In this document: one piece after another, positions 1 to 64,000 of the stretch
Numbering within the stretch: position 1 is the first letter of the stretch
Layout: each line of letters begins with the position of its first letter
Assembly (NCBI GenBank): GCA_048500355.1
Contig: JASNYD010000006.1
Coordinates: 224,211-288,210 of the forward strand
From: Kofleriaceae bacterium
GTDB taxonomy: Bacteria > Myxococcota_A > Polyangia > Haliangiales > Haliangiaceae
DNA: 64,000 nucleotides
Direction of reading: 5' to 3'
The notes under the pieces: model-generated
What the model saw: the letters and a program-made list of their open reading frames with translations, nothing else
Databases searched by the model: none
What the model was told of the DNA's origin: nothing
Translations under genes and position numbers: made by a program

Positions 1-2428
1 CGACTTCAAGCCCGAGAACGTGCTGGTCGGCGCCGACGGCCGGGCGCGCGTGGTCGACTTCGGGCTGGTCGGGCTGCTCGCGCCCGAGCCCGTGTCCGGC
101 CCCGAGCCCGAGCCCGGACCCGAGCTCGCCGACGGCGACGGGCGCGACGGCGACGATCCCGGCGGGCTCACCCGCACCGGCGCGCTGGTCGGCACCCCGC
201 GCTACATGGCGCCCGAGCAACACGCGCGCCGGCCGGCCACCGCCCGCAGCGATCAGTTCGCCTTCTGCGTCGCGCTGTGGTCGGCGCTCGCCGGCGAGCC
301 ACCGTACCCGGTCGACTCGTACCGCGAGCTCGTGCTCGCCGTGCGCGACGGTCGCCGGCGCCCGCCGCCGCGCGACGCCCGCATGCCCGCCCACGTACGC
401 CGCGCGCTCGAGCGTGGCCTGGCGCCCGAGCCCTCCGTCCGTTTCCCGGACATGACCGCGCTCCTCGACCAGCTCGAGCGCGACCCGGCGGCGACGCGGC
501 GGCGCTGGTTCGCCGGCGTCGTCAGCGCGTCGGTGGTGGCCGGAGGTGTGGCGCTGGCCCTGGCGTGGAGCCCGACGCCGGCCGCCGGCCGCGACCGCGA
601 GCTCCTGTGCCGCGGCGGCGAGGCCCGCCTCGACGCCCTGGCCCCGCGCGCGACCCTCGACCGCGCCGTGGCGGCGCTGGCCGCGGTCGGCCTGCCCCGT
701 GGCGTGGCCGTCGCCGAGACCGTGCGCGCCCGCCTCGACGCCTACGCCGCGGCGTGGCTCGCGCAGCGGGGCGAGGCCTGCGCCGCGACCCGGCTGCTCG
801 GCGAGCAGTCCGAGGCCGTCATGGATCTGCGCATGACCTGCCTCGACCGCCGCGGCCGCGAGCTGGGCGCGCTCGCGGCCGAGATCGAGCGGGTCACGCC
901 GGCCGAGCTCGACCGCATGGTCCAGGCTACCTACCGGCTCACCCCGCTCGCGAGCTGCGAGGACGTCGCCGCGCTGCAGGCGCCGCTGCCGCCGCCCACC
1001 GACGCCGCCGCCCGCGCCGAGGTCGACGCGGTGGCCGGCGAGGTCGCGCGGGTGCGGGCGCTCCTCGACACCGGCCGCTTCGCGCAGGCGATCGAGGCCG
1101 GCCGGGCGCTGCGGCCGCGCGCCGAGGCCACCGCTCACCGCCCGACGCTCGCCGAGCTGTTGCAGGCGCTGGGCGACGCCGAGGCCCAGGCCGGCGAGAT
1201 CGCCGCGGCGCGGACCACCCTCGAGGCCGCGGCCTGGGCCGCCGAGGCCGGCCGCCACGACGCGGTGGCGGCCCGCGCCTGGACCGTCCTGGCGTTCGTC
1301 GCCGGCTATCTCGGCAGCGACGTCGACGACGGCATGCGCGCCGCGCGTCGCGCCGACGCCGCGATCCTGCGCATCAACGATCCGCCCGAGGCCCGGGGAC
1401 GCCTCGAGCTCAACCTCGGCGCGATCGCCTACGGGCGCGGCGACGGCTCGAAGGCGCTCGCCCACTGGCTCGACGCGCGCCGGCGGTGGGAGCAGGCGCT
1501 GGGCAGCGCCCACCCCGACGTCGCCCGCGTGCTCACCAACCTCGGCACGGCCTACGGCGACCTCGGACGCACCCACGACGCCGTCGCGGCCTATCAGCAG
1601 GCGATCGCGATCTGGACGGCGTCGATCGGCGATCGTCACCCGCTGGTGGGCGCCGCCCGCCACAACCTCGGCGTCCAGCTCCTGTGGAACGGCGATCCGC
1701 GCGCCGCCGAGGTCGAGCTCCGCCGCGCCCTCGCCAGCCTGGACGAGACGCTCGGCCCCGCGCACTCGACCGCGCTGGCGACCGTCGCCGATCTGGCGGC
1801 GGCGCTCCTCGAGCTCGACGGGCTCGACGAGGCCTGGCGGCTGCTCGAGCGCGCGCGCGCCGGGCAGGAGGCCGGCGGCGGCGTCCACCCCACGACCCTG
1901 TGCTTCCAGGCCGAGATCCTGCGGCGCCGCGGCCAGCTCGCCGAGGCCCGCGACCGCGCCGACCAGGCGCTCGCGATCGTGCGCGCGGGGGAGAGCGGTG
2001 GGCCGCGCTGGATGCCCGCAGGGACCGCGCTCGCCGCGCTGGCCGCGATCGAGATCGACGCCCGGCGGTTCGCGGTCGCCGAGGCCCACGCCCAGGCCGC
2101 GGTCGAGGACCTGGCGCGGACCTTCCCTGCGGACTCGCCCTGGCTGGCGGCGCCGCTGGTGCTCCTGGCCGAGGCCCGCCTCGGCCGCGGTCGCCACGCC
2201 CTCGCCGCGGCGGCGGTCGAGCGCGCCGCCACCATCCTGGCGCCCGGCCACCACCCCCGGATCGAGGCCCACGCCGCGCGGGTGCGCGCCGCGCTCGCCG
2301 CCGCCGCCGGGCAGCCCGAGCAGGCGCGCCTCGTCCTCGACCAGGCCCACGCGGCCCTGGTCGCCGATGGCCTCGGTGAGACCGAGGCTGCCCGCGCCCT
2401 CATCGCCGCCCGGGCCGCCCTGCGGTGA
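1..2428 (+). CDS. Ser/Thr protein kinase with long C-terminal TPR-repeat region (5' partial; gene starts upstream of window)
   Basis: Frame beginning at nt 2 reads DFKPENVLVGADGRARVVDFGL...GTPRYMAPEQ (kinase catalytic loop, DFG and APE motifs), followed by ~550 aa of TPR-like helical repeats; stop at 2426-2428. Confidence 0.85.
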   Translation, partial: DFKPENVLVGADGRARVVDFGLVGLLAPEPVSGPEPEPGPELADGDGRDGDDPGGLTRTGALVGTPRYMAPEQHARRPATARSDQFAFCVALWSALAGEPPYPVDSYRELVLAVRDGRRRPPPRDARMPAHVRRALERGLAPEPSVRFPDMTALLDQLERDPAATRRRWFAGVVSASVVAGGVALALAWSPTPAAGRDRELLCRGGEARLDALAPRATLDRAVAALAAVGLPRGVAVAETVRARLDAYAAAWLAQRGEACAATRLLGEQSEAVMDLRMTCLDRRGRELGALAAEIERVTPAELDRMVQATYRLTPLASCEDVAALQAPLPPPTDAAARAEVDAVAGEVARVRALLDTGRFAQAIEAGRALRPRAEATAHRPTLAELLQALGDAEAQAGEIAAARTTLEAAAWAAEAGRHDAVAARAWTVLAFVAGYLGSDVDDGMRAARRADAAILRINDPPEARGRLELNLGAIAYGRGDGSKALAHWLDARRRWEQALGSAHPDVARVLTNLGTAYGDLGRTHDAVAAYQQAIAIWTASIGDRHPLVGAARHNLGVQLLWNGDPRAAEVELRRALASLDETLGPAHSTALATVADLAAALLELDGLDEAWRLLERARAGQEAGGGVHPTTLCFQAEILRRRGQLAEARDRADQALAIVRAGESGGPRWMPAGTALAALAAIEIDARRFAVAEAHAQAAVEDLARTFPADSPWLAAPLVLLAEARLGRGRHALAAAAVERAATILAPGHHPRIEAHAARVRAALAAAAGQPEQARLVLDQAHAALVADGLGETEAARALIAARAALR

Positions 2429-2544
2429 CCGCGCCGCCGGCGCGCTGACGACGGGCCGGCGGCGCGACGACGACGCGTCGTCACCGCGCGCCCCGGCGCC
2501 GCCCAAGCTCGCGGATCGACGGGCCGTCGCCACCGGCACGCCGC

Positions 2545-3117
2545 GTGCTGAAGCGGCGGACCATGCAGCCAACGAGCCCGCACCAACCATCGTCCACCGT
2601 CCCCGGCGCCGACCGCGCCGCCAACCCGGCCCAGACCGTCGGCATCCTCCTCGCCGTCTGCGCGCTCGCGCTGGCGATCGGGATGTTCACGCGCTCGTGG
2701 GGCACGGCCAGCGAGGGCCGCGCCGAGATCGCGATCGGCCTCGTCGGCATCGAAGGCTGTCACGGCGGCGACTGCCGCGCGCTGGAGTGGAGCCGTGCCG
2801 GCCGGACCCTCGACCTCCCCGGTGACGTCACCGGGCTGCGCATCCCGGCCCTCCTGCTCGCCATCGCCGCGCTGGGCGCGGTCGGCACCGCCGCGGGCCT
2901 CGCGCTCAGCGGCCGCGTGCGATCGATCCCCGTCAAGCCGCTGGTCGGCGTCATCGCGACGGCCGCCGGGCTCCTGACCCTGTGGACGCTGCGCCTGGCG
3001 ACGTCGGACCGCGACGTCGACATCGGGCCCGGCTTCTCGGCCTTCCTCGCCGTCGGCGCGCTCGTCGCCGCCAGCGCCCTCCTCCGCACCAAGGTCCGCG
3101 CCCTCGCGGCCGCCTGA
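2545..3117 (+). CDS. hypothetical membrane protein (4 predicted TM segments)
   Basis: 190-aa ORF with ATG, hydrophobic stretches (ILLAVCALALAIGMF, ALLLAIAALGAVGTAAGLAL, LVGVIATAAGLLTLW, FSAFLAVGALVAASALL); no recognisable family. Confidence 0.4.
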   Translation: MLKRRTMQPTSPHQPSSTVPGADRAANPAQTVGILLAVCALALAIGMFTRSWGTASEGRAEIAIGLVGIEGCHGGDCRALEWSRAGRTLDLPGDVTGLRIPALLLAIAALGAVGTAAGLALSGRVRSIPVKPLVGVIATAAGLLTLWTLRLATSDRDVDIGPGFSAFLAVGALVAASALLRTKVRALAAA

Positions 3118-3142
3118 CTCACTCATCGAAAGGACCCCGACC

Positions 3143-3763
3143 ATGCTTCGCTCCCTCTTCGTCCTCGTCATCGCGACCCTCTCGTTCACCGGCGTCGCGC
3201 TCGCGCAGAAGGCGCCGCCCCCGCCGCTCCCCGCCGGGAGCTGCGCCAAGCGGAAGGACTGCGTCCGCCAGCCCACCTGCGCCGCCGGTCAGACCCTGGT
3301 GGCGCTCCCCGCCCACAGGTTCGTGTGTCGGGTGTCGTCGACCCAGGTCGAGGCCAAGGAGGCTCCACGCTGCGAGCGCGGCGCCCTCGTGGTCGCGGAG
3401 GGCTTCGACTACTGCGAGTGGACGGTCACCGACGACCCGTGGTGCGCGCGTCATGGCGGTCACAACGACTGGGCGTTCGCCGACGGCAAGTGCATCCGCC
3501 AGAAGGCCAACAAGCAGGTCGAGCAGGAGACCCAGAACATCCGCTGCGACGACGGCCTGAGCTACAACGCGACCGCCAAGCGCTGCACCGGCAAGCGCCG
3601 CCAGCACTTCTCGTTCCTGCCCACCGCCGGCGCCGCCTACACCGAGCAGGCGTGCGACGCCGTGCTGCCCGGCTCGACCTACCTGGCCGACTTCGCGGGC
3701 CGCGGCGACCAGTGCGTGAAGCTCGACGAGAGCACCACCTGGTTCCCGCCGACCTGGAACTGA
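3143..3763 (+). CDS. secreted cysteine-rich hypothetical protein
   Basis: ATG start, N-terminal signal peptide MLRSLFVLVIATLSFTGVALA, 14 Cys, non-repetitive composition unlike the spurious GC-frame ORFs; GGA-rich RBS-like sequence upstream. Confidence 0.5.
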   Translation: MLRSLFVLVIATLSFTGVALAQKAPPPPLPAGSCAKRKDCVRQPTCAAGQTLVALPAHRFVCRVSSTQVEAKEAPRCERGALVVAEGFDYCEWTVTDDPWCARHGGHNDWAFADGKCIRQKANKQVEQETQNIRCDDGLSYNATAKRCTGKRRQHFSFLPTAGAAYTEQACDAVLPGSTYLADFAGRGDQCVKLDESTTWFPPTWN

Positions 3764-3820
3764 CGCCGCCCCGGGCCGCTCGCCCGCCGCGCCGCTCTGC
3801 TACCTTGCGGTGATCCGGCC

Positions 3821-5395
3821 ATGAGCAAGCGCGATCTCGAAGCTCGCCTCGACCGTCAGGTGCGGCTGTGGCACGATCTGCGCGCCCTGGTCAGCCGCCT
3901 CGCCGCGGTCGCCGACCGCGCCACCTTCCTCGACGACGTGCTCGACACCCTGGTCGAGTCGCTGGGCGCCGATCGCGGCCTCATCCTCCTCACCGACGAC
4001 GCCGGCGAGGCCCACGCCATCAACGCGCGCGGCCGCGGGCGCGCGCTGCCGCCGGCGGAGCGCGACGAGATCAGCCGCACGATCGTCGCCGAGGTCCACC
4101 GCAGCGGGCGGCCGGTGCTGTGGGAGGTCGGCGCCGCGGGCAGCGACAGCCAGCTCTCGCTCGGCATCATGAGCGCGCTGGCCGCGCCGCTGCGACCGGC
4201 GCGGGGCGCGACCGCCGCCTTCACCCGCGGCGTGGTCTACGTCGACTTCCGCGAGGTCGACCGGGTGGTGGGCGAGCTCGAGCGGGCCTTCCTCGAGACC
4301 GCCGCCGATCTGGTCTCGGTGGTGCTCGAGCGCAACGAGGCGCTGGCCACGACCCGCGAGCAGCTCCGCGAGGCGCTGATCCGCGATCCCGCCCTGCCGC
4401 GGACCCCCGCGCTCGACGTGCTCCTGGCCCCGCCGTCGATGGCCCCGGTGCGGGCCGAGATCGAGGGCGCGGTCGCCAGCGACCTGCCCATCCTCATGCT
4501 GGGCGAGTCGGGCACCGGCAAGACCCTGCTCGCGCGAGCCATCGCCGAGGCCGGGGGCCGGGTCCCGATCGTGCGCGCGGTCCTCGGCATGTCCGACGAT
4601 CTCAACACGATCGCGTCGGAGCTGTTCGGCCACGAGCGCGGCGCGTTCTCGGGCGCGCTCGGCCGCCGCACCGGGTTGGTGGAGCACGCCGACGGCGGGA
4701 CCCTGATCCTCGACGAGATCCTCAACCTGCCCCTGCACGCCCAGCAGCTCCTGCTCGACTTCACGCAGTTCGGCGTCTTCCGTCCGCTCGGGCACGGCGA
4801 GGCTGCGCCCCGCCGCTCGCGGGTCCGCCTGATCTGCGCCACCAACGGCGACGTCCGCGCCGCGGTCCGCGCCGGTCGCTTCCGCGAGGACCTCTACTAC
4901 CGCATCGGCGCCATCACGATCACGGTGCCGCCGCTGCGCGACCGGCGCGAGGACGCGCCGTCCCTCGCCGAGGGCTACCTGCGCCGGATCGATCCCGATC
5001 GCGCCTGGGTGCTGTCGCTCGACGCCCGCCGCCGGCTGGCCGCGCCCGACCTGGCCTGGCCCGGCAACGTGCGGCAGCTCGAGGCGGCGGTCCACCGCGC
5101 CCGCGATCGCGCCCGCGCCCGCGGCCTCGACGGTCCCACCCTCGACCTGGCCTGCTTCGACGAGCGCTGGCTGCGCGGCGAGCCCGGCGCCGCCGGTCCC
5201 CCGGCCACCGGCGAGCTCCTCGACGAGTGGCAAGCCCTCGACGGCGATCGGGACCGCCTCGACGCCCGGGAGCGCGACCTCATCCTGCGCGCGCTGGCCG
5301 CCGCCGGTGGGGTGGTCGCCCACGCCGCCGCCGCGCTCGGCCTGCCGCGCACCACGCTCGCGAGCCGCATGCAGCGGCTCAAGATCAAGGCCTGA
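3821..5395 (+). CDS. sigma-54-dependent transcriptional activator (GAF sensor + AAA+ sigma54-interaction + Fis-type HTH)
   Basis: Walker A GESGTGKT, GAFSGA sigma54-contact motif, ELFGHERGAF, C-terminal HTH (LGLPRTTLASRMQRLKI); N-terminal GAF-like domain. Confidence 0.85.
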   Translation: MSKRDLEARLDRQVRLWHDLRALVSRLAAVADRATFLDDVLDTLVESLGADRGLILLTDDAGEAHAINARGRGRALPPAERDEISRTIVAEVHRSGRPVLWEVGAAGSDSQLSLGIMSALAAPLRPARGATAAFTRGVVYVDFREVDRVVGELERAFLETAADLVSVVLERNEALATTREQLREALIRDPALPRTPALDVLLAPPSMAPVRAEIEGAVASDLPILMLGESGTGKTLLARAIAEAGGRVPIVRAVLGMSDDLNTIASELFGHERGAFSGALGRRTGLVEHADGGTLILDEILNLPLHAQQLLLDFTQFGVFRPLGHGEAAPRRSRVRLICATNGDVRAAVRAGRFREDLYYRIGAITITVPPLRDRREDAPSLAEGYLRRIDPDRAWVLSLDARRRLAAPDLAWPGNVRQLEAAVHRARDRARARGLDGPTLDLACFDERWLRGEPGAAGPPATGELLDEWQALDGDRDRLDARERDLILRALAAAGGVVAHAAAALGLPRTTLASRMQRLKIKA

Positions 5396-5408
5396 GCGCG
5401 CCCGCGCG

Positions 5409-6242
5409 CTACTTCGCGGCGAGCGTCGCGTCCTCGACGATGACCGGGTACACGTAGCCGGCGCCGAAGTCCTTGTTCACGGCCAGGGTGCCGCGGACCA
5501 CGACGACGTCGCCGAGGGTGGCGGGCGGGGCGCTGGCCGCGGTGGTCACGGTCAGGTCGGCGGTGCCGTCGTGGACGTGGACCCAGTTGCGGCCCATGAT
5601 CCCGGCGTTGAACTTGACGACCTTGCCCCGGGCCACCACCGGCTTGCCGGCGAGCGCCGGCGCCCGGGCGAGGAGGGCGGCGATGGTCTGCCCGCCGGCG
5701 ACCGGGGCGATCGTCTCGGCGCTGGTCGGCGCCGTGGGCGGAGCATGCCCCGGCGCCGACGGGGTGGTGACCACCGCCGCGCCGGGCGCGCCGGCGCCCT
5801 CGACCGGCGGCAGCCCGGGCACGAAGTGGATGCGGGGGAAGGTCCGGCCCAGCGTGTTGCTGGTGAAGTCGGTCATGACCGTGCCGGTCACGAAGATCAC
5901 CTTGGCGCCGACCGCGAGCGGCGCCTCGGGCGCGGCCGCCCACGCCTCCTCGCCGCCGAGATCGAGGCGGGCGTAGGTGTAGCCGCCCGAGCTCATGGTC
6001 TCGAGCACGGTGCCGACGCGATCGCCGGGCGCGGTCGTGGGGGTGCCCGCGGCGTGCGGGGCCGGCGCGCTCGGCGGGACGACCGGCGCGCTCGGCCGCG
6101 CCGGCTGCGCGGCGACCGCGGGCAGGTCCTTGGCCGGGGGCAGCCCCTGCGGCGGCTCCTTGCTGCAGGCGGCCGCGAGGAGCCCGGCGGCGGTGGCCGC
6201 GATCAGGAACGGACGCGAGGCGAGCGGGGGGACGGGGCGCAT
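5409..6242 (-). CDS. hypothetical lipoprotein (two repeated OB-fold-like modules), last gene of cytochrome operon
   Basis: Start MRPVPPLASRPFLIAATAAGLLAAAC (lipobox LAAC) 24 nt downstream of the multiheme cytochrome stop; internal duplication (G(A)KV.FV.G/RG.V..FN.G....F); ORF-track frame extends further upstream but that overlaps the preceding gene. Confidence 0.6.
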   Translation of the reverse strand: MRPVPPLASRPFLIAATAAGLLAAACSKEPPQGLPPAKDLPAVAAQPARPSAPVVPPSAPAPHAAGTPTTAPGDRVGTVLETMSSGGYTYARLDLGGEEAWAAAPEAPLAVGAKVIFVTGTVMTDFTSNTLGRTFPRIHFVPGLPPVEGAGAPGAAVVTTPSAPGHAPPTAPTSAETIAPVAGGQTIAALLARAPALAGKPVVARGKVVKFNAGIMGRNWVHVHDGTADLTVTTAASAPPATLGDVVVVRGTLAVNKDFGAGYVYPVIVEDATLAAK

Positions 6243-6265
6243 CCCGCACATGTAGCACGACCAGG

Positions 6266-7900
6266 TCAGGGCACGGTCGCCCGCGCGCTGACCAGGCGGA
6301 GCGCCGACTCGACCGCCATCGCGTCGTAGTAGGTGACGAAGCGGCGCGTCTCGAACGCGTCGTAGGCACGGAGGTTGTCCGCCCACCGGTACCCGATGGG
6401 CTGGTACCAGAGCTCGACCTCGAACGTGAACGGCCCGGTCGCGTCCCCGATCCCGATCGCGTAGCGCACGCGATCGGCCCCCGCGCCGAAGTCGGGGTCG
6501 GCGAGCGCCGCGCCCTGGACGGCGACCTCGGGCGGCGCGGTCGGCTTGTCGAACCCGGCCGGCAGCAGGCGGTTGTCCTTGAGGTAGGTCACGGCGGTCA
6601 GGAGGCCGGTGGTGACCGCGCCGTCCGGACCGCCCAGGATCGCCTCGTAGATCTGGACCTGCTCGGGCGACGTGATCTCGGCGTGGTGCGGCTCGAAGCG
6701 CGACGGGTCGAGATCGTTGTCGTTGCCGTCGATCGCCCCGGTCGCCGCCAGGCCGCCCGACGCGAACACGACCCGGCCAGCACCATCGGTGACGGTCACG
6801 CGCAGCCAGACCCGCCGCGACGGGTAGGCCGTCGGCAGCTTGTGGCCGGCGAGGTTCTCGACCACGACCTCGGCGACGAGCCGGGCGCCGTCACGATCGA
6901 TCGTGGCGACGGTGACACGCGCGGCGTGCGCCTGCAGGAACTCGCGGGTGCGCGTGACCGCGGCGTCGAGCTCGAGCGGCGTGGCGACGACGCCGAGCTC
7001 GGATCGGTAGCGGTTGAGCACGGCCAGCATGAAGAAGTTGGCGCCGCGGAAGTCGTGACGCGACACCCGGGACCGAGGCGGCCCCAGGACCGAGGTGATC
7101 GGCGTCGGCACCCCCACCTCCGGCATGTGACAGGACTGGCAGCTCCGGGTGTCGCGGTAGGCGCTGTGCAGCCACTCCTCGTACGGCACCTGCTCCGGCA
7201 GCTCGCCGATCACCTCGCCGCCGGCGCCCAGGGCGTGGGTGTAGAGGCTGTGGCAGGTGGCGCACAGCTCCGAGCGCTGCACGTGAGGGGAGGTGGTCGG
7301 GACCGCGCCGGTCGCCGACGACATCACCCGGGCGTGGCCGCGCCCGACCTCGTACGGGCCGAACATGGGCCGGGCGCCGGCGCCGGCGCCGAGGACGAAC
7401 CCGCCGGTGAAGCTGGCGCGGTCGCCCAGCCGCTGGTCGGTGATCTGGTGACACAGGCTGCACGACACGCCATCGAGGGCCAGCGGGTCGGCGGAGGGCG
7501 GGACACCGTCGGGCCCGGCGGTGTGCGCGAACACCGACTGCGGCGCGCCCGCCCCCCGCGCGACGGCGTGCGCCATGGGCATGTGACACTTCGAGCACTC
7601 GTCCTCGATCGCGGCCTGCGCCGCGGGATGGTCGAGCACCTCGCGGCGGACCGCGGCGTGCCAGTACGGATCCCGCGCCGCGTTGGCCATCATCGAGGCG
7701 CGCCAGGCCGGGCCGAAGGAGATGTCCTCACCCGACGGCGTCACCAGCCCGTCGTGGCAGACCATGCACCGGGTCGCGAGCTCGAAGCGGGGGGGCGCCG
7801 CGGCGCCCGGCGCCGGCCCGTGCGCGCCCGGCGCCGGCGAGCTGCAGGCCACCATCAGGGCGAGCCCGATCGCGACCGACGTGGGAGGAAGCGTGGCCAT
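6266..7900 (-). CDS. multiheme c-type cytochrome (5 CxxCH haem-binding motifs)
   Basis: 544 aa with signal peptide; CMVCH, CSKCH, CSLCH, CATCH, CQSCH motifs. Confidence 0.85.
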   Translation of the reverse strand: MATLPPTSVAIGLALMVACSSPAPGAHGPAPGAAAPPRFELATRCMVCHDGLVTPSGEDISFGPAWRASMMANAARDPYWHAAVRREVLDHPAAQAAIEDECSKCHMPMAHAVARGAGAPQSVFAHTAGPDGVPPSADPLALDGVSCSLCHQITDQRLGDRASFTGGFVLGAGAGARPMFGPYEVGRGHARVMSSATGAVPTTSPHVQRSELCATCHSLYTHALGAGGEVIGELPEQVPYEEWLHSAYRDTRSCQSCHMPEVGVPTPITSVLGPPRSRVSRHDFRGANFFMLAVLNRYRSELGVVATPLELDAAVTRTREFLQAHAARVTVATIDRDGARLVAEVVVENLAGHKLPTAYPSRRVWLRVTVTDGAGRVVFASGGLAATGAIDGNDNDLDPSRFEPHHAEITSPEQVQIYEAILGGPDGAVTTGLLTAVTYLKDNRLLPAGFDKPTAPPEVAVQGAALADPDFGAGADRVRYAIGIGDATGPFTFEVELWYQPIGYRWADNLRAYDAFETRRFVTYYDAMAVESALRLVSARATVP

Positions 7901-7922
7901 GGGATCCTCGCGAAGCTGGTGG

Positions 7923-9041
7923 CTACCAGCCGGTCAGAAAGCCTCCGTCGTACCAGTCCCAGATCAGGTAGGTCATGACCTGGGTGGGGCGCTCGACGCG
8001 ATCGGTGACGGGTACGCGCACTCCGACGCTGGCCACCACGTGCTGGCGGGCGCTGAGCGTGACCTGGAGCTGGGGCACGACGTCGACGTCGAGCCGGGCG
8101 TCGTCGGCCACGGCGCGGGCCCCCAGGAGCTCCACCATCGGCGACCAGGCGCGACCGTGGCCGCCGTCGGCGAGCAGCCGCCGGCCGGCGACGGCGCGCG
8201 CGAACAGCTCGTCGGGGTGGTCGCGATCGATCGGGACGGCGCCGCCGAGCTGGAGCTGGAGGAACGTGCGCGCGGTGAGGAGCTGGCCGTAGGCGACGAA
8301 GGCCTCGACCACGGTCGCGCCGCCGCCGATCCCGCGCTCGGTGCTGCCGGTGGGGACCACGAGCTCGCCGGCGACGCTGACGATCGCGCCCCGGGGCAGG
8401 CTGTGAGCGAGCACGCGCTTGTAGGCGAACGCGAGGTCGCCGACGCCGCCGCGCCAGTCGCCGGTGGCGTCCTCCACGAGCGACACCGGGACCACGACCT
8501 CGACCTGGGCGCGCGCGCCGAGCCGCCGCGCGTAGACGAAGCGCGTGGTCACCGCGCCCTGATCGGCGATCACTCGCAGCGCCGCCTCGTCCTCGGGGAA
8601 GGCCTTGGAGGTCACCTGGGCGCGCGGCAGGTTGAGTTCGCCTCGCGGCCAGCCGTCCTCCACGCAGAAGGTGCGGACGTGGGTCACGATCCGCCGCAGC
8701 TCGTCCACGGTGAGGAGCTCGGCGAACGACGGCATCTGCCGGTCGAAGCCGCGGGCCGGACCGCCCCCGTGGGCGACGGCGATCCAGTCGTTGTCGGGCT
8801 CGCGGCTGGCGAAGCTGCAGTCGGTGAGGTCCGGTGGCTGGAGCGGCAGCGACGACGCCGCGGCCGCGCCCCCCCGACCATCGCTGCCGTGACACGCCGC
8901 GCAGGCCGCCTCGTACAGCTCGCGCCCGCTGCGAGCGGTCGCGGTGGCGGCGGTCCCCGCCACCCACGCCATCACGGCCGCGGCGGCAGCCAGGATCCGC
9001 AGCCCGCAAGCCGTGCGCGCCCGAACGCTGGTCGTGACCAT
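7923..9041 (-). CDS. cytochrome c domain protein (single CxxCH) with C-terminal domain of unknown function
   Basis: CAACHGSDGRG haem motif after a signal-like N-terminus; ATG (MVTTS...) chosen; ORF-track start at 9059 is a TTG; stop 23 nt before the multiheme cytochrome start (operon). Confidence 0.7.
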   Translation of the reverse strand: MVTTSVRARTACGLRILAAAAAVMAWVAGTAATATARSGRELYEAACAACHGSDGRGGAAAASSLPLQPPDLTDCSFASREPDNDWIAVAHGGGPARGFDRQMPSFAELLTVDELRRIVTHVRTFCVEDGWPRGELNLPRAQVTSKAFPEDEAALRVIADQGAVTTRFVYARRLGARAQVEVVVPVSLVEDATGDWRGGVGDLAFAYKRVLAHSLPRGAIVSVAGELVVPTGSTERGIGGGATVVEAFVAYGQLLTARTFLQLQLGGAVPIDRDHPDELFARAVAGRRLLADGGHGRAWSPMVELLGARAVADDARLDVDVVPQLQVTLSARQHVVASVGVRVPVTDRVERPTQVMTYLIWDWYDGGFLTGW

Positions 9042-9043
9042 GC

Positions 9044-9072
9044 CGGCGGGTCGTTGCAAGCCCAGCGCCAGC
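9044..9072 (-). promoter_or_regulatory. candidate sigma-54 (-24/-12) promoter element TGGCGC-N5-TTGCA upstream of the cytochrome operon
   Basis: Minus-strand sequence CTGGCGCTGGGCTTGCAACGACCCGCCGGCATG matches TGGCAC-N5-TTGCW at 10/11 positions, but lies very close to the start codon (TTGCA ends 13 nt before ATG). Confidence 0.25.
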
Positions 9073-9191
9073 GCGGCGCCGTGGCGGGCGGCCTCGTGGT
9101 CCGCCCCGACCGATCGGCGTGCGCGTCGGAGCTCACCGCGCGCGGCCCTTGCGGCGCCGCGCGGCGCGAAATGGTCGCCCCCCCGCTGGCG

Positions 9192-9761
9192 TCAGCGGAA
9201 GCGATGACCGACGTGGAGCGCGGGGAACACCATCCACGGCGAGCGCGCGAAGGTCGCGCCGTCCAGCGTGACGTCGCCGGCGCCGAGCGAGCGCCCCACC
9301 GCGAGCCAGGCCGTGGCGTAGAACCGCGCCGGCAGGTCGAGGCGCCAGCCGGCGTGGACATCGACGCTGACCTCGCGCGCGTCGTGCGCGAGCTGGGTGC
9401 CGTCACGAGTCACCGTGAAGCGGACGAGGCCGAGGCCGACGCCGACGAAGCCCCCACGCTGCTGCGGCGAGGCGAAGGCCTGCAGCTTGGCGCCGTAGCC
9501 GTGGAACGCGGCGGCGAAGCCGTCGTTGCCGTGGATGAAGCCGGGCACGTCGAGGGCGAACGCACCGAGATCGACGCGGAGGCGCCCGGCGCCCGCGCCG
9601 ACGTGGAGGGAGTAGCCGCCGAGCGCGTACGCCGTCGGGTCGACCTCGGCGTCGGCGCGGAGCCCGACGGGCGCGGCGGGCCCGCTCGCGGGATCGGCGG
9701 CCGGCGCGCCGGCGACCACCATGATGGCGGGGAGGGCGAGGGCGAGACCCTGGCGGGCCAT
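9192..9761 (-). CDS. small outer-membrane beta-barrel-like secreted protein (hypothetical)
   Basis: ATG at 9761 gives MARQGLALALPAIMVVAGAPAA signal peptide; alternating amphipathic beta-strand pattern; C-terminal ...HVGHRFR with terminal aromatic; the 546-aa ORF-track frame upstream of this ATG is Arg/Gly junk. Confidence 0.55.
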   Translation of the reverse strand: MARQGLALALPAIMVVAGAPAADPASGPAAPVGLRADAEVDPTAYALGGYSLHVGAGAGRLRVDLGAFALDVPGFIHGNDGFAAAFHGYGAKLQAFASPQQRGGFVGVGLGLVRFTVTRDGTQLAHDAREVSVDVHAGWRLDLPARFYATAWLAVGRSLGAGDVTLDGATFARSPWMVFPALHVGHRFR

Positions 9762-9890
9762 CCGGTGCGTGCAGGAGACGTGGTCCATGCCGTGACGGTG
9801 GGTCCACCTTGGGTCGCGACCGTTGACCCGGGGCGCCCCGAGGATTGACCTTTGACGCCAGCGCCCGGCCCGGGCGGCTAGACTGCCGCG

Positions 9891-10913
9891 ATGGCGCTCG
9901 AGGTCTCCGCCCGCGTCGCCGCGCTGATCATCGAGGCGGCGGTCGCCGCCGGGGCCAGCGCCCCGGCCCTGTGCGCGGCCAGCGGCTTCGACCGCGGCCG
10001 GGTGGACGACCCCGACGCCCGCGTCGCCATGGACCTGGTCGACCGGCTGTGGGAGGCCGCGGCCGACGCCACCGGCGACCCGTCGTTCGGCCTGCGCGCC
10101 GCCCTCGGCCTCCGCCCCGGCATGTTCGACGTGGTCGACTACGCGGTGCGGACGGCGCCCACCTTGCGCGTCGCGATCGAGCGCCTGGTCCGCTACGACC
10201 GGCTGGTCCGCGACGCCGGCGCACTGGGCCTGACCGTCGTGGGCGACCGCGCGCGGCTCGCCCACGCCCAGCGGCCGGCCGCCGCACCGTCCCGCCACGC
10301 CATCGAGTGCAAGCTGGCCAGCCTCCTGGTCATCGCCCGCCAGCTCACCGGCCGACCGCTGGTTGCCACCGCGGTCTCGTTCCGCCACCCGGCGCCGACC
10401 GACGTCGCCCTCCACGCCCGGGTGTTCGGCGTGGCCCCGTGCTTCGCCGCCGGCGACGACGCCCTCGAGCTGGACGCCGCCGAGCTCGACACCCCCTGCC
10501 CCGGCGCCGACCCGGCGCTGTGGCGCATCGTCGAGCGCCACGCCGAGGTCTTGCTCGCCGCCCGTCCGGCGCCGGCGCAGCTCACCGCGCGCGTCCGCCA
10601 CCACCTGACGGCCGTGCTCGCCGACGGCGGCGCCACGCTCGTCGCCACCGCCGCGCACCTGCGCCTGTCGGAGCGCAGCCTGCAGCGGCGCCTGGCCGGC
10701 GAGGGTGCGACGTTCGAGGCGCTCCTCGACGAGCTGCGCCGCGAGCTGGCCAGCCGCTACCTCGGCGATCGCGCGCTCGCCATCGGCGAGGTCGCCTACC
10801 TGCTCGGCTACTCCGAGCCCAGCGCGTTCCACCGCGCGTTCAAGCGCTGGACCGGGACCACGCCGGCCGACGCCCGGCGCCGCCAGCCGCCTACTGGATC
10901 GTCGAGTCGGTGA
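9891..10913 (+). CDS. AraC-family transcriptional regulator
   Basis: C-terminal AraC HTH signature (IGEVAYLLGYSEPSAFHRAFKRWTGTTPADAR). Confidence 0.85.
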   Translation: MALEVSARVAALIIEAAVAAGASAPALCAASGFDRGRVDDPDARVAMDLVDRLWEAAADATGDPSFGLRAALGLRPGMFDVVDYAVRTAPTLRVAIERLVRYDRLVRDAGALGLTVVGDRARLAHAQRPAAAPSRHAIECKLASLLVIARQLTGRPLVATAVSFRHPAPTDVALHARVFGVAPCFAAGDDALELDAAELDTPCPGADPALWRIVERHAEVLLAARPAPAQLTARVRHHLTAVLADGGATLVATAAHLRLSERSLQRRLAGEGATFEALLDELRRELASRYLGDRALAIGEVAYLLGYSEPSAFHRAFKRWTGTTPADARRRQPPTGSSSR

Positions 10914-11985
10914 CGACGATGGGCGTGTCGTCGTGGGCGGAGATCATCGGGTACTGCGTGTACCAGGAGCCGCCGAGGTTGCGGGTGATGACCGAGCGAT
11001 CGATCCGGATGTCGCCGGTGTGGTTGTTGGTGACGAAGAAGATCGCGCTGCCGTGCTGGACGACCTCGTTGTCGCGGATGGCGACCCCGCACAGCGAGAG
11101 CGTCATCTCGTTGCCGTCGTTGTAGATGGCGCCGCCGGAGCCGCCGCCCGGCGAGCTGCCCTGGGGCGGGTTGCCGCCGGTGCCGATGGCGCGGTTGTGC
11201 GAGAACAGGCTGTTGTAGATCGACCACGACACGCCGATGCTGCTGATGCCGCCGCCGTTGGAGCAGGTGTTGCCGAAGCCCTCGGCGCCGCCGAACGTCG
11301 TGTTGACGACGTAGACCGGCAGGTCCTGGTACTGGTCGAAGGCTCGGACGCCGGCGCCGCCGACGTCGGGACCGGTGTCGGCGCAGACGTTGCCGAAGAA
11401 GCGGGTGTTGACCAGCTTGAGGCGTCCACCGCGCGCCCAGATCGCGCCGCCGCCGTCGTACTCGGTCTCGCCCTTCGAGTTGCCGTCGATGAACGTGAGG
11501 TTCTGGACGGTGAGGCGAGGGTGATCCTGATCGTTGCAGTGCGACGTGGTCCAGCGTTGATCGGGATCGCAGGTGTTCATGTAGAGGATGCGGGTGCGAC
11601 CGCCGCCCGACAGCGTGACCTTGCCGCCGCCGTCGAGGACGATCTCGGGACCGGTGTCGTTGAAGATCTTGGCCGGCCGATCGAGCGTGATCGTCACCGG
11701 GTCGGGCCCGCAATCGAACGTGATCACGCCGCCGGCCGCCACCGCCGCGATCACCGCCTCGCCGGTGCAGCTCGCCGGCGTGCCGTCGCCGACCACGGTG
11801 CGGGGGCTGGCGACGCTGGCCGGCCCGGCCTCGCTCGGGACGCTGCAGGTGCCGTCGGGGTTGCCGGCGGGCGGCCCGTCCTCGGGATCGGTGAGCGGGT
11901 TGTCGATATCGACCCCGCCGTCGCCGCAGGCGGCGACGAGGACGGCAACCGCGATCAGGAGCGCAGGGCCGAGCGCACGCGACAT
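10891..11985 (-). CDS. lipoprotein with right-handed parallel beta-helix (pectate-lyase-like) repeats
   Basis: ATG at 11985: MSRALGPALLIAVAVLVAACGDGG (lipobox); repeated G-rich beta-helix rungs (NTRFFGN, NTTFGG, NSLFSHN, IRDNEVV, ITRNLGG); the rest of the 1573-aa ORF-track frame is antisense to the kinase gene and rejected. Confidence 0.7.
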   Translation of the reverse strand: MSRALGPALLIAVAVLVAACGDGGVDIDNPLTDPEDGPPAGNPDGTCSVPSEAGPASVASPRTVVGDGTPASCTGEAVIAAVAAGGVITFDCGPDPVTITLDRPAKIFNDTGPEIVLDGGGKVTLSGGGRTRILYMNTCDPDQRWTTSHCNDQDHPRLTVQNLTFIDGNSKGETEYDGGGAIWARGGRLKLVNTRFFGNVCADTGPDVGGAGVRAFDQYQDLPVYVVNTTFGGAEGFGNTCSNGGGISSIGVSWSIYNSLFSHNRAIGTGGNPPQGSSPGGGSGGAIYNDGNEMTLSLCGVAIRDNEVVQHGSAIFFVTNNHTGDIRIDRSVITRNLGGSWYTQYPMISAHDDTPIVVTDSTIQ

Positions 11986-12060
11986 GGCAGACCTCCCGGT
12001 CGCCGATTGTAGCCCGCGCCGCGCGCGGTCGGGGCGGTGTATCGTCGCGGATCGGGGGAC

Positions 12061-14637
12061 ATGAGCAGCCGCAAGCCCACCGACGATCCGCGCGCCGGCG
12101 GCGACACGCTGCCCGCGGGTGAGACGCCGCCGCGACCCGCGACGGCCGAGCTGCGGGCGGCGGCGACGCCCGCCACCGCCCCGCGGGTCGCGGCGCCGGC
12201 CGCGCTGGAGGAGGTCGACCCGTCCCGCTACCTGCGCCAGCAGGTCGTGGCCCGCGGCGGCATGGGCACGATCGTGGCAGCGCGGGATCGCCGGCTGGGC
12301 CGCACGATCGCCCTCAAGGAGCTTCACGTCGACCAGCCCGGGCTGCGCGCTCGCTTCGAGCGCGAGGCGCTGCTCACCGCGCGCCTCCAGCACCCGGCGA
12401 TCGTCAGCGTCCACGAGGCCGGTCGCTGGCCGGGCGGCGCGCCGTTCTTCGCGATGACGCTGGTCGCCGGTCGCTCGCTCGACGCCGCGATCGCGGCGGC
12501 GCCGACGCTCGCCGACCGCCTCGCCCTGCTCCCCCACGTCATCGCCGTCGCCGACGCCCTCGCCTACGCCCACGGCCAGCGCGTCATCCACCGCGACCTC
12601 AAGCCGCACAACGTGATGGTCGGCGACCTCGGCGAGACCGTGGTCATCGACTGGGGTCTGGGCAAGGACCTCGCCGACGACCCGCCGGGCGGCACGTCCG
12701 ACCTCGCCGACGGCTCGCAGGTGATGCCGGCCGGCCCCGGCGAGACCGTCGCCGGCGAGGTCCTGGGCACCCCGGCCTACATGCCGCCGGAGCAGGCCGC
12801 GGGGCTGCCCGTCGACGAGCGCGCCGACGTCTTCGCGATCGGCGCGATGCTCGACCACCTGCTCGCCGGGGCGACGCCCGACGTCACCTTCCACCCCCGC
12901 CGGCCGCCGGCCGAGCGGCTCGGCGTGCCCACGCCGCTGGCCGAGCGCCAGCCCGGCCTCCCGCCCGAGCTGCTGGCGATCGTCGCGCGCGCCACCGCGC
13001 GCGAGCCGGGGGAGCGCTACCGCACCGCGCGCGAGCTGGCCGAGGACCTGCGCCGCTTCCAGACCGGCCAGCTCGTCGGCGCCCACCGCTACTCGGCCGG
13101 GCAGCTCGTGCGGCGCTGGCTGGCCCGCCACCGTGCCGTGGTCACGCTCACGTCGGTGATGCTGGTCGCGGCGATCGTGCTGGGCGCGATCTCGGTGCGG
13201 CGGATCGTGCGCGCGCAGGCGGCCGCCGAGACGGCGCGCCGGCATGCCGAGACCAGCCGGACCGAGGCCCTCGCCCGCCGCGCCGACGCCGAGGAGCTGA
13301 TGAGCTTCATGCTCTTCGAGCTCAAGGACCGCCTGCAGCCGCTCAACCGCCTCGACCTGCTGGCGTCGGTGGCCCAGCGTGCCGCCCGCTACTACGAGGC
13401 GCGCCCCGAGGGCGACGACGAGCGCGACCGGCGCCTGCGCGCGGCCGTCCTGCGCAACCTCGGCGACGTCGTCGCGGCCCAGGGTGACAGCGCGGCGGCG
13501 CTCGCCGCGTATCGCGCCGCGCTGGCCCGCACCCGATCCCTGGCCGAGCTCCGCCCCGACGACGACGAGGTCATGCACGACCTCGCCGCCAGCCACAACC
13601 TGGTCGGCGACATGCAGCTCCAGCAAGGCGACCGTGCCGGCGCCCTGGCCTCGTACCGCGAGGGCCTGGCCGTCGCCGAGGCGACGCTCGCGCGCGTCCC
13701 GACCGGGCGCCGCGCCCGCCGCGACGTCACGGTCAGCCTCAACAAGCTCGGCGACGCCCTGCGCACCGGCGGCGCCGGCGCCGAGGCCGAGGCCGCCTAC
13801 CAGCGGGCGTACGAGCTGCGGCGGGCCCTGGCCGACGAGCATCCCGACGACCTCGAGGCCCAGCGCGATCTCGCGGTCAGCCACGAGAAGCTCGGCGGCG
13901 TGCTGCTCGCCCGCAAGGATCCCGGCGCCCTCGCCGCCTTCCACGCCAGCCTGGCCGTGCGCGAGCGCCTGGTCGCGCGCGCGCCCGACGACGCGCGGTG
14001 GCGGCGCGACCTGGCGCTGGGCCACGACAAGGTCGGCGACGCCCAGCTCCGCCAGGGCGACCGCGCCGGCGCCGCCGCGAGCGCGCGCGCGGCGCTGGTC
14101 CTGCGCGCCGCGCTGGCCGAGGAGGACCCGAGCAACACCACGCTGCAGCGCGAGCTGGCCGCCAACCACGACCGCGCCGGCGATCTCCTGTTCGAGCAGG
14201 GCGACGCCGCCGGCGCGCTGGTGGCGTACCGCCAGGCGATGGAGATCGCGGCCCGGCTCGCCGCGCGCGACCCCGCCAACGCCACCTGGCAGCGCGACCT
14301 CGAGGTGAGCCACAACAAGGTCGGCGACGCCCTGCTCGAGCGCGGCGACGGCGGCGCCGCCGCGGCCGCCTACAGCGCGGCGCTGGGGATCGCCGAGCGC
14401 CTGGCCGCCCGCGACCCCGCCAACGCCACCTGGCAGCGCGATCTGTGGGTCTGCCACTACAAGCTCGGCGACGCCCGGCTGGCCGCCGGACGGCGCGCCG
14501 AGGCCGAGCGCTCGTACCGCGCCGCGCTCGAGCTGGCGCAGGCCCTGGCCGCGCGCTCCCCGGACGACGCCGGCGCCCAGGAGGAGGCGGCGATCGTGCG
14601 CCAGACCCTGGCCGACTGCTGCGCGCCGCCGCGCTGA
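12061..14637 (+). CDS. Ser/Thr protein kinase with C-terminal TPR repeats
   Basis: Kinase motifs (GGMGTIVAARD...ALKEL, HRDLKPHNVMV, DWGLGK, GTPAYMPPEQ), one TM segment, then ~14 TPR-like repeats; ATG 12061 with G-rich RBS (alternative GTG 12037). Confidence 0.85.
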   Translation: MSSRKPTDDPRAGGDTLPAGETPPRPATAELRAAATPATAPRVAAPAALEEVDPSRYLRQQVVARGGMGTIVAARDRRLGRTIALKELHVDQPGLRARFEREALLTARLQHPAIVSVHEAGRWPGGAPFFAMTLVAGRSLDAAIAAAPTLADRLALLPHVIAVADALAYAHGQRVIHRDLKPHNVMVGDLGETVVIDWGLGKDLADDPPGGTSDLADGSQVMPAGPGETVAGEVLGTPAYMPPEQAAGLPVDERADVFAIGAMLDHLLAGATPDVTFHPRRPPAERLGVPTPLAERQPGLPPELLAIVARATAREPGERYRTARELAEDLRRFQTGQLVGAHRYSAGQLVRRWLARHRAVVTLTSVMLVAAIVLGAISVRRIVRAQAAAETARRHAETSRTEALARRADAEELMSFMLFELKDRLQPLNRLDLLASVAQRAARYYEARPEGDDERDRRLRAAVLRNLGDVVAAQGDSAAALAAYRAALARTRSLAELRPDDDEVMHDLAASHNLVGDMQLQQGDRAGALASYREGLAVAEATLARVPTGRRARRDVTVSLNKLGDALRTGGAGAEAEAAYQRAYELRRALADEHPDDLEAQRDLAVSHEKLGGVLLARKDPGALAAFHASLAVRERLVARAPDDARWRRDLALGHDKVGDAQLRQGDRAGAAASARAALVLRAALAEEDPSNTTLQRELAANHDRAGDLLFEQGDAAGALVAYRQAMEIAARLAARDPANATWQRDLEVSHNKVGDALLERGDGGAAAAAYSAALGIAERLAARDPANATWQRDLWVCHYKLGDARLAAGRRAEAERSYRAALELAQALAARSPDDAGAQEEAAIVRQTLADCCAPPR

Positions 14638-14657
14638 CGCGGCGAGGCCACCGGCGC

Positions 14658-15872
14658 TCAGATCCGATCCGGATCGTCGAGCAGGAAGGCGAGCGCGGCC
14701 GGGGCGCGGGCCGCCCACGCGGTCTCGTTGTGGGCGTGGCCCTCGCCCAGGACGTAGCGCAGCGAGGCGTCGAGGACCCAGCCCTTGCTCACGAGCAGGT
14801 CGCGCATGGCGGCGGTGGCGGCCATGCCGTCGTTGCTGGCGCCGGAGTCGCCGCTGTCGAGGTAGATCGTGAGCGGCTTGTCGGCGGCGGTCGCGGGGTC
14901 GGCGGCGACGAGCGCCGGCAGGTAGCCCTCGTCCCACCACAGCGACGGCGAGAACACGCCGCAGCGATCGAAGACGGTGGGGCGCTGCCAGCAGCCGTAC
15001 AGGCTGACCAGGCCGCCGAGCGACGAGCCGGCGAGCCCGACCCGGCCGGGCGCGACCCGGTAGGTGGCGGCGATGAACGGGCGCAGCTCGTCGGCCAGGA
15101 AGTCGAGGTAGGCGTCGGCGCCGCCGCCGCTGCCGATCGAGCCGTCGACGGTGGGCGTGTAGTCGTGGATGCGGCTGGCGGTGTTGTAGACGCCGACGAT
15201 GATCGCCTCGCGGATGCCGCCGCCGCCCGCCAGCGCGTCCATCGCCTCGTCGATGCGCCACTCGACGCCGCCGAAGGCGGTCGCGGCGTCGAACAGGTTC
15301 TGACCGTCGTGCATGAAGACCACCGGGTAGGTCTCGAGCGGGTTCTCGTCGTAACCGGGCGGCAGGTAGACCAGCACGTCGCGATCGTCGACGGCGGCGG
15401 CGGCGAAGCCGCGGTGGGCGACGATGCGGCCGCTGGAGGCGAAGAAGTGGGGGTAGACGTCGACGGTCGCGCCCGGCTGGGCCCGCCAGTTGGCGCCCGG
15501 CGCCCAGGTCGCGTCGTTGAAGAGCGGCTTCCACTCGAAGGCCGCGACCGCCGGGACCTCGCACACCCAGACGTTGCCGGTGGACCAGGTGCAGTCCTGG
15601 CCCTGGGTCCACGCCAGGCCGGCGCCGTCGCCGCGCACGCTGATCCGGTTGCCGAGCCCGGTGTCGTAGTGGACGCGCAGCGTGGTCACGCCGGGCGCGG
15701 CGTCGGGCCCGGCGCCGTCGGACCCGGCCGCGTCGAGCGGTGCCGGGGCGTCGAGCCCGCCGGCCCCGTCGGGCGAGGTCGCGTCGCCGCCGGCGTCGGG
15801 CGAGCCGTCACCACCGCCGCCGCAGGCGAAGGTGGTGGCGAGGAGCGTCAGCAGGGTGGCGAGCGCGCGCAT
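14658..15872 (-). CDS. alpha/beta-hydrolase esterase lipoprotein (putative-esterase / enterochelin-esterase-like fold) with N-terminal beta-sandwich domain
   Basis: Lipobox LATTFACGGGG; VVFMHDGQNLFD and nucleophile elbow GSSLGG; C-terminal GEGHAHNE. Confidence 0.8.
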   Translation of the reverse strand: MRALATLLTLLATTFACGGGGDGSPDAGGDATSPDGAGGLDAPAPLDAAGSDGAGPDAAPGVTTLRVHYDTGLGNRISVRGDGAGLAWTQGQDCTWSTGNVWVCEVPAVAAFEWKPLFNDATWAPGANWRAQPGATVDVYPHFFASSGRIVAHRGFAAAAVDDRDVLVYLPPGYDENPLETYPVVFMHDGQNLFDAATAFGGVEWRIDEAMDALAGGGGIREAIIVGVYNTASRIHDYTPTVDGSIGSGGGADAYLDFLADELRPFIAATYRVAPGRVGLAGSSLGGLVSLYGCWQRPTVFDRCGVFSPSLWWDEGYLPALVAADPATAADKPLTIYLDSGDSGASNDGMAATAAMRDLLVSKGWVLDASLRYVLGEGHAHNETAWAARAPAALAFLLDDPDRI

Positions 15873-15935
15873 CGGCGGAGGATATGCACGCCGGCCGGGG
15901 CCGGGTCGAGCCCGAACCGGCGGCGGCGACGACGA

Positions 15936-17177
15936 TCACGCGCCGGCCGGCAGCGCGTCGACGGCGCGCAGCGCGGCGTGGAGCGCGGCCCAGCGATCCT
16001 CGAGGTCGCCGGTGATGCCGATCGACATCCGCACCAGCCCCGGACCGATGCCGGCCAGCGCCAGCTCCTCGTCGGACAGCTCGCTCGAGGTCGAGCTCGC
16101 CGAGGCCGACATCAGGGTCTCGGCGTAGCCCAGGCTGACCGCCATGAACCCGAAGCGGTGCTGGTTCTGCAGCAGGTCCATGAAGCGATCGGCGCGGGCG
16201 CGGGTGCCGAGATCGAGGGTGAGCAGGCCGCCGAAGCCCTGGCCGGGGTTGAGCTGGCGCCGCATCAGCGCGTGCTGGGGGTGGCGGCGCAGGCCGGGGT
16301 AGGTGACGGCCACCCCCAGCTCGTCGAGGCGGCTGGCCAGGATCATGGCGCGGCGCGAGTGCTCGGCGATGCGCAGCGGCAGGTGGGGCAGCCGCATCGA
16401 GACCTCGAACGCCGTGCGCGGATCCATGGTCGGCCCGAGCAGCATCAGCGCGCCGGTGTGGAGATCCATCAGGCGGCCGATGAGGTCGGCCTTGCCCAGG
16501 ATCGCGCCGGCGACCAGATCCGAGGCGCCGTTGATGAACTTGGTCAGGCTGTGAACGACCACGTCGGCGCCGTGGCGTGCCGGCGTGATCATCACCGGGC
16601 AGAAGGTGTTGTCGACGACCAGGGCGGCGCCGTGGCGGTGCGCGAGGTCGGCCAGGGCCTGCAGATCGGCGACCTCGAGGGTCGGGTTGGAGACGGTCTC
16701 GGTGAACAGGACGCGGGTGCGCGGCGTGAACGCGGCTTCGACCGCGGCCAGGTCGGTGATGGGCACGAACGTGGTGCGGAGCCCGGCCTTGGCCGGCAGG
16801 AGCTCGCCGAGCAGGGCGTGGCTGCCGCCGTAGACCGCGCGCGACGCCACGACGTGGTCGCCGTGGTCGCAGAGCTGCATGATCGTCGCCGCCACCGCCG
16901 CGATGCCGCTGGCGCAGCAGTAGCCGCTCTCGGTGTCCTCGAGCGCGGCCAGCTCGCGGCCCAGGGTGTAGACCGTGGGGTTGAAGTGCCGGGCGTAGAG
17001 GAAGCACCCGTCGCGGTCGGCGGTGCGATGACCCGCGAACAGCTCGGGCATGGTCGCCGCCGCCATGACCGTGAACGTGGTCGAGGCCTCGATGCTGAGG
17101 TTGACCCCGCCGTGCTCGCCGAAGGTGTGCTTGGACCCGGCCAGGGCCCGGACCGGATCGAATCTCTCCTTCTCCAT
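15936..17177 (-). CDS. methionine gamma-lyase / Cys-Met-metabolism PLP-dependent enzyme
   Basis: ATG 17177 MEKERFDPVRAL...; PLP-lysine region VVHSLTKFINGASD; 413 aa; the 1859-aa ORF-track frame upstream is junk. Confidence 0.85.
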   Translation of the reverse strand: MEKERFDPVRALAGSKHTFGEHGGVNLSIEASTTFTVMAAATMPELFAGHRTADRDGCFLYARHFNPTVYTLGRELAALEDTESGYCCASGIAAVAATIMQLCDHGDHVVASRAVYGGSHALLGELLPAKAGLRTTFVPITDLAAVEAAFTPRTRVLFTETVSNPTLEVADLQALADLAHRHGAALVVDNTFCPVMITPARHGADVVVHSLTKFINGASDLVAGAILGKADLIGRLMDLHTGALMLLGPTMDPRTAFEVSMRLPHLPLRIAEHSRRAMILASRLDELGVAVTYPGLRRHPQHALMRRQLNPGQGFGGLLTLDLGTRARADRFMDLLQNQHRFGFMAVSLGYAETLMSASASSTSSELSDEELALAGIGPGLVRMSIGITGDLEDRWAALHAALRAVDALPAGA

Positions 17178-17201
17178 ACCGATCCGTATAGGATGCGGCC
17201 C

Positions 17202-17780
17202 ATGGCGAGTCAGCAGAATAGAATGCGGAACGAGCCCGGCCCGCGCCCGCTCGACCGCATCGATCGCGCCCTGGTGGCCGCCTTGCAGGAGGACGTTCGG
17301 CGCTCCAACAAGGAGCTGGCGGCGCGGGTCGGGCTGTCGCCGTCGGCCTGCCTGGAGCGGGTGCGCCGGCTCCACCGCGAGCGCGTGATCCGCGGCGCCT
17401 GGGCCGAGATCGAGCCGCGGGCCCTGGGCATCGGCCTCGAGGCGATGATCGCGGTCCGCCTGGCCCAGCACGCCCGCGCCGGCGTCGAGTCGTTCCGCGC
17501 CCACGTCCTCGGCCTGCGCGAGGTGGTGGCGGTCCACCACGTCGCCGGCCAGGTCGACTTCCTGGTCCAGGTCGCGGTCCGCGACGCCGGCCACCTCCGC
17601 GACCTGGCGCTCGACGCCTTCACCTCGCGGCCCGAGGTCGCCCGGCTCGAGACGTCGATCATCTACCAGTCGACGTGGAGCCCGCGCCTGCCCGACTTCC
17701 TCGACCCGCCGCCCGCCGCCGCGCCGTCGACGCGCGCGCTGGCGCCGCGCCGCGGCGGCCCCCGCCGCCACCGGCGGTGA
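17202..17780 (+). CDS. Lrp/AsnC-family transcriptional regulator
   Basis: LDRIDRALVAALQEDVRRSNKELAARVGLSPSACLERVRRL HTH plus RAM domain; divergent from the methionine gamma-lyase, start codons 25 nt apart. Confidence 0.85.
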   Translation: MASQQNRMRNEPGPRPLDRIDRALVAALQEDVRRSNKELAARVGLSPSACLERVRRLHRERVIRGAWAEIEPRALGIGLEAMIAVRLAQHARAGVESFRAHVLGLREVVAVHHVAGQVDFLVQVAVRDAGHLRDLALDAFTSRPEVARLETSIIYQSTWSPRLPDFLDPPPAAAPSTRALAPRRGGPRRHRR

Positions 17781-17813
17781 CACACGGCCGTCGCCCGGGG
17801 CTATCATCTCCCG

Positions 17814-19157
17814 ATGCTCCCCGCGCGCGGTCGGCTCGGGTCCTTCACGCTCGTCGTCGCGGCCCTCGCCGCCTGCGCCGAGGCCAAGCTCGCCCAGGAC
17901 GGGGACGCCGGCGGCGACGGGGACGGCGGCGGCGACGTCGACGCGCCCATCGTCGAGCCCCGCTGCGGCGACGGCAACGTCGATCCCGGCGAGGCCTGCG
18001 ACGACGGCAACCAGGTCGACACCGACGCCTGCACCAGCGCGTGCCAGGGCTGGCGCTACCGTGTCCCCGTCACCTTCACCGCGGCCGCCGCGGCCACCGG
18101 CGTCCCGGTCCTGATCGTCCTCGACGGCGCCAGCTTCGCCTACGACCACGCCGCGGCCGACGGCTCCGACCTGCGCGCCGACGCCGACGACGATCCCGCC
18201 AGCGGTTTCGGCCTGCCGCTCTGGCTCGAGCGCTGGACCCCGACCGGCGCCAGCTACCTGTGGGTGCGGGTGCCGGCGGTCAGCGCCGGCGCCAACACGA
18301 TCTGGCTCTACTACGGCTGGAGCGGCGACGCCCTGCCCTCGACCAGCGACTTCGCCGCGACCTTCCCCGACACCCTGCGCACCACCGGCAACCTGAGCCT
18401 CGGCGGTACGGTGAGCCACGACGCGGTCGTGATCGAGGCCGGCCACACCGTGACCGTGGCCCCGGGCGCGCCGCTGGTCATCACCGCGCCCTACGTGCGC
18501 ATCGACGGCGCGATCGCCGCCGATCACGCCGGGTACGCCGGCGGCGCCGGGCCCGCCCCGGGCGGCACGTCGACCACGGCCGGCGCCGGCGGCGGCGGCC
18601 ACGGCGGCGCCGGTGGCCGCGGCGGCCTCGACGGCGGCGACAGCCCGGGCGCCGGCGGCCTCGCCAGCGGCGACCTGTCGTCCGAGTCGATCGCGATGGG
18701 CTCGGGCGGCGGCACCACCGACAGCTCGCCGGTGGCGGGCCGCGGCGGGGGCGCGGTGCAGGTCGACGGCCGCCGCGTCGTCCTCGCCGGGACGATCGGC
18801 GCGCGCGGCGAGGTCGGCGGCTCGTCGGGCCGGTGCTCGGGCGGCGGCGCCGGCGGCGGCGTCCTGGTGCGGGCGTCGTCGATCGAGCTCACCGGCGCGA
18901 TCGCCGTCGACGGCGGCGCCGGCGGCAGCGGCACGAGCACGGCCAACGACGGCGGCGGCGGCGGCGGCGGCGGACGGATCAAGCTCCTCCACGGCGGCGC
19001 CCTGGTCGCGACCGGGACCACCACCGTCACCGGCGGCGCCGGCGGCCTCTACGGCGACGCCGGCAACGGCCAGCCCGGCTCGCCCGGCACGTTCTACACC
19101 GGCACCAGCAGCAGCCTGGCGCCGCTGCCGTCGATCGGCGCCGAGGAGACGCCGTAG
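17814..19157 (+). CDS. lipoprotein with Myxococcus cysteine-rich repeat and DUF2341-like domain, Gly-rich C-terminal half
   Basis: Lipobox LAACAEAK; CGDGNVDPGEACDDGNQVDTDACTSAC (myxo Cys-rich repeat); WRYRVPVTF...IWLYYGW (DUF2341 signature); long GGxGG low-complexity region. Confidence 0.75.
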   Translation: MLPARGRLGSFTLVVAALAACAEAKLAQDGDAGGDGDGGGDVDAPIVEPRCGDGNVDPGEACDDGNQVDTDACTSACQGWRYRVPVTFTAAAAATGVPVLIVLDGASFAYDHAAADGSDLRADADDDPASGFGLPLWLERWTPTGASYLWVRVPAVSAGANTIWLYYGWSGDALPSTSDFAATFPDTLRTTGNLSLGGTVSHDAVVIEAGHTVTVAPGAPLVITAPYVRIDGAIAADHAGYAGGAGPAPGGTSTTAGAGGGGHGGAGGRGGLDGGDSPGAGGLASGDLSSESIAMGSGGGTTDSSPVAGRGGGAVQVDGRRVVLAGTIGARGEVGGSSGRCSGGGAGGGVLVRASSIELTGAIAVDGGAGGSGTSTANDGGGGGGGGRIKLLHGGALVATGTTTVTGGAGGLYGDAGNGQPGSPGTFYTGTSSSLAPLPSIGAEETP

Positions 19158-19187
19158 CTCCCTGCCCGCCGGGTATCCTCCGCGGCC

Positions 19188-22656
<3,469 letters not shown>

Positions 22657-22781
22657 GGGCGGGCGGGTGACCGCGTGCCACCCGACGGCCGCGCTCCGCG
22701 CCCGCTGGTACCGGGTCGGCCACGACCGCGGCGATCTCGCCGCCTGCGCCGCGGCGGTGGCGGAGGGCTGATCGCCGCGCC

Positions 22782-23867
22782 TCAGGCCGCGGGGGCGGGG
22801 GCCGTGCCCGGCCGCGGCGCCGGCACCACGCCGTGGGCGATCATGCTCTCGGCCATGTCGATCACCATCTCGCGCAGCGACCGCGGCTGCCAGCCCAGGA
22901 CCTCGCGGGCTCGCGCGCTCGACAGATCCTGGCGCTTGCCGAGCTCCTGCACCGCCAGGCGCGCCGTGCGATCCCAGAGCGAGACCAGGCGCAGCACCCA
23001 GCCGGGCACCCGCCGCGTCGGCACCCGGAAGCCGCGGCTCCCGAGCTCGGCGTCGAGGATGCGGGCGATGTCCAGCATCGACGCGTGCTCGATGGCCACG
23101 ATGAAGCGCTGGCCGGCGGCGGCCGGGGTCGTCATCGCCGCCAGGTGGGCGGCGGCCACGTCGCGGACGTCGACCACCGCCCAGCCGATGTCGGGACAGC
23201 CCGGCAGCTCGCGGGCCAGGAGCTTGCGCACGACCTCGCCCGAGGTCGAGACGTCGGCGGCCAGGAGCGGCCCCAGCACCAGGCCGGGGTTGATCGTGCA
23301 CAGCTCGACGCGCTCGCCGGCGGGCAGGCCGGCCAGGTAGTCCCAGGCCGCGCGCTCGGCCAGGGTCTTGCTCTTCTCGTAGGCGCCGACCTCGGGGCCG
23401 AGCTGGGACCAGTCGCCCTCGTCGTAGACGCGGCTACCGTCGCGAGCGTGGCCGTAGACCACCGCGGCGACCGACGACGTCATGACCACGCGCGCCGCCC
23501 GGGCGGCGACCGCGGCGCGCAGCACGCGCAGGGCGCCGTCGCGGGCCGGCACGATCAGCTCGTCCTCGTGGCGCGGCGGCCGGGCCGGCAGCGGCGACGC
23601 GAGGTGGAGCACGAAGCGGCAGCCGCGCGCGGCGTCGGCCCAGCCGTCGTCGGCGGCGAGGTCGGCGGCGACCAGCTCGAGCCGATCCCCGACCTCGGCG
23701 TGGGCGGCCAGCACGGCGCGGGTGGCGTCGGCCCGGGCCAGCGAGCGGATCGTGCCCCGCACCCGGTAGCCGGCGGCGAGCAGGCGGACGATGGTGTGCT
23801 GGGCGATGAAGCCGGAGGCGCCGGTGACGAGGACGGTGGTGGTGGCGGGGTCGTGATCGAGGGACAT
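22782..23867 (-). CDS. NAD-dependent epimerase/dehydratase (extended SDR) family oxidoreductase
   Basis: VLVTGASGFIAQH Rossmann motif, YEKSK catalytic Tyr-Lys. Confidence 0.85.
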   Translation of the reverse strand: MSLDHDPATTTVLVTGASGFIAQHTIVRLLAAGYRVRGTIRSLARADATRAVLAAHAEVGDRLELVAADLAADDGWADAARGCRFVLHLASPLPARPPRHEDELIVPARDGALRVLRAAVAARAARVVMTSSVAAVVYGHARDGSRVYDEGDWSQLGPEVGAYEKSKTLAERAAWDYLAGLPAGERVELCTINPGLVLGPLLAADVSTSGEVVRKLLARELPGCPDIGWAVVDVRDVAAAHLAAMTTPAAAGQRFIVAIEHASMLDIARILDAELGSRGFRVPTRRVPGWVLRLVSLWDRTARLAVQELGKRQDLSSARAREVLGWQPRSLREMVIDMAESMIAHGVVPAPRPGTAPAPAA

Positions 23868-23900
23868 GGGGCTCCTGGGCCGGGCGGGCGGCCGGTTCGA

Positions 23901-23983
23901 GAGAACAGCGTTCTCTTATCTAAGAGACCGACGTTCTCTTGTCAAGCCAGGATCGACGACGTACTGTAAGAGAACGTACGTCG
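23901..23983 (+). promoter_or_regulatory. putative TetR operator: three AGAGAAC-containing palindromes in the SDR/TetR divergent intergenic region
   Basis: GAGAACAGCGTTCTC (perfect 6-3-6 palindrome, 23901-23915), AAGAGACCGACGTTCTCTT (imperfect palindrome), TAAGAGAACGTACG just upstream of the TetR ATG; AT-richer than surroundings. Confidence 0.5.
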
Positions 23984-23984
23984 C

Positions 23985-24698
23985 ATGCAGGCCCCCTCGT
24001 TCCAGCGCGCCCGCGAGCCCGAGCAGAAGGAGCAGCGCCGCCGGGCCCTGCTCGACGCCGCGGCCGCGCTGCTCGCCGACGGCGACCTGGAGGCGGTGAC
24101 GCTGTCGGCGATCGCGCGCGCGGTCGGGCTGGCCAAGTCGAACGTCTACCGCTACTTCGAGAGCCGCGAGGAGATCCTGCTCGAGCTGCTGGTCGACGAC
24201 GAGGTGGCGTGGGTGGGCGAGCTCGAGCAGGCGCTGGCCCCCCTGGCCGGCAGCGACGACGCCGACCAGGTGGCCGCGGTGGTCGCCGCCACGATCGCGC
24301 GCCGTCCGCTGACCTGCGAGCTGATCTCGGTGGTGGCGGCCGTCCTCGAGCGCAACCTGTCGGCGACCAGCGTGGCCGGCTTCAAGGCCCGCGTGCTCGA
24401 GGTCTCGCGCCGCATCCGCAACGCGCTCCACGCCGCGCTGCCGTCGCTGCCCCACGCCCACGCCGAGGCCCTGCTCCGCTACCTCCACGCCCTGGTGGCC
24501 GGGCTGTGGCCGATGGCGCACCCGGCGCCGCCGACGGCGAGCGTGCTCGCGCGGCCCGAGTTCCACGGGATGTGCTCGCAGTTCGACGTCGACCTGCGCG
24601 GCGCCCTGGCCGCGATGCTGCGCGGCCTGATGGCCCCCGCGGGTGCGACGACCCGCCGCGCGACGACCCGGCGGGCGCCGGCATCGCACCGGCGGTGA
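23985..24698 (+). CDS. TetR-family transcriptional regulator
   Basis: N-terminal TetR HTH (VTLSAIARAVGLAKSNVYRYFESREEIL). Confidence 0.85.
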   Translation: MQAPSFQRAREPEQKEQRRRALLDAAAALLADGDLEAVTLSAIARAVGLAKSNVYRYFESREEILLELLVDDEVAWVGELEQALAPLAGSDDADQVAAVVAATIARRPLTCELISVVAAVLERNLSATSVAGFKARVLEVSRRIRNALHAALPSLPHAHAEALLRYLHALVAGLWPMAHPAPPTASVLARPEFHGMCSQFDVDLRGALAAMLRGLMAPAGATTRRATTRRAPASHRR

Positions 24699-25996
24699 CC
24701 GACGACGACGACCGTCCACCCCTGGCGGCCCTGGCCCGCGGCTTCCGCAAGCGGACGCTGGTCACGACCCGCGTGATGGCGCGCCTGGGCCTGGCCATGG
24801 TCAAGAAGAACCTGAGCGCCGCCCAGCTCGACGCCGAGGTCGACGAGGACGACGCGGTCGCGGCCGCCCGCGAGCTGCTCGAGCAGCTCGACGGCCTCAA
24901 GGGCCTGACCATGAAGCTCGGCCAGATGCTCAGCTACACCGACAGCTCGCTGCCGCCCCGGGCGCGCCGGGTGCTGGGCCGGCTGCAGGCGGCGTCGCGG
25001 CCGGTCGACGGCGACGCCATCGCCGAGGTCATCCGGTCGGAGCTGGGCGGGGCGCCCGCCGACCTCTTCGCGCGCTTCGAGCCGCGGCCGTTCGCCGCGG
25101 CCTCGATCGGGCAGGTCCACCGCGCCGAGCTCGACGGCCGGGCGTGGGCGGTCAAGGTCCAGTACCCGGGGATCGAGGAGCTGCTGCGCGCCGACGTCGC
25201 GACCGTGGGCCGGCTGGCCCGCCTGGCCACGCTGCTCTCACCGCTCGACGGCCGGGGCCTGGTCGAGGAGCTGGCCGCGCGCGTGCTCGACGAGTGCGAC
25301 TACGTCCGCGAGGCGGACAATCAGGCGCGGTTCGGCGCGCTCCTCGCCGGCGACCCCGACCTGGTGGTGCCGGCGGTGCGCGCCGACCGCTCGACCCGGC
25401 GGGTGCTGACCACGGCGCTGTGCGACGGGCTCGACTTCGACGGCTTCGTCGCCGCCGCGCCCCAGGCCGCCCGCGACCGCGCCGGCGCGGCGATCTACCG
25501 CGCCTGTTTCGGCTCGCTGTTCGGCCACGGCGTCTACAACGCCGATCCGCACCCCGGCAACTACCGCTTCACCGCCGACGGCCGGGTCACGCTGCTCGAC
25601 TTCGGCTGCGTCAAGGAGTTCCCGCCGGACTTCATGGCCCGCTGGAAGCGGCTGGCCCGCGCCGTCCTCGCCGACGACCGCGCGGCGTTCCGGCAGGCCT
25701 GGCTCGACGCCGGCTTCGTCGGACGCGCCCGCGGCTTCGACTTCGATCACCAGCTCGCGGCCCTGCGCGTCCTCTACCGCCCGATGCTCGCCACCGAGCC
25801 CTTCCGCTTCACCCACGCCTACGTCGCCGAGGTCCACGATCGCCTCGCCTTCAGGAACGCGAACAAGCTGAAGCTGGCGATGCCGCCCGACTGGCTGTTC
25901 GTCAACCGCATGCAGTTCGGGCTGTTCTCCGTGCTCGCCCACCTCGGCGCCACGGTCCGCTACGATCGCATCTTCCGCGCCGCGCTGGACGCCTGA
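24695..25996 (+). CDS. ABC1/UbiB-family atypical protein kinase
   Basis: ABC1 domain motifs (AAASIGQVHRA, AVKVQYPGI, HADPHPGN, LDFG); GTG start overlaps the TetR stop (GTGA); alternative ATG at 24776. Confidence 0.8.
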   Translation: MTDDDDRPPLAALARGFRKRTLVTTRVMARLGLAMVKKNLSAAQLDAEVDEDDAVAAARELLEQLDGLKGLTMKLGQMLSYTDSSLPPRARRVLGRLQAASRPVDGDAIAEVIRSELGGAPADLFARFEPRPFAAASIGQVHRAELDGRAWAVKVQYPGIEELLRADVATVGRLARLATLLSPLDGRGLVEELAARVLDECDYVREADNQARFGALLAGDPDLVVPAVRADRSTRRVLTTALCDGLDFDGFVAAAPQAARDRAGAAIYRACFGSLFGHGVYNADPHPGNYRFTADGRVTLLDFGCVKEFPPDFMARWKRLARAVLADDRAAFRQAWLDAGFVGRARGFDFDHQLAALRVLYRPMLATEPFRFTHAYVAEVHDRLAFRNANKLKLAMPPDWLFVNRMQFGLFSVLAHLGATVRYDRIFRAALDA

Positions 25997-26022
25997 CCCG
26001 GCGCGGGCGATGCTGGGCGCGG

Positions 26023-27438
26023 ATGAGGGATCCGGCCCTGTACAACGAGGATCTGGCGCCGGTCCCGCCCGAGCGGCGGACCTGGCGCACCGGCAACATC
26101 GCCGCGCTGTGGGTGGGCATGGCGGTCTGCGTGCCGACCTACACCCTGGCCTCGGAGCGGGTCGCCGCCGGCATGAGCGCGTGGCAGGCGGTGTTCGTGA
26201 TCGCGCTGGCCAACCTGATCGTGCTGCTGCCGCTCATGGCCAACGGCCACCCCGGCACCAGGTACGGCATCCCGTTCCCGGTGGTGGTGCGGGCCTCGTT
26301 CGGCGTGCGCGGCGCCCAGCTCCCGGCCATCCTGCGCGCGCTGGTGGCGTGCGGCTGGTTCGGCATCCAGTGCTGGTTCGGCGGCCTCGGCCTGTGGGCC
26401 ACGGCGTCGGCGCTGGTGCCGTCGGTGTCGGTGCCCGACGTGACCGTGCTCGGCGCGCCGCTGGGGCCGCTCGTGTGGTTCTTCGTGTTCTGGCTGATCA
26501 CGCTCTACTTCATCTGGCGCGGCATGGAGTCGATCAAGTGGCTCGAGACCCTGGCCGCGCCCTTCCTGCTCCTGTGTGGCGTCGCCCTGCTCGGCTGGGC
26601 GATCGCGCGCGGCGGCGGCCTCGGCACGCTGATGGCCCAGCCCGCGACCCGCCCGCTCTCCGACACCTTCGCGGTCGCGCTGACCTCGGGCGTCTCGTTC
26701 TGGGCCACCCTCGCCCTCAACATCCCCGACTTCTCGCGCTACGCGCGCAGCCAGCGCGATCAGGTGCTCGGCCAGGCCCTCGCCATGCCGACGACGATGA
26801 CCCTGTTCGCGTTCATCGGCGTCGCCACCACCGCCGCCACCGTGCTGGTCTACGGCCAGGCCATCGCCTACCCCGATCAGCTCGTCACCCGCTTCGGCGA
26901 CCGGCTGGTGGTCGGCCTGTCGATGCTGGGCCTGGCGGTGGCGACGCTGTCGACCAACATCGCCGCCAACGTGGTGTCGCCGGCCAACGACTTCGCCAAC
27001 CTGGCGCCGGCGAAGATCAGCTACCGCGGCGGCGGCGTCATCACCGCGGTCATCGGCGTGCTCATCTGCCCGTGGCTGATCCTGCAGTCGGCCGGCAACT
27101 ACATCTTCATCTGGCTGGTCGGCTACGGCGTCCTCCTCGGCCCCATCGGCGCGATCATGATCGTCGACTACTTCGTCCTGCGCCGGCGCGAGCTCGACGT
27201 CGACGACCTCTACCGCCGCGGCGGCCGCTACGAGTACGCCAACGGCATCAACTGGCGCGCGATGATCGCCTTCGCCCTGGGCGTGGCGCCGTGCCTGCCC
27301 GGCTTCCTCGTCGCCGCGGCCGGCGCCGACCCGGCGAGCGTGCCGGCGCTCTTCAACCACCTCTACACCTGGGCCTGGTTCGTGTCGTCGGGGATCGCGG
27401 CGGCGGCCTACGCGGCGCTCATGCGCGGCCGGACGTGA
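26023..27438 (+). CDS. NCS1-family nucleobase:cation symporter (cytosine/purine/uracil/allantoin permease-like)
   Basis: 471 aa, 12 TM; conserved NCS1 regions (ERRTW..GNIAALWVGMAV, FGVRGAQLPAILRALVACGWFGIQ, NIPDFSRYA); same frame as the longer ORF-track fusion. Confidence 0.85.
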   Translation: MRDPALYNEDLAPVPPERRTWRTGNIAALWVGMAVCVPTYTLASERVAAGMSAWQAVFVIALANLIVLLPLMANGHPGTRYGIPFPVVVRASFGVRGAQLPAILRALVACGWFGIQCWFGGLGLWATASALVPSVSVPDVTVLGAPLGPLVWFFVFWLITLYFIWRGMESIKWLETLAAPFLLLCGVALLGWAIARGGGLGTLMAQPATRPLSDTFAVALTSGVSFWATLALNIPDFSRYARSQRDQVLGQALAMPTTMTLFAFIGVATTAATVLVYGQAIAYPDQLVTRFGDRLVVGLSMLGLAVATLSTNIAANVVSPANDFANLAPAKISYRGGGVITAVIGVLICPWLILQSAGNYIFIWLVGYGVLLGPIGAIMIVDYFVLRRRELDVDDLYRRGGRYEYANGINWRAMIAFALGVAPCLPGFLVAAAGADPASVPALFNHLYTWAWFVSSGIAAAAYAALMRGRT

Positions 27439-28226
27439 GCGCCCGGGCGCCGGCGGCCGGGACCGCGCTGGCCCTCGCCCTCGCGCTGGCCTCGGCGTGC
27501 GGCGCGCCGCCCCCCGAGCCCCTGCGCCGGCCCCGTCCCCGCGCCGAGCCGCCGCCCGACGCCGGCCCCGACGCCGCGCCGGCCGACGCCGCGCCCGACC
27601 TCCCCGCCGGGATCGTCGACGTGCGCGCGCTCGAGCCGAGCCTCGTGGTCGACCTGGTCTACGCCGGCCGCGACGGCTTCCTCGGCCGCCCGGCCGCCGG
27701 CTACCACGCCAGCGTCTGCTACCTGACCGAGGACGCCGCCCGCGCCCTGGCGCGCGCCCAGGCCCGGCTGCGCGCCGCCGGCCAGGCCCGCGGCCGCGCG
27801 CTGACGCTCCTGATCCTCGACTGCTACCGGCCGCCGCAGGCGGTCGCCGACTTCGTGCGCTGGGCCGGCGAGCCCGAGGACCCGGCCACCCGCGCCCGCT
27901 TCCACCCCACGCTGCCGCGGGCCGAGCTGGTCCGCGCCGGCTACATCGCGGCCGACAGCGGTCACACCCTCGCCACCGTCGTCGACCTGACGATCGCCGA
28001 GCAGCGCGACGGGCGGGCGGCGCCGCTGGATCTGGGCAGCCCGTTCGACTTCTTCGATCCCCGCTCCCACGCCGACGCCGCCGACCTCACCGCCGAGCAG
28101 CGGGCCGCGCGCCAGCTCCTGCGCGAGGTCATGGCCCCCGACTTCCGCCCCTACCGCAAGGAGTGGTGGCACTTCACGCTCGCCGACGAGCCGGCGCCGC
28201 GCCGCTACGACTTCGAGATCCGCTGA
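27435..28226 (+). CDS. D-alanyl-D-alanine dipeptidase (VanX/DdpX-like, peptidase M15D) lipoprotein
   Basis: Lipobox LALASACG; VanX-like SVCYLTEDAAR, LLILDCYRP, EWWHF motifs; GTG overlaps the permease stop (GTGA). Confidence 0.75.
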   Translation: MSARAPAAGTALALALALASACGAPPPEPLRRPRPRAEPPPDAGPDAAPADAAPDLPAGIVDVRALEPSLVVDLVYAGRDGFLGRPAAGYHASVCYLTEDAARALARAQARLRAAGQARGRALTLLILDCYRPPQAVADFVRWAGEPEDPATRARFHPTLPRAELVRAGYIAADSGHTLATVVDLTIAEQRDGRAAPLDLGSPFDFFDPRSHADAADLTAEQRAARQLLREVMAPDFRPYRKEWWHFTLADEPAPRRYDFEIR

Positions 28227-28260
28227 TCGCGGCCCGGCCGAGGAGCCCGGGCGCAGCGGT

Positions 28261-29727
28261 TCAGGGCGGGGCCGGCCCCAGGTCGAAGCGGTGGTTGGTG
28301 TTGGCGACGTCCCAGTCGGGGATGACGCGCTCCTCGAAGCTGATCGTGCCGCCGCTCGAGGTGTTGTGGAGGAACGTGAAGGGGCGGTCGGGCGCGGCGG
28401 CCTCGTTGACCACGACGTCCAGCTTGCCGTCGCCGTCGACGTCGCCGAGCTCGACCTCGAAGCCCTCGTAGCTGACGGCCGAGGTCCACGCCGCCGTGGT
28501 CTCGAAGCCGCCGCGGCTGAGGAAGACCCGGATCGGGGCGTCGTAGCCGGCGACCACCGCGTCGTCCCAGCCGTCGCCGTCGAGGTCGCCGCAGGCGAAG
28601 GCGCTGTAGCCCGGCCCGCTGCGCGCGGTCAGCCCGCCGGTGGTCGGGGCGTAGACGCCGTACGACGACGCGACGTGAGGGCGGCCGGGCTGGAGCTGGC
28701 AGCGGGTCGGGTTGTGCGGGAACTCGGCGCCGAGCACCGTGCCGCCATCGAGGGTGAAGTCGGTGGTGCTGGTGAGGCGGTGCAGCACCGTGCGCTCGTC
28801 GCCGAGCGCCGGCGTGGGGTTGAAGGCGACCAGGAGCTCGAGCGGCGGGACGCCGTCGACGTCGACCGTGACCACGCCGGCCACGGTCTCGCTGGTGAGC
28901 CGCGTCACCGCGAAGCTCGCGCCCTCGTTGCGGGCGATGAACAGGCCGGTGATGCCGGCGACGACCACGTCGAGGTCGCCGTCCCCGTCGACGTCCGCCC
29001 ACTCGATCCGATCGACCTGCCCGACCAGGTCGCCGGTGAGCGGCACCTCGTCGACGGTGAGCTGGCCCCCGGTGAGGCCGGTGGTGGTGCGGATGAGGAG
29101 CCCGCTGGCCGAGCCCTGCGGCTGGCGCGCCGCCGCCAGATCGGCGCGGGCGTCGCCGTTGGCGTGCCCCCAGCGCAGGTCGTAGACCCAGAACGGGTTG
29201 CCGAAGAGCTCGCGGGGCGAGAACGTCGTGCCGTCGAAGGCGCCGACCATGGCCCGGGCGTGGATGGCGGTGGCCAGGAGCTGCGAGCAGTGGCGCCCGC
29301 AGTGGACCTCGGCGGCGCGCACGCAGCCCTCGTCCCAGCCGGTCGTGCAGCAGCCCGGGCGCTGGGCGCACACGATCGCGGCGCACGGCTCGCTGGCGTC
29401 GGCGGCCGGCGCCGGCGCGCACAGCCGCGGATCCACGGCGACGGCGTCGGGGCTGGCGTCGGGCGCGAGGCCGTCGGGGGGCGCGTCACCGCTGGCGGCG
29501 TCGACCTCGTCGCCGACGCAGGTGCCGGCCAGCGCGCCGGCGCTGTCGCCGTAGCGGCGACCGCCGGGGCAGGTCGCGTCGGCGACGCTGCAGCGGCCGT
29601 CGGCCTCGCAGTAGCCGGTGCCGCCGGCCACCGCGCAGTCGGGATCGGTGCTGCACACGTAGGCGCCGGGGCGGCTCCCGCAGCCGAGGCCGGCCAGGAC
29701 GCTCAGGACCAGGAGGATCGCTCGCAC
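28261..29727 (-). CDS. FG-GAP/VCBS-repeat (integrin-alpha-like beta-propeller) lipoprotein with N-terminal Cys-rich module
   Basis: Lipobox LAGLGCGS; repeated DxDGDGxxD motifs (DVDGDGDLDVVVAG, GDLDGDGWDDAVVAG, GDVDGDGKLDVVVN). Confidence 0.8.
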   Translation of the reverse strand: MRAILLVLSVLAGLGCGSRPGAYVCSTDPDCAVAGGTGYCEADGRCSVADATCPGGRRYGDSAGALAGTCVGDEVDAASGDAPPDGLAPDASPDAVAVDPRLCAPAPAADASEPCAAIVCAQRPGCCTTGWDEGCVRAAEVHCGRHCSQLLATAIHARAMVGAFDGTTFSPRELFGNPFWVYDLRWGHANGDARADLAAARQPQGSASGLLIRTTTGLTGGQLTVDEVPLTGDLVGQVDRIEWADVDGDGDLDVVVAGITGLFIARNEGASFAVTRLTSETVAGVVTVDVDGVPPLELLVAFNPTPALGDERTVLHRLTSTTDFTLDGGTVLGAEFPHNPTRCQLQPGRPHVASSYGVYAPTTGGLTARSGPGYSAFACGDLDGDGWDDAVVAGYDAPIRVFLSRGGFETTAAWTSAVSYEGFEVELGDVDGDGKLDVVVNEAAAPDRPFTFLHNTSSGGTISFEERVIPDWDVANTNHRFDLGPAPP

Positions 29728-29861
29728 GCCGGCATCTTAGAACGGCGCCGGGGTCGACGTGGGCGCGCGACGCGCCCGGGCCGCGGTCAGGGCCGGCACG
29801 GTCCGGCAGACGCGCGAACTCCCTGGCGCCGGCCCGGCCACGCGCGACGGGCGCCTCGACG

Positions 29862-31823
29862 TCACGGCGGCGGATCGACCGCGCGCAGCTCGCGCGACGC
29901 CGAGGTCGCGGCGCCGGCGGCGGCGGTCACGTAGGCGCGCGACACGTCGTGCTCGTCGATGAGGCCGAGGATCCCGCCGTCCTCCCCCACCACCGGGACC
30001 GCGCGCAGGTCGCGCTCGAGCAGGAGGCGCGCGACCTCGCCGAGCGGCAGGGTGTGGGGCACCGACACCGGCGCCTGCATCACGTCGGCGGCGATCGCCC
30101 ACCGCGCGTCGTCGGCGGCGGCGATCTCGCGGGTGCCGGCCTCGGTGACCAGGCCGCGCAGGACGCCGTCGCCGTCGACCACCGGGAACACCGACTGCCC
30201 GGGCGCGTCGGCCAGCGCGCGCAGCACGACCTCGGCGCTGTCGTCGAGCGCGAGGGTGACCACCGGCCGGCCGTCGCCCAGGAGCTCGCCGGCGCGCAGG
30301 CGTTGCAGCCCGGTGCGGGCCCAGGTCGCCGCGTGGGCCGGCGACAGGCGCTGGCTCGCCACCTGCGAGCGGTAGAGGGCGAAGCGGCGCAGCGCCACGA
30401 AGGCGATGGCCTGGGCCAGCATCAGCGGCACCAGCAGGTCGTAGCTGCCGGTCATCTCGCACACCATGACCGTCGCCGCCAGCGGCACCTTGGCGATGCC
30501 GCCGTAGAACGTGGCCATGCCGACCAGGGCGAAGGCGCCGGGCGCCAGCCCCGGCACGTCGAACCAGGCGGTGGCGGCGTGGCCGATCGCGCCGCCGACC
30601 AGCGCGCCCAGGGCCAGCGACGGCGCGAAGTCGCCGGCCGAGCCGCCGCTGCCGATCGTGAGCGAGGTGGCGACCGCGCGCAGGGCCGCGGCCAGCAGCA
30701 GGATCAGCGCCGCGCCGGTGCCGGCGCCCAGGGCGTCGTCGCCGGTGATGGCGAGCTGCCCCGAGCCGTAGCCGCCGCCGAGCACGCTCAGGTGCGCGAG
30801 CGAGGCGTCGACCAGCCGCGGCGCCACCACCAGCACCAGCACCGCCAGCGCGCCCAGCGCCAGCGCGCCCAGCGCCGGCCGTGCCCACGCCGGGCCCGGC
30901 AGCCGCGCCGCCGCCGCCTCGACGCCGTGGAGCAGGCGCACGAACAGGAACGCGGCCATCGCCACCAGCACCGCGGTCGCGGCGTAGAACGGCAGGTGCT
31001 CCCACTGGAACGGATAGCGCGGCAGCGCGCCGAACATGGGCTCGGTCGACAGCAGCGTCGCCGACAGCGAGTACGCCACCACCGACGCCAGCACCGCCGG
31101 GATCAGCGCCTCCGACTCGAAGTCGTCGCGGTACAGCACCTCGATCGCGAGCAGCGCCGCCCCCAGCGGGGTGCGGAACACCGCCGACAGCCCGGCGGCG
31201 ACGCCGGCGATCATGAGCACCCGGCGCTCGCGCTCGGTGCCGGGCAAGAGCGAGCCGATCCAGGTGCCGATAGCGCCGCCGAGCTGCATCGTCGGGCCCT
31301 CGCGGCCGCCGGCGCCGCCGGCGGCGAGGGTGGCGATCGAGGCCAGCGGCTTGAGCAGGATGACCCGGCGGCGGATCGCCCCGCCGTGGTGGTGGAAAGC
31401 CGCGATCATCGCGTCGCCGCCGCCGCCGCGGATCTCGGGCGCGAAGCGCGACAGCAGGCCGGCCACCAGCGCGCCCAGGGCCGGGACCACGGCCACCAGG
31501 TACAGGCGCGGCGAGCCCTCGGTCACTGGCGGCACCTGCTCGCCGGCCGCGCGCAGGTGCGGGTACTCGATCGCGTGGTCGAGGATCAGGGCCTCGAGCT
31601 CGTCGAGCCCGACCAGGAACAGGCAGCCGGCGACGCCGACGGTGAGGCCGATGAGGATCGCCTGCAGGACCAGGCGGCCGACGAGCTGCAGCTCGAGCGG
31701 CGGCTCGTAGCCGACGACCGCGGCCAGGAGCGTCCGCACCGGCCGCAGCACGAACGCCGCCGCGTCATCGAACGACCAGCCCGACCCACGCGGCTCGCGC
31801 GGTGGCTCCGGCGTCTCCGCCAT
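29862..31823 (-). CDS. ClC-family voltage-gated chloride channel with C-terminal tandem CBS domains
   Basis: GREGP selectivity motif, GxFxP-like segments, multiple TM; two CBS domains at the C-terminus. Confidence 0.85.
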   Translation of the reverse strand: MAETPEPPREPRGSGWSFDDAAAFVLRPVRTLLAAVVGYEPPLELQLVGRLVLQAILIGLTVGVAGCLFLVGLDELEALILDHAIEYPHLRAAGEQVPPVTEGSPRLYLVAVVPALGALVAGLLSRFAPEIRGGGGDAMIAAFHHHGGAIRRRVILLKPLASIATLAAGGAGGREGPTMQLGGAIGTWIGSLLPGTERERRVLMIAGVAAGLSAVFRTPLGAALLAIEVLYRDDFESEALIPAVLASVVAYSLSATLLSTEPMFGALPRYPFQWEHLPFYAATAVLVAMAAFLFVRLLHGVEAAAARLPGPAWARPALGALALGALAVLVLVVAPRLVDASLAHLSVLGGGYGSGQLAITGDDALGAGTGAALILLLAAALRAVATSLTIGSGGSAGDFAPSLALGALVGGAIGHAATAWFDVPGLAPGAFALVGMATFYGGIAKVPLAATVMVCEMTGSYDLLVPLMLAQAIAFVALRRFALYRSQVASQRLSPAHAATWARTGLQRLRAGELLGDGRPVVTLALDDSAEVVLRALADAPGQSVFPVVDGDGVLRGLVTEAGTREIAAADDARWAIAADVMQAPVSVPHTLPLGEVARLLLERDLRAVPVVGEDGGILGLIDEHDVSRAYVTAAAGAATSASRELRAVDPPP

Positions 31824-31946
31824 CGCCCGACCCTATCACGCGCCGCGAAGCGGCTTCGCCCGCGGGTGCCACTCGCGCAACCCTTGCGCGTTCCGGACGG
31901 GCCACGACCTGCCCTCGCTGGCCCGCGCCTTGAAGGTCCTGGCGTC

Positions 31947-32420
31947 ATGTCGATCGCGCCGTTCCCCCACCACTACACCGTCCGCCTCGAAGATCGCCGG
32001 CTGGTGGCACCGCCGCGATCGCCCATCGCCGTCGGCTCGCCGCCCCAGTTCGGCGGCACCGACCGGGTGTGGAGCCCGGAGGACCTCCTGGTCGCCGCCG
32101 CCCTGGAGTGCCTGTGGACCACGTTCGAGGCCTACGCCCGCCACGACAAGCTCGAGGTCGAGTCGTGGGCCGGCACCGGCGAGGCCGTCCTCGACAAGGG
32201 CGCCGGCGGCCCGGTCTTCACCTCGATCACCCTCGCGGTCGAGCTGGCGGTGGCGCCGGCCGACGCCGAGCGCGCCCGCAAGCTCCTGGCCAAGGCCGAG
32301 AAGAACTGCATCATCTCGCGCGCGCTGAACGTCCCGGTCACGGTCACGGTCGAGACCCGCCCCGCCGGCGCCACGACGCCGGCGCTGGGCGTGCTGGGCG
32401 AGAACGACCTCTACGCCTGA
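31947..32420 (+). CDS. OsmC/Ohr-family peroxiredoxin-like protein
   Basis: 157 aa; OsmC fold signatures (SPEDLLVAALECLWTTF, AEKNCIISRAL); ATG with upstream GAAGG. Confidence 0.8.
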   Translation: MSIAPFPHHYTVRLEDRRLVAPPRSPIAVGSPPQFGGTDRVWSPEDLLVAAALECLWTTFEAYARHDKLEVESWAGTGEAVLDKGAGGPVFTSITLAVELAVAPADAERARKLLAKAEKNCIISRALNVPVTVTVETRPAGATTPALGVLGENDLYA

Positions 32421-32489
32421 TCCCTCCACGCCCACCGAGGTGAGGTGACCGGCGCTTCGACCCCTGCGACCCTGGCCGGGATGGCCCGG

Positions 32490-32831
32490 TCACGGCTCGA
32501 GGAACGGACAGCGCCGGAGCCCGGCCCGGGCCAGGGCCTCGGCGACCAGCGGCCCGCGCTCCGCCGGCGCGACCTGCATCAGGGTGGCCAGGAGGCGGGC
32601 CGCCTCCGGCGTCCGGATCCGTTCGGCGATCTCGCGCAGCGCCTCGACCCGGCGCAGCTCCGGCGGCAGGTGATCGCCGCCCTGGCCGGCCCGGCAGATC
32701 ATCTTCATGTCCGCGGTGAACGGATCGTCCGACGGCGAGGAGCACGCCGCGAGGCTCCCCGGTGCGAGGGCGACGAGGCCGACGAGGGCGACCGCGGGCC
32801 AGGAACGTCGCGCGACCATGGGCGGCATCAT
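32490..32831 (-). CDS. small hypothetical lipoprotein
   Basis: MMPPMVARRSWPAVALVGLVALAPGSLAACSSP lipoprotein signal; short, no family recognised. Confidence 0.35.
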   Translation of the reverse strand: MMPPMVARRSWPAVALVGLVALAPGSLAACSSPSDDPFTADMKMICRAGQGGDHLPPELRRVEALREIAERIRTPEAARLLATLMQVAPAERGPLVAEALARAGLRRCPFLEP

Positions 32832-33126
32832 AGGCCGTCGGGCGGCGCTGATCGAGGATGTACCGACGATGATCACGGGCGACGACCCGCTGGCCTTCGT
32901 CGCGCGGGTCGTCGAGCACGCCGGGCTGCGCGCCTGCCTGATCGGCGGTCACGCCGGTGGGGCTGAAGCTGATCGCCCACCGCGCGAAGGATCTGATCGA
33001 TCTCCGGAACCTGCTGGCGCTCCCCGCGCGCGACTGGAGCCACATCGAACGCTGGGCACGAGCGTGGCAGGTCGCAGACCGCCTGGTCGCGCTGCGGGCG
33101 AGCCCGGCCTGAGCCCGGCGCCGCGG

Positions 33127-34215
33127 TCAGCGCGGCGGGCCGCCGGCCTTCTCGAAGTCCCACGCGAAGGCGAGCAGGTCGCAGGGGCCGCCGTACTGGA
33201 CCTCGCCGTCGGCGCCGGTGCCGGTGCGCGCGCCGGTGCCGCGCCGGACGTCGCCGTCCCAGGCCAGGTCGGTGCGGGCCTGGAGCGCGACGACGCACAT
33301 CTCCTGGTCGCCGATGCCCCAGCCGACCTGGACGTCGCGCGGGTTGAGGAAGCCGCAGGTGAAGCGCACCCCGCGGGCGCCGGCGGCGCCGAGATCGAGC
33401 GGCGGATCGATCGCGACGCCGAAGTTCTCGCCGAAGCCGTCGTGGCGCATGATGACCTCGCCGTCGCGCGGACCGCCGGCGATCTCGAGCTGGGCGTAGC
33501 TGCCGAGGCCGTGGTAGTGCGACAGCACGTAGTGCAGCTCGTAGGCGAAGGGCCGGCCGAGCTGGATCTGGTGGGCCTCGTCGAGCAGGCACTCGACGGT
33601 GAACGACGAGCGCGCCATGGGATCGAGGGTGAGGTCGTGGTACTGGATGCGCGCCGGCGCCATCTTGGCTTGCACCTGCGCCGGCGGGATGGTGTGGATC
33701 TGCAGGTTCATCGTCGAGGTCACCGGCTCGGAGCTGGCGTTGAGCAGGTGGCTCGAGCCGATGATGCGGCTGTAGGGCGGGATGCGGATCGCGCTGCCCT
33801 CGGGCAGGGCCTGGGTCTCGGCCTCGGACTGGGTCGACAGCGCGAACAGGTAGCCGCCGACCACCGCGGCGTTGAGCTCGGCGAAGCCGTGGTCGCTGCA
33901 GCGCCAGGTGCCGTCGGGCAGCGGGTAGAGGTTGTCGGGCACGAAGAACCAGTTGGCGTGGTGGTAGGCGCCGCCGTTCTGCTCGGTGACCGCGTTGACC
34001 CAGAGCTCGGTCGGGTTGTCGAGGGTCCAGCTCTGGCAGGTGTCCTCGTCCTCGACCCCGCCCGGGATCGTGACCGTCGAGACGTCGCGGGCGAACGTGC
34101 ACGGCTCGCGGGTGGGGTCGCAGGGGCCGCCGTCGTCGCCGCCGCAGCCGGCGGCTGGCAGGGCGACGGCCAGGACCACGGACAGGGCGAGGCCGAACGT
34201 CGCGGGTGCGCGCAT
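33127..34215 (-). CDS. hypothetical lipoprotein (beta-rich, Cys-containing)
   Basis: ATG 34215 MRAPATFGLALSVVLAVALPAAGCGG lipobox; non-repetitive natural composition; frames upstream in the ORF track are junk. Confidence 0.6.
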   Translation of the reverse strand: MRAPATFGLALSVVLAVALPAAGCGGDDGGPCDPTREPCTFARDVSTVTIPGGVEDEDTCQSWTLDNPTELWVNAVTEQNGGAYHHANWFFVPDNLYPLPDGTWRCSDHGFAELNAAVVGGYLFALSTQSEAETQALPEGSAIRIPPYSRIIGSSHLLNASSEPVTSTMNLQIHTIPPAQVQAKMAPARIQYHDLTLDPMARSSFTVECLLDEAHQIQLGRPFAYELHYVLSHYHGLGSYAQLEIAGGPRDGEVIMRHDGFGENFGVAIDPPLDLGAAGARGVRFTCGFLNPRDVQVGWGIGDQEMCVVALQARTDLAWDGDVRRGTGARTGTGADGEVQYGGPCDLLAFAWDFEKAGGPPR

Positions 34216-34394
34216 GGTGACACCGTACCCCAACCGCCCCGGCTTCTCAGCAGAGATCCGCGCGAGTCCCGGCAGCAGCCGGTGATGCAGAAGGATCCCG
34301 GCGGGCTCGGGCACCGGCACGCACGGTTGCGCCCGGGACACAGCGCGACGAAGCACGCGCGCGCCGCCGTCGGGATCGATCGCGGCCGCCGCAG

Positions 34395-36179
34395 TCAGCC
34401 GCGCCGCGGCGGTCCGCCCGCGACCTGGGTCGGCTCGGCGTCGTCGAGATCGCGGAGGGCGGCGTCGACGGCGGCCTCGGTGGCGGCCGCCGACAGGCGG
34501 GCGGGCGGCGCCGGCGGCGGCACGGTCTTGCCCTTGGAGCGCGGCGGGGTGTCGGCGAGCGGCGGCAGGGTCGGGAGCGACGCCGGGCGCACGCGCCGCG
34601 GCGGCAGCTCGGCCTCGAGCGTGATCGCCGGCGGCTCGGGCTCGGGATCGGGCGCGGGCGCCGGCTCGCGAGCCTCGGGCAGCGCCGCCGCCGCGGCCGC
34701 CTCCTCGATCACGCCCGAGGTGCCGGGCGCCAGCGCCTCGATCACGATCTCGGGCTCGGACACCGCCGTGTCGGCGTCGGTGTCGAGCCGCAGCGGCGGC
34801 GCCGCCGCGACCTCGACCGCGGCGTCGGCCGCGAGCTCGACCGCGGCCGCGGCCACCGGCGGCGGCACGGTCGCGCGCCCGCGGGTGATGACCCCGGCGG
34901 CCGGCGCCAGCTCGTCGGCCACCGGCGGCGGCGCCGTCGCGCGCCCCCGGCTCGCGGGCACCGGCGCGGTCGCCGCGCCGCCCGGCCCCGTCCCGGCGCC
35001 CACCGCCGTCGCGTCGTCGAGCAGCCCGAGCGGCGCGAACACCTCGCGCTGCGCCGCCGGCAGGGCCTCGAGCTTGCCGACCAGCTCGGCCCGCGACAGG
35101 AAGATCTCCTCGCGGCGATCGCCGCCGAGCAGGCGCTTGAGCACCAGCTCGCGCGGCGACAGCGAGTGTGCCGCGATCTCGTGCACCACCGGCGCCATCA
35201 CCGCCACCAGGCGCTCGACCAGCACCGCCGGCTGCTCGTGGCTGGCCAGCGGCTTGCCGTCGAGGATCGCCGACACCAGGCCGGTGCGCGTGGCCCGCAG
35301 GCCGTCGACGGCGGCCTCCAGCTTGGCCGCCAGGCCGCGCAGTCCGGTCAGGTCGCGCTCGTCGGTGGGGAAGCTGCCGTCGGCCTCGCCCTTGCCGGCG
35401 CGTTCGACCGCCACGTCGCCGTCGCGGGCCACGGTGACGTCGAAGCCGGCGGCGCCGGCCTCGAGGCTGGCGCGCAGGCGCATCACGACCCCGCCGCCGG
35501 CCACGCTGGCCAGGGTCACGTGGTGCCGCCCCAGCTTGTGCGGCACGCGCTTGACCTCCTTCTTGAGCCAGCCCGCGGTCTCCGGCGCGTGGATCTCGAC
35601 GCCTTCGGCGAGCCGGTCGACCCGCAGCTCGCCGGCGAACAGCGAGCCGGCCGGGATCTCGAGGGCCAGCGTGGCCTCGAGCCCGAGCTCGGCGTGCTGG
35701 ATGAGGCGCGCCTCGTACCCGGCCCCGGCCCCGGCCCACTGCACGGTCACGGTCTCCTCGGCGCCCGGCAGGTCGTGGGTGGTGAGCAGCGCGCCCAGGG
35801 CCGACACGCAGCGCTCGCGCAGGCGCTGCAGCTCGGCGACGATCTGCTCCAGCTCCCCACCCTGCCCGCTGCGCACCCGGCCGAGCTCGCGCTGCACCGC
35901 GTCGGTGATGGCCCGGGCCACCGCCGCCGCTGCGCGGTTCACCGGGGCCTCGCCGTGGGACAGGGGCTCGGCGACCTGGAGGGCGGCGCGGCCGAAGGCC
36001 TCGACCTCGCGGGCGGCGTCCTCGGCGGCGCGCTCGCGCTGGGCCCGCCGGTCGCGGGCCTGGCTCAGGCCGGCGTCGGCGGACAGGACGGCGACGCCGA
36101 AGTCGATCGCGTCGCGCAGGAAGGCCAGGTAGTTGATCTCGAGCCTGGACTCGGTCGAATCACCGAAGAGATACCGCAT
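34395..36179 (-). CDS. hypothetical protein with Ala/Pro-rich C-terminal half containing an 11-aa tandem repeat
   Basis: ATG start MRYLFGDSTESRLEINYLAFL, 594 aa; RGRATAPPPVA / RGRATVPPPVA repeats; the N-terminal ~330 aa look globular. Confidence 0.5.
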   Translation of the reverse strand: MRYLFGDSTESRLEINYLAFLRDAIDFGVAVLSADAGLSQARDRRAQRERAAEDAAREVEAFGRAALQVAEPLSHGEAPVNRAAAAVARAITDAVQRELGRVRSGQGGELEQIVAELQRLRERCVSALGALLTTHDLPGAEETVTVQWAGAGAGYEARLIQHAELGLEATLALEIPAGSLFAGELRVDRLAEGVEIHAPETAGWLKKEVKRVPHKLGRHHVTLASVAGGGVVMRLRASLEAGAAGFDVTVARDGDVAVERAGKGEADGSFPTDERDLTGLRGLAAKLEAAVDGLRATRTGLVSAILDGKPLASHEQPAVLVERLVAVMAPVVHEIAAHSLSPRELVLKRLLGGDRREEIFLSRAELVGKLEALPAAQREVFAPLGLLDDATAVGAGTGPGGAATAPVPASRGRATAPPPVADELAPAAGVITRGRATVPPPVAAAAVELAADAAVEVAAAPPLRLDTDADTAVSEPEIVIEALAPGTSGVIEEAAAAAALPEAREPAPAPDPEPEPPAITLEAELPPRRVRPASLPTLPPLADTPPRSKGKTVPPPAPPARLSAAATEAAVDAALRDLDDAEPTQVAGGPPRRG

Positions 36180-36292
36180 GGAGTCACCTCCGCGGTCGAT
36201 GGTAACAGCCCGCCGGCGCTCCTCGCTCTCTGGCGGGGTTTCGGTAACCGCCGCTACGACGCTCGCACCGGCGTTGAGTATGCTGCGCGGTC

Positions 36293-38758
36293 ATGACCGC
36301 ACCTACCCCGATCCTCCCCGCGCGCGCCCGGGTCGTCGTGATCGGCGGCGGCATCATCGGCTGCTCGGTCGCCTACCACCTCGCGCACATGGGGTGGCGG
36401 GACGTGGTCGTGATCGAGCGCGACCGCCTGACCTCGGGCACGACCTGGCACGCGGCCGGCCTCATCGTCACCTTCGGCTCGACCTCGGCGACCTCGACCG
36501 AGCTGCGCACCTACACCCGCGATCTCTACGCGCGGCTGCCGGCCGAGACCGGGCAGGCCACCGGCTTCAAGCCGGTGGGCTTCATCGAGGTCGCGGCCGA
36601 CGCCGACCGGCTCGAGGAGTACCGCCGGGTGTCGGCCTTCAACCGCCTGCACGGGGTCGACGTCCACGAGCTGTCGCCGGCCGAGGTCGGCGCGCTGTTC
36701 CCGCTGGCCCGCACCGACGATCTGCTGGCCGGCTTCTACGTCAAGGAGGACGGCCGCGCCGATCCGGTCGACGTCACGATGGCCCTGGCCCGCGGCGCCC
36801 GCATGCAGGGCGCGACGATCGTCGAGGGCGTGACCGTCACCGGCGTCACCCGCCGCCGCGGCGCGGTCACCGGCGTCACCACCAGCCACGGCGAGGTCGA
36901 GGCCGAGTACGTCGTCAACTGCGCCGGCATGTGGGCGCGGCAGCTCGGCGCGCGCTCCGGCGTCACGATCCCGCTGCAGGCCGCCGAGCACTACTACCTC
37001 ATCACCGAGAAGATCCCGGGGCTGTCGCCGACGTGGCCGGTGCTCGAGGACCCGGGCTCTTGCGGCTACTTCCGCGAGGAGGTGGGCGGCCTCATGATCG
37101 GCCTGTTCGAGCCGGTGTGCGCGCCGTGGCAGGTCGGCGGCGTCCCCGACGACTTCTCGTTCGGCGAGCTGCCTCCCGACTGGGAGCGCATGGCGCCCTA
37201 CGTCGAGCAGGCGATGCGGCGGGTGCCGATCACGCTCGAGACCGGCGTGAAGAAGTTCTTCTGCGGCCCCGAGAGCTTCACCGCCGACCTGCGGCCGGTG
37301 GTGGGCGAGGCGCCCGAGCTCCGCAACTACTTCGTCGCCGCCGGCCTCAACTCGATCGGCATCCTCACCGGCGGCGGGCTCGGGCGCGTCGTCGCCCACT
37401 GGATCATCCACGGCCGCCCCGACGTCGACGTCACGGCGATGAACATCGACCGCCTCCACCCCTACCAGGCCACGCCCGAGTACCGGCGGACGCGCACGGT
37501 CGAGTCGCTGGGGATGGTCTACCAGTGCCACTACCCGACCCGCACGATGCAGACCGCGCGCGGCGCCCGGGTCTCGCCGCTGCACGACCGGCTGGCGGCG
37601 CGCGGCGCGCACTTCCGCGACGTCAGCGGCTGGGAGGGCGCCGACTGGTACGCGCCGCCCGGCGTCACCGTCCCGCCCGAGCGCCTGTCGTGGGGCCGCC
37701 AGCACTGGTTCCCGTGGTGGCAGGCCGAGCACGAGGCCGCGCGCCAGGGCGTGATCGTGATGGACATGTCGTTCATGTCGAAGTTCCTGGTCGAGGGTCG
37801 CGACGCCGGGCCGCTGCTCGACTACCTGTCGGCCAACCACGTCGACGGCGACGCCGGCCAGCTCACCTACACCCAGTGGCTCAACGCCGGCGGCACCCTC
37901 GAGGCCGACCTGACCGTGACCAAGCTCGACGACGAGCGGTTCTGGGTGGTGGCCTCCGACACCGCCCACCGCCACGTCCTGACCTGGATGCGCCGCCACG
38001 CCGGCGATCGCCACGCCTTCGTCGCCGACCAGACCGCGGCCTACGCCCAGCTCAACGTCCAGGGCCCGCGCGCGCGCGAGCTCCTGGCCGCGGTCACCGA
38101 CGCCGACGTCAGCGACGCCGCGTTCCCCTTCCGCGGCGCGCGCGAGCTCGCCCTCGGCTTCGCCCGCGTCCTGTGCATCCGCATCACCTACCTGGGCGAG
38201 CTCGGCTACGAGCTCTACATCCCGACCGAGCAGGCGACCCACGTCTACGATCGCCTGGTCGCCGCCGGCGCCGCGCTCGGCCTGCGCCACGCCGGGCTCA
38301 AGGCCCTGGCCAGCCTGCGCCTGGAGAAGGGCTACCGCGACTACGGCCACGACATCGACAACACCGACACCGTGCTCGAGGCCGGCCTCGGCTTCGCCGT
38401 CGACCTGAAGAAGCCGGGCGGCTTCCTCGGCAAGGAGGCGGTGGTGGCGCAGAAGGCCGCCGGCCCGCTGCGCCGGCGCCTGCTCCAGCTCCTGCTCCGC
38501 GATCCCGAGCCGCTCATGTTCCACGCCGAGGTCGTCCGCCGCGACGGCCACCCGGTCGGCTACGTGCGCGCCGCGTCGTACGGCTTCACCCTGGGCGGCG
38601 CGGTGGGGCTGGCGATGATCGACGGCGGCGGCGCCGTCATCGACCAGGCCTGGATCGACGCCGGGACCTGGGAGGTCGAGATCGCCGATCGCCGCTACCC
38701 GGCGACCGCCTCGCTGCGGCCGCTCTACGACCCGCGCAACGAGCGCATCCGCATGTGA
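36293..38758 (+). CDS. dimethylglycine/sarcosine dehydrogenase-like protein (FAD-dependent oxidoreductase fused to GcvT-type aminomethyltransferase/folate-binding domain)
   Basis: VVVIGGGIIGCSVAYHL FAD Rossmann, HAAGLI, C-terminal GcvT-like domain (YLGELGYELYIP, LRLEKGY). Confidence 0.85.
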   Translation: MTAPTPILPARARVVVIGGGIIGCSVAYHLAHMGWRDVVVIERDRLTSGTTWHAAGLIVTFGSTSATSTELRTYTRDLYARLPAETGQATGFKPVGFIEVAADADRLEEYRRVSAFNRLHGVDVHELSPAEVGALFPLARTDDLLAGFYVKEDGRADPVDVTMALARGARMQGATIVEGVTVTGVTRRRGAVTGVTTSHGEVEAEYVVNCAGMWARQLGARSGVTIPLQAAEHYYLITEKIPGLSPTWPVLEDPGSCGYFREEVGGLMIGLFEPVCAPWQVGGVPDDFSFGELPPDWERMAPYVEQAMRRVPITLETGVKKFFCGPESFTADLRPVVGEAPELRNYFVAAGLNSIGILTGGGLGRVVAHWIIHGRPDVDVTAMNIDRLHPYQATPEYRRTRTVESLGMVYQCHYPTRTMQTARGARVSPLHDRLAARGAHFRDVSGWEGADWYAPPGVTVPPERLSWGRQHWFPWWQAEHEAARQGVIVMDMSFMSKFLVEGRDAGPLLDYLSANHVDGDAGQLTYTQWLNAGGTLEADLTVTKLDDERFWVVASDTAHRHVLTWMRRHAGDRHAFVADQTAAYAQLNVQGPRARELLAAVTDADVSDAAFPFRGARELALGFARVLCIRITYLGELGYELYIPTEQATHVYDRLVAAGAALGLRHAGLKALASLRLEKGYRDYGHDIDNTDTVLEAGLGFAVDLKKPGGFLGKEAVVAQKAAGPLRRRLLQLLLRDPEPLMFHAEVVRRDGHPVGYVRAASYGFTLGGAVGLAMIDGGGAVIDQAWIDAGTWEVEIADRRYPATASLRPLYDPRNERIRM

Positions 38759-38832
38759 TCGCGGCGCCGCGCCCGGGCGCCGCGGCCGCGCCGGCCCTGT
38801 GAGATCCCGGGCTTGCGGCGGCAGCGCAGGCG

Positions 38833-38859
38833 GTCACAAGAGCGTCACGCGCCTGTCAC
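38833..38859 (+). promoter_or_regulatory. Pho-box-like element: three GTCAC direct repeats with 11-bp periodicity upstream of the PhoB-like regulator gene
   Basis: GGTCACAAGAGCGTCACGCGCCTGTCACC; repeat starts at 38833, 38844, 38855 (exact 11-nt spacing), 25-50 nt upstream of ATG 38884. Confidence 0.4.
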
Positions 38860-38883
38860 CGCGGCCGTGCTACGGCTTCGGTC

Positions 38884-39585
38884 ATGCTCGGTCTCTGCCT
38901 CATCATCGAAGACGAGGTCGACCTCGCGACGACGCTCGAGTACAACCTCACCCGCGAGGGCTACCAGGTGCGCGTCGCCCACAGCGGTCGCGCCGGGCTC
39001 GACCTCGCCCTCACCGAGCCCACGCCCGACGTGATCGTGCTCGACCTGATGCTCCCGGACCTGTCGGGCACCGAGGTCTGCCGCCGCCTGCGCGAGCACG
39101 AGCGCACCCGCGACATCCCGATCGTCATGTGCACGGCCAAGGGCAGCGAGATCGACCGGGTGGTCGGCTTCGAGGTCGGCGCCGACGACTACGTGGTCAA
39201 GCCCTACAGCGTGCGCGAGGTCGTGCTCCGCATCCGCGCCCTGCTCCGCCGCGCCCAGAAGTCGGAGACCGAGCCCGAGACCCTGCGCTTCGGCCGGCTG
39301 CGGGTGGATCGTGAGGCCCACCGCGCCTGGGTCGACGAGGACGAGGTGGCGCTGACCGCGCTCGAGTTCCGCCTGCTCTACAACTTCCTGTCGCGCAAGG
39401 GCCGGGTCCAGACCCGCGAGACGCTCCTGTCGGACGTCTGGGGCATCGACGCCGACGTCACCACCCGCACCGTCGACACCCACGTCAAGCGCCTGCGCGA
39501 GAAGCTCGGCGACGCCGGCCAGTACATCGAGACCCTGCGCGGCGTCGGCTACCGCTTCCGCGATCAGCCGGACGAGGCGGCCTGA
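38884..39585 (+). CDS. OmpR/PhoB-family response regulator (likely phosphate regulon regulator)
   Basis: Receiver domain (DLMLPD), winged-helix C-terminus (LTALEFRLLYNF, RTVDTHVKRLREKL, GVGYRF); genomic context with the sensor kinase and pstSCAB. Confidence 0.9.
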   Translation: MLGLCLIIEDEVDLATTLEYNLTREGYQVRVAHSGRAGLDLALTEPTPDVIVLDLMLPDLSGTEVCRRLREHERTRDIPIVMCTAKGSEIDRVVGFEVGADDYVVKPYSVREVVLRIRALLRRAQKSETEPETLRFGRLRVDREAHRAWVDEDEVALTALEFRLLYNFLSRKGRVQTRETLLSDVWGIDADVTTRTVDTHVKRLREKLGDAGQYIETLRGVGYRFRDQPDEAA

Positions 39586-39652
39586 GCGCGCCGACGTGAT
39601 CTCGCGCCGGCCCGGGCGGCGCGCGGCGGGCTAGGGCAGACTGGGGGGCGAG

Positions 39653-41485
39653 ATGAACCTCGGCATCGGCTCGAAGCTGTTCCTGGCCTCGGTCGGCGTC
39701 ATCGTCGTGGTCGAGGCCACGGCCGCCGTGGTGCTGCGCGCCGAGGTCCGCAAGACGCTCGAGGCGACGACGATCGCCGACCTGGTCCGCCAGGCCGAGA
39801 GCGCGCGCATCAGCCTGGAGAAGACGCCGGACCTCGACGGCGCCGCCGGCCAGGCCCTGGCCCTGCGCCTGGCCCAGGCCACCGGCGCCGAGGTCGAGGT
39901 CTTCGACGCCGAGGGCCGCGTCCTCGCCGACACCCACCCCGGCAGCATCGGCGACGTCCTGTCGCTGCCCGAGGTCGCGGCCGCCCTCGATCCCGAGCGC
40001 CGCGGCGGCAGCGCCCGGCGCGGCGGCCGCATCCTGGTGGCCCGCCCCTTCCGCTACGGCGACGGCGCCGGCGTGGTGCGGCTGGCCGCCACCCGCGAGG
40101 AGATCGAGCGCGCCTACGATCGGCTGTGGGTGCTGCTCTCGATCGGCGCCGGCATCGGGCTGGCGGTCGCGGTCGGCATGACGCTCGTCGCCACCACCCT
40201 CATCCGCCGCTCGTTGCGCCGCCTCGCCGCCGCGGCCGGCCAGGTCGCCGCCGGCGGCCCCCACCGGGTCGAGGTCGCCGCCCACGGCGAGATCGGGGAG
40301 GTCGGCGACTTCATCAACCGCATGGCCGACGACGCCGAGCGCACGGTGCGGGCGCTGGTGGCCGAGCGCGCGCTCCTGGGCTCGGTGCTCGACGGCATGA
40401 GCCAGGGCGTGATCGCCCTCGACGCCGACCGCCGCATGACCCTCATCAACCCGGCGGCGCGCGAGATGCTCGACCTGGGCGGCGTCCCCCTGGGCGAGGC
40501 CTTCATCGATCAGGTGCGCAACCCGGCGGTGCTCGCCCTGGTCGAGCGCGCCGACGCCGGCGGCAGCGCCGAGCTCACGACCGCCGCCGGCACCCGGATC
40601 GCGGCCCGGGTCGCGCCCCAGCGCGGCAGCCGCGGTTGCATCCTGGTGCTCGAGGACGTGACCGCGGTGCGCCGGCTGGAGACCATCCGCCGCGACTTCG
40701 TGGCCAACGTCAGCCACGAGCTGCGCACGCCGGTCAGCGTGATCCGCGCCAACGCCGAGACCCTGCTGTCCGGCGCCAAGGACGACCCCGCGTTCGCCGG
40801 CCGCCTGATCGACGGCCTGCACCGCAACGCCGAGCGCCTGGCCCGCATCCTCGCCGATCTCCTCGACCTGTCGCGGCTCGAGGCCGGGCAGTACCGGCTG
40901 GAGCCGGCGCCGGCCGCGCTGGCCGCCGCCGCCCAGCAGGCGGCGAGCGCGCTCGAGATCAAGGCCACCGCCCGCGAGGTCGCCGTGGTCGTCGAGCTCG
41001 CGCCCGAGCTGCGGGCGCTGGCCGACGCCAAGGCCCTCGACCAGATCCTCGTCAACCTGATCGACAACGCGATCAAGTACACGCGCGCGCGCGGCCACGT
41101 CTGGATCCGCGGCCGGGTCCGCGGCGAGCGGGTGCGGCTCGAGGTCGCCGACGACGGGCCCGGCATCGCCGCCCACCACCGCGAGCGCATCTTCGAGCGC
41201 TTCTACCGCGTCGACCCCGGGCGGGCCCGCGACGTCGGCGGCACCGGCCTCGGCCTGTCGATCGTCAAGCACCTGGTCGAGTCCATGGGCGGCGCGGTGG
41301 GCGTCGAGGGCCACGACCCCGGGGGCACGGTGTTCTGGGTCGAGCTGCCGCGGGCGCCGGCGGCCGCGCCGCCCGCCGCCCCGCCGCCCGCCGCCCCGCC
41401 CGCCGACGCCACCGACCCCGCCGACCCGGCCGCCGACCCGCCCGCCGACCCGCCCGCCGACCCGCCCGCCGGGCAAACGGAGTAA
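39653..41485 (+). CDS. sensor histidine kinase (PhoR-like: TM-HAMP-PAS-HisKA-HATPase)
   Basis: H-box [14 protein letters not shown] boxes ([26 protein letters not shown]); Pro/Ala/Asp-rich C-terminal tail. Confidence 0.9.
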
Positions 41486-41494
41486 CGTCGGCCC

Positions 41495-42348
41495 ATGCGC
41501 ACCCGCCCGTCCACGCCCGCGGTCGCCGCGGCCCTGGCCCTGGCCGCGCTCGTCGCCTGCCAGGGCGGCGGCAAGCAGGCGGCGCCCGTCGCCCGGTCGT
41601 CCGACGCCACCCCCGCGCCACCGCCGGGGGACGGCGACGCCGCCGCGCCCGCGCTGACCGCGGTCGACCGCGGCGCCGAGGCCCGCGCCGTGTTCGCCAC
41701 CTGGAACGCGGCCGACGCCGTGACCCGGCTCCACGCCGAGGCCCACCCTCGCTTCCGCCAGAGCGTGAAGCTCGACGAGCTCGAGATCTTCCACGGCGAC
41801 TTCACCGCGCTGCTCGGCCGCTTCGTCGAGGTGACGACCACCACCAACCTGCGGCGGCAGGCGCCCGACGGGACGATCGAGGACATGGTCTTCGGCGAGG
41901 CCCGCTTCGAGCGCGGGCCGGCCGCGTACGAGCTGGTGCTGGTCGAGGACGGCGGCGTGCTCCGCCTCCACAACTTCAAGCTCGACGTGCCGCGCGCGTC
42001 CCGGCCGCCGGTCGATCGCGCCGCCGGCCGCGCCGTCGCCCGCGCCGCCGCCGACGCCGTCCTCGCCGCCGACTACCCGGCCCTCGACGCCCTCAGCCTG
42101 CCGCGCATCCGCGCCGGTCGCACGCCCGACGACACCGCGGTGCTGAAGCAGCGCCTGGCCGAGCTCGGCGGCCGCGCCCGCCTCGAGCTGGTCGCCGACA
42201 AGGAGTGCGGCGAGCTCCAGCACTGCATGGACTACCGCGCCGTCGGCGGCAAGGGCGGCGCCGCCCTCACGATCTGGGTCTCGGCCCCGCTCGGCCGCTG
42301 GCGGGTCAACCACTGGAGCTTCACCCCCGACGAGGACCGGAGGACACC

Positions 42349-42352
<4 letters not shown>
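41495..42352 (+). CDS. hypothetical lipoprotein
   Basis: [25 protein letters not shown] lipobox; 285 aa. Confidence 0.6.
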
Positions 42353-43458
<1,106 letters not shown>

Positions 43459-43527
43459 GGCGCCCCGGATCCCGCCGATCGCGCCCGGGAATCGCAAGCA
43501 TTCCAGGCACTCCGGGCGCGCAGCGAT

Positions 43528-43580
43528 GTGTCGCATCGCCGTGACCTGGCTGTCACACAGGCTCCCTAGGGTGCCTGTCG
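43528..43580 (+). promoter_or_regulatory. candidate Pho box / PhoB-binding region upstream of pstS
   Basis: TGTCGC...GTGACCTGGCTGTCACAC...CTGTCG immediately 5' of pstS ATG; TGTCAC-type half-sites and GTGAC/GTCAC inverted pair; spacing less regular than the element before the regulator gene. Confidence 0.3.
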
Positions 43581-44597
43581 ATGCGTCGCACCGCTGTCAC
43601 GCTCACCCTCCTGGTGTCGGCCCTGGCCGTCGCCGCCTCCGGCTGCTCCAAGCGCAAGGCCAAGGGCGGCACGATCAAGATCGACGGCTCGAGCACGGTC
43701 TTCCCGCTGTCGGCGGCGGTCGCCGAGACCTTCGCCAAGCAGCGCGGCGGCGACGCCTCGGTCGGCGCGTCGGGCACCGGCGGCGGCTTCAAGAAGTTCT
43801 GCCGCGGCGAGATCGACATCGCCGGCGCCTCGCGCCCCATCAAGGCGACGGAGGTCGAGGAGTGCAAGAAGGCCGGGATCGAGTGGATCGAGCTGCCGGT
43901 CGCCTACGACGGCCTGGCGGTGGTGGTGCACCCCAAGAACGACTGGGTCGACCACTTCACCGTCGACGAGCTCAAGAGGATCTGGCAGCCCGAGGCCCAG
44001 GGCAAGATCACGAGCTGGTCGCAGGTCCGCGACGGCTGGCCCGACCGTCCGCTGCGCCTGGCCGGCGCCGGCGTCGACTCCGGCACCTACGACTACTTCA
44101 CCCAGGCCATCGTCGGCAAGGAGCACTCCAGCCGCGGTGACTTCGCCCAGAGCGAGGACGACAACACCCTGGTCCAGGCGGTCTCCGGCGACGAGAACAC
44201 GATGGCGTTCTTCGGCTACGCCTACTACGCCGAGAACAAGGACAAGCTGAAGGTCGTCCCCATCGAGGACGGCAACCCCGACAACGGCGCCGGCCCGATC
44301 GCCCCCAGCCCCCAGACCGTGGTCGACGGCACCTACCAGCCGCTGTCGCGGCCGATCTTCATCTACGTCTCGGTCAACGCCGCCAGGAAGCCCGAGGTCG
44401 ACAAGTTCATCGGCTTCTACCTCGCGCAGTCGACCGAGCTCGCGGCCAAGGTCGGCTACGTCGGCCTGCCGGCCAAGGTGGTCGAGCTGGCCACGGGCCG
44501 GTACCAGGCCCGCACGACCGGGTCGATCTTCCGCGGCGGCTCGATGGTGGGCGTGACCCTGGAGAAGCTGCTGGCCGCCGAGGGTGGCGGTGGCTGA
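43581..44597 (+). CDS. pstS: phosphate ABC transporter substrate-binding lipoprotein
   Basis: Lipobox AASGCSK; PstS family motifs ([24 protein letters not shown]). Confidence 0.9.
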
Positions 44598-45544
44598 TGT
44601 CCGCCCCCGCACCTGAGGTAGCCTTGCCGGCGGTGGCCGCCCGGACCCGTGCCCAGCGTGCGAGCGGCCCGGGCGAGCGCGTCATCGAGCTCGGCCTGGC
44701 CGCCTGCAGCGCGGTGTCGATCGTGGTCACGGTCGGCATCGTGCTGGTGCTGGTGTTCGAGGCCGCCGAGTTCTTCCGCGCGATCCCGCTGACGAAGTTC
44801 TTCGGCGACACCGAGTGGACGCCGCTGTTCAAGGACAACCAGCACTTCGGCATCTGGCCGCTGGTGATGGGCACGCTCGTGACCTCGGCCATCGCCATGG
44901 CGGTGGCCCTGCCCTTCGGCCTGCTGGCCGCGATCTACCTGTCCGAGTACGCGGCGCCGCGCACCCGGCGCATGCTCAAGCCGGCGCTCGAGCTGCTGGC
45001 CGGCGTGCCCACGATCGTCTATGGCTACTTCGCGCTGACGGTGCTGACGCCGTTCCTGCAGCAGTTCATCCCCGGCCTGGCCGGCGGCAACATGCTGTCC
45101 CCCGGCATCGTCATGGGCATCATGATCATCCCGATGGTGTCGTCGCTGGCCGAGGACGCCATCTACGCCGTGCCCGACAGCCTGCGCGAGGGCGCGCTCG
45201 GCCTCGGCGCCGGCAAGCTGCCGACGATCCTGCGCGTGGTGGTGCCGTCGGCGTGGTCGGGCATCGCCGCCGCCATGACCCTGGCGGTGTCGCGCGCGAT
45301 CGGCGAGACGATGATCGTCGCGATCGCCGCCGGCAACCAGGCCAAGTTCACGACCGACCCGCGCGAGCCGGCGGAGACCATGACCGCCTACATCGTCAAC
45401 ATCTCCAAGGGCGACATCCCCAACGGCACGCTCGAGTACCGCACGATCTTCGCGGTCGGCCTGGTGCTGTTCGCGATGACGCTGATCATGAACCTCATCA
45501 CCTACCGCCTGTCGCGCAAGCTGCGCGCGCAGAGCCGGGCGTGA
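44597..45544 (+). CDS. pstC: phosphate ABC transporter permease
   Basis: ATG overlaps pstS stop (ATGA-type coupling); EAA-loop permease; 6 TM. Confidence 0.9.
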
Positions 45545-45554
45545 GGCGCGCGCC

Positions 45555-46439
45555 ATGAAGCCGGTCCCCCCCCCCATCGACATCAGCGGTCGCCGCGAGG
45601 GCGTGTGGTTCGAGCGCGGCTTCGTGTGGGTGTGCCGGGTCGCCATCGTCCTGCCGCTGGTCACCCTGGTCTGGCTCCTGGGCGGCGTGATCGCCCGCGG
45701 CCTCGGCCGCATCGACCTCGGCTTCCTGCTCGACGCCCCGTCCCAGCTCGACGCCACCACCGGCGGCATCTGGCCGGCGCTGATGGGCAGCCTGTGGCTC
45801 ATCGTCATCACCGCCGCGGTGTCGCTGCCGGTCGGGGTCGGGGCCGCGCTCTACCTCGAGGAGTACGGCAAGCGGACCCGGCTGGGCACGGTGGTCGAGA
45901 TCGCGATCGCCAACCTCGCCGGCGTGCCGTCGATCATCTACGGCATGCTGGGCCTGGGCCTGTTCGTGCGCTGGATGGCGCTGGGCGAGACCGTCATCGC
46001 CGGCGCCCTGACCCTGGCCCTGCTGGTGCTGCCGGTGGTGATCATGTCGTCGCGGGAGGCCCTGCGCACGGTCAAGGACTCGCTGCGCGAGGCCGCGCTC
46101 GGCCTGGGCGCCACCCGCTGGCAGACCACCCGCCACGTCGTCCTGCCCATGGCCATCCCCGGCATCCTGACCGGCGCCATCCTCGCGATCTCCCGGGCCA
46201 TCGGCGAGACCGCGCCGCTGGTGGTGGTGGGCGCGGTCGCCTTCATCCTCTACGCCCCCGACGGGCTCGACGCCGAGTACACGGCCCTGCCCATGCAGAT
46301 CTTCCAGTGGACGTCCAACCCCCGGCGCGAGTTCCTGACCAACGCCGCGGCCGGCATCGTGGTCCTGATGTTCACGCTGTTCCTGCTCAATTCGGTCGCC
46401 ATCCTGTTGCGCAACCGCTTCCAGAAACGCATGTACTAG
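45555..46439 (+). CDS. pstA: phosphate ABC transporter permease
   Basis: PstA-type permease, [13 protein letters not shown] region. Confidence 0.9.
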
Positions 46440-46446
46440 GGTCCTC

Positions 46447-47238
<792 letters not shown>

Positions 47239-47321
47239 TCCCGGACCGACCCGCGCGCACGCTCCCGGAGACGTTGCGGTCCCGTCACCGGGCCGTCATC
47301 TGGTGAGACGATGCTGCCACC

Positions 47322-48620
47322 GTGCCGACCCCGAAGCGCGTCGCGTTCGCAGCCCTCCTGACACACGTCGTCGCCACCGGCGGCCTCGCCGCCGCCCAGC
47401 CCGCGGGCCCCGCCGATCCCGACGAGGCCAGCCCCGCCGACCTCGCCGCTGGTGCCCCCGCCACCCCCGAGGGCGACCCGCCCGCCGACGGCGAGGAGGT
47501 CGAGGCCGAGGAGGTGGGCGAGCCGATCATCGATCGCGGCGAGCCCCGGGCCGAGGCCGGCTTCGACAAGGGCTTCTTCATCAAGAGCGCCGACGGCAAG
47601 TACAGCATGACGGTGACCGGGCGCGTCCACCCCTACTACAGCCTCGACCGCCGCACCGGGCCCGTCGACTACCGTCAGGCCTTCGAGGTGCGGCGCGCCC
47701 GCCTGGTCTTCGACGGCGACGTCCACGGCGATCACCTCGGCTACAAGCTGCAGATCGACTTCGGGCGCGGCGTGGTGACGCTCAAGGACTTCCACTTCGA
47801 CCTGGCGCTGGCCGACCAGGTCTGGCTGCGCGTCGGCCAGTGGAAGCGGCCGTTCTCGCGCCAGCACATCACCTCGAGCGGCCGCCAGGAGCTGACCGAC
47901 CGCGCGATCACCGACAAGGCCTTCGGCGCCGGCCGCGACGTCGGCCTCGCGCTGCGCAACGACTACGAGAAGTCGCCCGATCTCGAGTGGACCGTGGGCG
48001 TGTTCAACGGCACCGGCGACGCCGCCCGCCTGACCGGCACGGTCGAGGTCGACCCGGTCACCGGCGAGGGCACGATCACCGGCGGCGGACTGTCCAACGT
48101 GCCGACGACCTTCCGGCCGGCCGTCATCGGCCGCGTCGGCCTCAACGGCGGCAAGATCAAGGGCTACAGCGAGGCCGACCTCGAGGGCGGCGGCCTGCGC
48201 TGGGGCGCGGCGGCCAGCGTGTGGCTCGAGGGCGATCTCGACGAGAACGACGCGTCCAACCAGAAGGTCGAGCTCGACTACGTGGTCAAGCACTCCGGCT
48301 TCACCACCACCGGCGGCTTCTACGGCATGACCGCGCAGACCGCGGCCCAGACCTTCTCCAGCCAGGAGCTGGCCTTCGTCGGCTTCCACCTCCAGGCCGG
48401 CTACATGGTCACGCCCCGCGTCCAGCTCGCCGCCCGCTACGCGCTGGTCGACGCCCGGCTCGACGACAGCAAGGACCAGCAGGAGCTGGCGCTCGGCGGC
48501 AGCTTCTACGGCCACAAGCACGACGCCAAGCTGGCGGCGGCGCTGCGGCTGTTCAAGAACGGCGACGCCGGCTTCGGCGACGCGATCCTGCTCGAGGTGT
48601 CGAGCAACGTCGGCTGGTAG
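47322..48620 (+). CDS. outer-membrane porin, putative phosphate-selective (OprO/OprP-like), paralog 1
   Basis: Signal peptide, acidic Pro/Asp/Glu linker, beta-barrel-like alternating pattern; immediately downstream of pstSCAB. Confidence 0.65.
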   Translation: MPTPKRVAFAALLTHVVATGGLAAAQPAGPADPDEASPADLAAGAPATPEGDPPADGEEVEAEEVGEPIIDRGEPRAEAGFDKGFFIKSADGKYSMTVTGRVHPYYSLDRRTGPVDYRQAFEVRRARLVFDGDVHGDHLGYKLQIDFGRGVVTLKDFHFDLALADQVWLRVGQWKRPFSRQHITSSGRQELTDRAITDKAFGAGRDVGLALRNDYEKSPDLEWTVGVFNGTGDAARLTGTVEVDPVTGEGTITGGGLSNVPTTFRPAVIGRVGLNGGKIKGYSEADLEGGGLRWGAAASVWLEGDLDENDASNQKVELDYVVKHSGFTTTGGFYGMTAQTAAQTFSSQELAFVGFHLQAGYMVTPRVQLAARYALVDARLDDSKDQQELALGGSFYGHKHDAKLAAALRLFKNGDAGFGDAILLEVSSNVGW

Positions 48621-48684
48621 CCGGGGCCGGGCGCCCGGTGGCTCGCCGGCCCCCGACCCGACCGTATCTGTCTATGATGCCGGG

Positions 48685-50001
48685 ATGGGGCCCCCTCTGT
48701 CGCCACGCCCGCCCGCCGTCACCGCCGCGCTCGCCGTCGCCCTCGGGTTGACGCTCCTCGCCGACGCCGGCCTCGCCCGGGCCCAGCCCGCCGACGAGGA
48801 CGAGGCCTCGCCCGCCGATCTCGGCGAGCCCGACGCCGACCCCGGCGGCGACGCGGCCGGGGAGGACGAGGAGGTCGAGGCCGAGGAGATCGGCGGCCCC
48901 GAGATCGATCGCGGCGAGGGCGTGACCGAGGTCGGCTTCGCCGACGGCTTCTTCATCAAGGCCGCCGGCGGCAAGTACACGCTGCGCCTGAGCGGCGGCG
49001 TGCAGCCGGCCGCCACCCTGACCCGGACCACCGGCCCCAGGGACTGGACCGGCGCGTTCTCGGTCCGGCGCGCCCGCCTCGCCCTCGACGGCAACCTCCA
49101 CGGCAAGGCCCTGCGCTACGGCCTCCAGCTCGACGCCGGCGGCGGCGTGGTCTCGGCCCAGGATCTCTACCTCGACGTCGCGCTGGGCCAGCGGCTGTGG
49201 CTGCGCGCCGGCCAGTGGAAGCGGCCGTTCTCGCGCCAGCAGCTCACGCCCTATCAGCGCCTCGAGCTCGGCGAGCGCGCGATCACCGACGCCGTCTTCG
49301 GCGCCGGCCGCGATCTCGGCGTCGCCGTGCACAACGACCCCGGGCGCGCGTCCGGCCTGGAGTGGGCGGTGGGCGTGTTCAACGGCACCGGCGCGGCGCC
49401 GTGGCTCGGCGGCACGGTCGCGACCGATCCGGCGACCGGGGCCGGGACGATCACCGGCGGCGGCTTCACCAACGTCCCGCGCGAGCTGGCGCCGGCGGTG
49501 GTCGCGCGCGTCGGTCTCGCCGAGGGCGGCGACGGCTACAGCGAGGCCGACCTCGAGGGCGGGCCCCTGCGCTGGGGCGTCGCGGCCAGCGCCTGGCTCG
49601 AGGGCGACCTCGATCGCGACGACGCCTCGAGCCAGCGGGTCCAGCTCGACTACCACGTCAAGGTCGCCGGCTTCGCCTCCACCGGCGGCTTCTACGGCAT
49701 GACCCGCCAGACCGGCGCCCAGCCGTTCTCGACCCAGGAGCTGGCCGCGGTCGGCTTCCACCTCCAGGTCGGCTACCTGGTCGCGCCCCGGCTCCACCTC
49801 GCGGCCCGCTACGCGCTGATCGACGCTCGCCCGGCCGCCGGCGCCGCCGCCGCCGACCAGCACGAGCTCGCGCTCGGCGGCACGTACCACGGCCACGGCC
49901 ACCAGGCCAAGGTCACCGCCAGCGTCCGCCTCGTCAAGACCGGCGACGCCAGCCTGACCGACCTCGTGCTGTTCGAGCTGCTCGGCTTCGTCGGCTGGTA
50001 G
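48685..50001 (+). CDS. outer-membrane porin, putative phosphate-selective (OprO/OprP-like), paralog 2
   Basis: ~50% identical to the preceding gene over full length (shared GFFIK, WLRAGQWKRPFSRQ, WAVGVFNGTG, GFHLQ.GY, ARYAL.DAR, LELLGFVGW). Confidence 0.65.
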   Translation: MGPPLSPRPPAVTAALAVALGLTLLADAGLARAQPADEDEASPADLGEPDADPGGDAAGEDEEVEAEEIGGPEIDRGEGVTEVGFADGFFIKAAGGKYTLRLSGGVQPAATLTRTTGPRDWTGAFSVRRARLALDGNLHGKALRYGLQLDAGGGVVSAQDLYLDVALGQRLWLRAGQWKRPFSRQQLTPYQRLELGERAITDAVFGAGRDLGVAVHNDPGRASGLEWAVGVFNGTGAAPWLGGTVATDPATGAGTITGGGFTNVPRELAPAVVARVGLAEGGDGYSEADLEGGPLRWGVAASAWLEGDLDRDDASSQRVQLDYHVKVAGFASTGGFYGMTRQTGAQPFSTQELAAVGFHLQVGYLVAPRLHLAARYALIDARPAAGAAAADQHELALGGTYHGHGHQAKVTASVRLVKTGDASLTDLVLFELLGFVGW

Positions 50002-50026
50002 CCACGGCGCGGGCGGGGCGGGCCTC

Positions 50027-50050
50027 GCGCGCGTCCCATGGGACACGCGC
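50027..50050 (+). terminator. GC-rich hairpin after the porin pair (possible intrinsic terminator, no U-tract)
   Basis: GCGCGTCCC-ATG-GGGAC(A)CGCGC stem-loop ~25 nt after the stop of the second porin. Confidence 0.25.
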
Positions 50051-50152
50051 CGGGGCCGCGGCCGGCGGCGGCCGCCGCGCCAGGCGCTCCGCGAGGTTGC
50101 CGCGGGGCGGGGCCGGGGCCGACGTGGTCCCGGGCTTGCTCTGACCGGGCGC

Positions 50153-51631
50153 ATGAAGCCGTCATCCCCGCACCTCCCCCACCTGCTCGCGATCGCCCTC
50201 CCCTTGCTCGGCCTGGCCGCCGGCTGTCTCGGCGCCGAGGACGAGCTCCTCGCCGAGGACGACCTCGGCACCGAGGCGGCCGCCCTGGTCTCGCCCCAGG
50301 TCGCCGGCCTGTCCTCGAGCGGCGTCCCCGATCCCATGGCCGCGGTCGACGGCGACCTCGCCACCGGGACCACGGTCGACAGCGCGGTCGGCAACTGCCC
50401 GCTCTACAACAGCGGCCCGTTCATCAAGCTGAACGCCGGGCACTGCCTGTTCACCCCGACCGGCACGACCTTCTTCGGCTGGGCGATGGTCAAGCTGCGG
50501 GTCGGCAACGGCGGCGACGTCGATCTCGTCGAGCTGAGGCTGACCCACGATCGCACCGGCTCGACCGCGAGCCCCGCGCCCCAGACGCTGGTCTACACCT
50601 CGTGGGACGGCAAGGCCTTCAGCGCGCGGGGCGCCTTCACCGCGTCGACCACGCGGACGACCTCGACGATCCGCCTCGTGCCGCCGACCCGGCCCGCGCC
50701 CTACGTCTGGGTCGTCCTCGGCAAGTCGACGGTGTCGGCGGCGGCGCCGGCCGGGCCGACCCTGCGCTGGTTCGAGCTGGCGGCGACCCACCTCGCGCCG
50801 CCCGCCGGCCTGACCGCGCGCGCGGTGTCGGCGACCGCGATCGACCTGAGCTGGGCCGACACCTCGACCGCCGAGACCGGCTTCGAGGTCTTCGTGCAGC
50901 CGGCGGGCGGCGCCTGGCGCAGCCTCGGCCTCGATCCGGGCGGCGCCAACCAGACCTCCGAGCGCATCACCGGCCTCGCCCCCAGCACGACCTACGCCTT
51001 CCAGCTCCGCGCCCGCAGCGGCACGACCTCCTCGCGCCCCAGCAACACGGCGTCGGCGACGACGCCGGCCGGGCCGCCCGGGCGCCTCGCCCTCGTCAAC
51101 AACTCCCAGGTCGACGTCCTCCAGGTCCTGTTCGACGGCGTCGCCCGCGCGCCCAGCCAGGTCGTCGGCAACCAGGGCCTGTTCGACCTCCCGGCCGGCA
51201 CCTACCGCGTGGTCGCGGCGCTCGGCTTCGGCGCTGGCGCCGGCATCGCCGCCGGCGCCGGGGTGTGCGACGCGAGCTGGACCGTCACCGTGGCGTCGGG
51301 CCAGACGGCGACCCTGAGCGTGGCGCCGCTCACCGCCGGCCAGGTGCTCACCCACTGCGGCCCGGCGGCCGACTACGGTCAGGGCGGCTACACCGATTCG
51401 AGCGGCTACCACACGGTCGCGCTGCGCTTCCACGCCAGCGGCGCCTTCGACTACTGGCACGACGACGTCCGCCAGCCGTCGGGCACGATCACCAGCACCA
51501 CGTTCAACCCGCCGTGGCTGACCTTCACGCTCTCCACCGGCGACGTCCTCACGATGGGCTGGCCCTACGGCACCCTCGACGTCCGCGTCGGCACCGCGCC
51601 GGTCCGCCTCCTCCGCGCCACGCCGTGGTGA
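50153..51631 (+). CDS. lipoprotein with fibronectin type III domain (hypothetical)
   Basis: Lipobox LLGLAAGC; FN3-like segment (PPAGLTARAVSATAIDLSWADTSTAETGFEVFVQ...TTYAFQLRARS). Confidence 0.65.
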   Translation: MKPSSPHLPHLLAIALPLLGLAAGCLGAEDELLAEDDLGTEAAALVSPQVAGLSSSGVPDPMAAVDGDLATGTTVDSAVGNCPLYNSGPFIKLNAGHCLFTPTGTTFFGWAMVKLRVGNGGDVDLVELRLTHDRTGSTASPAPQTLVYTSWDGKAFSARGAFTASTTRTTSTIRLVPPTRPAPYVWVVLGKSTVSAAAPAGPTLRWFELAATHLAPPAGLTARAVSATAIDLSWADTSTAETGFEVFVQPAGGAWRSLGLDPGGANQTSERITGLAPSTTYAFQLRARSGTTSSRPSNTASATTPAGPPGRLALVNNSQVDVLQVLFDGVARAPSQVVGNQGLFDLPAGTYRVVAALGFGAGAGIAAGAGVCDASWTVTVASGQTATLSVAPLTAGQVLTHCGPAADYGQGGYTDSSGYHTVALRFHASGAFDYWHDDVRQPSGTITSTTFNPPWLTFTLSTGDVLTMGWPYGTLDVRVGTAPVRLLRATPW

Positions 51632-51737
51632 GCCGGTGGCTGCGTGGCCTGGGTGGAGCTGTCGCCAGGGTGACCTGCCCGATCCTGCCGGTACGGTCGA
51701 TGGCGGCGCGCGCATCCGATGCGCTAGGGTCAACGTC

Positions 51738-52190
51738 ATGTCGATGAACGGGGAGCTCCGCCTGATTCCGCCCGAGCTCATGGATCAGTTGGACGACGAG
51801 GATGTGGTCGACGGCCTGATGGATGGTGACGGGCTCTCCGTCGGCAAGGCGTGGAACGGCTTGCACTACCTCTATTGCGGCGACGGGACGGCGGGCGAGA
51901 GCGCGATCAGCGGTGGCATTCCCCTCGACCATGGCGACACCGGCTACGGGCCGCCGCAGTACCTGACGCCGGACGAGGTCGCGGCCTACGCGCGCGAGCT
52001 CGAAACGCTGACCGATGAGAGGCTCCGCGACGCATACGATGCGAAGGAGATGGAGCAGGAGAGCGTCTATCCGGGTGGCTGGGACGACCCGTCCAATCTG
52101 GAGTGGCTCCTCACAGAAGCGCGCAAGGTGCGCGAGTTCTATCGCGAGGCGTCGGCGAAGGGCGCGGGGGTATTGCAGTTCCTCGCGTAG
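51738..52190 (+). CDS. DUF1877 (YfbM-like) family protein
   Basis: 150 aa; resembles YfbM family (MSMNGELRLIPPELMDQL...LHYLY); noticeably lower GC than flanking genes. Confidence 0.65.
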   Translation: MSMNGELRLIPPELMDQLDDEDVVDGLMDGDGLSVGKAWNGLHYLYCGDGTAGESAISGGIPLDHGDTGYGPPQYLTPDEVAAYARELETLTDERLRDAYDAKEMEQESVYPGGWDDPSNLEWLLTEARKVREFYREASAKGAGVLQFLA

Positions 52191-52475
52191 TCGCTCTGCC
52201 TCGGCGAGAAGGTCGGGCTCCTCGCCGACGCGCGGCTCTGCCCCTGGACTGCGCCAAGTACCTCGCCGAGGAGGGCGACCGCCAGCACCTTCTTCGATCG
52301 TCGGGCGTGGCACGGGTCGTCCGTGTCGTCGCTTCGCGCCCGGTCGGCCTGGGGTGTCTGGTCCCCACGATGCCCTTCGTGTCACCCTGGTCGACGAAGC
52401 CGCGGGGATCACGCGGCCAGGCCCGCCGACAAGCCGCCGGCGACACCCCGGCGGGCGGGCGGATCGCGACACGGG

Positions 52476-53348
52476 CTACCCTTGCGCGTCCACGGCCTGC
52501 ACCGGAGCGCCGACGAGAATCGGTGCCATCAGGTCTTCCAGGCGCCGCCGCCGCTCTCCTGCGACGGGCGTCAGCGCCGTCTCGATCGACTCCGTCAGCT
52601 GGATGTACGTCAGCTCGCCCACCCGATCGACCCGGGCCGGCTCGACCTCCGCCTTGACGCGCGCCAGCCCGCCGATGGCCTCGAGGTGGCCGTCGTGGAG
52701 GTAGGTCCCCCAGCGCGGATGCCGGGCGTACCTGCGACCGATGAACTTGAACCACTCCGCGGCCAGGCTGGTCTGCTTCCGGAACCCTGCGGGCAGCCCG
52801 AGGTCGACGTCGCCCTGGGGCGTGTCGAGGATCAGGTTCATGAGCCACGTGTCGCAGATGGCCAGGTCGTACGTTGGCCACGCCCCGAGGATCGCGTGCA
52901 GCACACCCAGCTCCGTCACCAGCTCGTGCATCAGCTCGATCCAGGCAGCGAACGACTTGCCCGGCGGCAGCTCCGCCGATCGACACGTGACTCGCAGCTG
53001 GAAGGGCTCGTTCCATTCCTCTCGCGAGCGATCGAGGTTGAGCATGACCCTGGTGAAGTTCCCGTCCCCCCTCGCACGGTTCATGTAGAGGCGGCTCAGC
53101 TTGTCGGACCGCAGCCCCTCCAGGATCGGCGCCGAGCCATTCTTCCCTCCCACGCGGACCGACCTCCGGTCGTCTCGCTTGTGCAGCCCCGAGTACGACG
53201 CCCACCACGGGATCCATGGCCACCGCTTGTCGACCAGGAGGTCGGCGACGCGCTGCGCTCGGTCCGGGTCGACCCACACGGCCTTCTCGAAGAACGCCAC
53301 GAGACCGGCATGAGGAAACTGGCTGTTGATGCTCGGTTGCCGTGCCAC
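52476..53348 (-). CDS. Trp-rich 290-aa protein, tandem paralog 1 of 4 (putative immunity protein of the upstream secreted toxin-like protein)
   Basis: GTG start preceded by GGAGTAGGA; MARQPSINSQFPHAGLVAFFEKAVWVDPDRAQRVADLLVDKRWPWIPWWASYSG...; natural amino-acid composition, whereas all other frames are Arg/Pro/Gly junk; no signal peptide. Confidence 0.7.
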   Translation of the reverse strand: MARQPSINSQFPHAGLVAFFEKAVWVDPDRAQRVADLLVDKRWPWIPWWASYSGLHKRDDRRSVRVGGKNGSAPILEGLRSDKLSRLYMNRARGDGNFTRVMLNLDRSREEWNEPFQLRVTCRSAELPPGKSFAAWIELMHELVTELGVLHAILGAWPTYDLAICDTWLMNLILDTPQGDVDLGLPAGFRKQTSLAAEWFKFIGRRYARHPRWGTYLHDGHLEAIGGLARVKAEVEPARVDRVGELTYIQLTESIETALTPVAGERRRRLEDLMAPILVGAPVQAVDAQG

Positions 53349-53694
53349 GCGACATCCTACTCCGAGAGGTCGACCACGAGCGCTGTGTGAACCCCACCTG
53401 GCTGGTGACGCCGCGCTCGCCACGACCTCGCCATCACTGATCGCGACCAGCCGTTCGGGCTTGGATGTCGACGGAGGGGATGGCAGCTCGGATCGCGTCG
53501 CTCCAGGCCGAGATGGCGACCAGGGAGCGCGACGCCGTCGCGCGAACCTGGATCGCCCCGGTCGGCCTGGGGTGTCTGGTCCCCTCGATGCCCTTCGTGT
53601 CACCCTGGTCGACGAAGCCGCGGGGATCACGCGGCCCAGGCCCGCCGACAAGCCGCCGGCGACACCCCGGCGGGCGGGCGGATCGCGACACGGG

Positions 53695-54567
53695 CTACCC
53701 TTGCGCGTCCACGGCCTGCACCGGGGCGCCGACGAGAATCGGTGCCATCAGGTCTTCCAGGCGTCGCCGCCGCTCTCCTGCGACGGGCGTCAGCGCCGTC
53801 TCGATCGACTCCGTCAGCTGGATGTACGTCAGCTCGCCCACCCGATCGACCCGGGCCGGCTCGACCTCCGCCTTGACGCGCGCCAGCCCGCCGATGGCCT
53901 CGAGGTGGCCGTCGTGGAGGTAGGTCCCCCAGCGCGGATGCCGGGCGTACCTGCGACCGATGAACTTGAACCACTCCGCGGCCAGGCTGGTCTGCTTCCG
54001 GAACCCTGCGGGCAGCCCGAGGTCGACGTCGCCCTGGGGCGTGTCGAGGATCAGGTTCATGAGCCACGTGTCGCAGATGGCCAGGTCGTACGTTGGCCAC
54101 GCCCCGAGGATCGCGTGCAGCACACCCAGCTCCGTCACCAGCTCGTGCATCAGCTCGATCCAGGCAGCGAACGACTTGCCCGGCGGCAGCTCCGCCGATC
54201 GACACGTGACTCGCAGCTGGAAGGGCTCGTTCCATTCCTCTCGCGAGCGATCGAGGTTGAGCATGACCCTGGTGAAGTTCCCGTCCCCCCTCGCACGGTT
54301 CATGTAGAGGCGGCTCAGCTTGTCGGACCGCAGCCCCTCCAGGATCGGCGCCGAGCCATTCTTCCCTCCCACGCGGACCGACCTCCGGTCGTCTCGCTTG
54401 TGCAGCCCCGAGTACGACGCCCACCACGGGATCCATGGCCACCGCTTGTCGACCAGGAGGTCGGCGACGCGCTGCGCTCGGTCCGGGTCGACCCACACGG
54501 CCTTCTCGAAGAACGCCACGAGACCGGCATGAGGAAACTGGCTGTTGATGCTCGGTTGCCGTGCCAC
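53695..54567 (-). CDS. Trp-rich 290-aa protein, tandem paralog 2 of 4 (putative immunity protein)
   Basis: Identical or near-identical to paralog 1; same GTG/RBS context. Confidence 0.7.
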   Translation of the reverse strand: MARQPSINSQFPHAGLVAFFEKAVWVDPDRAQRVADLLVDKRWPWIPWWASYSGLHKRDDRRSVRVGGKNGSAPILEGLRSDKLSRLYMNRARGDGNFTRVMLNLDRSREEWNEPFQLRVTCRSAELPPGKSFAAWIELMHELVTELGVLHAILGAWPTYDLAICDTWLMNLILDTPQGDVDLGLPAGFRKQTSLAAEWFKFIGRRYARHPRWGTYLHDGHLEAIGGLARVKAEVEPARVDRVGELTYIQLTESIETALTPVAGERRRRLEDLMAPILVGAPVQAVDAQG

Positions 54568-54922
54568 GCGACATCCTACTCCGAGAGGTCGACCACGAGC
54601 GCTGTGTGAACCCCACCTGGCTGGTGACGCCGCGCTCGCCACGACCTCGCCATCACTGATCGCGACCAGCCGTTCGGGCTTGGATGTCGACGGAGGGGAT
54701 GGCAGCTCGGATCGCGTCGCTCCAGGCCGAGATGGCGACCAGGGCGGCCAACGGAGCGCGACGCCGTCGCGCGAACCTGGATCGCCCCGGTCGGCCTGGG
54801 GTGTCTGGTCCCCTCGATGCCCTTCGTGTCACCCTGGTCGACGAAGCCGCGGGGATCACGCGGCCAGGCCCGCCGACAAGCCGCCGGCGACACCCCGGCG
54901 GGCGGGCGGATCGCGACACGGG

Positions 54923-55795
54923 CTACCCTTGCGCGTCCACGGCCTGCACCGGAGCGCCGACGAGAATCGGTGCCATCAGGTCTTCCAGGCGCCGCCGCCG
55001 CTCTCCTGCGACGGGCGTCAGCGCCGTCTCGATCGACTCCGTCAGCTGGATGTACGTCAGCTCGCCCACCCGATCGACCCGGGCCGGCTCGACCTCCGCC
55101 TTGACGCGCGCCAGCCCGCCGATGGCCTCGAGGTGGCCGTCGTGGAGGTAGGTCCCCCAGCGCGGATGCCGGGCGTACCTGCGACCGATGAACTTGAACC
55201 ACTCCGCGGCCAGGCTGGTCTGCTTCCGGAACCCTGCGGGCAGCCCGAGGTCGACGTCGCCCTGGGGCGTGTCGAGGATCAGGTTCATGAGCCACGTGTC
55301 GCAGATGGCCAGGTCGTACGTTGGCCACGCCCCGAGGATCGCGTGCAGCACACCCAGCTCCGTCACCAGCTCGTGCATCAGCTCGATCCAGGCAGCGAAC
55401 GACTTGCCCGGCGGCAGCTCCGCCGATCGACACGTGACTCGCAGCTCGTACGGTTCGCTCCATTGCTCCTTCGTAGGATCGAGGTCGAGTGCGACCCTGG
55501 TGAAGTTCCCGTCCCCCCTCGCACGGTTCATGTAGAGGGTACCCATCTTGTCGGACCGCAGCCCCTCCAGGATCGGCGCCGAGCCATTCTTCCCTCCCAC
55601 GCGGACCGACCTCCGGTCGTCTCGCTTGTGCAGCCCCGAGTACGACGCCCACCACGGGATCCATGGCCACCGCTTGTCGACCAGGAGGTCGGCGACGCGC
55701 TGCGCTCGGTCCGGGTCGACCCACACGGCCTTCTCGAAGAACGCCACGAGACCGGCATGAGGAAACTGGCTGTTGATGCTCGGTTGCCGTGCCAC
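54923..55795 (-). CDS. Trp-rich 290-aa protein, tandem paralog 3 of 4 (mosaic variant; putative immunity protein)
   Basis: Same frame and length; central segment KMGTLYMNRARGDGNFTRVALDLDPTKEQWSEPYELRV differs from KLSRLYMNRARGDGNFTRVMLNLDRSREEWNEPFQLRV in the other copies. Confidence 0.7.
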   Translation of the reverse strand: MARQPSINSQFPHAGLVAFFEKAVWVDPDRAQRVADLLVDKRWPWIPWWASYSGLHKRDDRRSVRVGGKNGSAPILEGLRSDKMGTLYMNRARGDGNFTRVALDLDPTKEQWSEPYELRVTCRSAELPPGKSFAAWIELMHELVTELGVLHAILGAWPTYDLAICDTWLMNLILDTPQGDVDLGLPAGFRKQTSLAAEWFKFIGRRYARHPRWGTYLHDGHLEAIGGLARVKAEVEPARVDRVGELTYIQLTESIETALTPVAGERRRRLEDLMAPILVGAPVQAVDAQG

Positions 55796-56141
55796 GCGAC
55801 ATCCTACTCCGAGAGGTCGACCACGAGCGCTGTGTGAACCCCACCTGGCTGGTGACGCCGCGCTCGCCACGACCTCGCCATCACTGATCGCGACCAGCCG
55901 TTCGGGCTTGGATGTCGACGGAGGGGATGGCAGCTCGGATCGCGTCGCTCCAGGCCGAGATGGCGACCAGGGAGCGCGACGCCGTCGCGCGAACCTGGAT
56001 CGCCCCGGTCGGCCTGGGGTGTCTGGTCCCCTCGATGCCCTTCGTGTCACCCTGGTCGACGAAGCCGCGGGGATCACGCGGCCCAGGCCCGCCGACAAGC
56101 CGCCGGCGACACCCCGGCGGGCGGGCGGATCGCGACACGGG

Positions 56142-57014
56142 CTACCCTTGCGCGTCCACGGCCTGCACCGGGGCGCCGACGAGAATCGGTGCCATCAGGT
56201 CTTCCAGGCGTCGCCGCCGCTCTCCTGCGACGGGCGTCAGCGCCGTCTCGATCGACTCCGTCAGCTGGATGTACGTCAGCTCGCCCACCCGATCGACCCG
56301 GGCCGGCTCGACCTCCGCCTTGACGCGCGCCAGCCCGCCGATGGCCTCGAGGTGGCCGTCGTGGAGGTAGGTCCCCCAGCGCGGATGCCGGGCGTACCTG
56401 CGACCGATGAACTTGAACCACTTGGCCGCGAGGCTGGTCTGCTTCTGGAACCCTGCGGGCAGCCCGAGGTCGACGTCGCCCTGGGGCGTGTCGAGGATCA
56501 GGTTCATGAGCCACGTGTCGCAGATGGCCAGGTCGTACGTTGGCCACGCCCCGAGGATCGCGTGCAGCACACCCAGCTCCGTCACCAGCTCGTGCATCAG
56601 CTCGATCCAGGCAGCGAACGACTTGCCCGGCGGCAGCTCCGCCGATCGACACGTGACTCGCAGCTGGAAGGGCTCGTTCCATTCCTCTCGCGAGCGATCG
56701 AGGTTGAGCATGACGCTGGTGAAGTCGCCGTCCCCCCTCGCACGGTTCATGTCGAGGCGGCTCAGCTTGTCGGACCGCAGCCCCTCCAGGATCGGCGCCG
56801 AGCCATTCTTCCCTCCCACGCGGACCGACCTCCGGTCGTCTCGCTTGTGCAGCCCCGAGTACGACGCCCACCACGGGATCCATGGCCACCGCTTGTCGAC
56901 CAGGAGGTCGGCGACGCGCTGCGCCCGGTCCGGGTCGACCCACACGGCCTTCTCGAAGAACGCCACGAGACCGGCATGAGGAAACTGGCTGTTGATGCTC
57001 GGCTGCCGTGCCAC
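56142..57014 (-). CDS. Trp-rich 290-aa protein, tandem paralog 4 of 4 (putative immunity protein), translationally coupled to upstream gene
   Basis: GTG 8 nt after the TAG stop of the 734-aa gene, which fixes the start codon choice for all copies; a few substitutions (LSRLDM, GDFTSV, FQKQ, AAKWF). Confidence 0.7.
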   Translation of the reverse strand: MARQPSINSQFPHAGLVAFFEKAVWVDPDRAQRVADLLVDKRWPWIPWWASYSGLHKRDDRRSVRVGGKNGSAPILEGLRSDKLSRLDMNRARGDGDFTSVMLNLDRSREEWNEPFQLRVTCRSAELPPGKSFAAWIELMHELVTELGVLHAILGAWPTYDLAICDTWLMNLILDTPQGDVDLGLPAGFQKQTSLAAKWFKFIGRRYARHPRWGTYLHDGHLEAIGGLARVKAEVEPARVDRVGELTYIQLTESIETALTPVAGERRRRLEDLMAPILVGAPVQAVDAQG

Positions 57015-57022
57015 GCGAGATC

Positions 57023-59227
57023 CTACTCCGAGAGGTCGACCACGAAGTCCTTGAACAGCTTCCCCGCCGGCGGACAGTACTCGTAGACGCGCAGCTCCGG
57101 CTTGAGTTCGGCGGTCTGGCTGGCCTCGTCGAAGCAAGGGCGCAACACCTCGAGGTTGCCGGTCAGCTCGTCGCGCCTCTTCTTCCCGCGAAGTGCGTTC
57201 ACGATCTCCCGGATGCCGTCTTCGATCTGCACCTTCCCCAGCTTCCTGGCATCCTCGTTGTTCGGCTTGATCTCGACGACGTAGCAGACGTTCCCGTCCA
57301 CGCGGATGCAGTCGACACGGCGATTGCCATAGGTGAGCTCGCTCCTGGTGCACTTGCTCGAGTCGCCCTGGATGCGCCTGTGCTCCTGCTTGCCGACCTC
57401 GATCTGGGCTCGGACCTCCGGATCGTTGGCGCCGTTGAGCTCGTCGTTCAAGAGGCTCGCGAGGCTGCTGAGCCGACGCTTGACGCTGTCGCGCGCCTTG
57501 GTCGCAGCCTCGCGGATGTCATCGTCCTCGGCCTTCATGAGGCGCTCGGCGTGGCCGATGAGGGCCAGGCCGCTCGTGTTGATGTTCCCCCACTGGGGTC
57601 GGACGCGGTCGCGCATCCGGTCCGCGATCTCTCGTAGCTGCGCGGCGTGGGCGTCACCCTCCGCGTAGTCCCCGGGCGACTCGGGGATCGAGCAGAAGAG
57701 CTGCCGGACGTTCCGCGTGTCCTCGACGTACCAGCGACGGAGCTCCTTGATGCCATCGTCCCACCTCCGCAGCTCCGAGCGGAGCTGCGCCAGGTCGGCG
57801 GTGGCGCCCTTGAGCGCGGCCTGCAGCTGCTCGATCGCGGCCTTGGCGATCGGTCCGTCCTCGCCCATCGCGATCTTCTCGCAGTCCCGCTGCGCGATCT
57901 CGCGCGCCTTCTTCCAGTACTCGAAGGTGCTCTCGGCGGCGGTGCGGTACTTCCCGGTGAGGCTCGACCACTGTCCTTCGGAAGGTGCGAACCGCTGGGT
58001 CTCCGAGCGCGCACGCTCCATCGTCGCATGCTGCTCGTTGGTCTTCGCCAGGCCCGCGATGATCGGCTGAGCAAGAGACTTCGCTTGCAGCTTGATGTGC
58101 TCGATGCCCTTGGTGTCGTTCTTCTCGACGTAGCGGCGAACCAGGTCGGAGAGTCGCTGCGATGCCTCCTGACAGCGCTTGGGGGCGTTGTCGGCGAGGA
58201 ACTGGGCCTCCTTGAGCACGCGGAGCGGCTTCAGGGCCTCCCGCGCGGCGCGGACGTTGTTGCGCCACACCTCGAGCCGGCGCTTGGCCTCCCCGTCGTT
58301 GCCCTTGACGCGGTCGAGCTGTTCGAGGAGGCGGTCGATCTCGTTCAGCTTGCCGTCCGCCCGGGCGATGTCGGAGGCGTCGCTGTCGCCCGCGAGACCA
58401 TCGAGGCTCGACGCCATCTCGCCGAGCTGGCGGTCGAGCTGCTCGTAGACCATCTCGATGCCCCTCTTGCCCTCGTAGAGCTTCCTCATCGCATCCTCGA
58501 CCAGCGGGTTGCGCTCCTCCCGGGCGAGGTTGCCGCAGACGTCGTCGCGCTTCACCTGCTCCGACTGCTTGACGGTGTGCTCGTACATCGTGCGGGCAGA
58601 GGTGACGAGGTTGTTGCGGACGTCGCTCCACCTACCATCGCTGTACGAGAAGTCGTCGGCGCGATCGTACCAGGTGTACATCTCGTTCTTGGTCCGCTCG
58701 GCCTGCTCCATCGCCTCCTTGCCCACTCGGCCAAACTCGCGCGCGAGCTTGGGCACCTCGTCGACGCCGCGCGGGTCCGGACTGTCGGTGTAGGTCTTCA
58801 TCCGCGAGGTCAGCTCGCGCACCGCCTGCTCGCACTTCCTGGGCCACTCATCGACCTTGCGGTGGCCGTTCTTGAGCTCGCGCAGGTAGCCAGCGGCGTC
58901 CTTGTAGCGGCTGGCGATGTCCGGGTAGGACTCGCCCATGCGGCGGGCGTCGGAGTCGTCGTCGGCCTGGTTCTTGAGGTCGCGTGCCTTCTCGGAGACA
59001 CGCCCGGCGTAGTCGATGGTGCGGTCGAGGTCCGACGTGCTCGAGTCACCGGGCACGTCGCGCAGCTCGCTGGCGATATCGGAGAGCAGACGCTCGATCT
59101 CCTCGCGGAGCTGGCGGCGCTTCGACTCATCGGCCCGGACCGGGCCTCCGGACGCCAGCGCCACTACGCCGAGAGCCAAGGCGGCGAGCTGGATGCGGTG
59201 CACACCGCGCTGCTGTCTCTTCGTCAT
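57023..59227 (-). CDS. Sec-secreted 734-aa coiled-coil protein with C-terminal PD-(D/E)xK-like nuclease motif (putative polymorphic toxin / bacteriocin-like effector)
   Basis: ATG 59227 with GGAGG 7 nt upstream; signal peptide MTKRQQRGVHRIQLAALALGVVALASGGPVRA; ~600 aa of charged heptad-like helical sequence; C-terminal ~100 aa with RVDCIRVDGNVCYVVEIKPNN (D...EIK); lower GC than the genome. Confidence 0.75.
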   Translation of the reverse strand: MTKRQQRGVHRIQLAALALGVVALASGGPVRADESKRRQLREEIERLLSDIASELRDVPGDSSTSDLDRTIDYAGRVSEKARDLKNQADDDSDARRMGESYPDIASRYKDAAGYLRELKNGHRKVDEWPRKCEQAVRELTSRMKTYTDSPDPRGVDEVPKLAREFGRVGKEAMEQAERTKNEMYTWYDRADDFSYSDGRWSDVRNNLVTSARTMYEHTVKQSEQVKRDDVCGNLAREERNPLVEDAMRKLYEGKRGIEMVYEQLDRQLGEMASSLDGLAGDSDASDIARADGKLNEIDRLLEQLDRVKGNDGEAKRRLEVWRNNVRAAREALKPLRVLKEAQFLADNAPKRCQEASQRLSDLVRRYVEKNDTKGIEHIKLQAKSLAQPIIAGLAKTNEQHATMERARSETQRFAPSEGQWSSLTGKYRTAAESTFEYWKKAREIAQRDCEKIAMGEDGPIAKAAIEQLQAALKGATADLAQLRSELRRWDDGIKELRRWYVEDTRNVRQLFCSIPESPGDYAEGDAHAAQLREIADRMRDRVRPQWGNINTSGLALIGHAERLMKAEDDDIREAATKARDSVKRRLSSLASLLNDELNGANDPEVRAQIEVGKQEHRRIQGDSSKCTRSELTYGNRRVDCIRVDGNVCYVVEIKPNNEDARKLGKVQIEDGIREIVNALRGKKRRDELTGNLEVLRPCFDEASQTAELKPELRVYEYCPPAGKLFKDFVVDLSE

Positions 59228-59267
59228 CTGGAACCTCCACGCCTCGGTCGAGTAGAAGCACCGCAGC

Positions 59268-59340
59268 TTCTGGTCACTTTATCGCCGAGTTCGACATCTT
59301 GGTCAATCGCCATGACGGCGGTTTGACCGCGTCTGTGACC
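59268..59340 (-). promoter_or_regulatory. nested inverted repeats in the promoter region of the toxin-like operon (possible operator)
   Basis: CTGGTCAC...TTGGTCAA-N16-TTGACC...GTGACC, 40-110 nt upstream of ATG 59227 on the minus strand, in a low-GC noncoding stretch. Confidence 0.25.
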
Positions 59341-59871
59341 TCCTCATTCCGCGGACGAACTTTGCCACCCTGCATGCGCGGGCAAGGTGTCAGAGTCGAG
59401 GGCTATCGCGGCGAGGCGACCGTGCGGAATCTCGATCGCCATCGTGTCGTGGGTGTTCGTCGCCTCGGCGTGCATGGTGTCCTCGACGGGGTTCACGTCG
59501 ACGGACGACGAGCCCGATCGGTTCGTCTGATTCACCGGCCGTCGTTTGGTGTGATGTTCATGAGGCCCGGGCTCACGCACGAGACTACTCGCGAGCTGCC
59601 GCTGGCCGTATGATCAATCCCAGGATCGCCATTGACAGCCCGGTCTGCGAGGTGTCGGTGACGCGGAATCTGGGCCAGCCGGCGGGGACCGAAGGGCCTG
59701 CCCGTGGCGCTGCCGGCGCTGCCCCGCGCCCGCCGCACCACCGACACCGGGCTCGCGCCGGGCCTTGGGCCCACAATTGTCGTCGGTGGGCGACCTTCGC
59801 TGACGAAGAAAGATAGACCGACGCCGGGGCGGAGGCGTCGACAGGGGCACCAACACCTGGAGGCCCCGTCC

Positions 59872-61626
59872 ATGCTGCGTCGACCGATCGCCCGGTTCCT
59901 GTCCCGCTCGCTCCTCATGATGTCGCTGGCCCAGCTCGCCGTGGGCTGTAACCAGCGCGCCGCCGATCGCGCCGGCGCCATCGGCCGCGCCAGCGACACC
60001 GGCGGCACCGCCGCCGGCACCGGGGTCCCCGGTGACACCACGACCGCGGTGGTCGTCGACTCCACCGCGTCCGACCGGCCCGCGGAGGAGCGCCGCAAGG
60101 CCGAGGCCAGCCAGACCACCGCCCCGCACGCGGCGCCGACCGGCGCCACCGGCGTGGGGGCCGGCGGCGCCGCCACCGGAGGCGCGCTCGCGGCGGCGCC
60201 CATGTACCGCGGCGGCAAGGGCCGCGGCGCGCCGGCCGCCGACGGTCAGTCGGGCGAGGGCTACAAGCACTACGGCGCCAACGCCTGGACCGACACCACC
60301 CGCGACCACCTGTCGACCTTCGCCGCCGACGTCGACACCGCCAGCTACACGATCGCCCGCCGCAAGCTGACCGAGGGCAGCCTGCCGCCCGCCGCCGCGG
60401 TCCGGGTCGAGGAGTTCGTCAACTACTTCCGCTACGGCTACCCGGCGCCGACCGGCGGCCAGCCCTTCGCCGTGCACCTGGACGCCGCGCCGTCGCCGTT
60501 CAACCCCGGCCGCCACGTCCTGCGGGTCGGCGTCACCACCCGGACCAAGAGCATCGCCGAGCGCAAGAAGGCCAACCTGGTCTTCCTGGTCGATGTCTCG
60601 GGCTCGATGCACGCGCCCGACAAGCTCGAGCTGGCCAAGCGCTCGCTGCGCATCCTGGTCGACAACCTCAAGGACGGCGACACCGTCGCGCTCGTGACCT
60701 ACGCCGGCTCGACCCGGGTGGTGCTGCCGGCCACCGGCCTCGAGCACAAGGGCCGCATCGTCAGCGCGATCGAGGACCTGACCGCCGGCGGCTCGACCGC
60801 GATGGGCTCGGGCCTCGAGCTGGCCTACCAGGAGGCGATGAAGGGCCTGGGCCCCGACGCCGAGAGCCGCGTGCTGGTGCTGTCCGACGGCGACGCCAAC
60901 GTCGGCGCGACCTCGCACCGCGAGCTCCTCGACCGCATCGCCGGCAAGGTCAAGGAGGGGGTGACCCTGTCGACGATCGGCTTCGGCATGGGCAACTACA
61001 AGGACGAGATGATGGAGCAGCTCGCCAACAAGGGGAACGGCAACAACTACTACATCGACGGCCTGTCGCAGGCGAAGCGGGTCTTCGCCGAGCAGCTCGG
61101 CTCGACGCTCGAGGTCGTGGCCCAGGACGTCAAGCTCCAGGTCGACTTCGATCCCGGCCAGGTCGCGCGCTACCGCCTGGTCGGCTACGAGAACCGCGAC
61201 ATCGCCGACGACAGCTTCCGCGACGACAAGGTCGACGCCGGCGAGATCGGCGCCGGCCACCAGGTGACCGCGCTCTACGAGCTCGAGCTGACCCGCGACG
61301 CCGACAAGCGGCGGCCGCTGGTCACCGTCCGCGTCCGCCACAAGGCGCCCAAGGGCACCCGCGCCGAGGAGGCGGCCTTCGCCTTCGCCCCCGCCAGCCT
61401 CGCCCCGAGCTTCGCCGCCGCCTCCGCCGACCTCCGCTTCGCGTTCGCCACCGCCGCCTTCGCCGACGTCCTGCGCGGCGCCGAGGACGCCGAGCACTGG
61501 AGCCTGGCCGAGATCGGCAAGCTGGCCGCCGCCGCCGCCGGCGACGACGCCGACCGCAAGGAGCTGGTGAGCCTGGTCGAGCGGGCGCGCGCCCTGCGCG
61601 GCGGCCAGGCGACCCTGGCGAGGTAG
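59872..61626 (+). CDS. von Willebrand factor type A domain lipoprotein (YfbK-like vWA/DUF3520 family)
   Basis: Lipobox LAVGCNQ; MIDAS motif DVSGSM...S..T; YfbK-like N-terminal region (VDTASYTI, VRVEEFVNYF). Confidence 0.8.
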   Translation: MLRRPIARFLSRSLLMMSLAQLAVGCNQRAADRAGAIGRASDTGGTAAGTGVPGDTTTAVVVDSTASDRPAEERRKAEASQTTAPHAAPTGATGVGAGGAATGGALAAAPMYRGGKGRGAPAADGQSGEGYKHYGANAWTDTTRDHLSTFAADVDTASYTIARRKLTEGSLPPAAAVRVEEFVNYFRYGYPAPTGGQPFAVHLDAAPSPFNPGRHVLRVGVTTRTKSIAERKKANLVFLVDVSGSMHAPDKLELAKRSLRILVDNLKDGDTVALVTYAGSTRVVLPATGLEHKGRIVSAIEDLTAGGSTAMGSGLELAYQEAMKGLGPDAESRVLVLSDGDANVGATSHRELLDRIAGKVKEGVTLSTIGFGMGNYKDEMMEQLANKGNGNNYYIDGLSQAKRVFAEQLGSTLEVVAQDVKLQVDFDPGQVARYRLVGYENRDIADDSFRDDKVDAGEIGAGHQVTALYELELTRDADKRRPLVTVRVRHKAPKGTRAEEAAFAFAPASLAPSFAAASADLRFAFATAAFADVLRGAEDAEHWSLAEIGKLAAAAAGDDADRKELVSLVERARALRGGQATLAR

Positions 61627-61674
61627 GCGTCCTGCCCCCGCGCCGGCGGCGCCCGCGCGGGGTATGCTCGGCCC

Positions 61675-62838
61675 ATGCGAGCGACTCCCGCGCTCCTCGC
61701 CGCCTGCGTCGCCGCCTGCGGCTTCGACCCGGTGGGAGGCGGCGACGACGACGGCGGCCCCGGCGACGCCCGCGACGCCCCCGGCGACGACGACGCCGAC
61801 CCCGGCGACGGCCCGCCCGCGGTCGACGCCACCGACGGCATGACGGTGGACGCGCGGCCGTCGCGCAAGCGACGCCTCACGATCGACGGCGCCCTCGTCC
61901 TCGGCAACCACACCGACTTCCCGCTGTGGGTCGAGGTCGTCGACCCCGCCGGCCTCGGCGCGCGGGCCCAGGCCGACGGCAGCGACATCTACTTCACGAC
62001 CCCGGGCGGCGTCGTCCTCGTCCACGAGCTGCAGCGCTACGTCAGCGCCGAGGGCCGGCTCGAGGCGTGGGTCAAGCTGCCGACCCTGACCGCGGGGGCG
62101 GCGGCGGCGATCGACCTCCACTACGGCGACCCGGCGCTGGCGCCCGCGCCCACGCCGACCGCGGTGTGGAGCAACGCCTTCCACGCCGTATGGCACCTCG
62201 ACGCCGCGTCGCCGGCCACCCAGCCCGACGCCACCGGCATGCGTAACGCCACCGCCAGCGGCGGGATGAGCGCGACCGACGTCGTCGCCGGCCGGCTGGG
62301 CCGCGGCCTGCGCTTCGACGGCGACGACGATCAGCTCGCGTTCACCAGCGGCTTCCTCGGCGCCGGCCCCCATACGATCTCGGCCTGGGTCGACCAGCGC
62401 GCCACCACCAACAACGACGCCCTGGTCGTCCTCGGCGACCCCGCCTGCTTCCAGTCGCGCTGGCTGCACACCCGGTTCGATCAGGGCACGATCGCCAGCG
62501 GCTTCTACTGCAGCGACTGGCCGAACTCGACCGTGGACATCCAGGGCGACGGCTGGGTGCTGCTGCACTGGGTCTACGACGGCAACACCTCCGGCGCGCT
62601 GTTCGTCGATGGCGTGCGCGTCGCCGGTCCGTTCACGTACCCCAGCGCGGCGGTCACGGTGGGCACCGACGGCTACATCGGGAACGCGCCGTCCGGGTTC
62701 GGCCAGAACATGGGCCTGAACGCGACGCTCGACGAGGTGCGCCTCGCGCGCGCCGCGCGGTCGGCGGGGTGGATCGCGACCGAGTACGCCAACCAGAGCT
62801 CGCCGGCCACCTTCTACACCCTCGGCCCCGAGGAGTAG
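61675..62838 (+). CDS. DUF2341 + LamG (concanavalin-A-like lectin) domain lipoprotein
   Basis: Lipobox VAACGFD; DUF2341 signature (RRLTIDGALVLGNHTDFPLWVEV...IYFT); LamG-like C-terminus (LDEVRLA). Confidence 0.75.
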   Translation: MRATPALLAACVAACGFDPVGGGDDDGGPGDARDAPGDDDADPGDGPPAVDATDGMTVDARPSRKRRLTIDGALVLGNHTDFPLWVEVVDPAGLGARAQADGSDIYFTTPGGVVLVHELQRYVSAEGRLEAWVKLPTLTAGAAAAIDLHYGDPALAPAPTPTAVWSNAFHAVWHLDAASPATQPDATGMRNATASGGMSATDVVAGRLGRGLRFDGDDDQLAFTSGFLGAGPHTISAWVDQRATTNNDALVVLGDPACFQSRWLHTRFDQGTIASGFYCSDWPNSTVDIQGDGWVLLHWVYDGNTSGALFVDGVRVAGPFTYPSAAVTVGTDGYIGNAPSGFGQNMGLNATLDEVRLARAARSAGWIATEYANQSSPATFYTLGPEE

Positions 62839-62844
62839 GCGGGC

Positions 62845-64000
62845 TCACGGGGCGCGGCGGCGCAAGCCGACGCCCAGGGCGAGGGCGAGCGCGACCCAGG
62901 CGGCGGCCAGGGGCACGGCGATGGCGGCGGCGGCGATCCCGGCCACGGCCAGGCCGCGGAAGAGCCAGGCCGAGGCGAAGTCGCCGAAGCGGTAGACCAG
63001 GGTGTCGATCAGGTTCTTGGCCTTGTACTTGTCCTCGCGCGAGACGGCGGTGAACAGGAGCTCGCGCGCCGGCCGGGACAGGGCGTGGGTCGCGGCGCGG
63101 CTGCCCGCCGACACCGCGGTCGCCACGCCCAGGGTCGGCGACGCCCCGAGGGCCAGCGCGCCCGCGCCCTGGGCCACGGGCAGGATCGCCAGCACCACGC
63201 CGGCGCCGAGCCAGCGCAGGAGCCGCGCGGTGAGGAGGCCCTGGATCAGGATCGTCGCCGCCCCGGTCCACAGCTCGACCTCGGCGAAGAACGCGGTGCG
63301 GGCCGCGCGGTCGGGGAGCGCCGCCTTCACGATCTCGGCCTGGCGCAGGTAGACGAACGTGGCGAGGCAGGCCGCGCACAGGGCGTAGGCGGCGATGCCG
63401 AGCAGGTAGGGCGAGCGGGCGACGCCGGCGAACCCGCCCAGGGCGTGGCCGCCGACCGGCGCGTCCTCCACCGCCGGCGCCGCCGGCGCCGCCGACGCGG
63501 CCGGAGCGGCCGACGACAGGCGGCGCGCCGCGCGGTCGAGCGCGCGCGCGCTCCACACCGCGGCCTCGAGCGTGAGCGCGCCCAGCACCAGGAGCGCCGC
63601 CGGCTCGACGTGCTCGACGAGCAGCCGGGTCAGCGCCGGCCCGGCCAGCGCCCCGGCGGTGCCGCCGGCGGCGATGGGGCCGAACAGGCGCCGCCCCTGC
63701 TCGGGGCGGGAGAGGTCGGCGCACAGGCTCCAGAACACCGACACCACGAACAGGTTGAAGACCGACAGCCAGACGTAGAAGACGCGGCCGACCGCGACCG
63801 GCGCCACCTCGCGCTCGACGAGCAACGCGAACCCCAGGAGCTGGAGCGCGAAGGCGCGGTAGACCAGCGGCACGAAGCGCCCCCGCGGCAGCCGCGCCAC
63901 CAGCGCCCCCCACGGCGGCGCGACGGCGATCATCACGATGAAGGTCGCGGTGAACAGCCACGGGATGAACGCCGGGTCGCCGTCGAGGACCAGGGCGTCG
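62845..64000 (-). CDS. MFS/TLC-like polytopic membrane transporter (C-terminal part; gene starts beyond window end)
   Basis: Frame is open to nt 64000 (DALVLDGDPAFIPWLFTATFIVMIAV...); >=10 TM segments; stop at 62845. Confidence 0.6.
   Translation of the reverse strand, partial: DALVLDGDPAFIPWLFTATFIVMIAVAPPWGALVARLPRGRFVPLVYRAFALQLLGFALLVEREVAPVAVGRVFYVWLSVFNLFVVSVFWSLCADLSRPEQGRRLFGPIAAGGTAGALAGPALTRLLVEHVEPAALLVLGALTLEAAVWSARALDRAARRLSSAAPAASAAPAAPAVEDAPVGGHALGGFAGVARSPYLLGIAAYALCAACLATFVYLRQAEIVKAALPDRAARTAFFAEVELWTGAATILIQGLLTARLLRWLGAGVVLAILPVAQGAGALALGASPTLGVATAVSAGSRAATHALSRPARELLFTAVSREDKYKAKNLIDTLVYRFGDFASAWLFRGLAVAGIAAAAIAVPLAAAWVALALALGVGLRRRAP

Follow-up and report, generated by a model that had tools for sequence, protein, structure and literature searches.

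A probable strain-variable island carrying a putative bacteriocin-like toxin and a tandem immunity gene array in a Kofleriaceae chromosome

A stretch of visibly low GC content interrupts the chromosome of a soil myxobacterium of the Kofleriaceae (Myxococcota) within the window examined here (the whole 64,000-nucleotide stretch of DNA analyzed), which raises the question of whether its genes were acquired and what they encode. The low-GC stretch is probably a strain-variable island of ~8.0 kb that occupies a plastic slot and carries a bacteriocin-like antibacterial module. The slot is bordered on one side by phosphate-uptake genes (pstSCAB, porin O/P) and on the other by a YfbK-like vWA gene, and the island (limits ~51,650–59,692) contains a gene for a 734-aa toxin, four tandem immunity genes and an inverted DUF1877 gene. 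The cassette is of an ordinary kind for bacterial warfare; its architecture is undescribed. The features of the locus are as follows.

43581–47238, plus strand: pstS-pstC-pstA-pstB-like phosphate ABC transporter, core, outside the island (Pfam; GC3 0.97–0.99)
47322–48620, plus strand: Porin_O_P gene A, ortholog of the single vWA-abutting porin gene of relatives (Pfam PF07396, E = 1e-17)
48685–50001, plus strand: Porin_O_P gene B, a paralog (Pfam, E = 3e-9; GC3 0.975)
50153–51631, plus strand: fn3-domain secreted protein, left flank (Pfam fn3, E = 3e-10; GC3 0.980)
51650–51737, plus strand: conserved DUF1877 upstream region, left edge of the island (blastn)
51738–52190, plus strand: DUF1877/YfbM-family gene, 150 aa (Pfam PF08974, 101 bits against a cut-off of 22)
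52336–52475, minus strand: partial fifth spacer of ~140 nt after copy 4 (repeat-unit alignment; repeat family D6)
52476–53348, minus strand: immunity gene copy 4, 290 aa, protein identical to copy 3 (repeat alignment)
53349–53694, minus strand: spacer 3-4, 346 nt, identical to spacer 1-2 (repeat alignment)
53695–54567, minus strand: immunity gene copy 3 (repeat alignment)
54568–54922, minus strand: spacer 2-3, 355 nt, 9 nt longer than the others through a 10-nt insertion and a 1-nt deletion
54923–55795, minus strand: immunity gene copy 2, a mosaic variant (copy alignment)
55796–56141, minus strand: spacer 1-2, 346 nt (repeat alignment)
56142–57014, minus strand: immunity gene copy 1, 290 aa, adjoining the toxin gene (translation, AlphaFold model)
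57023–59227, minus strand: toxin gene, 734 aa (homologues, Pfam PF15650, structure model)
59228–59692, minus strand: leader and promoter of the toxin gene, forming the right island edge (GC ~0.64; homology with L009 from 59,693)
59872–61626, plus strand: YfbK-like vWA lipoprotein gene, core, right flank (Pfam vWF_A, VWA, YfbK_C; GC3 0.97)

The presence of a compositional island, proposed in an initial annotation, holds when GC and GC3 are computed along the window. The GC content of positions 51,640–59,900 is 0.683, compared with 0.751 in the remainder, and this segment ranks lowest among all 8.26-kb windows (next non-overlapping lowest: 0.721 at 42–50 kb). GC3 is 0.868 in the DUF1877 gene (z = -5.5), 0.880–0.897 in the immunity copies and 0.918 in the toxin gene, with island-gene z-scores of -2.8 to -5.5 relative to the 33 other window genes (mean 0.970, sd 0.019, minimum 0.907). 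Pooled third positions, with one immunity copy counted, give 0.9065 in the island and 0.9728 elsewhere (chi-square 151, p = 9e-35), while four-fold degenerate sites give 0.900 versus 0.978. Rare codons are more common in the island, namely AGG (11% vs 0.7%), GAA (8% vs 0.9%), CAT (24% vs 2%), TAT (12% vs 3%) and TTG (5% vs 0.8%). Two of the codons first cited as ending in A/T, AAG and TTG, have G in third position. Across the whole window AAG is the sole Lys codon used, and it is conspicuous in the island only through a threefold higher frequency of Lys. The leader is AT-richer, as had been noted (GC 0.637 over 59,228–59,703). A second low-GC stretch at 43–48 kb (0.70) does not qualify as an island; it consists of pstSCAB with GC3 of 0.97–0.99.

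The edges of the island were located by comparison with related genomes. Blastn similarity on the left begins at ~51,650, 19 nt past the fn3 stop codon, and the DUF1877 upstream region is 73–80% identical to the same position in assemblies L097, L098 and L099–L101. Relatives cannot fix this boundary at the locus itself, because the contig of the conspecific MAG L009 begins within an island of its own and because porin B and fn3 are missing from relatives. A right edge at 59,900 is not borne out. L009 shares 97.8% nucleotide identity over 59,693–64,000 but matches none of the sequence to the left of 59,693, placing the edge at 59,692/59,693, and positions 59,693–59,871 are the conserved vWA upstream region, of which 59,768–59,871 is homologous to the porin–vWA intergenic region of L013. 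The vWA gene likely starts at the ATG at 59,872 (MLRRPIARF...LAVGC); the gene called on L001 encodes 584 aa. Within the leader, positions 59,402–59,496 are similar to the toxin-upstream region of L004 (73% over 103 nt, L004 9,761–9,863; blastn). As first reported, no integrase, tRNA or repeat boundary is found: Pfam detects no integrase or transposase in 37 window ORFs, which are all but ~5 ORFs outside the island and include every gene at 47.3–62.8 kb, the window has no tRNA gene, and the island has no boundary repeats of at least 20 nt.

Synteny comparison identified vWA loci of relatives that are free of the cassette (L009, L011–L014). In four Kofleriaceae relatives (L011, L012, L013 and L014) the porin gene is followed directly by the vWA gene, and the conserved neighbor of vWA is the phosphate-selective porin gene downstream of pstSCAB. 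Porin A is 59–63% identical to these porins and porin B 50–53%. Synteny of the pst genes extends to L010, L012, L014 and L015; on the identical contig L089 they match PBP_like_2, BPD_transp_1 (twice) and ABC_tran in Pfam. The slot is empty in L011–L014, contains two native-GC3 genes in L010 and holds an Rhs island in L009, where an RHS-repeat protein, a DUF6531 protein and an IstB_IS21 fragment (GC3 0.72–0.90) lie upstream of the junction. In this genome it contains porin B, fn3 and the island. Since porin B and fn3 have native GC3 and are also absent in relatives (porin B from this position in the synteny table; the fn3 protein without a tblastn match in 80 vWA loci), the slot may have filled stepwise. 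Furthermore, MAG_26 has an empty porin–vWA locus (L012) and carries toxin/DUF1877 cassettes on another contig with IS66 (L097), and toxin–immunity pairs are differently flanked in L004, L006, L007, L099 and L102. The absence of the cassette at the same locus in relatives, together with homologues in unrelated contexts, supports the horizontal acquisition that had been suspected, or turnover.

The DUF1877 gene had been regarded as a flank of the island, and the cassette as a possible insertion that separated DUF1877 and vWA as conserved neighbors. The E. coli gene order behind this proposal is correct, as yfbK, yfbL and yfbM are neighbors in E. coli K-12; the proposal itself is refuted, as a DUF1877 gene lies within 10 kb of vWA in none of 80 loci from relatives. 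The gene and the immunity array are in convergent orientation, and its GC3 is the lowest of any island gene. In four other assemblies the nearest homologues of DUF1877 (65–91% identical) are located 1–2 genes downstream of same-family toxins, lying downstream of a toxin and a small gene in L097, L098, L099–L101 and L102. Based on its low GC3 and its linkage to toxin cassettes elsewhere, the DUF1877 gene is island cargo rather than a flank, and sequence comparison identifies it as an apparently conserved accessory of this toxin cassette family.

The 734-aa protein begins with a Sec-type signal peptide, continues as a helical region of ~590 aa in which ten Cys are invariant, and ends in a nuclease-like domain. 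Residues ~600–734 are predicted to form a Tox-REase-9-like PD-(D/E)xK nuclease domain. The Tox-REase-9 family (Pfam PF15650) has the signature GxxxH...D...E[LI]KP (Zhang et al. 2012, PMC3482391), and the GxxxH...D...ELKP form of this signature is matched by G612xxxH616, D639 and E652-I-K654-P655; G612, H616, D639, E652, K654 and P655 are invariant in 41 full-length homologues. The C-terminal part alone matches PF15650 with E = 0.0038. The window protein scores 14–18 bits, below the cut-off of 27.3, and family member P0021 exceeds this cut-off (31.6 bits). No window protein reaches the Pfam gathering score of any toxin or immunity family. The structure model (pLDDT 88) contains a C-terminal beta-beta-beta-alpha-beta core. 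These motifs and the predicted fold justify the label of toxin given to this gene from the outset. The homologues diverge along the entire protein, with no constant stem and variable tip. No significant structural match was found for the helical region, and consequently the delivery route is a guess.

The label of immunity gene is likewise justified, by a predicted TsiV/DUF3396-like fold (copy 1; AlphaFold pLDDT 93). Copy 1 starts with a GTG located 6 nt past an AGGA overlapping the stop codon of the toxin gene, and its protein has no signal peptide. The best PDB matches of the model are PA0821/TsiV (Foldseek, 7drg, E = 8e-9, TM 0.5–0.6), an immunity protein (PMC9635880, PMC10281587), uncharacterized BPSL2088 and, more weakly, Imm52 TsiT (6jdp and 9owg are the weaker matches); PF11876 TsiV is reached via distant, transitive profile matches, with no direct Pfam match. 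Homologues pair with the toxin in L004 (72%), L006 (40%) and L007 (47%), always immediately downstream, and L105 has a diverged three-copy array after a toxin 3' end. Together, these comparisons and the model suggest that the 290-aa protein is the immunity partner of the toxin. The array has periods of 1,219, 1,228 and 1,219 bp, and its copies, four in number in this one assembly and 94–100% identical to one another, represent three protein variants. All 21 private nucleotide differences of copy 2 (12 amino-acid changes) fall in nt 250–349 (codons 84–117), and this variant is present, with one nucleotide different, in the independent assembly L094. Spacer 3-4 holds a toxin motif relic and the final 23–31 nt of the toxin gene with its RBS, and the partial fifth spacer has a toxin-gene motif relic at 52,366–52,404 (87% over 38 nt to the L004 toxin gene; blastn).

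Other explanations for these observations were considered. The genes could be old and native, with low GC and GC3 stemming only from protein composition together with weak selection on codons, or weak biased gene conversion, in rarely expressed accessory genes. Of the GC drop, GC3 accounts for only ~22% in the toxin gene and ~38% in the immunity and DUF1877 genes, leaving 62–78% in codon positions 1 and 2 because the island proteins are K/E/D/N-rich and A/G/P-poor. In addition, one native window gene has a GC3 of just 0.907, and the homologous cassette of L004 has the GC3 of its host, indicating that low GC3 is not universal in a cassette family that falls below its own flanks in L006, L099, L102 and L097 as well. 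Native origin is nonetheless improbable, as four-fold degenerate sites also differ, pstSCAB combines equally low total GC with high GC3, the conspecific L009 lacks the cassette at the junction, porin and vWA are adjacent in four relatives, and the cassette occurs at unrelated loci elsewhere, once beside IS66. A related explanation, that the island is ancestral here and was lost or replaced in relatives including L009, would make the slot a recombination hot spot with turnover rather than the site of a single recent insertion. Slot content does differ in nearly every genome and no insertion scar is present; in contrast, the deviant GC3 is hard to reconcile with a long stay in this genome, and the near-identical immunity copies are recent. 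We regard this version as unlikely, and it overlaps with acquisition of a strain-variable island, since turnover still implies horizontal exchange and only the polarity differs.

An assembly artefact, whether a chimeric MAG join or an over-expanded repeat, was suggested by the origin of the window in a MAG, whose matching proteins are on a 665-kb NCBI contig, and by a repeat that short-read assemblies fail to span. However, both junctions are found in independent assemblies: L001 (46 kb) runs at 100% identity from vWA through the leader and toxin gene into the start of copy 1, L089 (98 kb) runs from pstSCAB through both porins, fn3 and DUF1877 to the end of an immunity copy, and L094 joins fn3 and DUF1877 to an immunity copy, a spacer and the copy that follows. 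Variants of copy 1 and copy 2 recur in independent short-read assemblies, on contigs that all break within the repeat. As private substitutions between copies also recur in other samples, an artefact is highly improbable and a chimeric join in particular very unlikely.

The preferred reading of an acquired antibacterial module suggests the following mechanism. The 734-aa protein would be exported via Sec, as indicated by its signal peptide and ten invariant cysteines, and the long helical region may serve in release, receptor binding or target-cell entry. The C-terminal PD-(D/E)xK domain (D639, E652-x-K654) would then cut nucleic acid in the target cytoplasm, while the cytoplasmic TsiV-like protein would bind the nuclease domain and shield the producer and its kin from incoming toxin. 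The immunity gene was probably amplified recently to four copies, with a two-unit superstructure of 1,219 + 1,228 bp; amplification would raise dose, and mosaic copy 2 and variant copy 1 may broaden protection against the variant toxins of neighbors. DUF1877 may be a conserved accessory that moves with the cassettes; its failure to diversify together with the toxin indicates that the specific immunity protein is a different one. The island presumably arrived, or replaced earlier content, by recombination and not through a self-encoded integrase.

Comparison with known systems places the module nearest to several toxin–immunity families. Similar to Tox-REase-9 toxins, the window toxin has the family signature in a C-terminal restriction-endonuclease-fold domain and an immunity gene immediately downstream, and its signal peptide would place it in the 'T2SS' export class (PMC3482391). 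In contrast to that family, it scores under the Pfam cut-off, its partner is TsiV/DUF3396-like rather than Imm54, and its family diverges over the whole protein instead of having a variable tip on a constant stem. Tox-REase-9 carriers are RHS, HINT and LxG proteins of Actinobacteria, Firmicutes, gamma-proteobacteria, Bacteroidetes and Chlamydiae (PMC3482391), whereas the carrier here is a unique all-helical region in Myxococcota. The T6SS pairs TseV/TsiV (VRR-Nuc and DUF3396) and TseT/TsiT (Tox-REase-5 and Imm52) likewise combine a PD-(D/E)xK-superfamily toxin with an alpha+beta immunity protein, whose fold is matched by the window immunity model (7drg PA0821) through structure and transitive profile matches. 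Unlike these pairs, the window nuclease is REase-9-like, neither VRR-Nuc nor REase-5, and has a Sec signal peptide in place of a PAAR, VgrG, Hcp or Rhs carrier or nearby T6SS genes.

The module may also resemble nuclease colicins and S-type pyocins in function, with a diffusible toxin, an elongated helical receptor-binding/translocation region, a C-terminal nuclease and a tightly linked downstream gene for strain-specific immunity, although no structural similarity to them was detected for the helical region. Colicins differ in having no signal peptides, using lysis proteins, carrying HNH or specific RNase nucleases and pairing with small immunity proteins (~85 aa). Finally, a tandem immunity array downstream of a toxin gene is shared with the orphan toxin-tip and immunity arrays that follow cdiA and rhs genes. 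The copies here are close paralogues rather than different immunity families with displaced tips, and in place of intact orphan toxin domains the spacers keep toxin coding relics (the last 23–31 nt and a mid-gene motif).

The initial annotation described 51,640–59,900 as a compositional island, and this deviation is real and far beyond chance within the window. The window has an overall GC content of ~74%, and in 1-kb steps the GC fraction lies between 0.73 and 0.80, dropping to 0.67–0.70 between 52 and 60 kb. The GC of 51,640–59,900 is 0.683 versus 0.751 in the remainder of the window, lower than in any other 8.26-kb window; among those that do not overlap it, the minimum is 0.721. The principal genes of the island are as follows:

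51,738–52,190, plus strand: DUF1877 gene, 150 aa, convergent with the immunity array
57,014→56,142, minus strand: immunity copy 1, 290-aa ORF, 8 nt past the toxin ORF
59,227→57,023, minus strand: toxin gene, 734-aa ORF

Genes were called from the GC3 frame pattern with starts set by hand, and the compositional reference throughout is the 64-kb window rather than the whole genome. GC3 is 0.868 for the DUF1877 gene, 0.880–0.897 for the immunity copies and 0.918 for the toxin gene, versus a mean of 0.970 (sd 0.019, minimum 0.907) for the 33 other window genes. Pooled third positions differ accordingly (0.9065 in the island versus 0.9728 in the others; chi-square 151, p = 9e-35), as do four-fold degenerate sites (0.900 versus 0.978), and the rare codons AGG, GAA, CAT, TAT, ATT, AAT and TTG are enriched 4- to 18-fold. 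Third positions account for only 22–38% of the GC drop; the remainder is due to an excess of K, E, D and N and a deficit of A, G and P in the island proteins. The 465-nt toxin leader (59,228–59,692) has a GC of ~0.64. The low-GC stretch at 43–48 kb was considered as a second island and rejected; it holds pstSCAB with a GC3 of 0.97–0.99, indicating that its low GC reflects amino-acid composition.

The island is also present in assemblies other than the present one. Several ENA and Logan metagenome assemblies contain stretches identical to the window, and the immunity and DUF1877 proteins are also encoded on a 665-kb NCBI MAG contig. Exact protein matches assign the window to an uncultured member of the Kofleriaceae (Myxococcota). 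A 46-kb contig (L001) contains the vWA gene, the leader, the toxin gene and the start of immunity copy 1, and a 98-kb contig (L089) spans the region between pstSCAB and the end of an immunity copy, DUF1877 included, so that both island junctions are present in independent assemblies. On another contig (L094), fn3 and DUF1877 are linked to an immunity gene that differs from copy 2 by 1 nt, then to a spacer and a further copy, and L001–L003 begin with copy-1-type sequence; therefore several immunity copies, of at least two variants, are real. The short-read contigs all stop inside the repeat, and the copy number of four comes from the present assembly alone.

The search for toxin relatives returned 47 homologues, nearly all of 715–735 aa and 37–67% identical over their full length, with Kofleriaceae, Haliangiaceae and Myxococcales MAGs as named sources. 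Pfam and NCBIfam scans at default thresholds gave no match for the toxin or the immunity protein, and the assignments came from relaxed thresholds, family members and structure only. Most of the 47 homologues have a precomputed match to PF15650 (Tox-REase-9). The window toxin itself falls under the PF15650 gathering threshold (14.2 bits at full length versus 27.3); its C-terminal 159 aa score 17.9 bits (E = 0.0038), and P0021, a homologue 55% identical to it, passes (31.6 versus 27.3 bits). The Tox-REase-9 signature consists of GxxxH, E, D, ELKP and YxxE (Zhang et al. 2012, PMC3482391). In an alignment of the 41 full-length homologues, G612, H616, D639, E652, K654 and P655 are invariant, and the window motifs G612xxxH616, D639 and E652-I-K654-P655 agree with GxxxH…D…ELKP. 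Y715 is invariant too, and the final YxxE reads YEYC in the window toxin, so this last element is partly matched. More distant relatives with 24–28% identity (L097a, L099 and L102) retain both the signal-like N-terminus and the D…E-x-K-P motif.

The AlphaFold model of the toxin (pLDDT 88) is helical over residues 34–621 and ends in a β-β-β-α-β core (pLDDT ~90) made up of strands 628–633, 636–644 and 647–655, helix 658–679 and strand 708–715. In this model strand 2 carries D639 and strand 3 carries both E652 and K654, and the predicted core has the restriction-endonuclease α/β fold that characterizes Tox-REase-9. A Foldseek search of the PDB with the whole toxin model returned generic helical bundles only, all with E > 0.1. 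The N-terminus, MTKRQQRGVHRIQLAALALGVVALASGGPVRA followed by DE, resembles a Sec signal peptide that lacks a lipobox, and ten Cys residues are invariant among the 41 full-length homologues. The helical region is seemingly repeated internally (residues ~130–200 and ~350–420), with a segment Cys…(D/T)xxG(I/V)E…W recurring ~220 residues apart and C132/W200 and C352/W420 invariant.

No promoter-like sites were found in a promoter scan of the island, and terminator-like sites occur there at the level expected from shuffles. A PASTA-like lipoprotein gene, which lies 5' of the toxin gene in L097 and L004, was looked for in the window leader and is absent. The leader segment 59,402–59,496 is 73% identical over 103 nt to the toxin-upstream region L004:9,761–9,863, and in L004 this leader-like region overlaps the 5' end of the divergent PASTA-like lipoprotein gene. 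The similarity may represent a shared regulatory region or a gene relic.

The GTG start of immunity copy 1 is preceded, at a distance of 6 nt, by an AGGA overlapping the toxin stop codon. Pfam gave no match for the window immunity protein even at E ≤ 10, and a sequence-profile search of the PDB with the immunity alignment gave nothing useful. A profile of 53 family members recovered 170 cluster representatives among 1.84 billion proteins, and four distant profile relatives reach PF11876 (TsiV) with 18.7–26.5 bits versus a cut-off of 25, which P0271 alone passes. The AlphaFold model (pLDDT 93, pTM 0.90) is most similar by Foldseek to 7drg, PA0821 (E = 8e-9, TM 0.60/0.50), followed by 4rho, BPSL2088 (E = 3e-5); weaker matches are the Imm52 entries 6jdp (TsiT) and 9owg (probability 0.80–0.85, TM 0.38–0.48). 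The modelled fold is thus shared with the solved TsiV/DUF3396 members. PA0821 confers immunity to the VRR-Nuc effector TseV, and PD-(D/E)xK nucleases of the TseV type are neutralized by DUF3396 proteins (PMC9635880, PMC10281587). The immunity gene adjoins a putative PD-(D/E)xK nuclease toxin gene in every locus examined, and the toxin-partner homologues in L004, L006 and L007 are 72%, 40% and 47% identical (tblastn). Together, sequence motif, predicted fold and conserved pairing, rather than experiment, support the putative toxin and immunity labels.

Three further copies of the 290-aa gene follow; successive starts are 1,219, 1,228 and 1,219 bp apart, and the spacers measure 346, 355 and 346 nt. 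Copies 1–2 and 3–4 are separated by identical spacers, and the 3' ends pair up, copy 1 with copy 3 and copy 2 with copy 4, indicating that the array is a duplicated two-unit block. Past copy 4 there remain the first ~140 nt of a fifth spacer. The proteins of copies 3 and 4 are identical, and 5 amino-acid changes are private to copy 1. In copy 2, 21 nucleotide substitutions are private, few of them synonymous, and they alter 12 amino acids; they are confined to nt 250–349 (window 55,447–55,546), and elsewhere this copy equals copies 3 and 4. The tract looks like the signature of conversion from a diverged allele. It falls in the most variable segment of the immunity family, possibly a specificity surface.

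Every spacer ends in the last 23–31 nt of the toxin gene (…VVDLSE*, RBS included) and also contains a relic of the toxin motif RGFVDxxDTKGI, 38–39 nt in length:

52,366–52,404: spacer relic
53,584–53,622: spacer relic
54,813–54,851: spacer relic
56,031–56,069: spacer relic

The relic is 87% identical to the toxin gene of L004 versus 79% to the resident toxin gene, which hints that an earlier, different toxin copy once lay downstream of an immunity gene. In homologues, the relic aligns with both repeated positions of the toxin helical region. The 346-nt spacers were also considered as decayed toxin genes, and this was rejected, as only the 38-nt motif and the last 23–31 nt are demonstrably toxin-derived; spacer blastx to the toxin gives an 82-aa alignment at 28% identity (E = 0.2), too weak for more. 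A further contig, L105:1–2604, carries a toxin 3' end (…FRDFVVP*) followed by three tandem immunity paralogues that are 77–80% identical and 33 nt apart. It represents an older immunity array of this family whose copies have diverged, and such arrays therefore recur in this toxin family.

The context of the island was examined using the vWA protein as a genome query, which returned 80 loci. The best vWA locus, in the conspecific MAG PRO4 (L009), is 97.8% identical at the DNA level to window 59,693–64,000 and has no similarity to the window left of 59,693. Upstream of this junction (L009:1–7830) are instead genes for a DUF6531 protein and a 1,049-aa RHS-repeat protein with a C-terminal extension, an IstB_IS21 fragment and a small downstream gene of 202 aa. 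The GC3 of these L009 island genes is 0.72–0.90 versus 0.98–1.00 for the genes shared with the window. The same junction is therefore occupied by different toxin islands in two conspecific genomes. In L011–L014, where the vWA is 67–80% identical, the order is pstSCAB, one Porin_O_P gene and vWA, with no fn3, DUF1877, toxin or immunity gene at the porin–vWA locus; the porin–vWA intergenic region of L013 (~140 nt) is homologous to window 59,768–59,871. The slot in L010 contains two other genes of native GC3. In MAG_26 the slot is empty (L012), and two toxin cassettes with DUF1877 genes and IS66 lie on another contig (L097).

Related cassettes elsewhere are found in varied surroundings. The toxin–immunity pairs of L004, L006, L007, L097, L099 and L102 have unrelated flanks, the neighbours including pirin and thymidine kinase (L004), GGDEF (L006), DUF2254 and a protein kinase (L007) and ddl-murB-murC (L102). 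In L006, L099, L102 and L097 the cassette has a lower GC3 than its flanks; in L004 it does not. The synteny comparison supports the proposal that the cassette was acquired: it is absent from this locus in L009 and L011–L014, and the same cargo recurs in other contexts. Taken together, these comparisons favour a plastic slot whose content was gained or exchanged by horizontal transfer. The earlier remark that no integrase, tRNA or direct-repeat boundary is visible also holds, as the window has no tRNA, no repeat of at least 20 nt flanks the island, and no recombinase domain was found in the 37 window ORFs scanned against Pfam, which include every island gene, some five further ORFs lying outside the island. 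IS elements beside related islands occur only in other genomes, namely IS21 in L009 and IS66 in L097. The island was probably inserted by homologous or illegitimate recombination. The second porin gene and fn3 (48,685–51,631) have a GC3 of 0.975–0.98 and are missing from this position in all relatives examined, and it seems from the gene content that the porin–vWA slot was filled in more than one step. The MAG_26 contig (L097:1–16355, JAIOII010000822) is a multi-cassette region with two toxin genes, whose products share 28% and 48% identity with the window toxin and each of which follows a gene for a ~186-aa PASTA-like protein; the IS66 there comprises TnpB and a DDE transposase.

It was initially proposed that the cassette had inserted between a conserved DUF1877–vWA pair, given the proximity of yfbK and yfbM in E. 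coli. The three genes yfbK, yfbL and yfbM do lie side by side in E. coli K-12. The insertion proposal itself does not survive, as tblastn (E ≤ 1e-8, alignments of 80 aa or more) finds no DUF1877 gene within 10 kb of vWA at any of the 80 loci. The window protein is a clear member of PF08974 (101 bits versus 22, E = 1e-28, model positions 1–162 of 163), and its closest homologues, 65–91% identical, are found in L097 (twice), L098, L099–L101 and L102, where they sit 1–2 genes downstream of a family toxin on the same strand; the toxin is missing from one of the six DUF1877 contexts examined. The window gene is inverted relative to the toxin gene, and three cassettes (L004, L006 and L007) have no DUF1877 gene. 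Among the DUF1877-bearing cassettes ~90 nt upstream of the gene are conserved too, which puts the island's left edge at about 51,650; the conspecific comparison does not set this edge because the L009 contig begins inside its own island. The accompanying toxins are only 24–62% identical and the intervening genes are often unrelated, while DUF1877 stays at 65–91%, so it is a conserved accessory and not the specific immunity protein. DUF1877/YfbM is a widespread family with a solved structure, and to our knowledge it has no known function. A literature search on DUF1877/YfbM together with immunity found nothing relevant.

A working model can be outlined from these features. The toxin would be exported through Sec and disulfide-bonded outside the cytoplasm, the helical region would mediate its release and uptake, and the REase-fold domain would cut nucleic acid in target cells; the cytoplasmic TsiV-like protein would block incoming toxin. 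The recent immunity amplification would raise dosage, and mosaic copy 2 and variant copy 1 may widen protection to variant toxins. The system is of a known kind, namely a secreted nuclease toxin with an immunity gene on a variable island, and a low-GC island with such a cassette is routine in itself. In contrast to the listed Tox-REase-9 systems, where the immunity partner is Imm54, the partner here is TsiV-like, and the REase-9-like domain is carried on a novel helical region in Myxococcota. The literature covered contains no description of an architecture combining a helical carrier, a REase-9-like domain, a TsiV-like partner and a recurrent DUF1877 gene. A strict polymorphic toxin system has a constant N-terminal trafficking region and interchangeable C-terminal toxin domains. 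Here the nuclease motif is common to all 41 full-length homologues, whose sequences diverge along their entire length; the system lies outside that definition, since the toxin tip does not vary within the family.

The analysis defines an undescribed toxin architecture in uncultured Kofleriaceae (Sec signal, long helical region and REase-9-like nuclease). A porin–vWA slot with alternative toxin islands in conspecifics is the pattern expected of kin-discrimination loci in social or predatory myxobacteria, and the freshly amplified immunity array, one of whose copies is mosaic, neatly illustrates ongoing changes in immunity-gene dosage and diversity. DUF1877/YfbM gains a reproducible and testable genomic association. 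Two bolder readings are offered tentatively, and we consider them rather unlikely: that DUF1877/YfbM is a functional third component of Kofleriaceae Sec-exported helical nuclease toxins, and that the ~590-aa Cys-rich helical region is a new myxobacterial delivery module for diffusible nuclease toxins. In that third-component role, DUF1877 might confer broad-spectrum protection or assist in maturation or release.

Two minor observations concern the vicinity of the vWA gene. In another Kofleriaceae MAG (L060:268–2308), a distant toxin homologue with 24–30% identity lies ~2.5 kb upstream of a vWA paralogue, which may be a coincidence or a second case. In addition, a motif around CTGACGAAGA (window 59,790–59,815) is conserved upstream of vWA in L011 and more loosely in L013, and could be a regulatory site, for example a phosphate-responsive one, given the adjacent pst and porin genes.

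Follow-up and report, generated by a model that had tools for sequence, protein, structure and literature searches.

The window analyzed here (the whole stretch of 64,000 nucleotides) carries on its minus strand a gene for a putative secreted nuclease toxin, followed by four tandem copies (c4, c3, c2, and c1, in the order of reading) of a putative immunity gene. The TAG stop of the toxin gene is separated from the GTG start of copy 4 by 8 nt (GATCTCGC). An earlier sequence-only reading of this DNA had described the same operon, toxin then copies 4, 3, 2, and 1 with an 8-nt gap, and every coordinate holds. The features of the locus are collected in Table 1.

Table 1. Features of the putative toxin-immunity locus, in window coordinates
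Feature	Position	Strand	Description and basis
DUF1877 (YfbM-like) gene	51738..52190	+	Convergent, abuts the array; Pfam PF08974, E 1e-28
Array end	52334..52475	-	142 nt matching the first part of every spacer; 98% over 143 columns
Immunity copy 1 (c1)	52476..53348	-	Last of the array
Spacer c2-c1	53349..53694	-	346 nt, identical to spacer c4-c3
Immunity copy 2 (c2)	53695..54567	-	Protein identical to copy 1
Spacer c3-c2	54568..54922	-	355 nt, same layout, net 9-nt length difference
Immunity copy 3 (c3)	54923..55795	-	Diverged patch at codons 84-117
Spacer c4-c3	55796..56141	-	346 nt, in parts of 142 + 173 + 31 nt
Immunity copy 4 (c4)	56142..57014	-	290 aa, GTG 8 nt past the toxin stop
Toxin ORF	57023-59227	-	734 aa, ATG start, GGAGG 6 nt upstream
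PD-(D/E)xK nuclease domain, Tox-REase-9 type (predicted)	57023..57427	-	aa ~601-734 plus stop; Pfam, motifs, AF2
Variable helical module	57428..57859	-	aa ~457-600, three long helices, C512; homolog divergence, AF2 model
Conserved N-terminal rod domain	57860..59131	-	aa 33 to ~456; two ~220-aa five-helix repeats
Sec (type I) signal peptide (predicted)	59132..59227	-	aa 1-32: MTKRQQRGVHR, hydrophobic core, VRA↓DE; hydropathy, homologs
Non-coding region upstream of the toxin operon	59228..59870	-	~640 nt, lower GC; read from sequence
Shine-Dalgarno GGAGG of toxin	59234-59238	-	6 nt before ATG

The host is an uncultured soil or sludge myxobacterium of the Kofleriaceae (Myxococcota). The locus forms an island of low GC content (65-70% versus 72-78% in the flanks), with lower GC3 as well; with a GC content of 0.66, the region upstream of the toxin operon likewise lies below the flanks (0.72-0.78), and a search of it for a sigma-70 consensus promoter found none. 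Beyond this region lies a divergent gene for a VWA lipoprotein on the plus strand. The neighbors that were checked are pho-regulon and surface-protein genes (porin, fn3, VWA, and LamG), and no component of secretion, lysis, or import is encoded among the flanking genes checked. The DUF1877 gene recurs beside the toxin family, since homologs 83-91% identical flank two further loci (L003 and L004); it may or may not be a part of the toxin-immunity system.

The classical Sec signal ascribed earlier to the 734-aa protein is seen in the whole family. The hydropathy maximum of the toxin falls at aa 11-30, and all 25 toxin homologs show a basic N-region followed by a hydrophobic core and a site of the cleavage type x-(R/H/S)-A↓D-(E/D). 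None of them has a cysteine at the predicted cleavage site, and hence none has a lipobox. Ten cysteines are conserved in the toxin, the nuclease domain has five conserved cysteines, and 23 of the 25 homologs have 10 or 12 cysteines in the mature protein. The helical part had been described as ~600 aa of coiled coil; it is instead a rod made up entirely of helices, arranged as antiparallel spectrin-like bundles in about 2.6 repeats of ~220 aa, rather than a classical coiled coil. Each repeat of the rod domain contains a conserved cysteine pair (C132/C231 and C352/C449), and no Pfam family matches this domain, which we take to be a trafficking or carrier domain. Comparison of homologs places the start of the divergence between toxin types just past the conserved block C449-D-x-x-A-x-G. 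Among homologs, the variable module that follows (helices 459-512, 521-564, and 569-595) is exchanged together with the nuclease domain; it may serve for entry into target cells or as a linker. When the full-length toxin model was used in fold searches, the matches were generic helical proteins only, with no structural match for the nuclease fold.

Judged by profiles and motifs, the C-terminus of the toxin is a PD-(D/E)xK nuclease of the Tox-REase-9 type, for which DNase activity is predicted. Its motifs, G612-KQE-H616, the glutamate in SELTY, D639, and E652-I-K654-P655, match the published Tox-REase-9 set GxxxH, E, D, ELKP (YxxE) (PMC3482391), the fourth motif being read as E[LI]KP. In the nuclease alignments G612, H616, the glutamate in SELTY, D639, E652, K654, and P655 are invariant columns, and the YxxE motif is present in some subtypes only. 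The Tox-REase-9 profile PF15650 scores 14.2 bits (E 0.053) against the full-length window protein and 18.5 bits (E 0.0024) against the isolated domain, neither of which reaches the gathering score of 27.3 bits. It matches 22 of the 25 full-length homologs (best E 4e-8) and 10 of 12 isolated C-terminal domains (best E 4e-9), and homologs that are 44-67% identical over their full length combine stronger matches with a precomputed PF15650 label. Weaker matches of the domain are to other PD-(D/E)xK families, namely Cas4, UL24, NERD, and PDDEXK_9, and the nuclease core of the AF2 model has the topology alpha-beta-beta-beta-alpha-beta. The nuclease-like domain with a D...EIK motif noticed earlier is thus upheld by the profile and motifs in homologs, with the window protein itself below the PF15650 threshold. 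Being rich in predicted disulfides, this nuclease could also act extracellularly.

A nuclease gene tightly coupled to a gene for its inhibitor within a low-GC island might also suggest an intracellular toxin-antitoxin or anti-phage module, in which the antitoxin restrains the nuclease until infection or stress sets it free. However, a cytoplasmic effector is not compatible with the conserved Sec signal, the even number of conserved cysteines, and the extracytoplasmic rod of 570 aa, and searches of the toxin and its relatives found no defense-type Pfam domains, which makes such a module extremely unlikely.

The immunity protein has 290 aa, including 11 tryptophans, and its GTG start is backed by N-terminal alignment with 33 homologs. 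As had been noted, it has no signal peptide: no N-terminal hydrophobic segment is present. The accompanying statement that it matches no family is true at the thresholds of Pfam and NCBIfam, where the window protein has no match, and fails at the level of the fold. In a fold search the protein has the same fold as T6SS immunity proteins of known structure whose partners are PD-(D/E)xK nucleases. It belongs, as a divergent member, to the TsiV (DUF3396)/Imm52 superfamily and is encoded, as in that superfamily, beside a PD-(D/E)xK nuclease toxin. PF11876 (DUF3396) gives weak matches, on the core motif only, in 19 of 35 family members (best E 0.0016); three members that were checked score 11.5-13.8 bits against a gathering score of 25 bits, and the window copies have no match at all. 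PF15579 (Imm52) matches none of the immunity family members.

The four tandem 290-aa genes, previously called near-identical, are 94-100% identical in this one MAG assembly and repeat with a period of 1219/1228 nt. Copies c1 and c2 differ at 2 nt and encode identical proteins, from which the c4 protein differs by 5 aa. In copy c3 all 12 aa differences from c1/c2 fall within codons 84-117, where 12 of the changed codons are non-synonymous and 2 are synonymous, and this patch is found in mosaic combinations in alleles of other samples. Each spacer consists of 142 nt common to the downstream side of all four copies, 173 nt found in spacers only, and a terminal 31-nt duplicate of the toxin end comprising its last seven codons, stop, and ribosome-binding region (VVDLSE*, SD-like AGGA). 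The c4-c3 spacer has no Rfam match and no significant structure (z -1.8).

The number of copies could in part be an assembly artefact, the true array being shorter or longer and the reads mis-resolved or drawn from a mixture of strains in the metagenome. The value of four is read from a single MAG (locus tags HS111_37565 and HS111_37570; 665-kb contig), the near-identity of c1 and c2 and the two identical spacers are as such an error would leave them, and the mosaic alleles make strain mixtures plausible. Short-read assemblies also fail to cross the array: three of them, containing the same toxin gene, stop 29-239 nt past its stop codon, where the first immunity copy begins or shortly after its start, as a repeat would lead one to expect. 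On the other hand, the three distinct protein variants and the two lengths of spacer follow an orderly alternation, the reading frame is intact in every copy, where assembly noise would more likely have left frameshifts, and multi-copy arrays of the immunity gene are independently present in other organisms. An artefact is therefore unlikely, and the biological reading is unchanged even at two copies.

The rod is common to ~170 cluster representatives, and all named relatives come from Kofleriaceae, Haliangiales, or Myxococcales MAGs. In at least 12 independent loci (L001, L006, L007, L009-L016, and L019) the immunity gene lies directly 3' of the toxin gene, the 8-nt gap of the window being replaced by a 4-nt overlap in L001. 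In most loci the N-domain is 57-70% identical, and the C-terminus belongs to at least three REase subtypes, to Ntox16 (fused to the N-domain in 12 of 78 members), or to two other types. The partner genes change as well: a type-3 toxin is accompanied by a half-diverged immunity protein (E 9e-27), a type-2 toxin by unrelated proteins of 206 and 264 aa, and P0116, from a cluster with a cysteine-rich C-terminus, by a DUF6714/CPCC protein next downstream. L011 shows 43% identity in the N-domain but 56% in the C-terminus and 55% in the immunity protein, and it also contains orphan immunity fragments. Since one rod is combined with different toxin types and different partner genes, the system is polymorphic in the true sense. 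Relatives, too, contain immunity arrays, with three copies at 77-80% in L002, three at 35-73% in L020, and at least two in L008; in diverged arrays like that of L002 the gaps between copies are ~30 nt. Some relatives have in addition an adjacent accessory lipoprotein gene, which is absent from the window.

The same gene pair could also encode a secreted nutritional or predatory nuclease and its intracellular inhibitor, after the manner of barnase-barstar or NucA-NuiA. The enzyme would digest extracellular or prey DNA, the inhibitor would guard the producer from an enzyme folded before export, and nothing would be delivered into competitors. Myxobacteria are indeed predators that secrete hydrolases; the toxin has a Sec signal only, with no contact-dependent delivery apparatus at the locus, and a disulfide-rich nuclease domain is typical of extracellular enzymes. 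However, a digestive enzyme would have no reason to swap its catalytic domain and inhibitor, whereas here both are cassettes on a constant carrier, and the alternative warhead Ntox16 is a domain that Pfam names a toxin. Arrays of diverged immunity paralogs and orphan fragments are hallmarks of an arms race, and the immunity protein shares its fold with neutralizers of injected T6SS nucleases. We regard a digestive role as improbable.

The central proposal of the sequence-only reading, a polymorphic toxin whose immunity gene has been amplified, is thus sustained by the predicted nuclease, the immunity fold, the gene order in at least 12 loci, and the swapping of C-termini and partners. The locus is in all likelihood a genuine bacterial warfare locus, with known types of toxin and antidote on an undescribed carrier domain, and we consider it likely that it works as follows. 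The 734-aa precursor would leave the cytoplasm through Sec and lose its signal peptide by cleavage at VRA↓DE. Its 10 conserved cysteines would form about five disulfides in the oxidizing periplasm and so stabilize the long spectrin-like rod (aa 33-456), a conserved carrier for the predicted C-terminal DNase, with the last ~280 aa (helical module and nuclease) acting as an exchangeable warhead. Release would take a route encoded outside the locus, after which the warhead would enter the cytoplasm of related bacteria and cut their DNA. The cytoplasmic 290-aa protein would bind the nuclease 1:1, its beta-sheet possibly blocking the DNA-binding face by analogy with TsiV3, and toxin arriving from outside would thereby harm neither the producer nor its kin. 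A unit made up of the immunity gene, the last 31 nt of the toxin gene, and the ribosome-binding site appears to have been amplified recently to four copies, among which unequal crossing-over and gene conversion would now shuffle two small variable patches. The array may thereby provide a higher dose of immunity and first steps to broader specificity.

A more tentative suggestion, possible but on balance doubtful, is that the signal peptide and the disulfide-stapled rod constitute a module, so far unrecognized, for the trafficking of polymorphic toxins in diderm bacteria. The toxin would then be soluble in the periplasm and be released as a free bacteriocin-like particle, released in vesicles, or handed to a contact-dependent killing machine, with aa ~457-600 as an entry domain traveling with each warhead. 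Myxococcota have contact-dependent killing machines whose cargo is unknown.

Most of what is known about interbacterial toxins in Myxococcota comes from Myxococcus (SitA/OME and T6SS). If the proposed reading is true, the present family, confined to uncultured Kofleriaceae/Haliangiales, lies outside both routes, and the window toxin offers a defined cargo for finding a new pathway of release and import in diderms. The TsiV/Imm52 fold, earlier tied to T6SS effectors of the VRR-Nuc and Tox-REase-5 types, would now be found with a Sec-exported Tox-REase-9 nuclease, which would suggest that this fold is used generally against PD-(D/E)xK toxins, irrespective of how they are delivered. The near-identical four-copy array with shuffled patches would show a polyimmunity array at the first step of its formation, a stage rarely seen, and the diverged arrays of relatives would represent later stages. 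The practical value is modest: a nuclease and inhibitor that form a new pair, and a rigid rod that could serve as a modular scaffold.

The family has two of the properties of polymorphic toxins described by Zhang et al. (2012), a conserved N-terminal region with variable C-terminal toxins and a downstream immunity gene that changes with the toxin domain. The same authors list signal-peptide-only ("T2SS") architectures for Tox-REase-9 (PF15650). The undescribed delivery type or family suggested earlier is a possibility rather than a result: polymorphic toxins with a Sec signal alone form an already recognized class (PMC3482391), and the undescribed part is confined to the N-terminal rod domain. 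Published Tox-REase-9 domains are joined to RHS, HINT, or LXG N-terminal partners and paired with Imm54 (Zhang et al. 2012), in contrast to the rod and the Imm52/TsiV-fold protein of the window. Their published range covers Actinobacteria, Gammaproteobacteria, Bacteroidetes, Chlamydiae, and Firmicutes, without deltaproteobacteria or Myxococcota (Zhang et al. 2012).

Among T6SS systems, some of the closest are TseV/TsiV (Salmonella bongori TseV1-4/TsiV1-4 and P. aeruginosa PA0822/PA0821), VRR-Nuc effectors with DUF3396 immunity proteins. TseV has a PAAR-like domain and T6SS delivery, whereas the window toxin has a Sec signal, a helical rod, and a Tox-REase-9-like nuclease. PA0821 is longer than the window immunity protein by ~70 aa, the latter does not reach the PF11876 threshold, and the two adjacent genes of TseV/TsiV are replaced by an arrangement with four immunity copies and 350-nt spacers. 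TseT/TsiT (PA3907/PA3908), a T6SS-delivered Tox-REase-5 effector with an Imm52 immunity protein, differs in the nuclease subfamily and in that PF15579 matches no member of the window immunity family. A T6SS effector, Rhs, or CdiA was rejected, since PAAR, VgrG, Hcp, MIX, RHS/YD, TPS, and FHA Pfam domains are absent from the toxin and 102 relatives. A T7SS LXG/WXG100 toxin was rejected likewise: LXG is matched in 2 of 25 at E 0.33, WXG100 at E 0.066, below the cut-off, and a Sec signal is present.

SitA proteins are Myxococcus lipoprotein toxins delivered by TraAB outer-membrane exchange (OME). Like them, the window toxin is myxobacterial, Sec-exported, and polymorphic, with a cytoplasmic immunity gene directly downstream, and the accessory lipoprotein gene beside the toxins of some relatives, though missing in the window, resembles sitB beside sitA. 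The cleavage region VRA↓DE, however, lacks the lipobox cysteine throughout the 25 homologs, and therefore the toxin cannot be outer-membrane-anchored as OME cargo. The earlier exclusion of Rhs, CdiA, T6SS effectors, and SitA accordingly agrees with our data.

Nuclease colicins and S-type pyocins combine a constant carrier, which is soluble, elongated, and mostly helical, with a variable nuclease warhead at the C-terminus, and their immunity gene follows directly downstream; colicins have no signal peptide and exit via a lysis protein. The window toxin may be likened to them in this layout of carrier, nuclease, and immunity gene. No colicin or pyocin Pfam domains are present in the toxin or the relatives searched, and the helical part of the window toxin is, in contrast to theirs, a repeat of disulfide-stapled bundles.

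Finally, the array recalls homogeneous polyimmunity loci, tandem same-strand paralogs proposed to act as backup immunity against variant toxins, in which the gaps between genes are typically short, the paralogs have diverged, and no toxin adjoins the array (Zhang et al. 2012). The window array is likewise tandem and on one strand, but it is attached to a toxin, its copies are 94-100% identical, and its gaps of 346-355 nt include a fragment of the toxin tail.

The reading of the minus-strand island at 52.3-59.3 kb as a polymorphic toxin with an expanded immunity-gene array, made from the sequence alone, is correct in substance: warheads and partners are exchanged among the relatives, and a toxin gene is directly followed by an immunity gene in at least 12 loci. 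The toxin ORF comes first and is followed by four 290-aa genes in the order c4, c3, c2, c1, and the coordinates confirm the eight nucleotides claimed between the toxin TAG and the first immunity GTG. The island has a GC content of 65-70%, compared with 72-78% in its flanks, and its GC3 is below that of the neighbours. On the source contig, 665 kb of a Kofleriaceae MAG, the toxin and immunity genes are both annotated as 'hypothetical protein'.

Coordinates of the toxin and immunity genes, their neighbours, and features of the loci fetched for relatives (L-numbers)
Feature	Position	Strand	Remarks
Toxin ORF	57023-59227	-	734 aa, ATG with GGAGG at 6-nt spacing
Immunity gene c4	56142-57014	-	290 aa
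Immunity gene c3	54923-55795	-	290 aa
Immunity gene c2	53695-54567	-	290 aa
Immunity gene c1	52476-53348	-	290 aa
Middle spacer segment (example)	55827-55999		173 nt, nt 143-315 of each spacer
DUF1877 (YfbM-like) gene	51738-52190	+	convergent with array
Phosphate regulon block, complete	38884-50001	+	range extends over the porins that follow the block
PhoB-like regulator	38884-39585	+	
PhoR-like kinase	39653-41485	+	
PstS/C/A/B	43581-47238	+	
Two tandem paralogous porin O/P genes	47322-48620, 48685-50001	+	
VWA/YfbK-type lipoprotein gene, then LamG/Laminin_G_3 gene	59704-62838	+	divergent from toxin promoter region
Orphan toxin C-terminus fragment, then immunity-gene fragments	L011 8658-9194		after intact toxin-immunity pair
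DUF1877 copies	L003 1503-1955, 7042-7494; L004 4450-4902, 9965-10441		
PASTA-like lipoprotein	L001 5117-5809; L003 2340-3035; L005 5292-5987		also in L004, L006, L007, L009, L011, L014, L015

The classical Sec signal proposed for the 734-aa protein is evident in its sequence, with basic residues, a hydrophobic core and predicted cleavage between VRA and DE, and signals of different sequence and the same features are present in 25/25 aligned homologs. None of the 25 has a cysteine at the predicted cleavage site; thus there is no lipobox, in agreement with the claim that the protein is not SitA-like. The mature toxin contains exactly 10 cysteines, all conserved, and 10 or 12 are found in 23 of the 25 homologs, a pattern consistent with a disulfide-bonded extracytoplasmic protein. 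In the AlphaFold model (pLDDT 85.5; pTM only 0.45, so that the domain arrangement is unreliable) residues 32 to 621 are helical, the rod being composed of two full repeats of a ~220-aa five-helix module, also picked up by tblastn, and a shorter third module, and residues ~601-734 form an alpha-beta-beta-beta-alpha-beta unit. Membership in the LXG/WXG100 (T7SS) or colicin-type toxins was rejected, since domain matches are lacking and a Sec signal is present.

The C-terminal D...EIK motif had been taken for that of a nuclease, and the profile check bears this out. The window toxin matches Tox-REase-9 (PF15650) below the gathering score of 27.3 bits (E 0.053, and E 0.0024 at 18.5 bits for the isolated nuclease domain), and the family matches 22/25 full-length homologs (best 4e-8) and 10 of 12 isolated domains (best 4e-9). 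In the database, almost every homolog already bears a precomputed PF15650 label; weaker matches were to Cas4, UL24, NERD and PDDEXK_9. The invariant residues G612, H616, D639, E652, K654 and P655 coincide with the motifs published for Tox-REase-9, namely GxxxH, E, D and ELKP; a PDB sequence search with the nuclease-domain profile returned nothing, even at E 10. As judged from sequence, the toxin C-terminus is a Tox-REase-9-type nuclease. The N-terminal rod is the undescribed element of the locus and may represent the undescribed delivery type that was suggested; the nuclease type and the immunity fold are both known.

The first ~456 residues are retained in the homologs, as far as a conserved C-D-x-x-A-x-G block, beyond which the sequences diverge; the last ~280 residues form at least three subtypes, all of which keep a terminal E-[IF]-K-P nuclease core. 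A phmmer search of 1.84 billion cluster representatives, with residues 33-480 as the query, yielded 168 proteins. Among 78 sampled N-domain relatives, whose C-termini form four sequence clusters, Tox-REase-9 was found in 26 and Ntox16 in 12, the remainder having no recognised C-terminal domain. The window subtype is followed by the 290-aa family, type 3 by a 268-aa protein sharing just the C-terminal half of this family (E 9e-27), type 2 by unrelated 206- and 264-aa proteins, and the cysteine-rich C-terminal cluster of the database relative P0116, which is probably of Ntox16 type, by a DUF6714/CPCC protein. A suggestive 'R..YW.T.LG....AAGG' alignment of a type-2 partner with the immunity profile was discounted, as the hhalign comparison of this profile with both type-2 partners of L003 was not significant (probabilities 1.4% for the 206-aa and 0.1% for the 264-aa protein). 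Identities to the window are decoupled between modules: L003 shares 61% in the N-domain and 30% in the C-terminus but lacks a matching immunity gene, and L011 shares 43%, 56% and, in the immunity protein, 55%. The pattern is one of cassette exchange, with warhead and immunity gene swapped on a constant carrier, and the locus family is, by these comparisons, polymorphic in the technical sense. The fragments in L011 show the displaced cassettes typically seen where polymorphic toxins are encoded. All named relatives are Kofleriaceae, Haliangiales or Myxococcales MAGs.

The claim that the 290-aa protein matches no family stands for the window copies in Pfam and NCBIfam and does not stand at the level of fold, which is that of the TsiV/Imm52 superfamily. 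None of its 64 relatives from the database search has a Pfam label, and the few named ones are called 'hypothetical protein' only. In a Pfam scan, PF11876 (TsiV, 'Type VI immunity for VRR-NUC', formerly DUF3396) matched 19 of 35 aligned members, all weakly (best E 0.0016), and three members checked singly reached 11.5-13.8 bits against a threshold of 25 bits, the core motif alone being covered. In the family alignment the core A-R-H-P-R-W-G-T-Y-L..H..A-I-G-G is invariant, and the stretch around residues 84-117 varies; a PDB sequence search with the family profile returned nothing, even at E 10. The protein contains 11 Trp and two non-conserved Cys and has no hydrophobic N-terminus, which supports the proposed absence of a signal peptide and predicts a cytoplasmic location. 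Falling short of the Pfam thresholds for TsiV/Imm52 and agreeing with them in fold and gene context, it is filed here as a divergent branch of the superfamily outside both Pfam families. It is a predicted immunity protein with a known fold.

The array has a repeat period of 1219, 1228 and 1219 nt, with spacers of 346, 355 and 346 nt between its copies. The c1 and c2 proteins are identical; c4 differs from them in five residues, grouped at positions 88-100 and 190-198, and c3 in 12, confined to codons 84-117 (12 non-synonymous and two synonymous codon changes). The initial 142 nt of the spacer are present also after the last copy, c1, and the final 31 nt duplicate the toxin's last seven codons (VVDLSE), the stop and the AGGA-containing immunity leader; thus the first copy was amplified together with its translation signals. 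The middle 173 nt have no match elsewhere in the window, in the toxin gene, after the last copy or in 28 related loci, and this segment is not accounted for by simple tandem duplication of the sequence as it now stands. On the plus strand this segment holds the start of a short ORF (MSTEGMAARIASLQAEMATRE...), which may be what is left of a convergent gene since lost. Nothing points to an RNA element in the spacers: an Rfam scan gave no family, and the RNA fold is not unusual (z -1.8). A promoter scan found no consensus promoter, and terminator-like sites are no more frequent than in shuffles.

An identical toxin gene occurs in three short-read assemblies, all of which end 29-239 nt beyond the toxin stop; these ends are consistent with a repeat there, four copies being the count in one MAG assembly. 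Arrays of three immunity copies were observed in L002 (77-80% identity) and L020 (35-73%), and of at least two in L008. Among alleles from other samples, P0259 has c4-type residues at 190 and 198 together with the c3 patch, and P0261 has the first three c3 changes only. Such alleles recombine the variable patches of the window, and exchange between copies is thus ongoing. In P0055, a 313-aa protein from a JGI metagenome, the first 165 residues of a toxin (signal peptide and rod start) run straight into the C-terminal half of an immunity protein; this chimeric ORF seems to have arisen by deletion from a similar locus. A second contig of the same MAG carries frameshifted or truncated pieces of the same immunity gene (HS111_25140 and HS111_25155; P0063, P0260), which are orphan remnants.

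No secretion apparatus is encoded at the locus, the flanking genes checked being the pho regulon, two porin O/P paralogs, an fn3 protein, a VWA lipoprotein and a LamG protein. The VWA/YfbK-type gene has a lipoprotein-like signal and probably starts near 59872; its order with the LamG gene is conserved in an independent assembly (L023). DUF1877 copies 83-91% identical lie on both sides of type-2 toxin loci in another genus-level MAG, the toxin N-domains being just 61% identical. The DUF1877 gene could mark a landing site that is conserved, or could itself be a further immunity-like gene; a literature search for DUF1877/YfbM as an immunity protein gave nothing useful. In most relatives the toxin gene is adjoined, on either strand, by a gene for a ~231-aa lipoprotein (lipobox ..A-x-C-S-F-S.., PASTA-like domains), which was searched for in the window and is absent there. 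It could be an accessory factor in release or surface display.

The proposed mechanism starts from the anatomy, the family and fold assignments, synteny, modular exchange, the export signal and the cysteine pattern, all of which we count as established. The toxin would be exported by Sec, form its disulfides, be released and then enter related cells, where the nuclease would cleave DNA via a D639/E652/K654 metal site and would be inhibited 1:1 by the immunity protein. By analogy with TseV3-TsiV3, inhibition would probably involve the immunity beta-sheet set against the DNA-binding helix of the nuclease; in the immunity protein model the c3 patch maps to strands 84-91, 99-104 and 116-123, a position that would be in keeping with contact of this kind. 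That a Sec substrate should need an immunity protein in the cytoplasm is most readily accounted for if toxin re-enters kin cells, and because of the polymorphism we prefer this to a simple barstar-like safeguard.

The finding is genuine, and parts of it have precedents. Zhang et al. (PMC3482391) give Imm54 as the partner of Tox-REase-9, and deltaproteobacteria are absent from their listing; thus its pairing with the TsiV/Imm52 fold and the lineage are new details. Duplicated DUF3396 genes after their toxin have already been described, as have polyimmunity arrays in general; unusual here are the recency of the amplification and the 350-nt spacers. The locus would work like the TseV/TsiV and TseT/TsiT pairs, but without T6SS features. 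With SitA the toxin shares the host lineage and Sec dependence, but not the lipobox. Finally, its overall layout resembles that of nuclease colicins, whereas the toxin has no colicin domains and carries a signal peptide.

Follow-up and report, generated by a model that had tools for sequence, protein, structure and literature searches.

A tandem array of putative immunity genes behind a toxin-like gene in a Kofleriaceae genome, with a repeat junction inside the last codons of the toxin gene

Our analysis of 64,000 nucleotides of DNA (the whole analysed stretch, hereafter the window) from a metagenome-assembled genome (MAG) of a soil or sludge myxobacterium of the Kofleriaceae (Myxococcota) showed that a 734-aa toxin-like gene is followed by four tandem copies of a putative immunity gene of 290 aa, and that every spacer between the copies closes with a copy of the final 23 nt of that toxin-like gene. 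The arrangement is quite probably a young tandem immunity-gene array of a polymorphic-toxin-type locus, which would have been founded by an illegitimate event and then enlarged by homologous expansion together with the import of allele tracts.

The features of the array are summarized in Table 1. Every gene of the array lies on the minus strand, as does the toxin-like gene, and the Kofleriaceae MAG proteins HS111_37565 and HS111_37570 match the products of the window at 100%. A repeat search and alignments gave start-to-start distances between the immunity copies of 1219, 1228 and 1219 nt. The repeat unit is composed of the toxin's last 23 nt, an 8-nt gap which together with them carries the ribosome-binding site, the 873-nt immunity open reading frame (ORF) and a 315-nt non-coding tail, and the repeated span (57045..52334) corresponds to 3.86 units. 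The G+C content of the block that contains the DUF1877, immunity and toxin genes (51600-59800) is 65-71%, against 74-78% in the flanks, and this lower value hints at horizontal acquisition.

Table 1. Positions in the window of the toxin-like gene, the four immunity copies, their spacers and the neighbouring features.
Feature	Coordinates	Strand	Basis or remark
734-aa toxin-like gene	57023..59227	-	ORF listing; Tox-REase-9 profile; motifs
Original 23 nt TCGTGGTCGACCTCTCGGAGTAG (..VVDLSE, stop), toxin 3' end	57023..57045	-	
8-nt gap GATCTCGC, toxin stop to GTG of copy A	57015..57022	-	
Immunity copy A, 290 aa, 873 nt, GTG start	56142..57014	-	
Spacer 1, 346 nt, identical to spacer 3	55796..56141	-	
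Immunity copy B, 873 nt, GTG start	54923..55795	-	
Spacer 2, 355 nt	54568..54922	-	
Immunity copy C, 873 nt, GTG start	53695..54567	-	
Spacer 3, 346 nt, third inter-copy spacer	53349..53694	-	
Spacer 3 positions 1-137, native 3' flank of immunity gene, recurs after copy D	53558..53694	-	
Spacer 3 positions 138-315, 178-nt segment confined to the three spacers	53380..53557	-	
Retained copy of the toxin's last 23 nt in spacer 3	53357..53379	-	
8-nt gap GATGTCGC ahead of GTG of copy D	53349..53356	-	
Immunity copy D, last copy, 873 nt, GTG start	52476..53348	-	
Partial unit (stub) past copy D: 137-nt flank alone, then unique sequence	~52339..52475	-	
DUF1877 gene, convergent, bounds the array	51636..52190	+	Same neighbour in independent contig L011
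39-nt stretch RGFVDQGDTKGIE in the 137-nt flank, compared with toxin RRYVEKNDTKGIE	53584-53622, 54813-54851, 56031-56069, 52366-52404; toxin 58100-58138		

An earlier note on this DNA had claimed that each unit keeps the last ~23 nt of the toxin gene (VVDLSE and the stop codon) and a conserved 8-nt gap before the GTG, and that the junction falls within the final codons of the 734-aa gene. In a right-anchored comparison of the spacers with the toxin 3' end, the match consisted of TCGTGGTCGACCTCTCGGAGTAG (23 nt) followed by GAT, one mismatch, TCGC and GTG, and the identity 5' of the 23 nt was at background level. The shared part is therefore exactly 23 + 8 nt, neither shorter nor longer than claimed, and the proximal junction does lie within the final toxin codons. 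The gap is conserved in length in all units, but one of its bases differs (GAT[G/C]TCGC), being C ahead of copy A and G ahead of copies B-D. There are four occurrences of the motif GGAGTAGGAT[C/G]TCGCGTG, which end at the GTG starts at 57014, 55795, 54567 and 53348, and the corresponding immunity genes stop at 56142, 54923, 53695 and 52476. The spacer length of about 346 nt given in the note holds for spacers 1 and 3, but not for the middle spacer of 355 nt.

Two Shine-Dalgarno-like motifs, GGAG and AGGA, straddle the toxin stop, 11 and 6 nt ahead of the GTG, so that a duplicate lacking the toxin end would lack a ribosome-binding site. Because the ribosome-binding site of the immunity gene lies in the toxin's last codons, only duplicates that took these codons along would be expressible, which would explain the position of the breakpoint. 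GGAG and AGGA are present in every unit, as the earlier note had supposed for the ribosome-binding site; coupling to the toxin gene, which it had also supposed, is kept at copy A only, the TAG retained ahead of copies B-D being the end of no ORF known to be translated. All four copies may plausibly be translated. The change from C to G in the gaps of copies B-D (53349-53356, 54568-54575 and 55796-55803) creates an ATG (GGAGTAGGATGTCGCGTG). It lies 4 nt past GGAG, is not in the frame of the immunity ORF and might compete with the GTG start.

The direction of copying could be read from the closest relative, L013, whose toxin and immunity proteins are 67% and 71% identical to those of the window. 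Its toxin tail (FVVELPQ and stop), 10-nt gap and GTG are homologous to FVVDLSE and stop, 8 nt and GTG in the window; one immunity copy is reached by this contig, which stops 91 nt past the immunity stop. The tail and the gap are thus older than the array, indicating that the toxin-immunity junction was the source of the 23 nt in the spacers, as the earlier note had proposed.

The spacers are composite. Their positions 1-137 are the sequence that also follows the last copy, and positions 138-315 (178 nt) are found in the spacers alone. A simple duplication would give whole units and a junction drawn from both flanks; here the array has 3.86 units and the 178 nt match neither flank. Since the 178 nt are absent past the last copy, one simple duplication of the present sequence is insufficient. 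Compared by blastn and tblastx with the window and with every fetched locus, the 178-nt and 137-nt segments gave chance-level matches only, and the JGI metagenomes did not contain an exact 27-nt stretch taken from the 178-nt segment. The founding junction shows no homology, and the founding event would accordingly be an illegitimate one, in which DNA downstream of the immunity gene was joined to the toxin gene 23 nt ahead of its stop. The 178 nt may have been filler carried at this junction, or may have been lost later after the last copy; by a third route, they would be the flank of a module that arrived from another strain. Unequal crossing-over, which the earlier note had proposed for the amplification as a whole, thus fits the later expansion, but not the founding, whose junction is without homology.

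The sequence differences between the copies bear on the later steps. The four genes encode three protein variants (A, B and C=D), which differ from each other at 5-17 residues, mostly within aa 84-119, and outside short patches the copies are 96-100% identical. Copy A has 11 unique nucleotides, clustered at nt 262-300 and 569-592, and copy B has 21 within nt 250-349 (window 55447-55546), which cause 12 amino acid changes. The dS of the patch in copy B is 0.29, against 0-0.015 elsewhere, indicating that this tract was imported from a diverged allele rather than made by new mutation. Some of the A- or B-specific states are also found in the outgroup L013, and further recombinant immunity proteins (P0066 and P0068) are present in other samples. 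Copies C and D are identical except at nt 804 and 843, where C agrees with A. These two sites pair A with C and B with D; in the same two-unit rhythm, spacer 1 is identical to spacer 3, and the flank of spacer 2 is identical to that of the stub. The spacer identities and the pairing at 804 and 843 together point to the doubling of a two-unit block. We infer from the variants that the later steps would have been homologous unequal crossing-over and gene conversion, including such a doubling and the import of short tracts from diverged alleles.

Spacer 2 lacks one G of a G-run that spacer 1 has, and in this it agrees with the stub after copy D; it also has a 10-nt insertion (54745-54754), apparently an imperfect duplication of neighbouring sequence. 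The difference of one G (54865) is absent from the short-read contig L010, in which the spacer is 356 nt long, and it may therefore be a long-read sequencing error in the source assembly.

The third route for the 178 nt belongs to a different account of the locus, a sequential displacement such as was proposed for the immunity arrays of Vibrio cholerae (PMC5361080). Here an incoming toxin-immunity module would have recombined through homology within the toxin gene at one end, and at the other end by an illegitimate event at toxin position -23. The resident immunity gene would thereby have been moved downstream together with the final 23 nt of the resident toxin, and the 178 nt would be the native 3' flank of the donor. 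Such displacement has the merit of being a model already described, and it would account for the absence of the 178 nt after the last copy and for the high-dS tracts of diverged alleles within the copies; the variation of the toxin alleles between samples and the G+C content of the locus, lower than that of the flanks, are also in keeping with it. However, the three spacers share one junction and spacers 1 and 3 are 100% identical, so that homologous amplification would be needed after the first event anyway, the copies are nearly identical outside the short patches, and the order immunity gene, 137 nt, 178 nt and other sequence was found in no strain among the fetched loci and the JGI metagenomes. 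We regard displacement as unlikely, and prefer an illegitimate founding within the locus followed by homologous expansion.

We also considered whether the spacer was kept because it has a function of its own, for example as the source of a small protein or RNA or as a promoter or terminator. An 85-aa ORF begins 3 nt past each immunity stop (its GTG occupies bases 4 to 6 after the stop), one codon column is 90% G+C over spacer positions 91-240, and the same ORF is called in the annotation of a sister genome. However, two spacer frames had no homolog among 5.8 billion proteins other than this same ORF in the sister genome, and in L010 the frame is shifted by the 356-nt spacer, which means that the peptide is not conserved. 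A search of the spacers against Rfam gave no match, and their RNA folding z-score was -1.8, with 6 of 100 shuffled sequences folding equally well. A consensus scan, which is weak for this phylum, found neither promoters nor terminators in the spacers. A role of this kind is therefore very improbable.

The remaining account of the spacers takes them for decayed orphan toxin C-terminal cassettes: after the duplication of whole toxin-immunity modules, the toxin part would have decayed until about 300 nt were left. Three observations speak for it. A 39-nt stretch of the 137-nt flank (spacer positions 73-111) is identical at 31 of 39 positions, and in frame, to toxin nt 1090-1128 (aa 364-376), and none of 200 shuffled sequences reached 31 identities without gaps; spacer 2 has a frame that is open from the immunity stop to VVDLSE and its stop; and L017, a related locus, bears a decayed toxin C-terminal fragment downstream of an intact pair. 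However, the 39-nt match does not extend, its local alignment score was reached by one of 200 shuffles, its identity (79%) is far from the 96-100% of the neighbouring 23 nt and immunity genes, and its residues are not conserved in the orthologous toxins. In all six frames of the spacers, profile hidden Markov models (HMMs) of the toxin and immunity families scored below zero bits, and tblastn with three toxins returned just the 7-residue end and one patch of 13 residues. These results largely refute the cassette reading. They are in line with the earlier statement that, beyond the 23 nt, the spacers have no similarity to the toxin C-terminus; they gave no other conserved ORF either, and the tblastn check for a decayed toxin C-terminal orphan, which that note had suggested, was negative. 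Cassettes of the integron type were considered as well, and no attC-like core sites were seen in the spacers by eye.

Independent assemblies bear on the reality of the repeat. The short-read contig L012 (1360 nt) has a terminal self-overlap of 141 nt, which corresponds to a period of 1219 nt, and L010 (1259 nt) has an overlap of 30 nt and a period of 1229 nt; contigs that overlap themselves at one period indicate at least two tandem copies in other samples. The toxin contigs from other samples, L007-L009, all three end at window position 57016, the repeat boundary. L011 joins the spacer, the immunity gene, the 137-nt flank and the DUF1877 gene in the order of the window. Although L011 could be taken to show a strain with two copies, we discarded this reading: the 3' halves of the copies are identical, and a de Bruijn path may pass from one copy to another there. 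Both the number of copies, four, and the arrangement of their variants along the array come from the source assembly, which is one MAG. That an assembly artefact multiplied one gene is scarcely credible: the source is a MAG, a second contig of which carries frameshifted fragments of the immunity gene, and the one-G difference resembles a sequencing error, but the periods in the independent assemblies need at least two tandem copies, the toxin contigs of other samples break exactly at the repeat boundary, and individual copies carry distinct variants. The fragments on the second contig (324 kb), annotated as P0063 and P0067, could derive from a second, error-rich assembly of the array locus or from a second locus.

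The toxin-like protein has what looks by eye like an N-terminal Sec-type leader, a long helical region and a putative C-terminal PD-(D/E)xK domain at about aa 605-734. By inspection only, its N-terminus (MTKRQQRGVHRIQLAALALGVVALASGGPVRA/DES) combines a basic n-region with a hydrophobic core and a site of the AxA type, and it lacks a lipobox Cys. The Pfam profile Tox-REase-9 (PF15650) matches aa 610-676 with 14.2 bits, below the gathering threshold of 27.3, and the orthologous toxins give 17.6-26.6 bits over profile region 6-76 of 88, also below the threshold. In the family alignment, no variation is seen at GKQEH (GKxEH, aa 612-616), SEL, RVDC and EIKP (aa 652-655); these motifs agree with the set described for Tox-REase-9 (GxxxH, E, D and ELKP; PMC3482391), and YxxE was not clearly found. 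A single-sequence model of the C-terminal region was poor (pLDDT 46), and its helix-strand order fits an alpha-beta-beta-beta-alpha arrangement with D and ExK on strands 2 and 3. The family profile retrieved coiled-coil noise only from the PDB sequences. From the sequence, the protein resembles a Sec-leader toxin with a Tox-REase-9-like PD-(D/E)xK nuclease domain.

The alleles of the toxin vary almost exclusively at the C-terminus. Of the 19 nucleotide differences between the window and L007 and L009, 17 fall within aa 663-709; the same sites are variable in a third allele (P0073), and the variation is nearly confined to two patches, aa 658-673 and 703-709 (window 57100-57240). The C-terminal domain thus varies between samples and the remainder is conserved, as is expected of polymorphic toxins.

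The AlphaFold model of the 290-aa protein (pLDDT 88) suggests that it is an immunity protein which shares the fold of TsiV/DUF3396 and Imm52. The copy in the window had no match in Pfam (TsiV/DUF3396 is PF11876), and 15 of 27 relatives matched Pfam TsiV weakly (best E 0.0016). A search of the PDB sequences retrieved neither PA3908 nor PA0821, the latter of which has been cited as an immunity protein (PMC9635880); the two matches were unrelated proteins with E of about 1.4. The family has 64 members, all from Kofleriaceae-like metagenomic genomes, and was unannotated before. Taken together, the context, the motifs and the predicted fold make the toxin-immunity reading of the gene pair well supported.

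The conservation of the gene pair was judged on 10 related loci with a full-length toxin. In most of them (for example L002, L006, L013, L015, L018 and L019), one full-length immunity gene comes after a toxin of about 725 aa; toxin stop and immunity start overlap in most of these loci, and L018 and L019 have a short gap. Related toxins usually end in FVVP and the stop. Arrays of immunity genes are also found elsewhere in the family, with three copies in L001, at least two in L014 and three in L023, and the tandem copies in these relatives are 35-80% identical; the array in the window is at the young end of the family's range. In L017, the toxin's last ~20 nt (..KYFVVP and stop) follow the preceding immunity stop directly and form the beginning of a second, decayed immunity copy, and the sequence suggests an independent duplication of an immunity gene together with the toxin's last ~20 nt. 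The region of L017 past the intact pair (8560-9300) contains, in order, a toxin C-terminal fragment (RVDCIRVEGDTCCLVETKPNN), an immunity 3' fragment, and the toxin's last ~20 nt with an internally deleted immunity copy. GGAGTCC may have been retained likewise in L023.

Other members of the family have different arrangements. In two other organisms (P0055; L022, 9804-10291), the toxin N-terminus (about 50-165 aa) is fused to the C-terminal half of the immunity protein, and these fusions look like deletion derivatives without the nuclease domain. L020 (9268-9990) encodes a short toxin of 241 aa, composed of about 125 N-terminal residues and a Tox-REase-9-like domain (24.5 bits), which precedes an immunity gene with 35% identity.

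Amplification of bacterial genes proceeds by an illegitimate founding duplication and subsequent RecA-dependent unequal crossing-over. The array in the window resembles this general scheme in its head-to-tail units, the single novel junction per unit, the two-unit periodicity and the mosaic variants, but differs from a simple amplification in its 3.86 units and in the 178 nt at the junction that match neither side.

In homogeneous polyimmunity loci, several genes of a single immunity family stand in tandem, and they are believed to give protection from variant toxins (Zhang et al. 2012, PMC3482391). The locus is similar in that it has four tandem copies of one immunity family, with arrays of 2-3 copies in L001, L014 and L023, and in that its copies differ in a patch and the toxin alleles of the population differ in matching short patches. 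However, the described loci are usually diverged paralogs, often without a toxin gene, whereas the copies here are nearly identical and directly behind the toxin, and their long (346-355 nt), non-coding spacers each end in the toxin's last 23 nt. The position of the immunity gene immediately downstream of the toxin, which is seen in most of the 10 related loci, is that of polymorphic toxin systems. Stand-alone C-terminal toxin cassettes, another feature of these systems, were absent from the spacers of the window, and L017 has the decayed fragment.

The known pairs whose immunity proteins have this fold, TseV/TsiV (VRR-Nuc and DUF3396) and TseT/TsiT (PA3907/PA3908, Imm52), are of type VI secretion, whereas the toxin here appears to have a Sec-type leader, and PAAR, VgrG and other type VI secretion markers were not found in it. 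Unlike TseV, its nuclease domain resembles Tox-REase-9 and not VRR-Nuc, and the match of the immunity family to Pfam TsiV is weak. As in the orphan arrays of V. cholerae (PMC5361080) and the orphan cdiA-CT/cdiI and Rhs-CT modules (PMC3150448), immunity genes gather here 3' of an active toxin, and pieces of the toxin 3' end can persist ahead of them. However, the arrays of V. cholerae contain different immunity types from other strains, whereas one type is repeated here, and the orphan cdiA-CT and Rhs-CT modules keep whole toxin C-terminal coding regions, whereas 23 nt alone are kept here.

The array would benefit its host by a larger amount of immunity protein and by a small repertoire of immunity variants against the circulating toxin alleles; an array that provides both dose and a small number of specificities fits the description of homogeneous polyimmunity loci by Zhang et al. 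More tentatively, and with considerable doubt, the immunity gene may be a self-contained cassette for which selection repeatedly keeps breakpoints about 20 nt inside the toxin gene (in the window, in L017 and possibly in L023). Arrays would then gather tracts of diverged alleles and store variants matched to the two hypervariable patches of the toxin, making up an evolving repertoire for strain discrimination rather than mere dosage. The locus is of an already known type and leaves the current understanding of polymorphic toxin systems unchanged, while it gives a clean and datable view of how an immunity array starts: with a junction at a point that keeps the ribosome-binding site, followed by expansion and the import of allele tracts. 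Three details are useful: the fixed position of the breakpoint at the ribosome-binding site, the 178-nt segment at the junction and the assignment of a predicted fold to the immunity family. The 290-aa family is tied by its predicted structure to the TsiV/Imm52 fold and is paired with a putative Sec-leader toxin of the Tox-REase-9-like type, which would extend the known partners of Tox-REase-9, earlier listed as Imm54.

Elsewhere in the window, two adjacent ORFs on the plus strand (47322-48620 and 48685-50001; 432 and 438 aa) are similar throughout, have signal-peptide-like starts and look like tandem outer-membrane porin-like paralogs.

Follow-up and report, generated by a model that had tools for sequence, protein, structure and literature searches.

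The TseV/TsiV pairs combine VRR-Nuc effectors of the T6SS with immunity proteins of the DUF3396/PF11876 family (PA0822/PA0821; PMC9635880). In the TseV3:TsiV3 model, the N-terminus of toxin helix alpha2 (P256, nine residues past the catalytic K247) meets the immunity protein at its central beta-sheet, and the substitutions P256K and L131K each abolish neutralisation (PMC9635880). Tandem immunity paralogues are known from esaG and tipC, which lie downstream of a polymorphic T7SS nuclease toxin (Garrett et al. 2022, PMC9484751). Homogeneous polyimmunity loci, in which tandem genes of one family share the same orientation with no toxin cassette between them, have been proposed as cover against the toxins of non-kin strains (Zhang et al. 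2012, PMC3482391). In the same work Tox-REase-9 is paired with Imm54 and Tox-REase-5 with Imm52, and the Tox-REase-9 signature is given as GxxxH, E, D, ELKP and YxxE (PMC3482391). The shuffling of tandem immunity paralogues by homologous recombination (esaG, tipC) and polyimmunity loci as a class are already documented.

In our study, a 64-kb window (the whole stretch of DNA that was analysed) from the MAG of an uncultured Kofleriaceae bacterium (Myxococcota) was found to carry a predicted toxin gene followed by an array of four predicted immunity genes. Its likeness to esaG and tipC lies in recombination between paralogues through conserved blocks, which leads to mosaic genes and to changes in copy number. 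On the other hand, esaG and tipC belong to Firmicutes and to the T7SS, have an unrelated immunity fold and occur as clearly non-identical copies, whereas the window copies are near-identical bar short patches at the putative interface, and the toxin has matching patches. In comparison to TseV/TsiV, the window toxin has a Sec signal peptide, a long helical cysteine-rich N-terminus and no PAAR, its nuclease domain is Tox-REase-9-like and not VRR-Nuc, and the similarity of the immunity protein to PF11876 is sub-threshold; moreover, TsiV paralogues are clearly diverged whereas the window copies are ~99% identical. The neighbours within ~12 kb are vWA, Laminin_G_3, TLC-like, DUF1877, fn3, porin and Pst genes, and the absence of VgrG or any other T6SS gene among them gives no ground for classing the toxin as a T6SS effector. 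As in homogeneous polyimmunity loci, where two or more members of one immunity family stand in tandem on the same strand without an intervening toxin gene, four copies follow one another on the minus strand. The short intergenic distances of genes sharing one transcript were not found, the spacers being of 346-355 nt; the array is also attached directly to the toxin gene, its spacers are long (346 nt) where those of polyimmunity loci are short, and Zhang et al. 2012 do not name its family among those that form such loci. We class the array, in the terms of Zhang et al. 2012, as a homogeneous polyimmunity locus. The predicted pairing of a REase-9-like toxin (sub-threshold in Pfam) with an immunity protein of the TsiV/Imm52 fold is new with respect to the Imm54 partner of Zhang et al. 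2012.

Results

The tandem array consists of four head-to-tail units (52334-57045, minus strand) with a unit spacing of 1219/1228/1219 nt. In transcription order, the first immunity copy, U4 (56142-57014, minus strand), lies directly 3' of the toxin gene and encodes isoform alpha (D88, D96, S99, Q190, K197); the second, U3 (54923-55795, minus strand), is the bearer of the patch and encodes isoform gamma; the third, U2 (53695-54567, minus strand), and the fourth, U1 (52476-53348, minus strand), both encode isoform beta, giving three isoforms from four genes. All four are intact 873-nt ORFs with a GTG start, each encoding 290 aa. Every unit holds 23 nt from the end of the toxin ORF, a gap of 8 nt with a ribosome-binding site, the 873-nt immunity gene and ~315 nt of spacer, and the last unit ends early, 142 nt past its stop codon. 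The last copy is convergent with a DUF1877 gene (51636-52190, plus strand), and the same junction is found in an independent contig (L004). The earlier note had counted three copies of ~99% identity; the identity is correct, while the tandem units are four. U1 and U2 show 2 synonymous differences and encode the same protein, and U4 differs from U2 by Y88D, N96D and R99S in one block and by R190Q and E197K in another, plus synonymous changes. All amino-acid differences between the copies are confined to two hypervariable regions. The alternation of sites 803 and 842 and of the length of a G-run in the spacer along the array (U1=U3, U2=U4) suggests that a block of two units was duplicated. The copy number and the place of the patch in the array are those assembled in one MAG.

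Some peculiarities of the deposited record and of the neighbourhood were also observed. A GenBank accession exists only for the U3-type protein, and U1, U2 and U4 are apparently without protein annotation; the locus tags HS111_37565 (U3-type protein) and HS111_37570 (toxin) are adjacent, though U4 sits between the two genes in the window. On a second contig (324 kb) of the same MAG, HS111_25140 (P0063) and HS111_25155 (P0067) are frameshifted fragments nearly identical to the C-terminal half of the immunity gene, and stem either from a second, degenerate array or from redundant assembly of the array repeat. Elsewhere in the window, tandem paralogous phosphate-selective porin O/P genes (47322-48620 and 48685-50001, plus strand; 71-83% nucleotide identity in blocks) lie directly 3' of a phosphate-type ABC permease and ATPase (45555-47238).

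In the U3-U2 spacer, a 9-nt insertion at 54745-54753 had been reported upstream of the patch gene. The insertion is real, but it is 10 nt long (cggccaacgg on the plus strand, 54745-54754), and because the genes are on the minus strand this spacer is downstream of the patch gene. The net gain of 9 nt is the sum of this insertion and a separate loss of 1 nt of G ~110 nt away; a 1-nt difference in G-run length (54859-54871; GGGCCTGGCCGCG vs GGGCCTGGGCCGCG) alternates between the units. The 10-nt insertion is also present in an independent Logan contig (L006). A promoter and terminator scan of the spacers found nothing above expectation, their RNA structure was not beyond that of shuffled controls (z -0.55), and neither a toxin remnant in them nor a homologue elsewhere was detected. 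An ORF of 85-88 aa on the minus strand (53434-53691, 54653-54919 and 55881-56138) begins 6 nt past each immunity stop, and in the U3-U2 spacer its frame is restored by the 10-nt insertion together with the 1-nt loss, with only the middle of the ORF altered. The GC content by codon position of this ORF (71/67/81 vs 69/47/89 in the immunity gene) is non-coding-like (GC2 67%), hence the ORF is probably non-coding and its frame was probably restored by chance. The distal ~173 nt of the spacers (55827-55999, 54599-54780 and 53380-53552) are missing after the last copy, where homology ends at 52334, and had no match in any other sequence retrieved. This missing part indicates that the array is not a simple duplication of the present toxin-immunity-DUF1877 layout.

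No Pfam match and nothing in NCBIfam was obtained for the immunity copies, which belong to a small family without annotation (64 clusters). The AlphaFold model of the immunity protein, built with 61 homologues (pLDDT 90.4, pTM 0.88), is predicted to have the same fold as a solved member of TsiV/DUF3396 (PF11876). Pfam TsiV (DUF3396, PF11876) gave weak matches in 31 of the 61 family members scanned singly (best E 0.0016, below threshold), and a profile search of PDB sequences with the family returned nothing. A scan of a genome collection with the family profile identified 13 loci, none with >70% identity, the source genome being outside the collection; all 13 come from Kofleriaceae, Haliangiales or Myxococcales MAGs. 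The immunity gene is found directly downstream of a PD-(D/E)xK toxin in the window (8-nt gap), and a toxin homologue stands immediately 5' of it in all related loci that include upstream DNA. On the strength of the modelled fold and this gene order, we are inclined to regard the 290-aa protein as an immunity protein and a distant structural relative of TsiV/Imm52, its function being what we infer from the two.

Expansion of the immunity gene recurs across the family in Kofleriaceae/Myxococcales MAGs: L024 (6001-8400) has three diverged tandem copies, L013 (3-979) has two adjacent copies and L016 (6966-7502) has an orphan toxin-CT fragment with immunity fragments. A JGI contig of 1200 nt (P0055) carries a 313-aa ORF in which the first ~165 aa of a toxin homologue are fused to the C-terminal half of an immunity homologue, and it is either a deletion or a chimeric contig.

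The toxin gene (57023-59227, minus strand; protein GenBank MBE7454361.1) encodes 734 aa, in which a signal peptide is followed by ~560 aa modelled as long helices and, at the C-terminus (aa ~600-734), by a PD-(D/E)xK domain. The N-terminus is signal-peptide-like, residues 34-596 are modelled as long helical hairpins, and ten cysteines are invariant across the toxin family, which fits an exported protein. No PAAR and no other Pfam domain was found in the N-terminal region, and a Foldseek search of the full model against the PDB gave generic helical matches only, none with E <= 0.001. The AF2 model (pLDDT 88.9) shows an alpha-beta-beta-beta-alpha-beta core in the C-terminal domain, with the elements H603-621, E628-633, E636-644 (D639), E647-655 (E652, K654), H658-679 and E708-715. 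Residues D639, E652 and K654 are invariant among 42 homologues, as are G612xxxH616 and E652-I-K654-P655. The modelled C-terminus thereby has the features that define the PD-(D/E)xK superfamily, i.e. the core fold, the D on beta2 and the (D/E)xK on beta3. Tox-REase-9 (PF15650) is the top or second match throughout, with 14.2 bits (E 0.053) for the window toxin, short of the gathering threshold of 27.3 bits, and 17-25 bits in relatives and other alleles; the matches to UL24 and Cas4 are sub-threshold. From the Tox-REase-9 signature, GxxxH, D and E-I-K-P are present and invariant, and the E and YxxE elements have no confident placement. The models and motifs thus tilt the balance towards a Sec-exported PD-(D/E)xK nuclease of the Tox-REase-9-like type as the predicted nature of the toxin.

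Three toxin alleles (A, B and C; loci L007, L009, L010 and L011) are on record and differ almost only in codons 658-677 and 702-709. The first mosaic patch (57197-57256, minus strand; codons 658-677) covers helix alpha2 right after the E-x-K strand and reads KLGKVQIEDGIRE in the window and KKGTGQIRDGIQE and DRGEGQIKDGIRE in two other alleles. The second (57101-57124, minus strand; codons 702-709) lies just before strand beta4, overlapping its start, and reads ASQTAELK in the window vs AKETAKLE in the other alleles. Within the patches dS is 0.34-0.52 and dN is 0.17-0.23, against a dS of 0.002-0.005 elsewhere, and outside the C-terminal domain the alleles differ by one or two substitutions in ~1.9 kb. 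Residue 663, nine positions past K654, is L, K or R across the three alleles. In the window, toxin allele A is followed by isoform alpha. In L010, a single short-read contig that is possibly chimeric across units and whose first 461 nt are unlike the array locus, the gene directly after allele C is an immunity gene carrying the U3-type patch. The positions at which alleles differ are, in both proteins, the most variable columns of the family (mean entropy ~2.7 vs 1.4; reached in 0 of 20,000 permutations). A family-wide partial Mantel test of toxin against immunity patches in 17 pairs, which controls for overall divergence and has low power at 40-60% divergence, was not significant (partial r 0.035, P 0.39).

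The mosaic patch of U3 (55447-55546, minus strand) consists of 21 substitutions in codons 84-117, arranged in two blocks (84-86 and 102-117). Clustered substitutions had been noticed at 55440-55555 of the copy at 54923-55795, and the comparison of U3 with U1 bears this out, as all 21 nucleotide differences are inside these 100 nt and none is in the remaining 773 nt; the protein strings quoted for the patch were also correct. The chance of 21 differences falling within one 100-nt span of 873 nt is <= 3e-18. Through the patch 12 amino acids are changed, a further 2 codons change in a purely synonymous way, and five codons are altered at two or three positions. Its dS is 0.37 and its dN 0.21 (dN/dS ~0.6), while both are 0 in the flanks with ~200 synonymous sites. 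The U3 protein is identical to GenBank MBE7454360.1. Mapping of the patch onto the AlphaFold model of the 290-aa protein, which the earlier note had proposed, places it on strands 84-90, 99-104 and 116-123 and on helix 107-110. By analogy with TseV3:TsiV3, immunity residues 84-117 probably face toxin helix alpha2. Mutagenesis by a diversity-generating retroelement was considered and rejected, since the changes are not adenine-specific: the 21 sites involve all four bases, with A at only 5 (U1) or 7 (U3).

The same 21-site patch was found in two ENA assemblies (L004 and L005), in NCBI contig JAANMY010018480.1 (L010) and in protein MCL4223612.1 of a second MAG, in which it is combined with the U4-type Q190/K197. 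Of the patch, Logan contig L006 carries just the first sub-block (codons 84-86); it also has the 10-nt insertion. As the patch and the insertion occur in independent assemblies, neither is an error private to the source assembly. All four combinations of the patch with the 190/197 block occur across assemblies, and sites 803/842 are also recombinant; this pattern fits frequent recombination between units and strains, part of which could be mimicked by chimeras of the short-read graph. The circular unitigs L005 (exactly 1219 + 141 nt) and L006 (1229 + 30 nt) support a tandem layout in other assemblies too, as does the fact that the short-read contigs with the toxin gene all end at or just within the first immunity copy. 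In L004 the patch-type copy is the last one, beside DUF1877, where the window has isoform beta. The related strains with the patch at the same locus have flanks that are ~98-99% identical.

The search for a donor of the patch covered the window, a second locus of the organism and related species. Both tblastn and blastn in the 64-kb window detected only the four copies. The second toxin-immunity locus of the same organism (L026:8001-11058; ENA ERZ27309507 k141_256569; same protein as HS111_17840) has a toxin 55% and an immunity protein 39% identical to those of the window, and its immunity gene does not match the patch DNA. This locus contains a single immunity gene, followed by a 22-residue remnant of a toxin C-terminus. 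At the 21 diagnostic sites, comparison with seven related species pointed neither to a clear donor nor to a clear ancestral state; the closest relatives were of the U1 type slightly more often. A metagenome scan using the conserved flanks, with 100 nt left free between them, returned one contig, which was already known. Gene conversion from a divergent paralog elsewhere had been suggested as the origin of the patch: its recombination part is upheld by the dS of 0.37 vs 0 and by the recurrence of the patch, while no divergent-paralog donor was found in the window, in L026 or in the seven related species. As the dS of the patch is raised and local selection would not raise dS, the segment appears to be old and to have arrived by recombination, an origin that is supported by the sequence comparisons. 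Since the patch is present at the same locus in related strains and no donor was found in the places searched, the nearest source seen, and the simpler one, would be an allele of this locus. The other proposal, diversifying selection on a surface that contacts the toxin, is plausible, on indirect evidence, as the force keeping the variant, given the most variable columns and the alpha2 toxin alleles, whereas new mutations arising in place are disfavoured.

Discussion

Taken as a whole, our results make it reasonably likely that the locus is a polymorphic toxin-immunity system with a four-unit array and interface patches that are shuffled by recombination. The immunity gene would have been amplified to four tandem units, probably 1 -> 2 -> 4, because U1 matches U3 and U2 matches U4 at the marker sites. 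Recombination between the units and with alleles of related strains would keep the units near-identical, and it may also move segments of ~25-100 nt with alternative residues at the hypervariable positions of the family. The patch of U3 would then be an old, diverged allele of codons 84-117 set in an otherwise identical gene. By the TseV3:TsiV3 analogy, its strands and short helix may face toxin alpha2, the segment in which toxin alleles differ. Three immunity specificities are probably encoded in the array: alpha would serve against the resident toxin, and gamma and beta against the toxin variants of sibling strains. The allele patterns are consistent both with matched interface variants of toxin and immunity protein and with an array that serves as a store of immunity against the toxin alleles found in sibling strains.

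The possibility of a chimera of assembly or of strain mixture, in which the real arrays are uniform or single-copy and the patch of a co-occurring strain was misplaced into one repeat, has some weight, since the window was taken from a MAG. In short-read assemblies the array is collapsed to one-unit circular unitigs and the contigs break at its edges, L004 has the patch-type copy last whereas the window does not, and the frameshifted fragments P0063 and P0067 on the second contig of the MAG suggest a redundant or error-rich assembly of the repeat. Moreover, variant blocks are separated by identical runs of 47 nt and 220 nt, lengths that suffice for chimeric paths through the assembly graph. 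However, a second MAG (KJZ91) has the same toxin (allele A) and, two accessions later, a patch-type immunity protein, so that the patch type accompanies toxin allele A in two independent MAGs. Further, the unit periods of 1219 and 1228/1229 nt are both found in independent data, and the alternating markers (U1=U3, U2=U4) are orderly, unlike random mis-polishing. We therefore consider a chimera unlikely; even if it were true, the patch would be a real allele and the conclusions on toxin and immunity alleles would stand. Gene conversion with a divergent paralogue at another site of the genome as donor would be in line with the presence of a second locus of the family in the organism (HS111_17840; L026) and with the raised dS of the patch, which requires a diverged source. 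It is nevertheless quite improbable, as the 64-kb window holds no such donor, the immunity gene of L026 is only 39% identical and leaves the patch DNA unmatched, none of the seven related species is a clear donor at the 21 sites, and the patch is identical at 21/21 sites at the same locus in related strains, which makes an allele of that locus the simpler source.

Positive selection on new point mutations, acting in place in U3 after the duplication, could be read from the 12 amino-acid changes in 34 codons at hypervariable positions. The dN/dS of ~0.6, the dS of 0.37 vs 0 over 200 flanking synonymous sites, the five codons altered at two or three positions and the identical patch in other assemblies on different backgrounds make this scarcely credible. 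An amplification that acts by dosage only or is decaying, with the patch as a neutral relic or U3 as a non-functional copy, would agree with the ~99% identity expected of a recent unstable amplification and with the negative family-wide co-variation test. Of the two tandem TsiV paralogues of Salmonella bongori, the first alone neutralised the toxin next to it (PMC9635880), which points in the same direction. Such a role is nonetheless improbable to a high degree, because the four ORFs are intact, their amino-acid differences are confined to two hypervariable regions, and the toxin alleles carry matching mosaics on alpha2.

The reading of a toxin-immunity system with patches shuffled by recombination can be extended, tentatively and with clear doubt, to a standing repertoire in which one isoform is kept per circulating toxin allele (alpha-A, gamma-C and beta-B) and specificity resides in exchangeable interface cassettes. 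If this were true, the cassettes would be ~20-30 toxin codons (alpha2 and the beta4 loop) and ~34 codons of the immunity beta-sheet, moved by recombination. They would form a natural minimal lock-and-key set of <=13 toxin and <=17 immunity residues in a previously uncharacterised family of Sec-exported myxobacterial toxins. In the colicin E DNase/Im pairs and the CDI CdiA-CT/CdiI orphan modules, specificity is likewise set by few variable interface residues on a conserved scaffold, and extra immunity genes guard against the toxins of relatives. The folds and delivery systems of both are unrelated to those of the window system. CDI and Rhs diversify by swaps of the whole C-terminal domain and not by patches of 20-30 codons.

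Conclusion

Our study describes what is probably an ordinary but unusually clear case of toxin-immunity co-evolution by recombination. The new aspects are the toxin/immunity pairing, a predicted Sec-exported toxin with a structurally unmatched helical N-terminus, and the confinement of variation to short patches in both partners. Polymorphic toxin-immunity systems determine which strains coexist, and the residues responsible for specificity are usually hard to find because cognate pairs differ throughout. In the natural variants found here, 12-17 immunity residues and ~13 toxin residues differ on otherwise identical backgrounds, hence small swaps could map the specificity code. The modelled fold further suggests that TsiV-type immunity proteins occur outside type VI secretion, and the family of Sec-exported, cysteine-rich, long-helical toxins has so far been seen in uncultured Kofleriaceae/Haliangiales alone.
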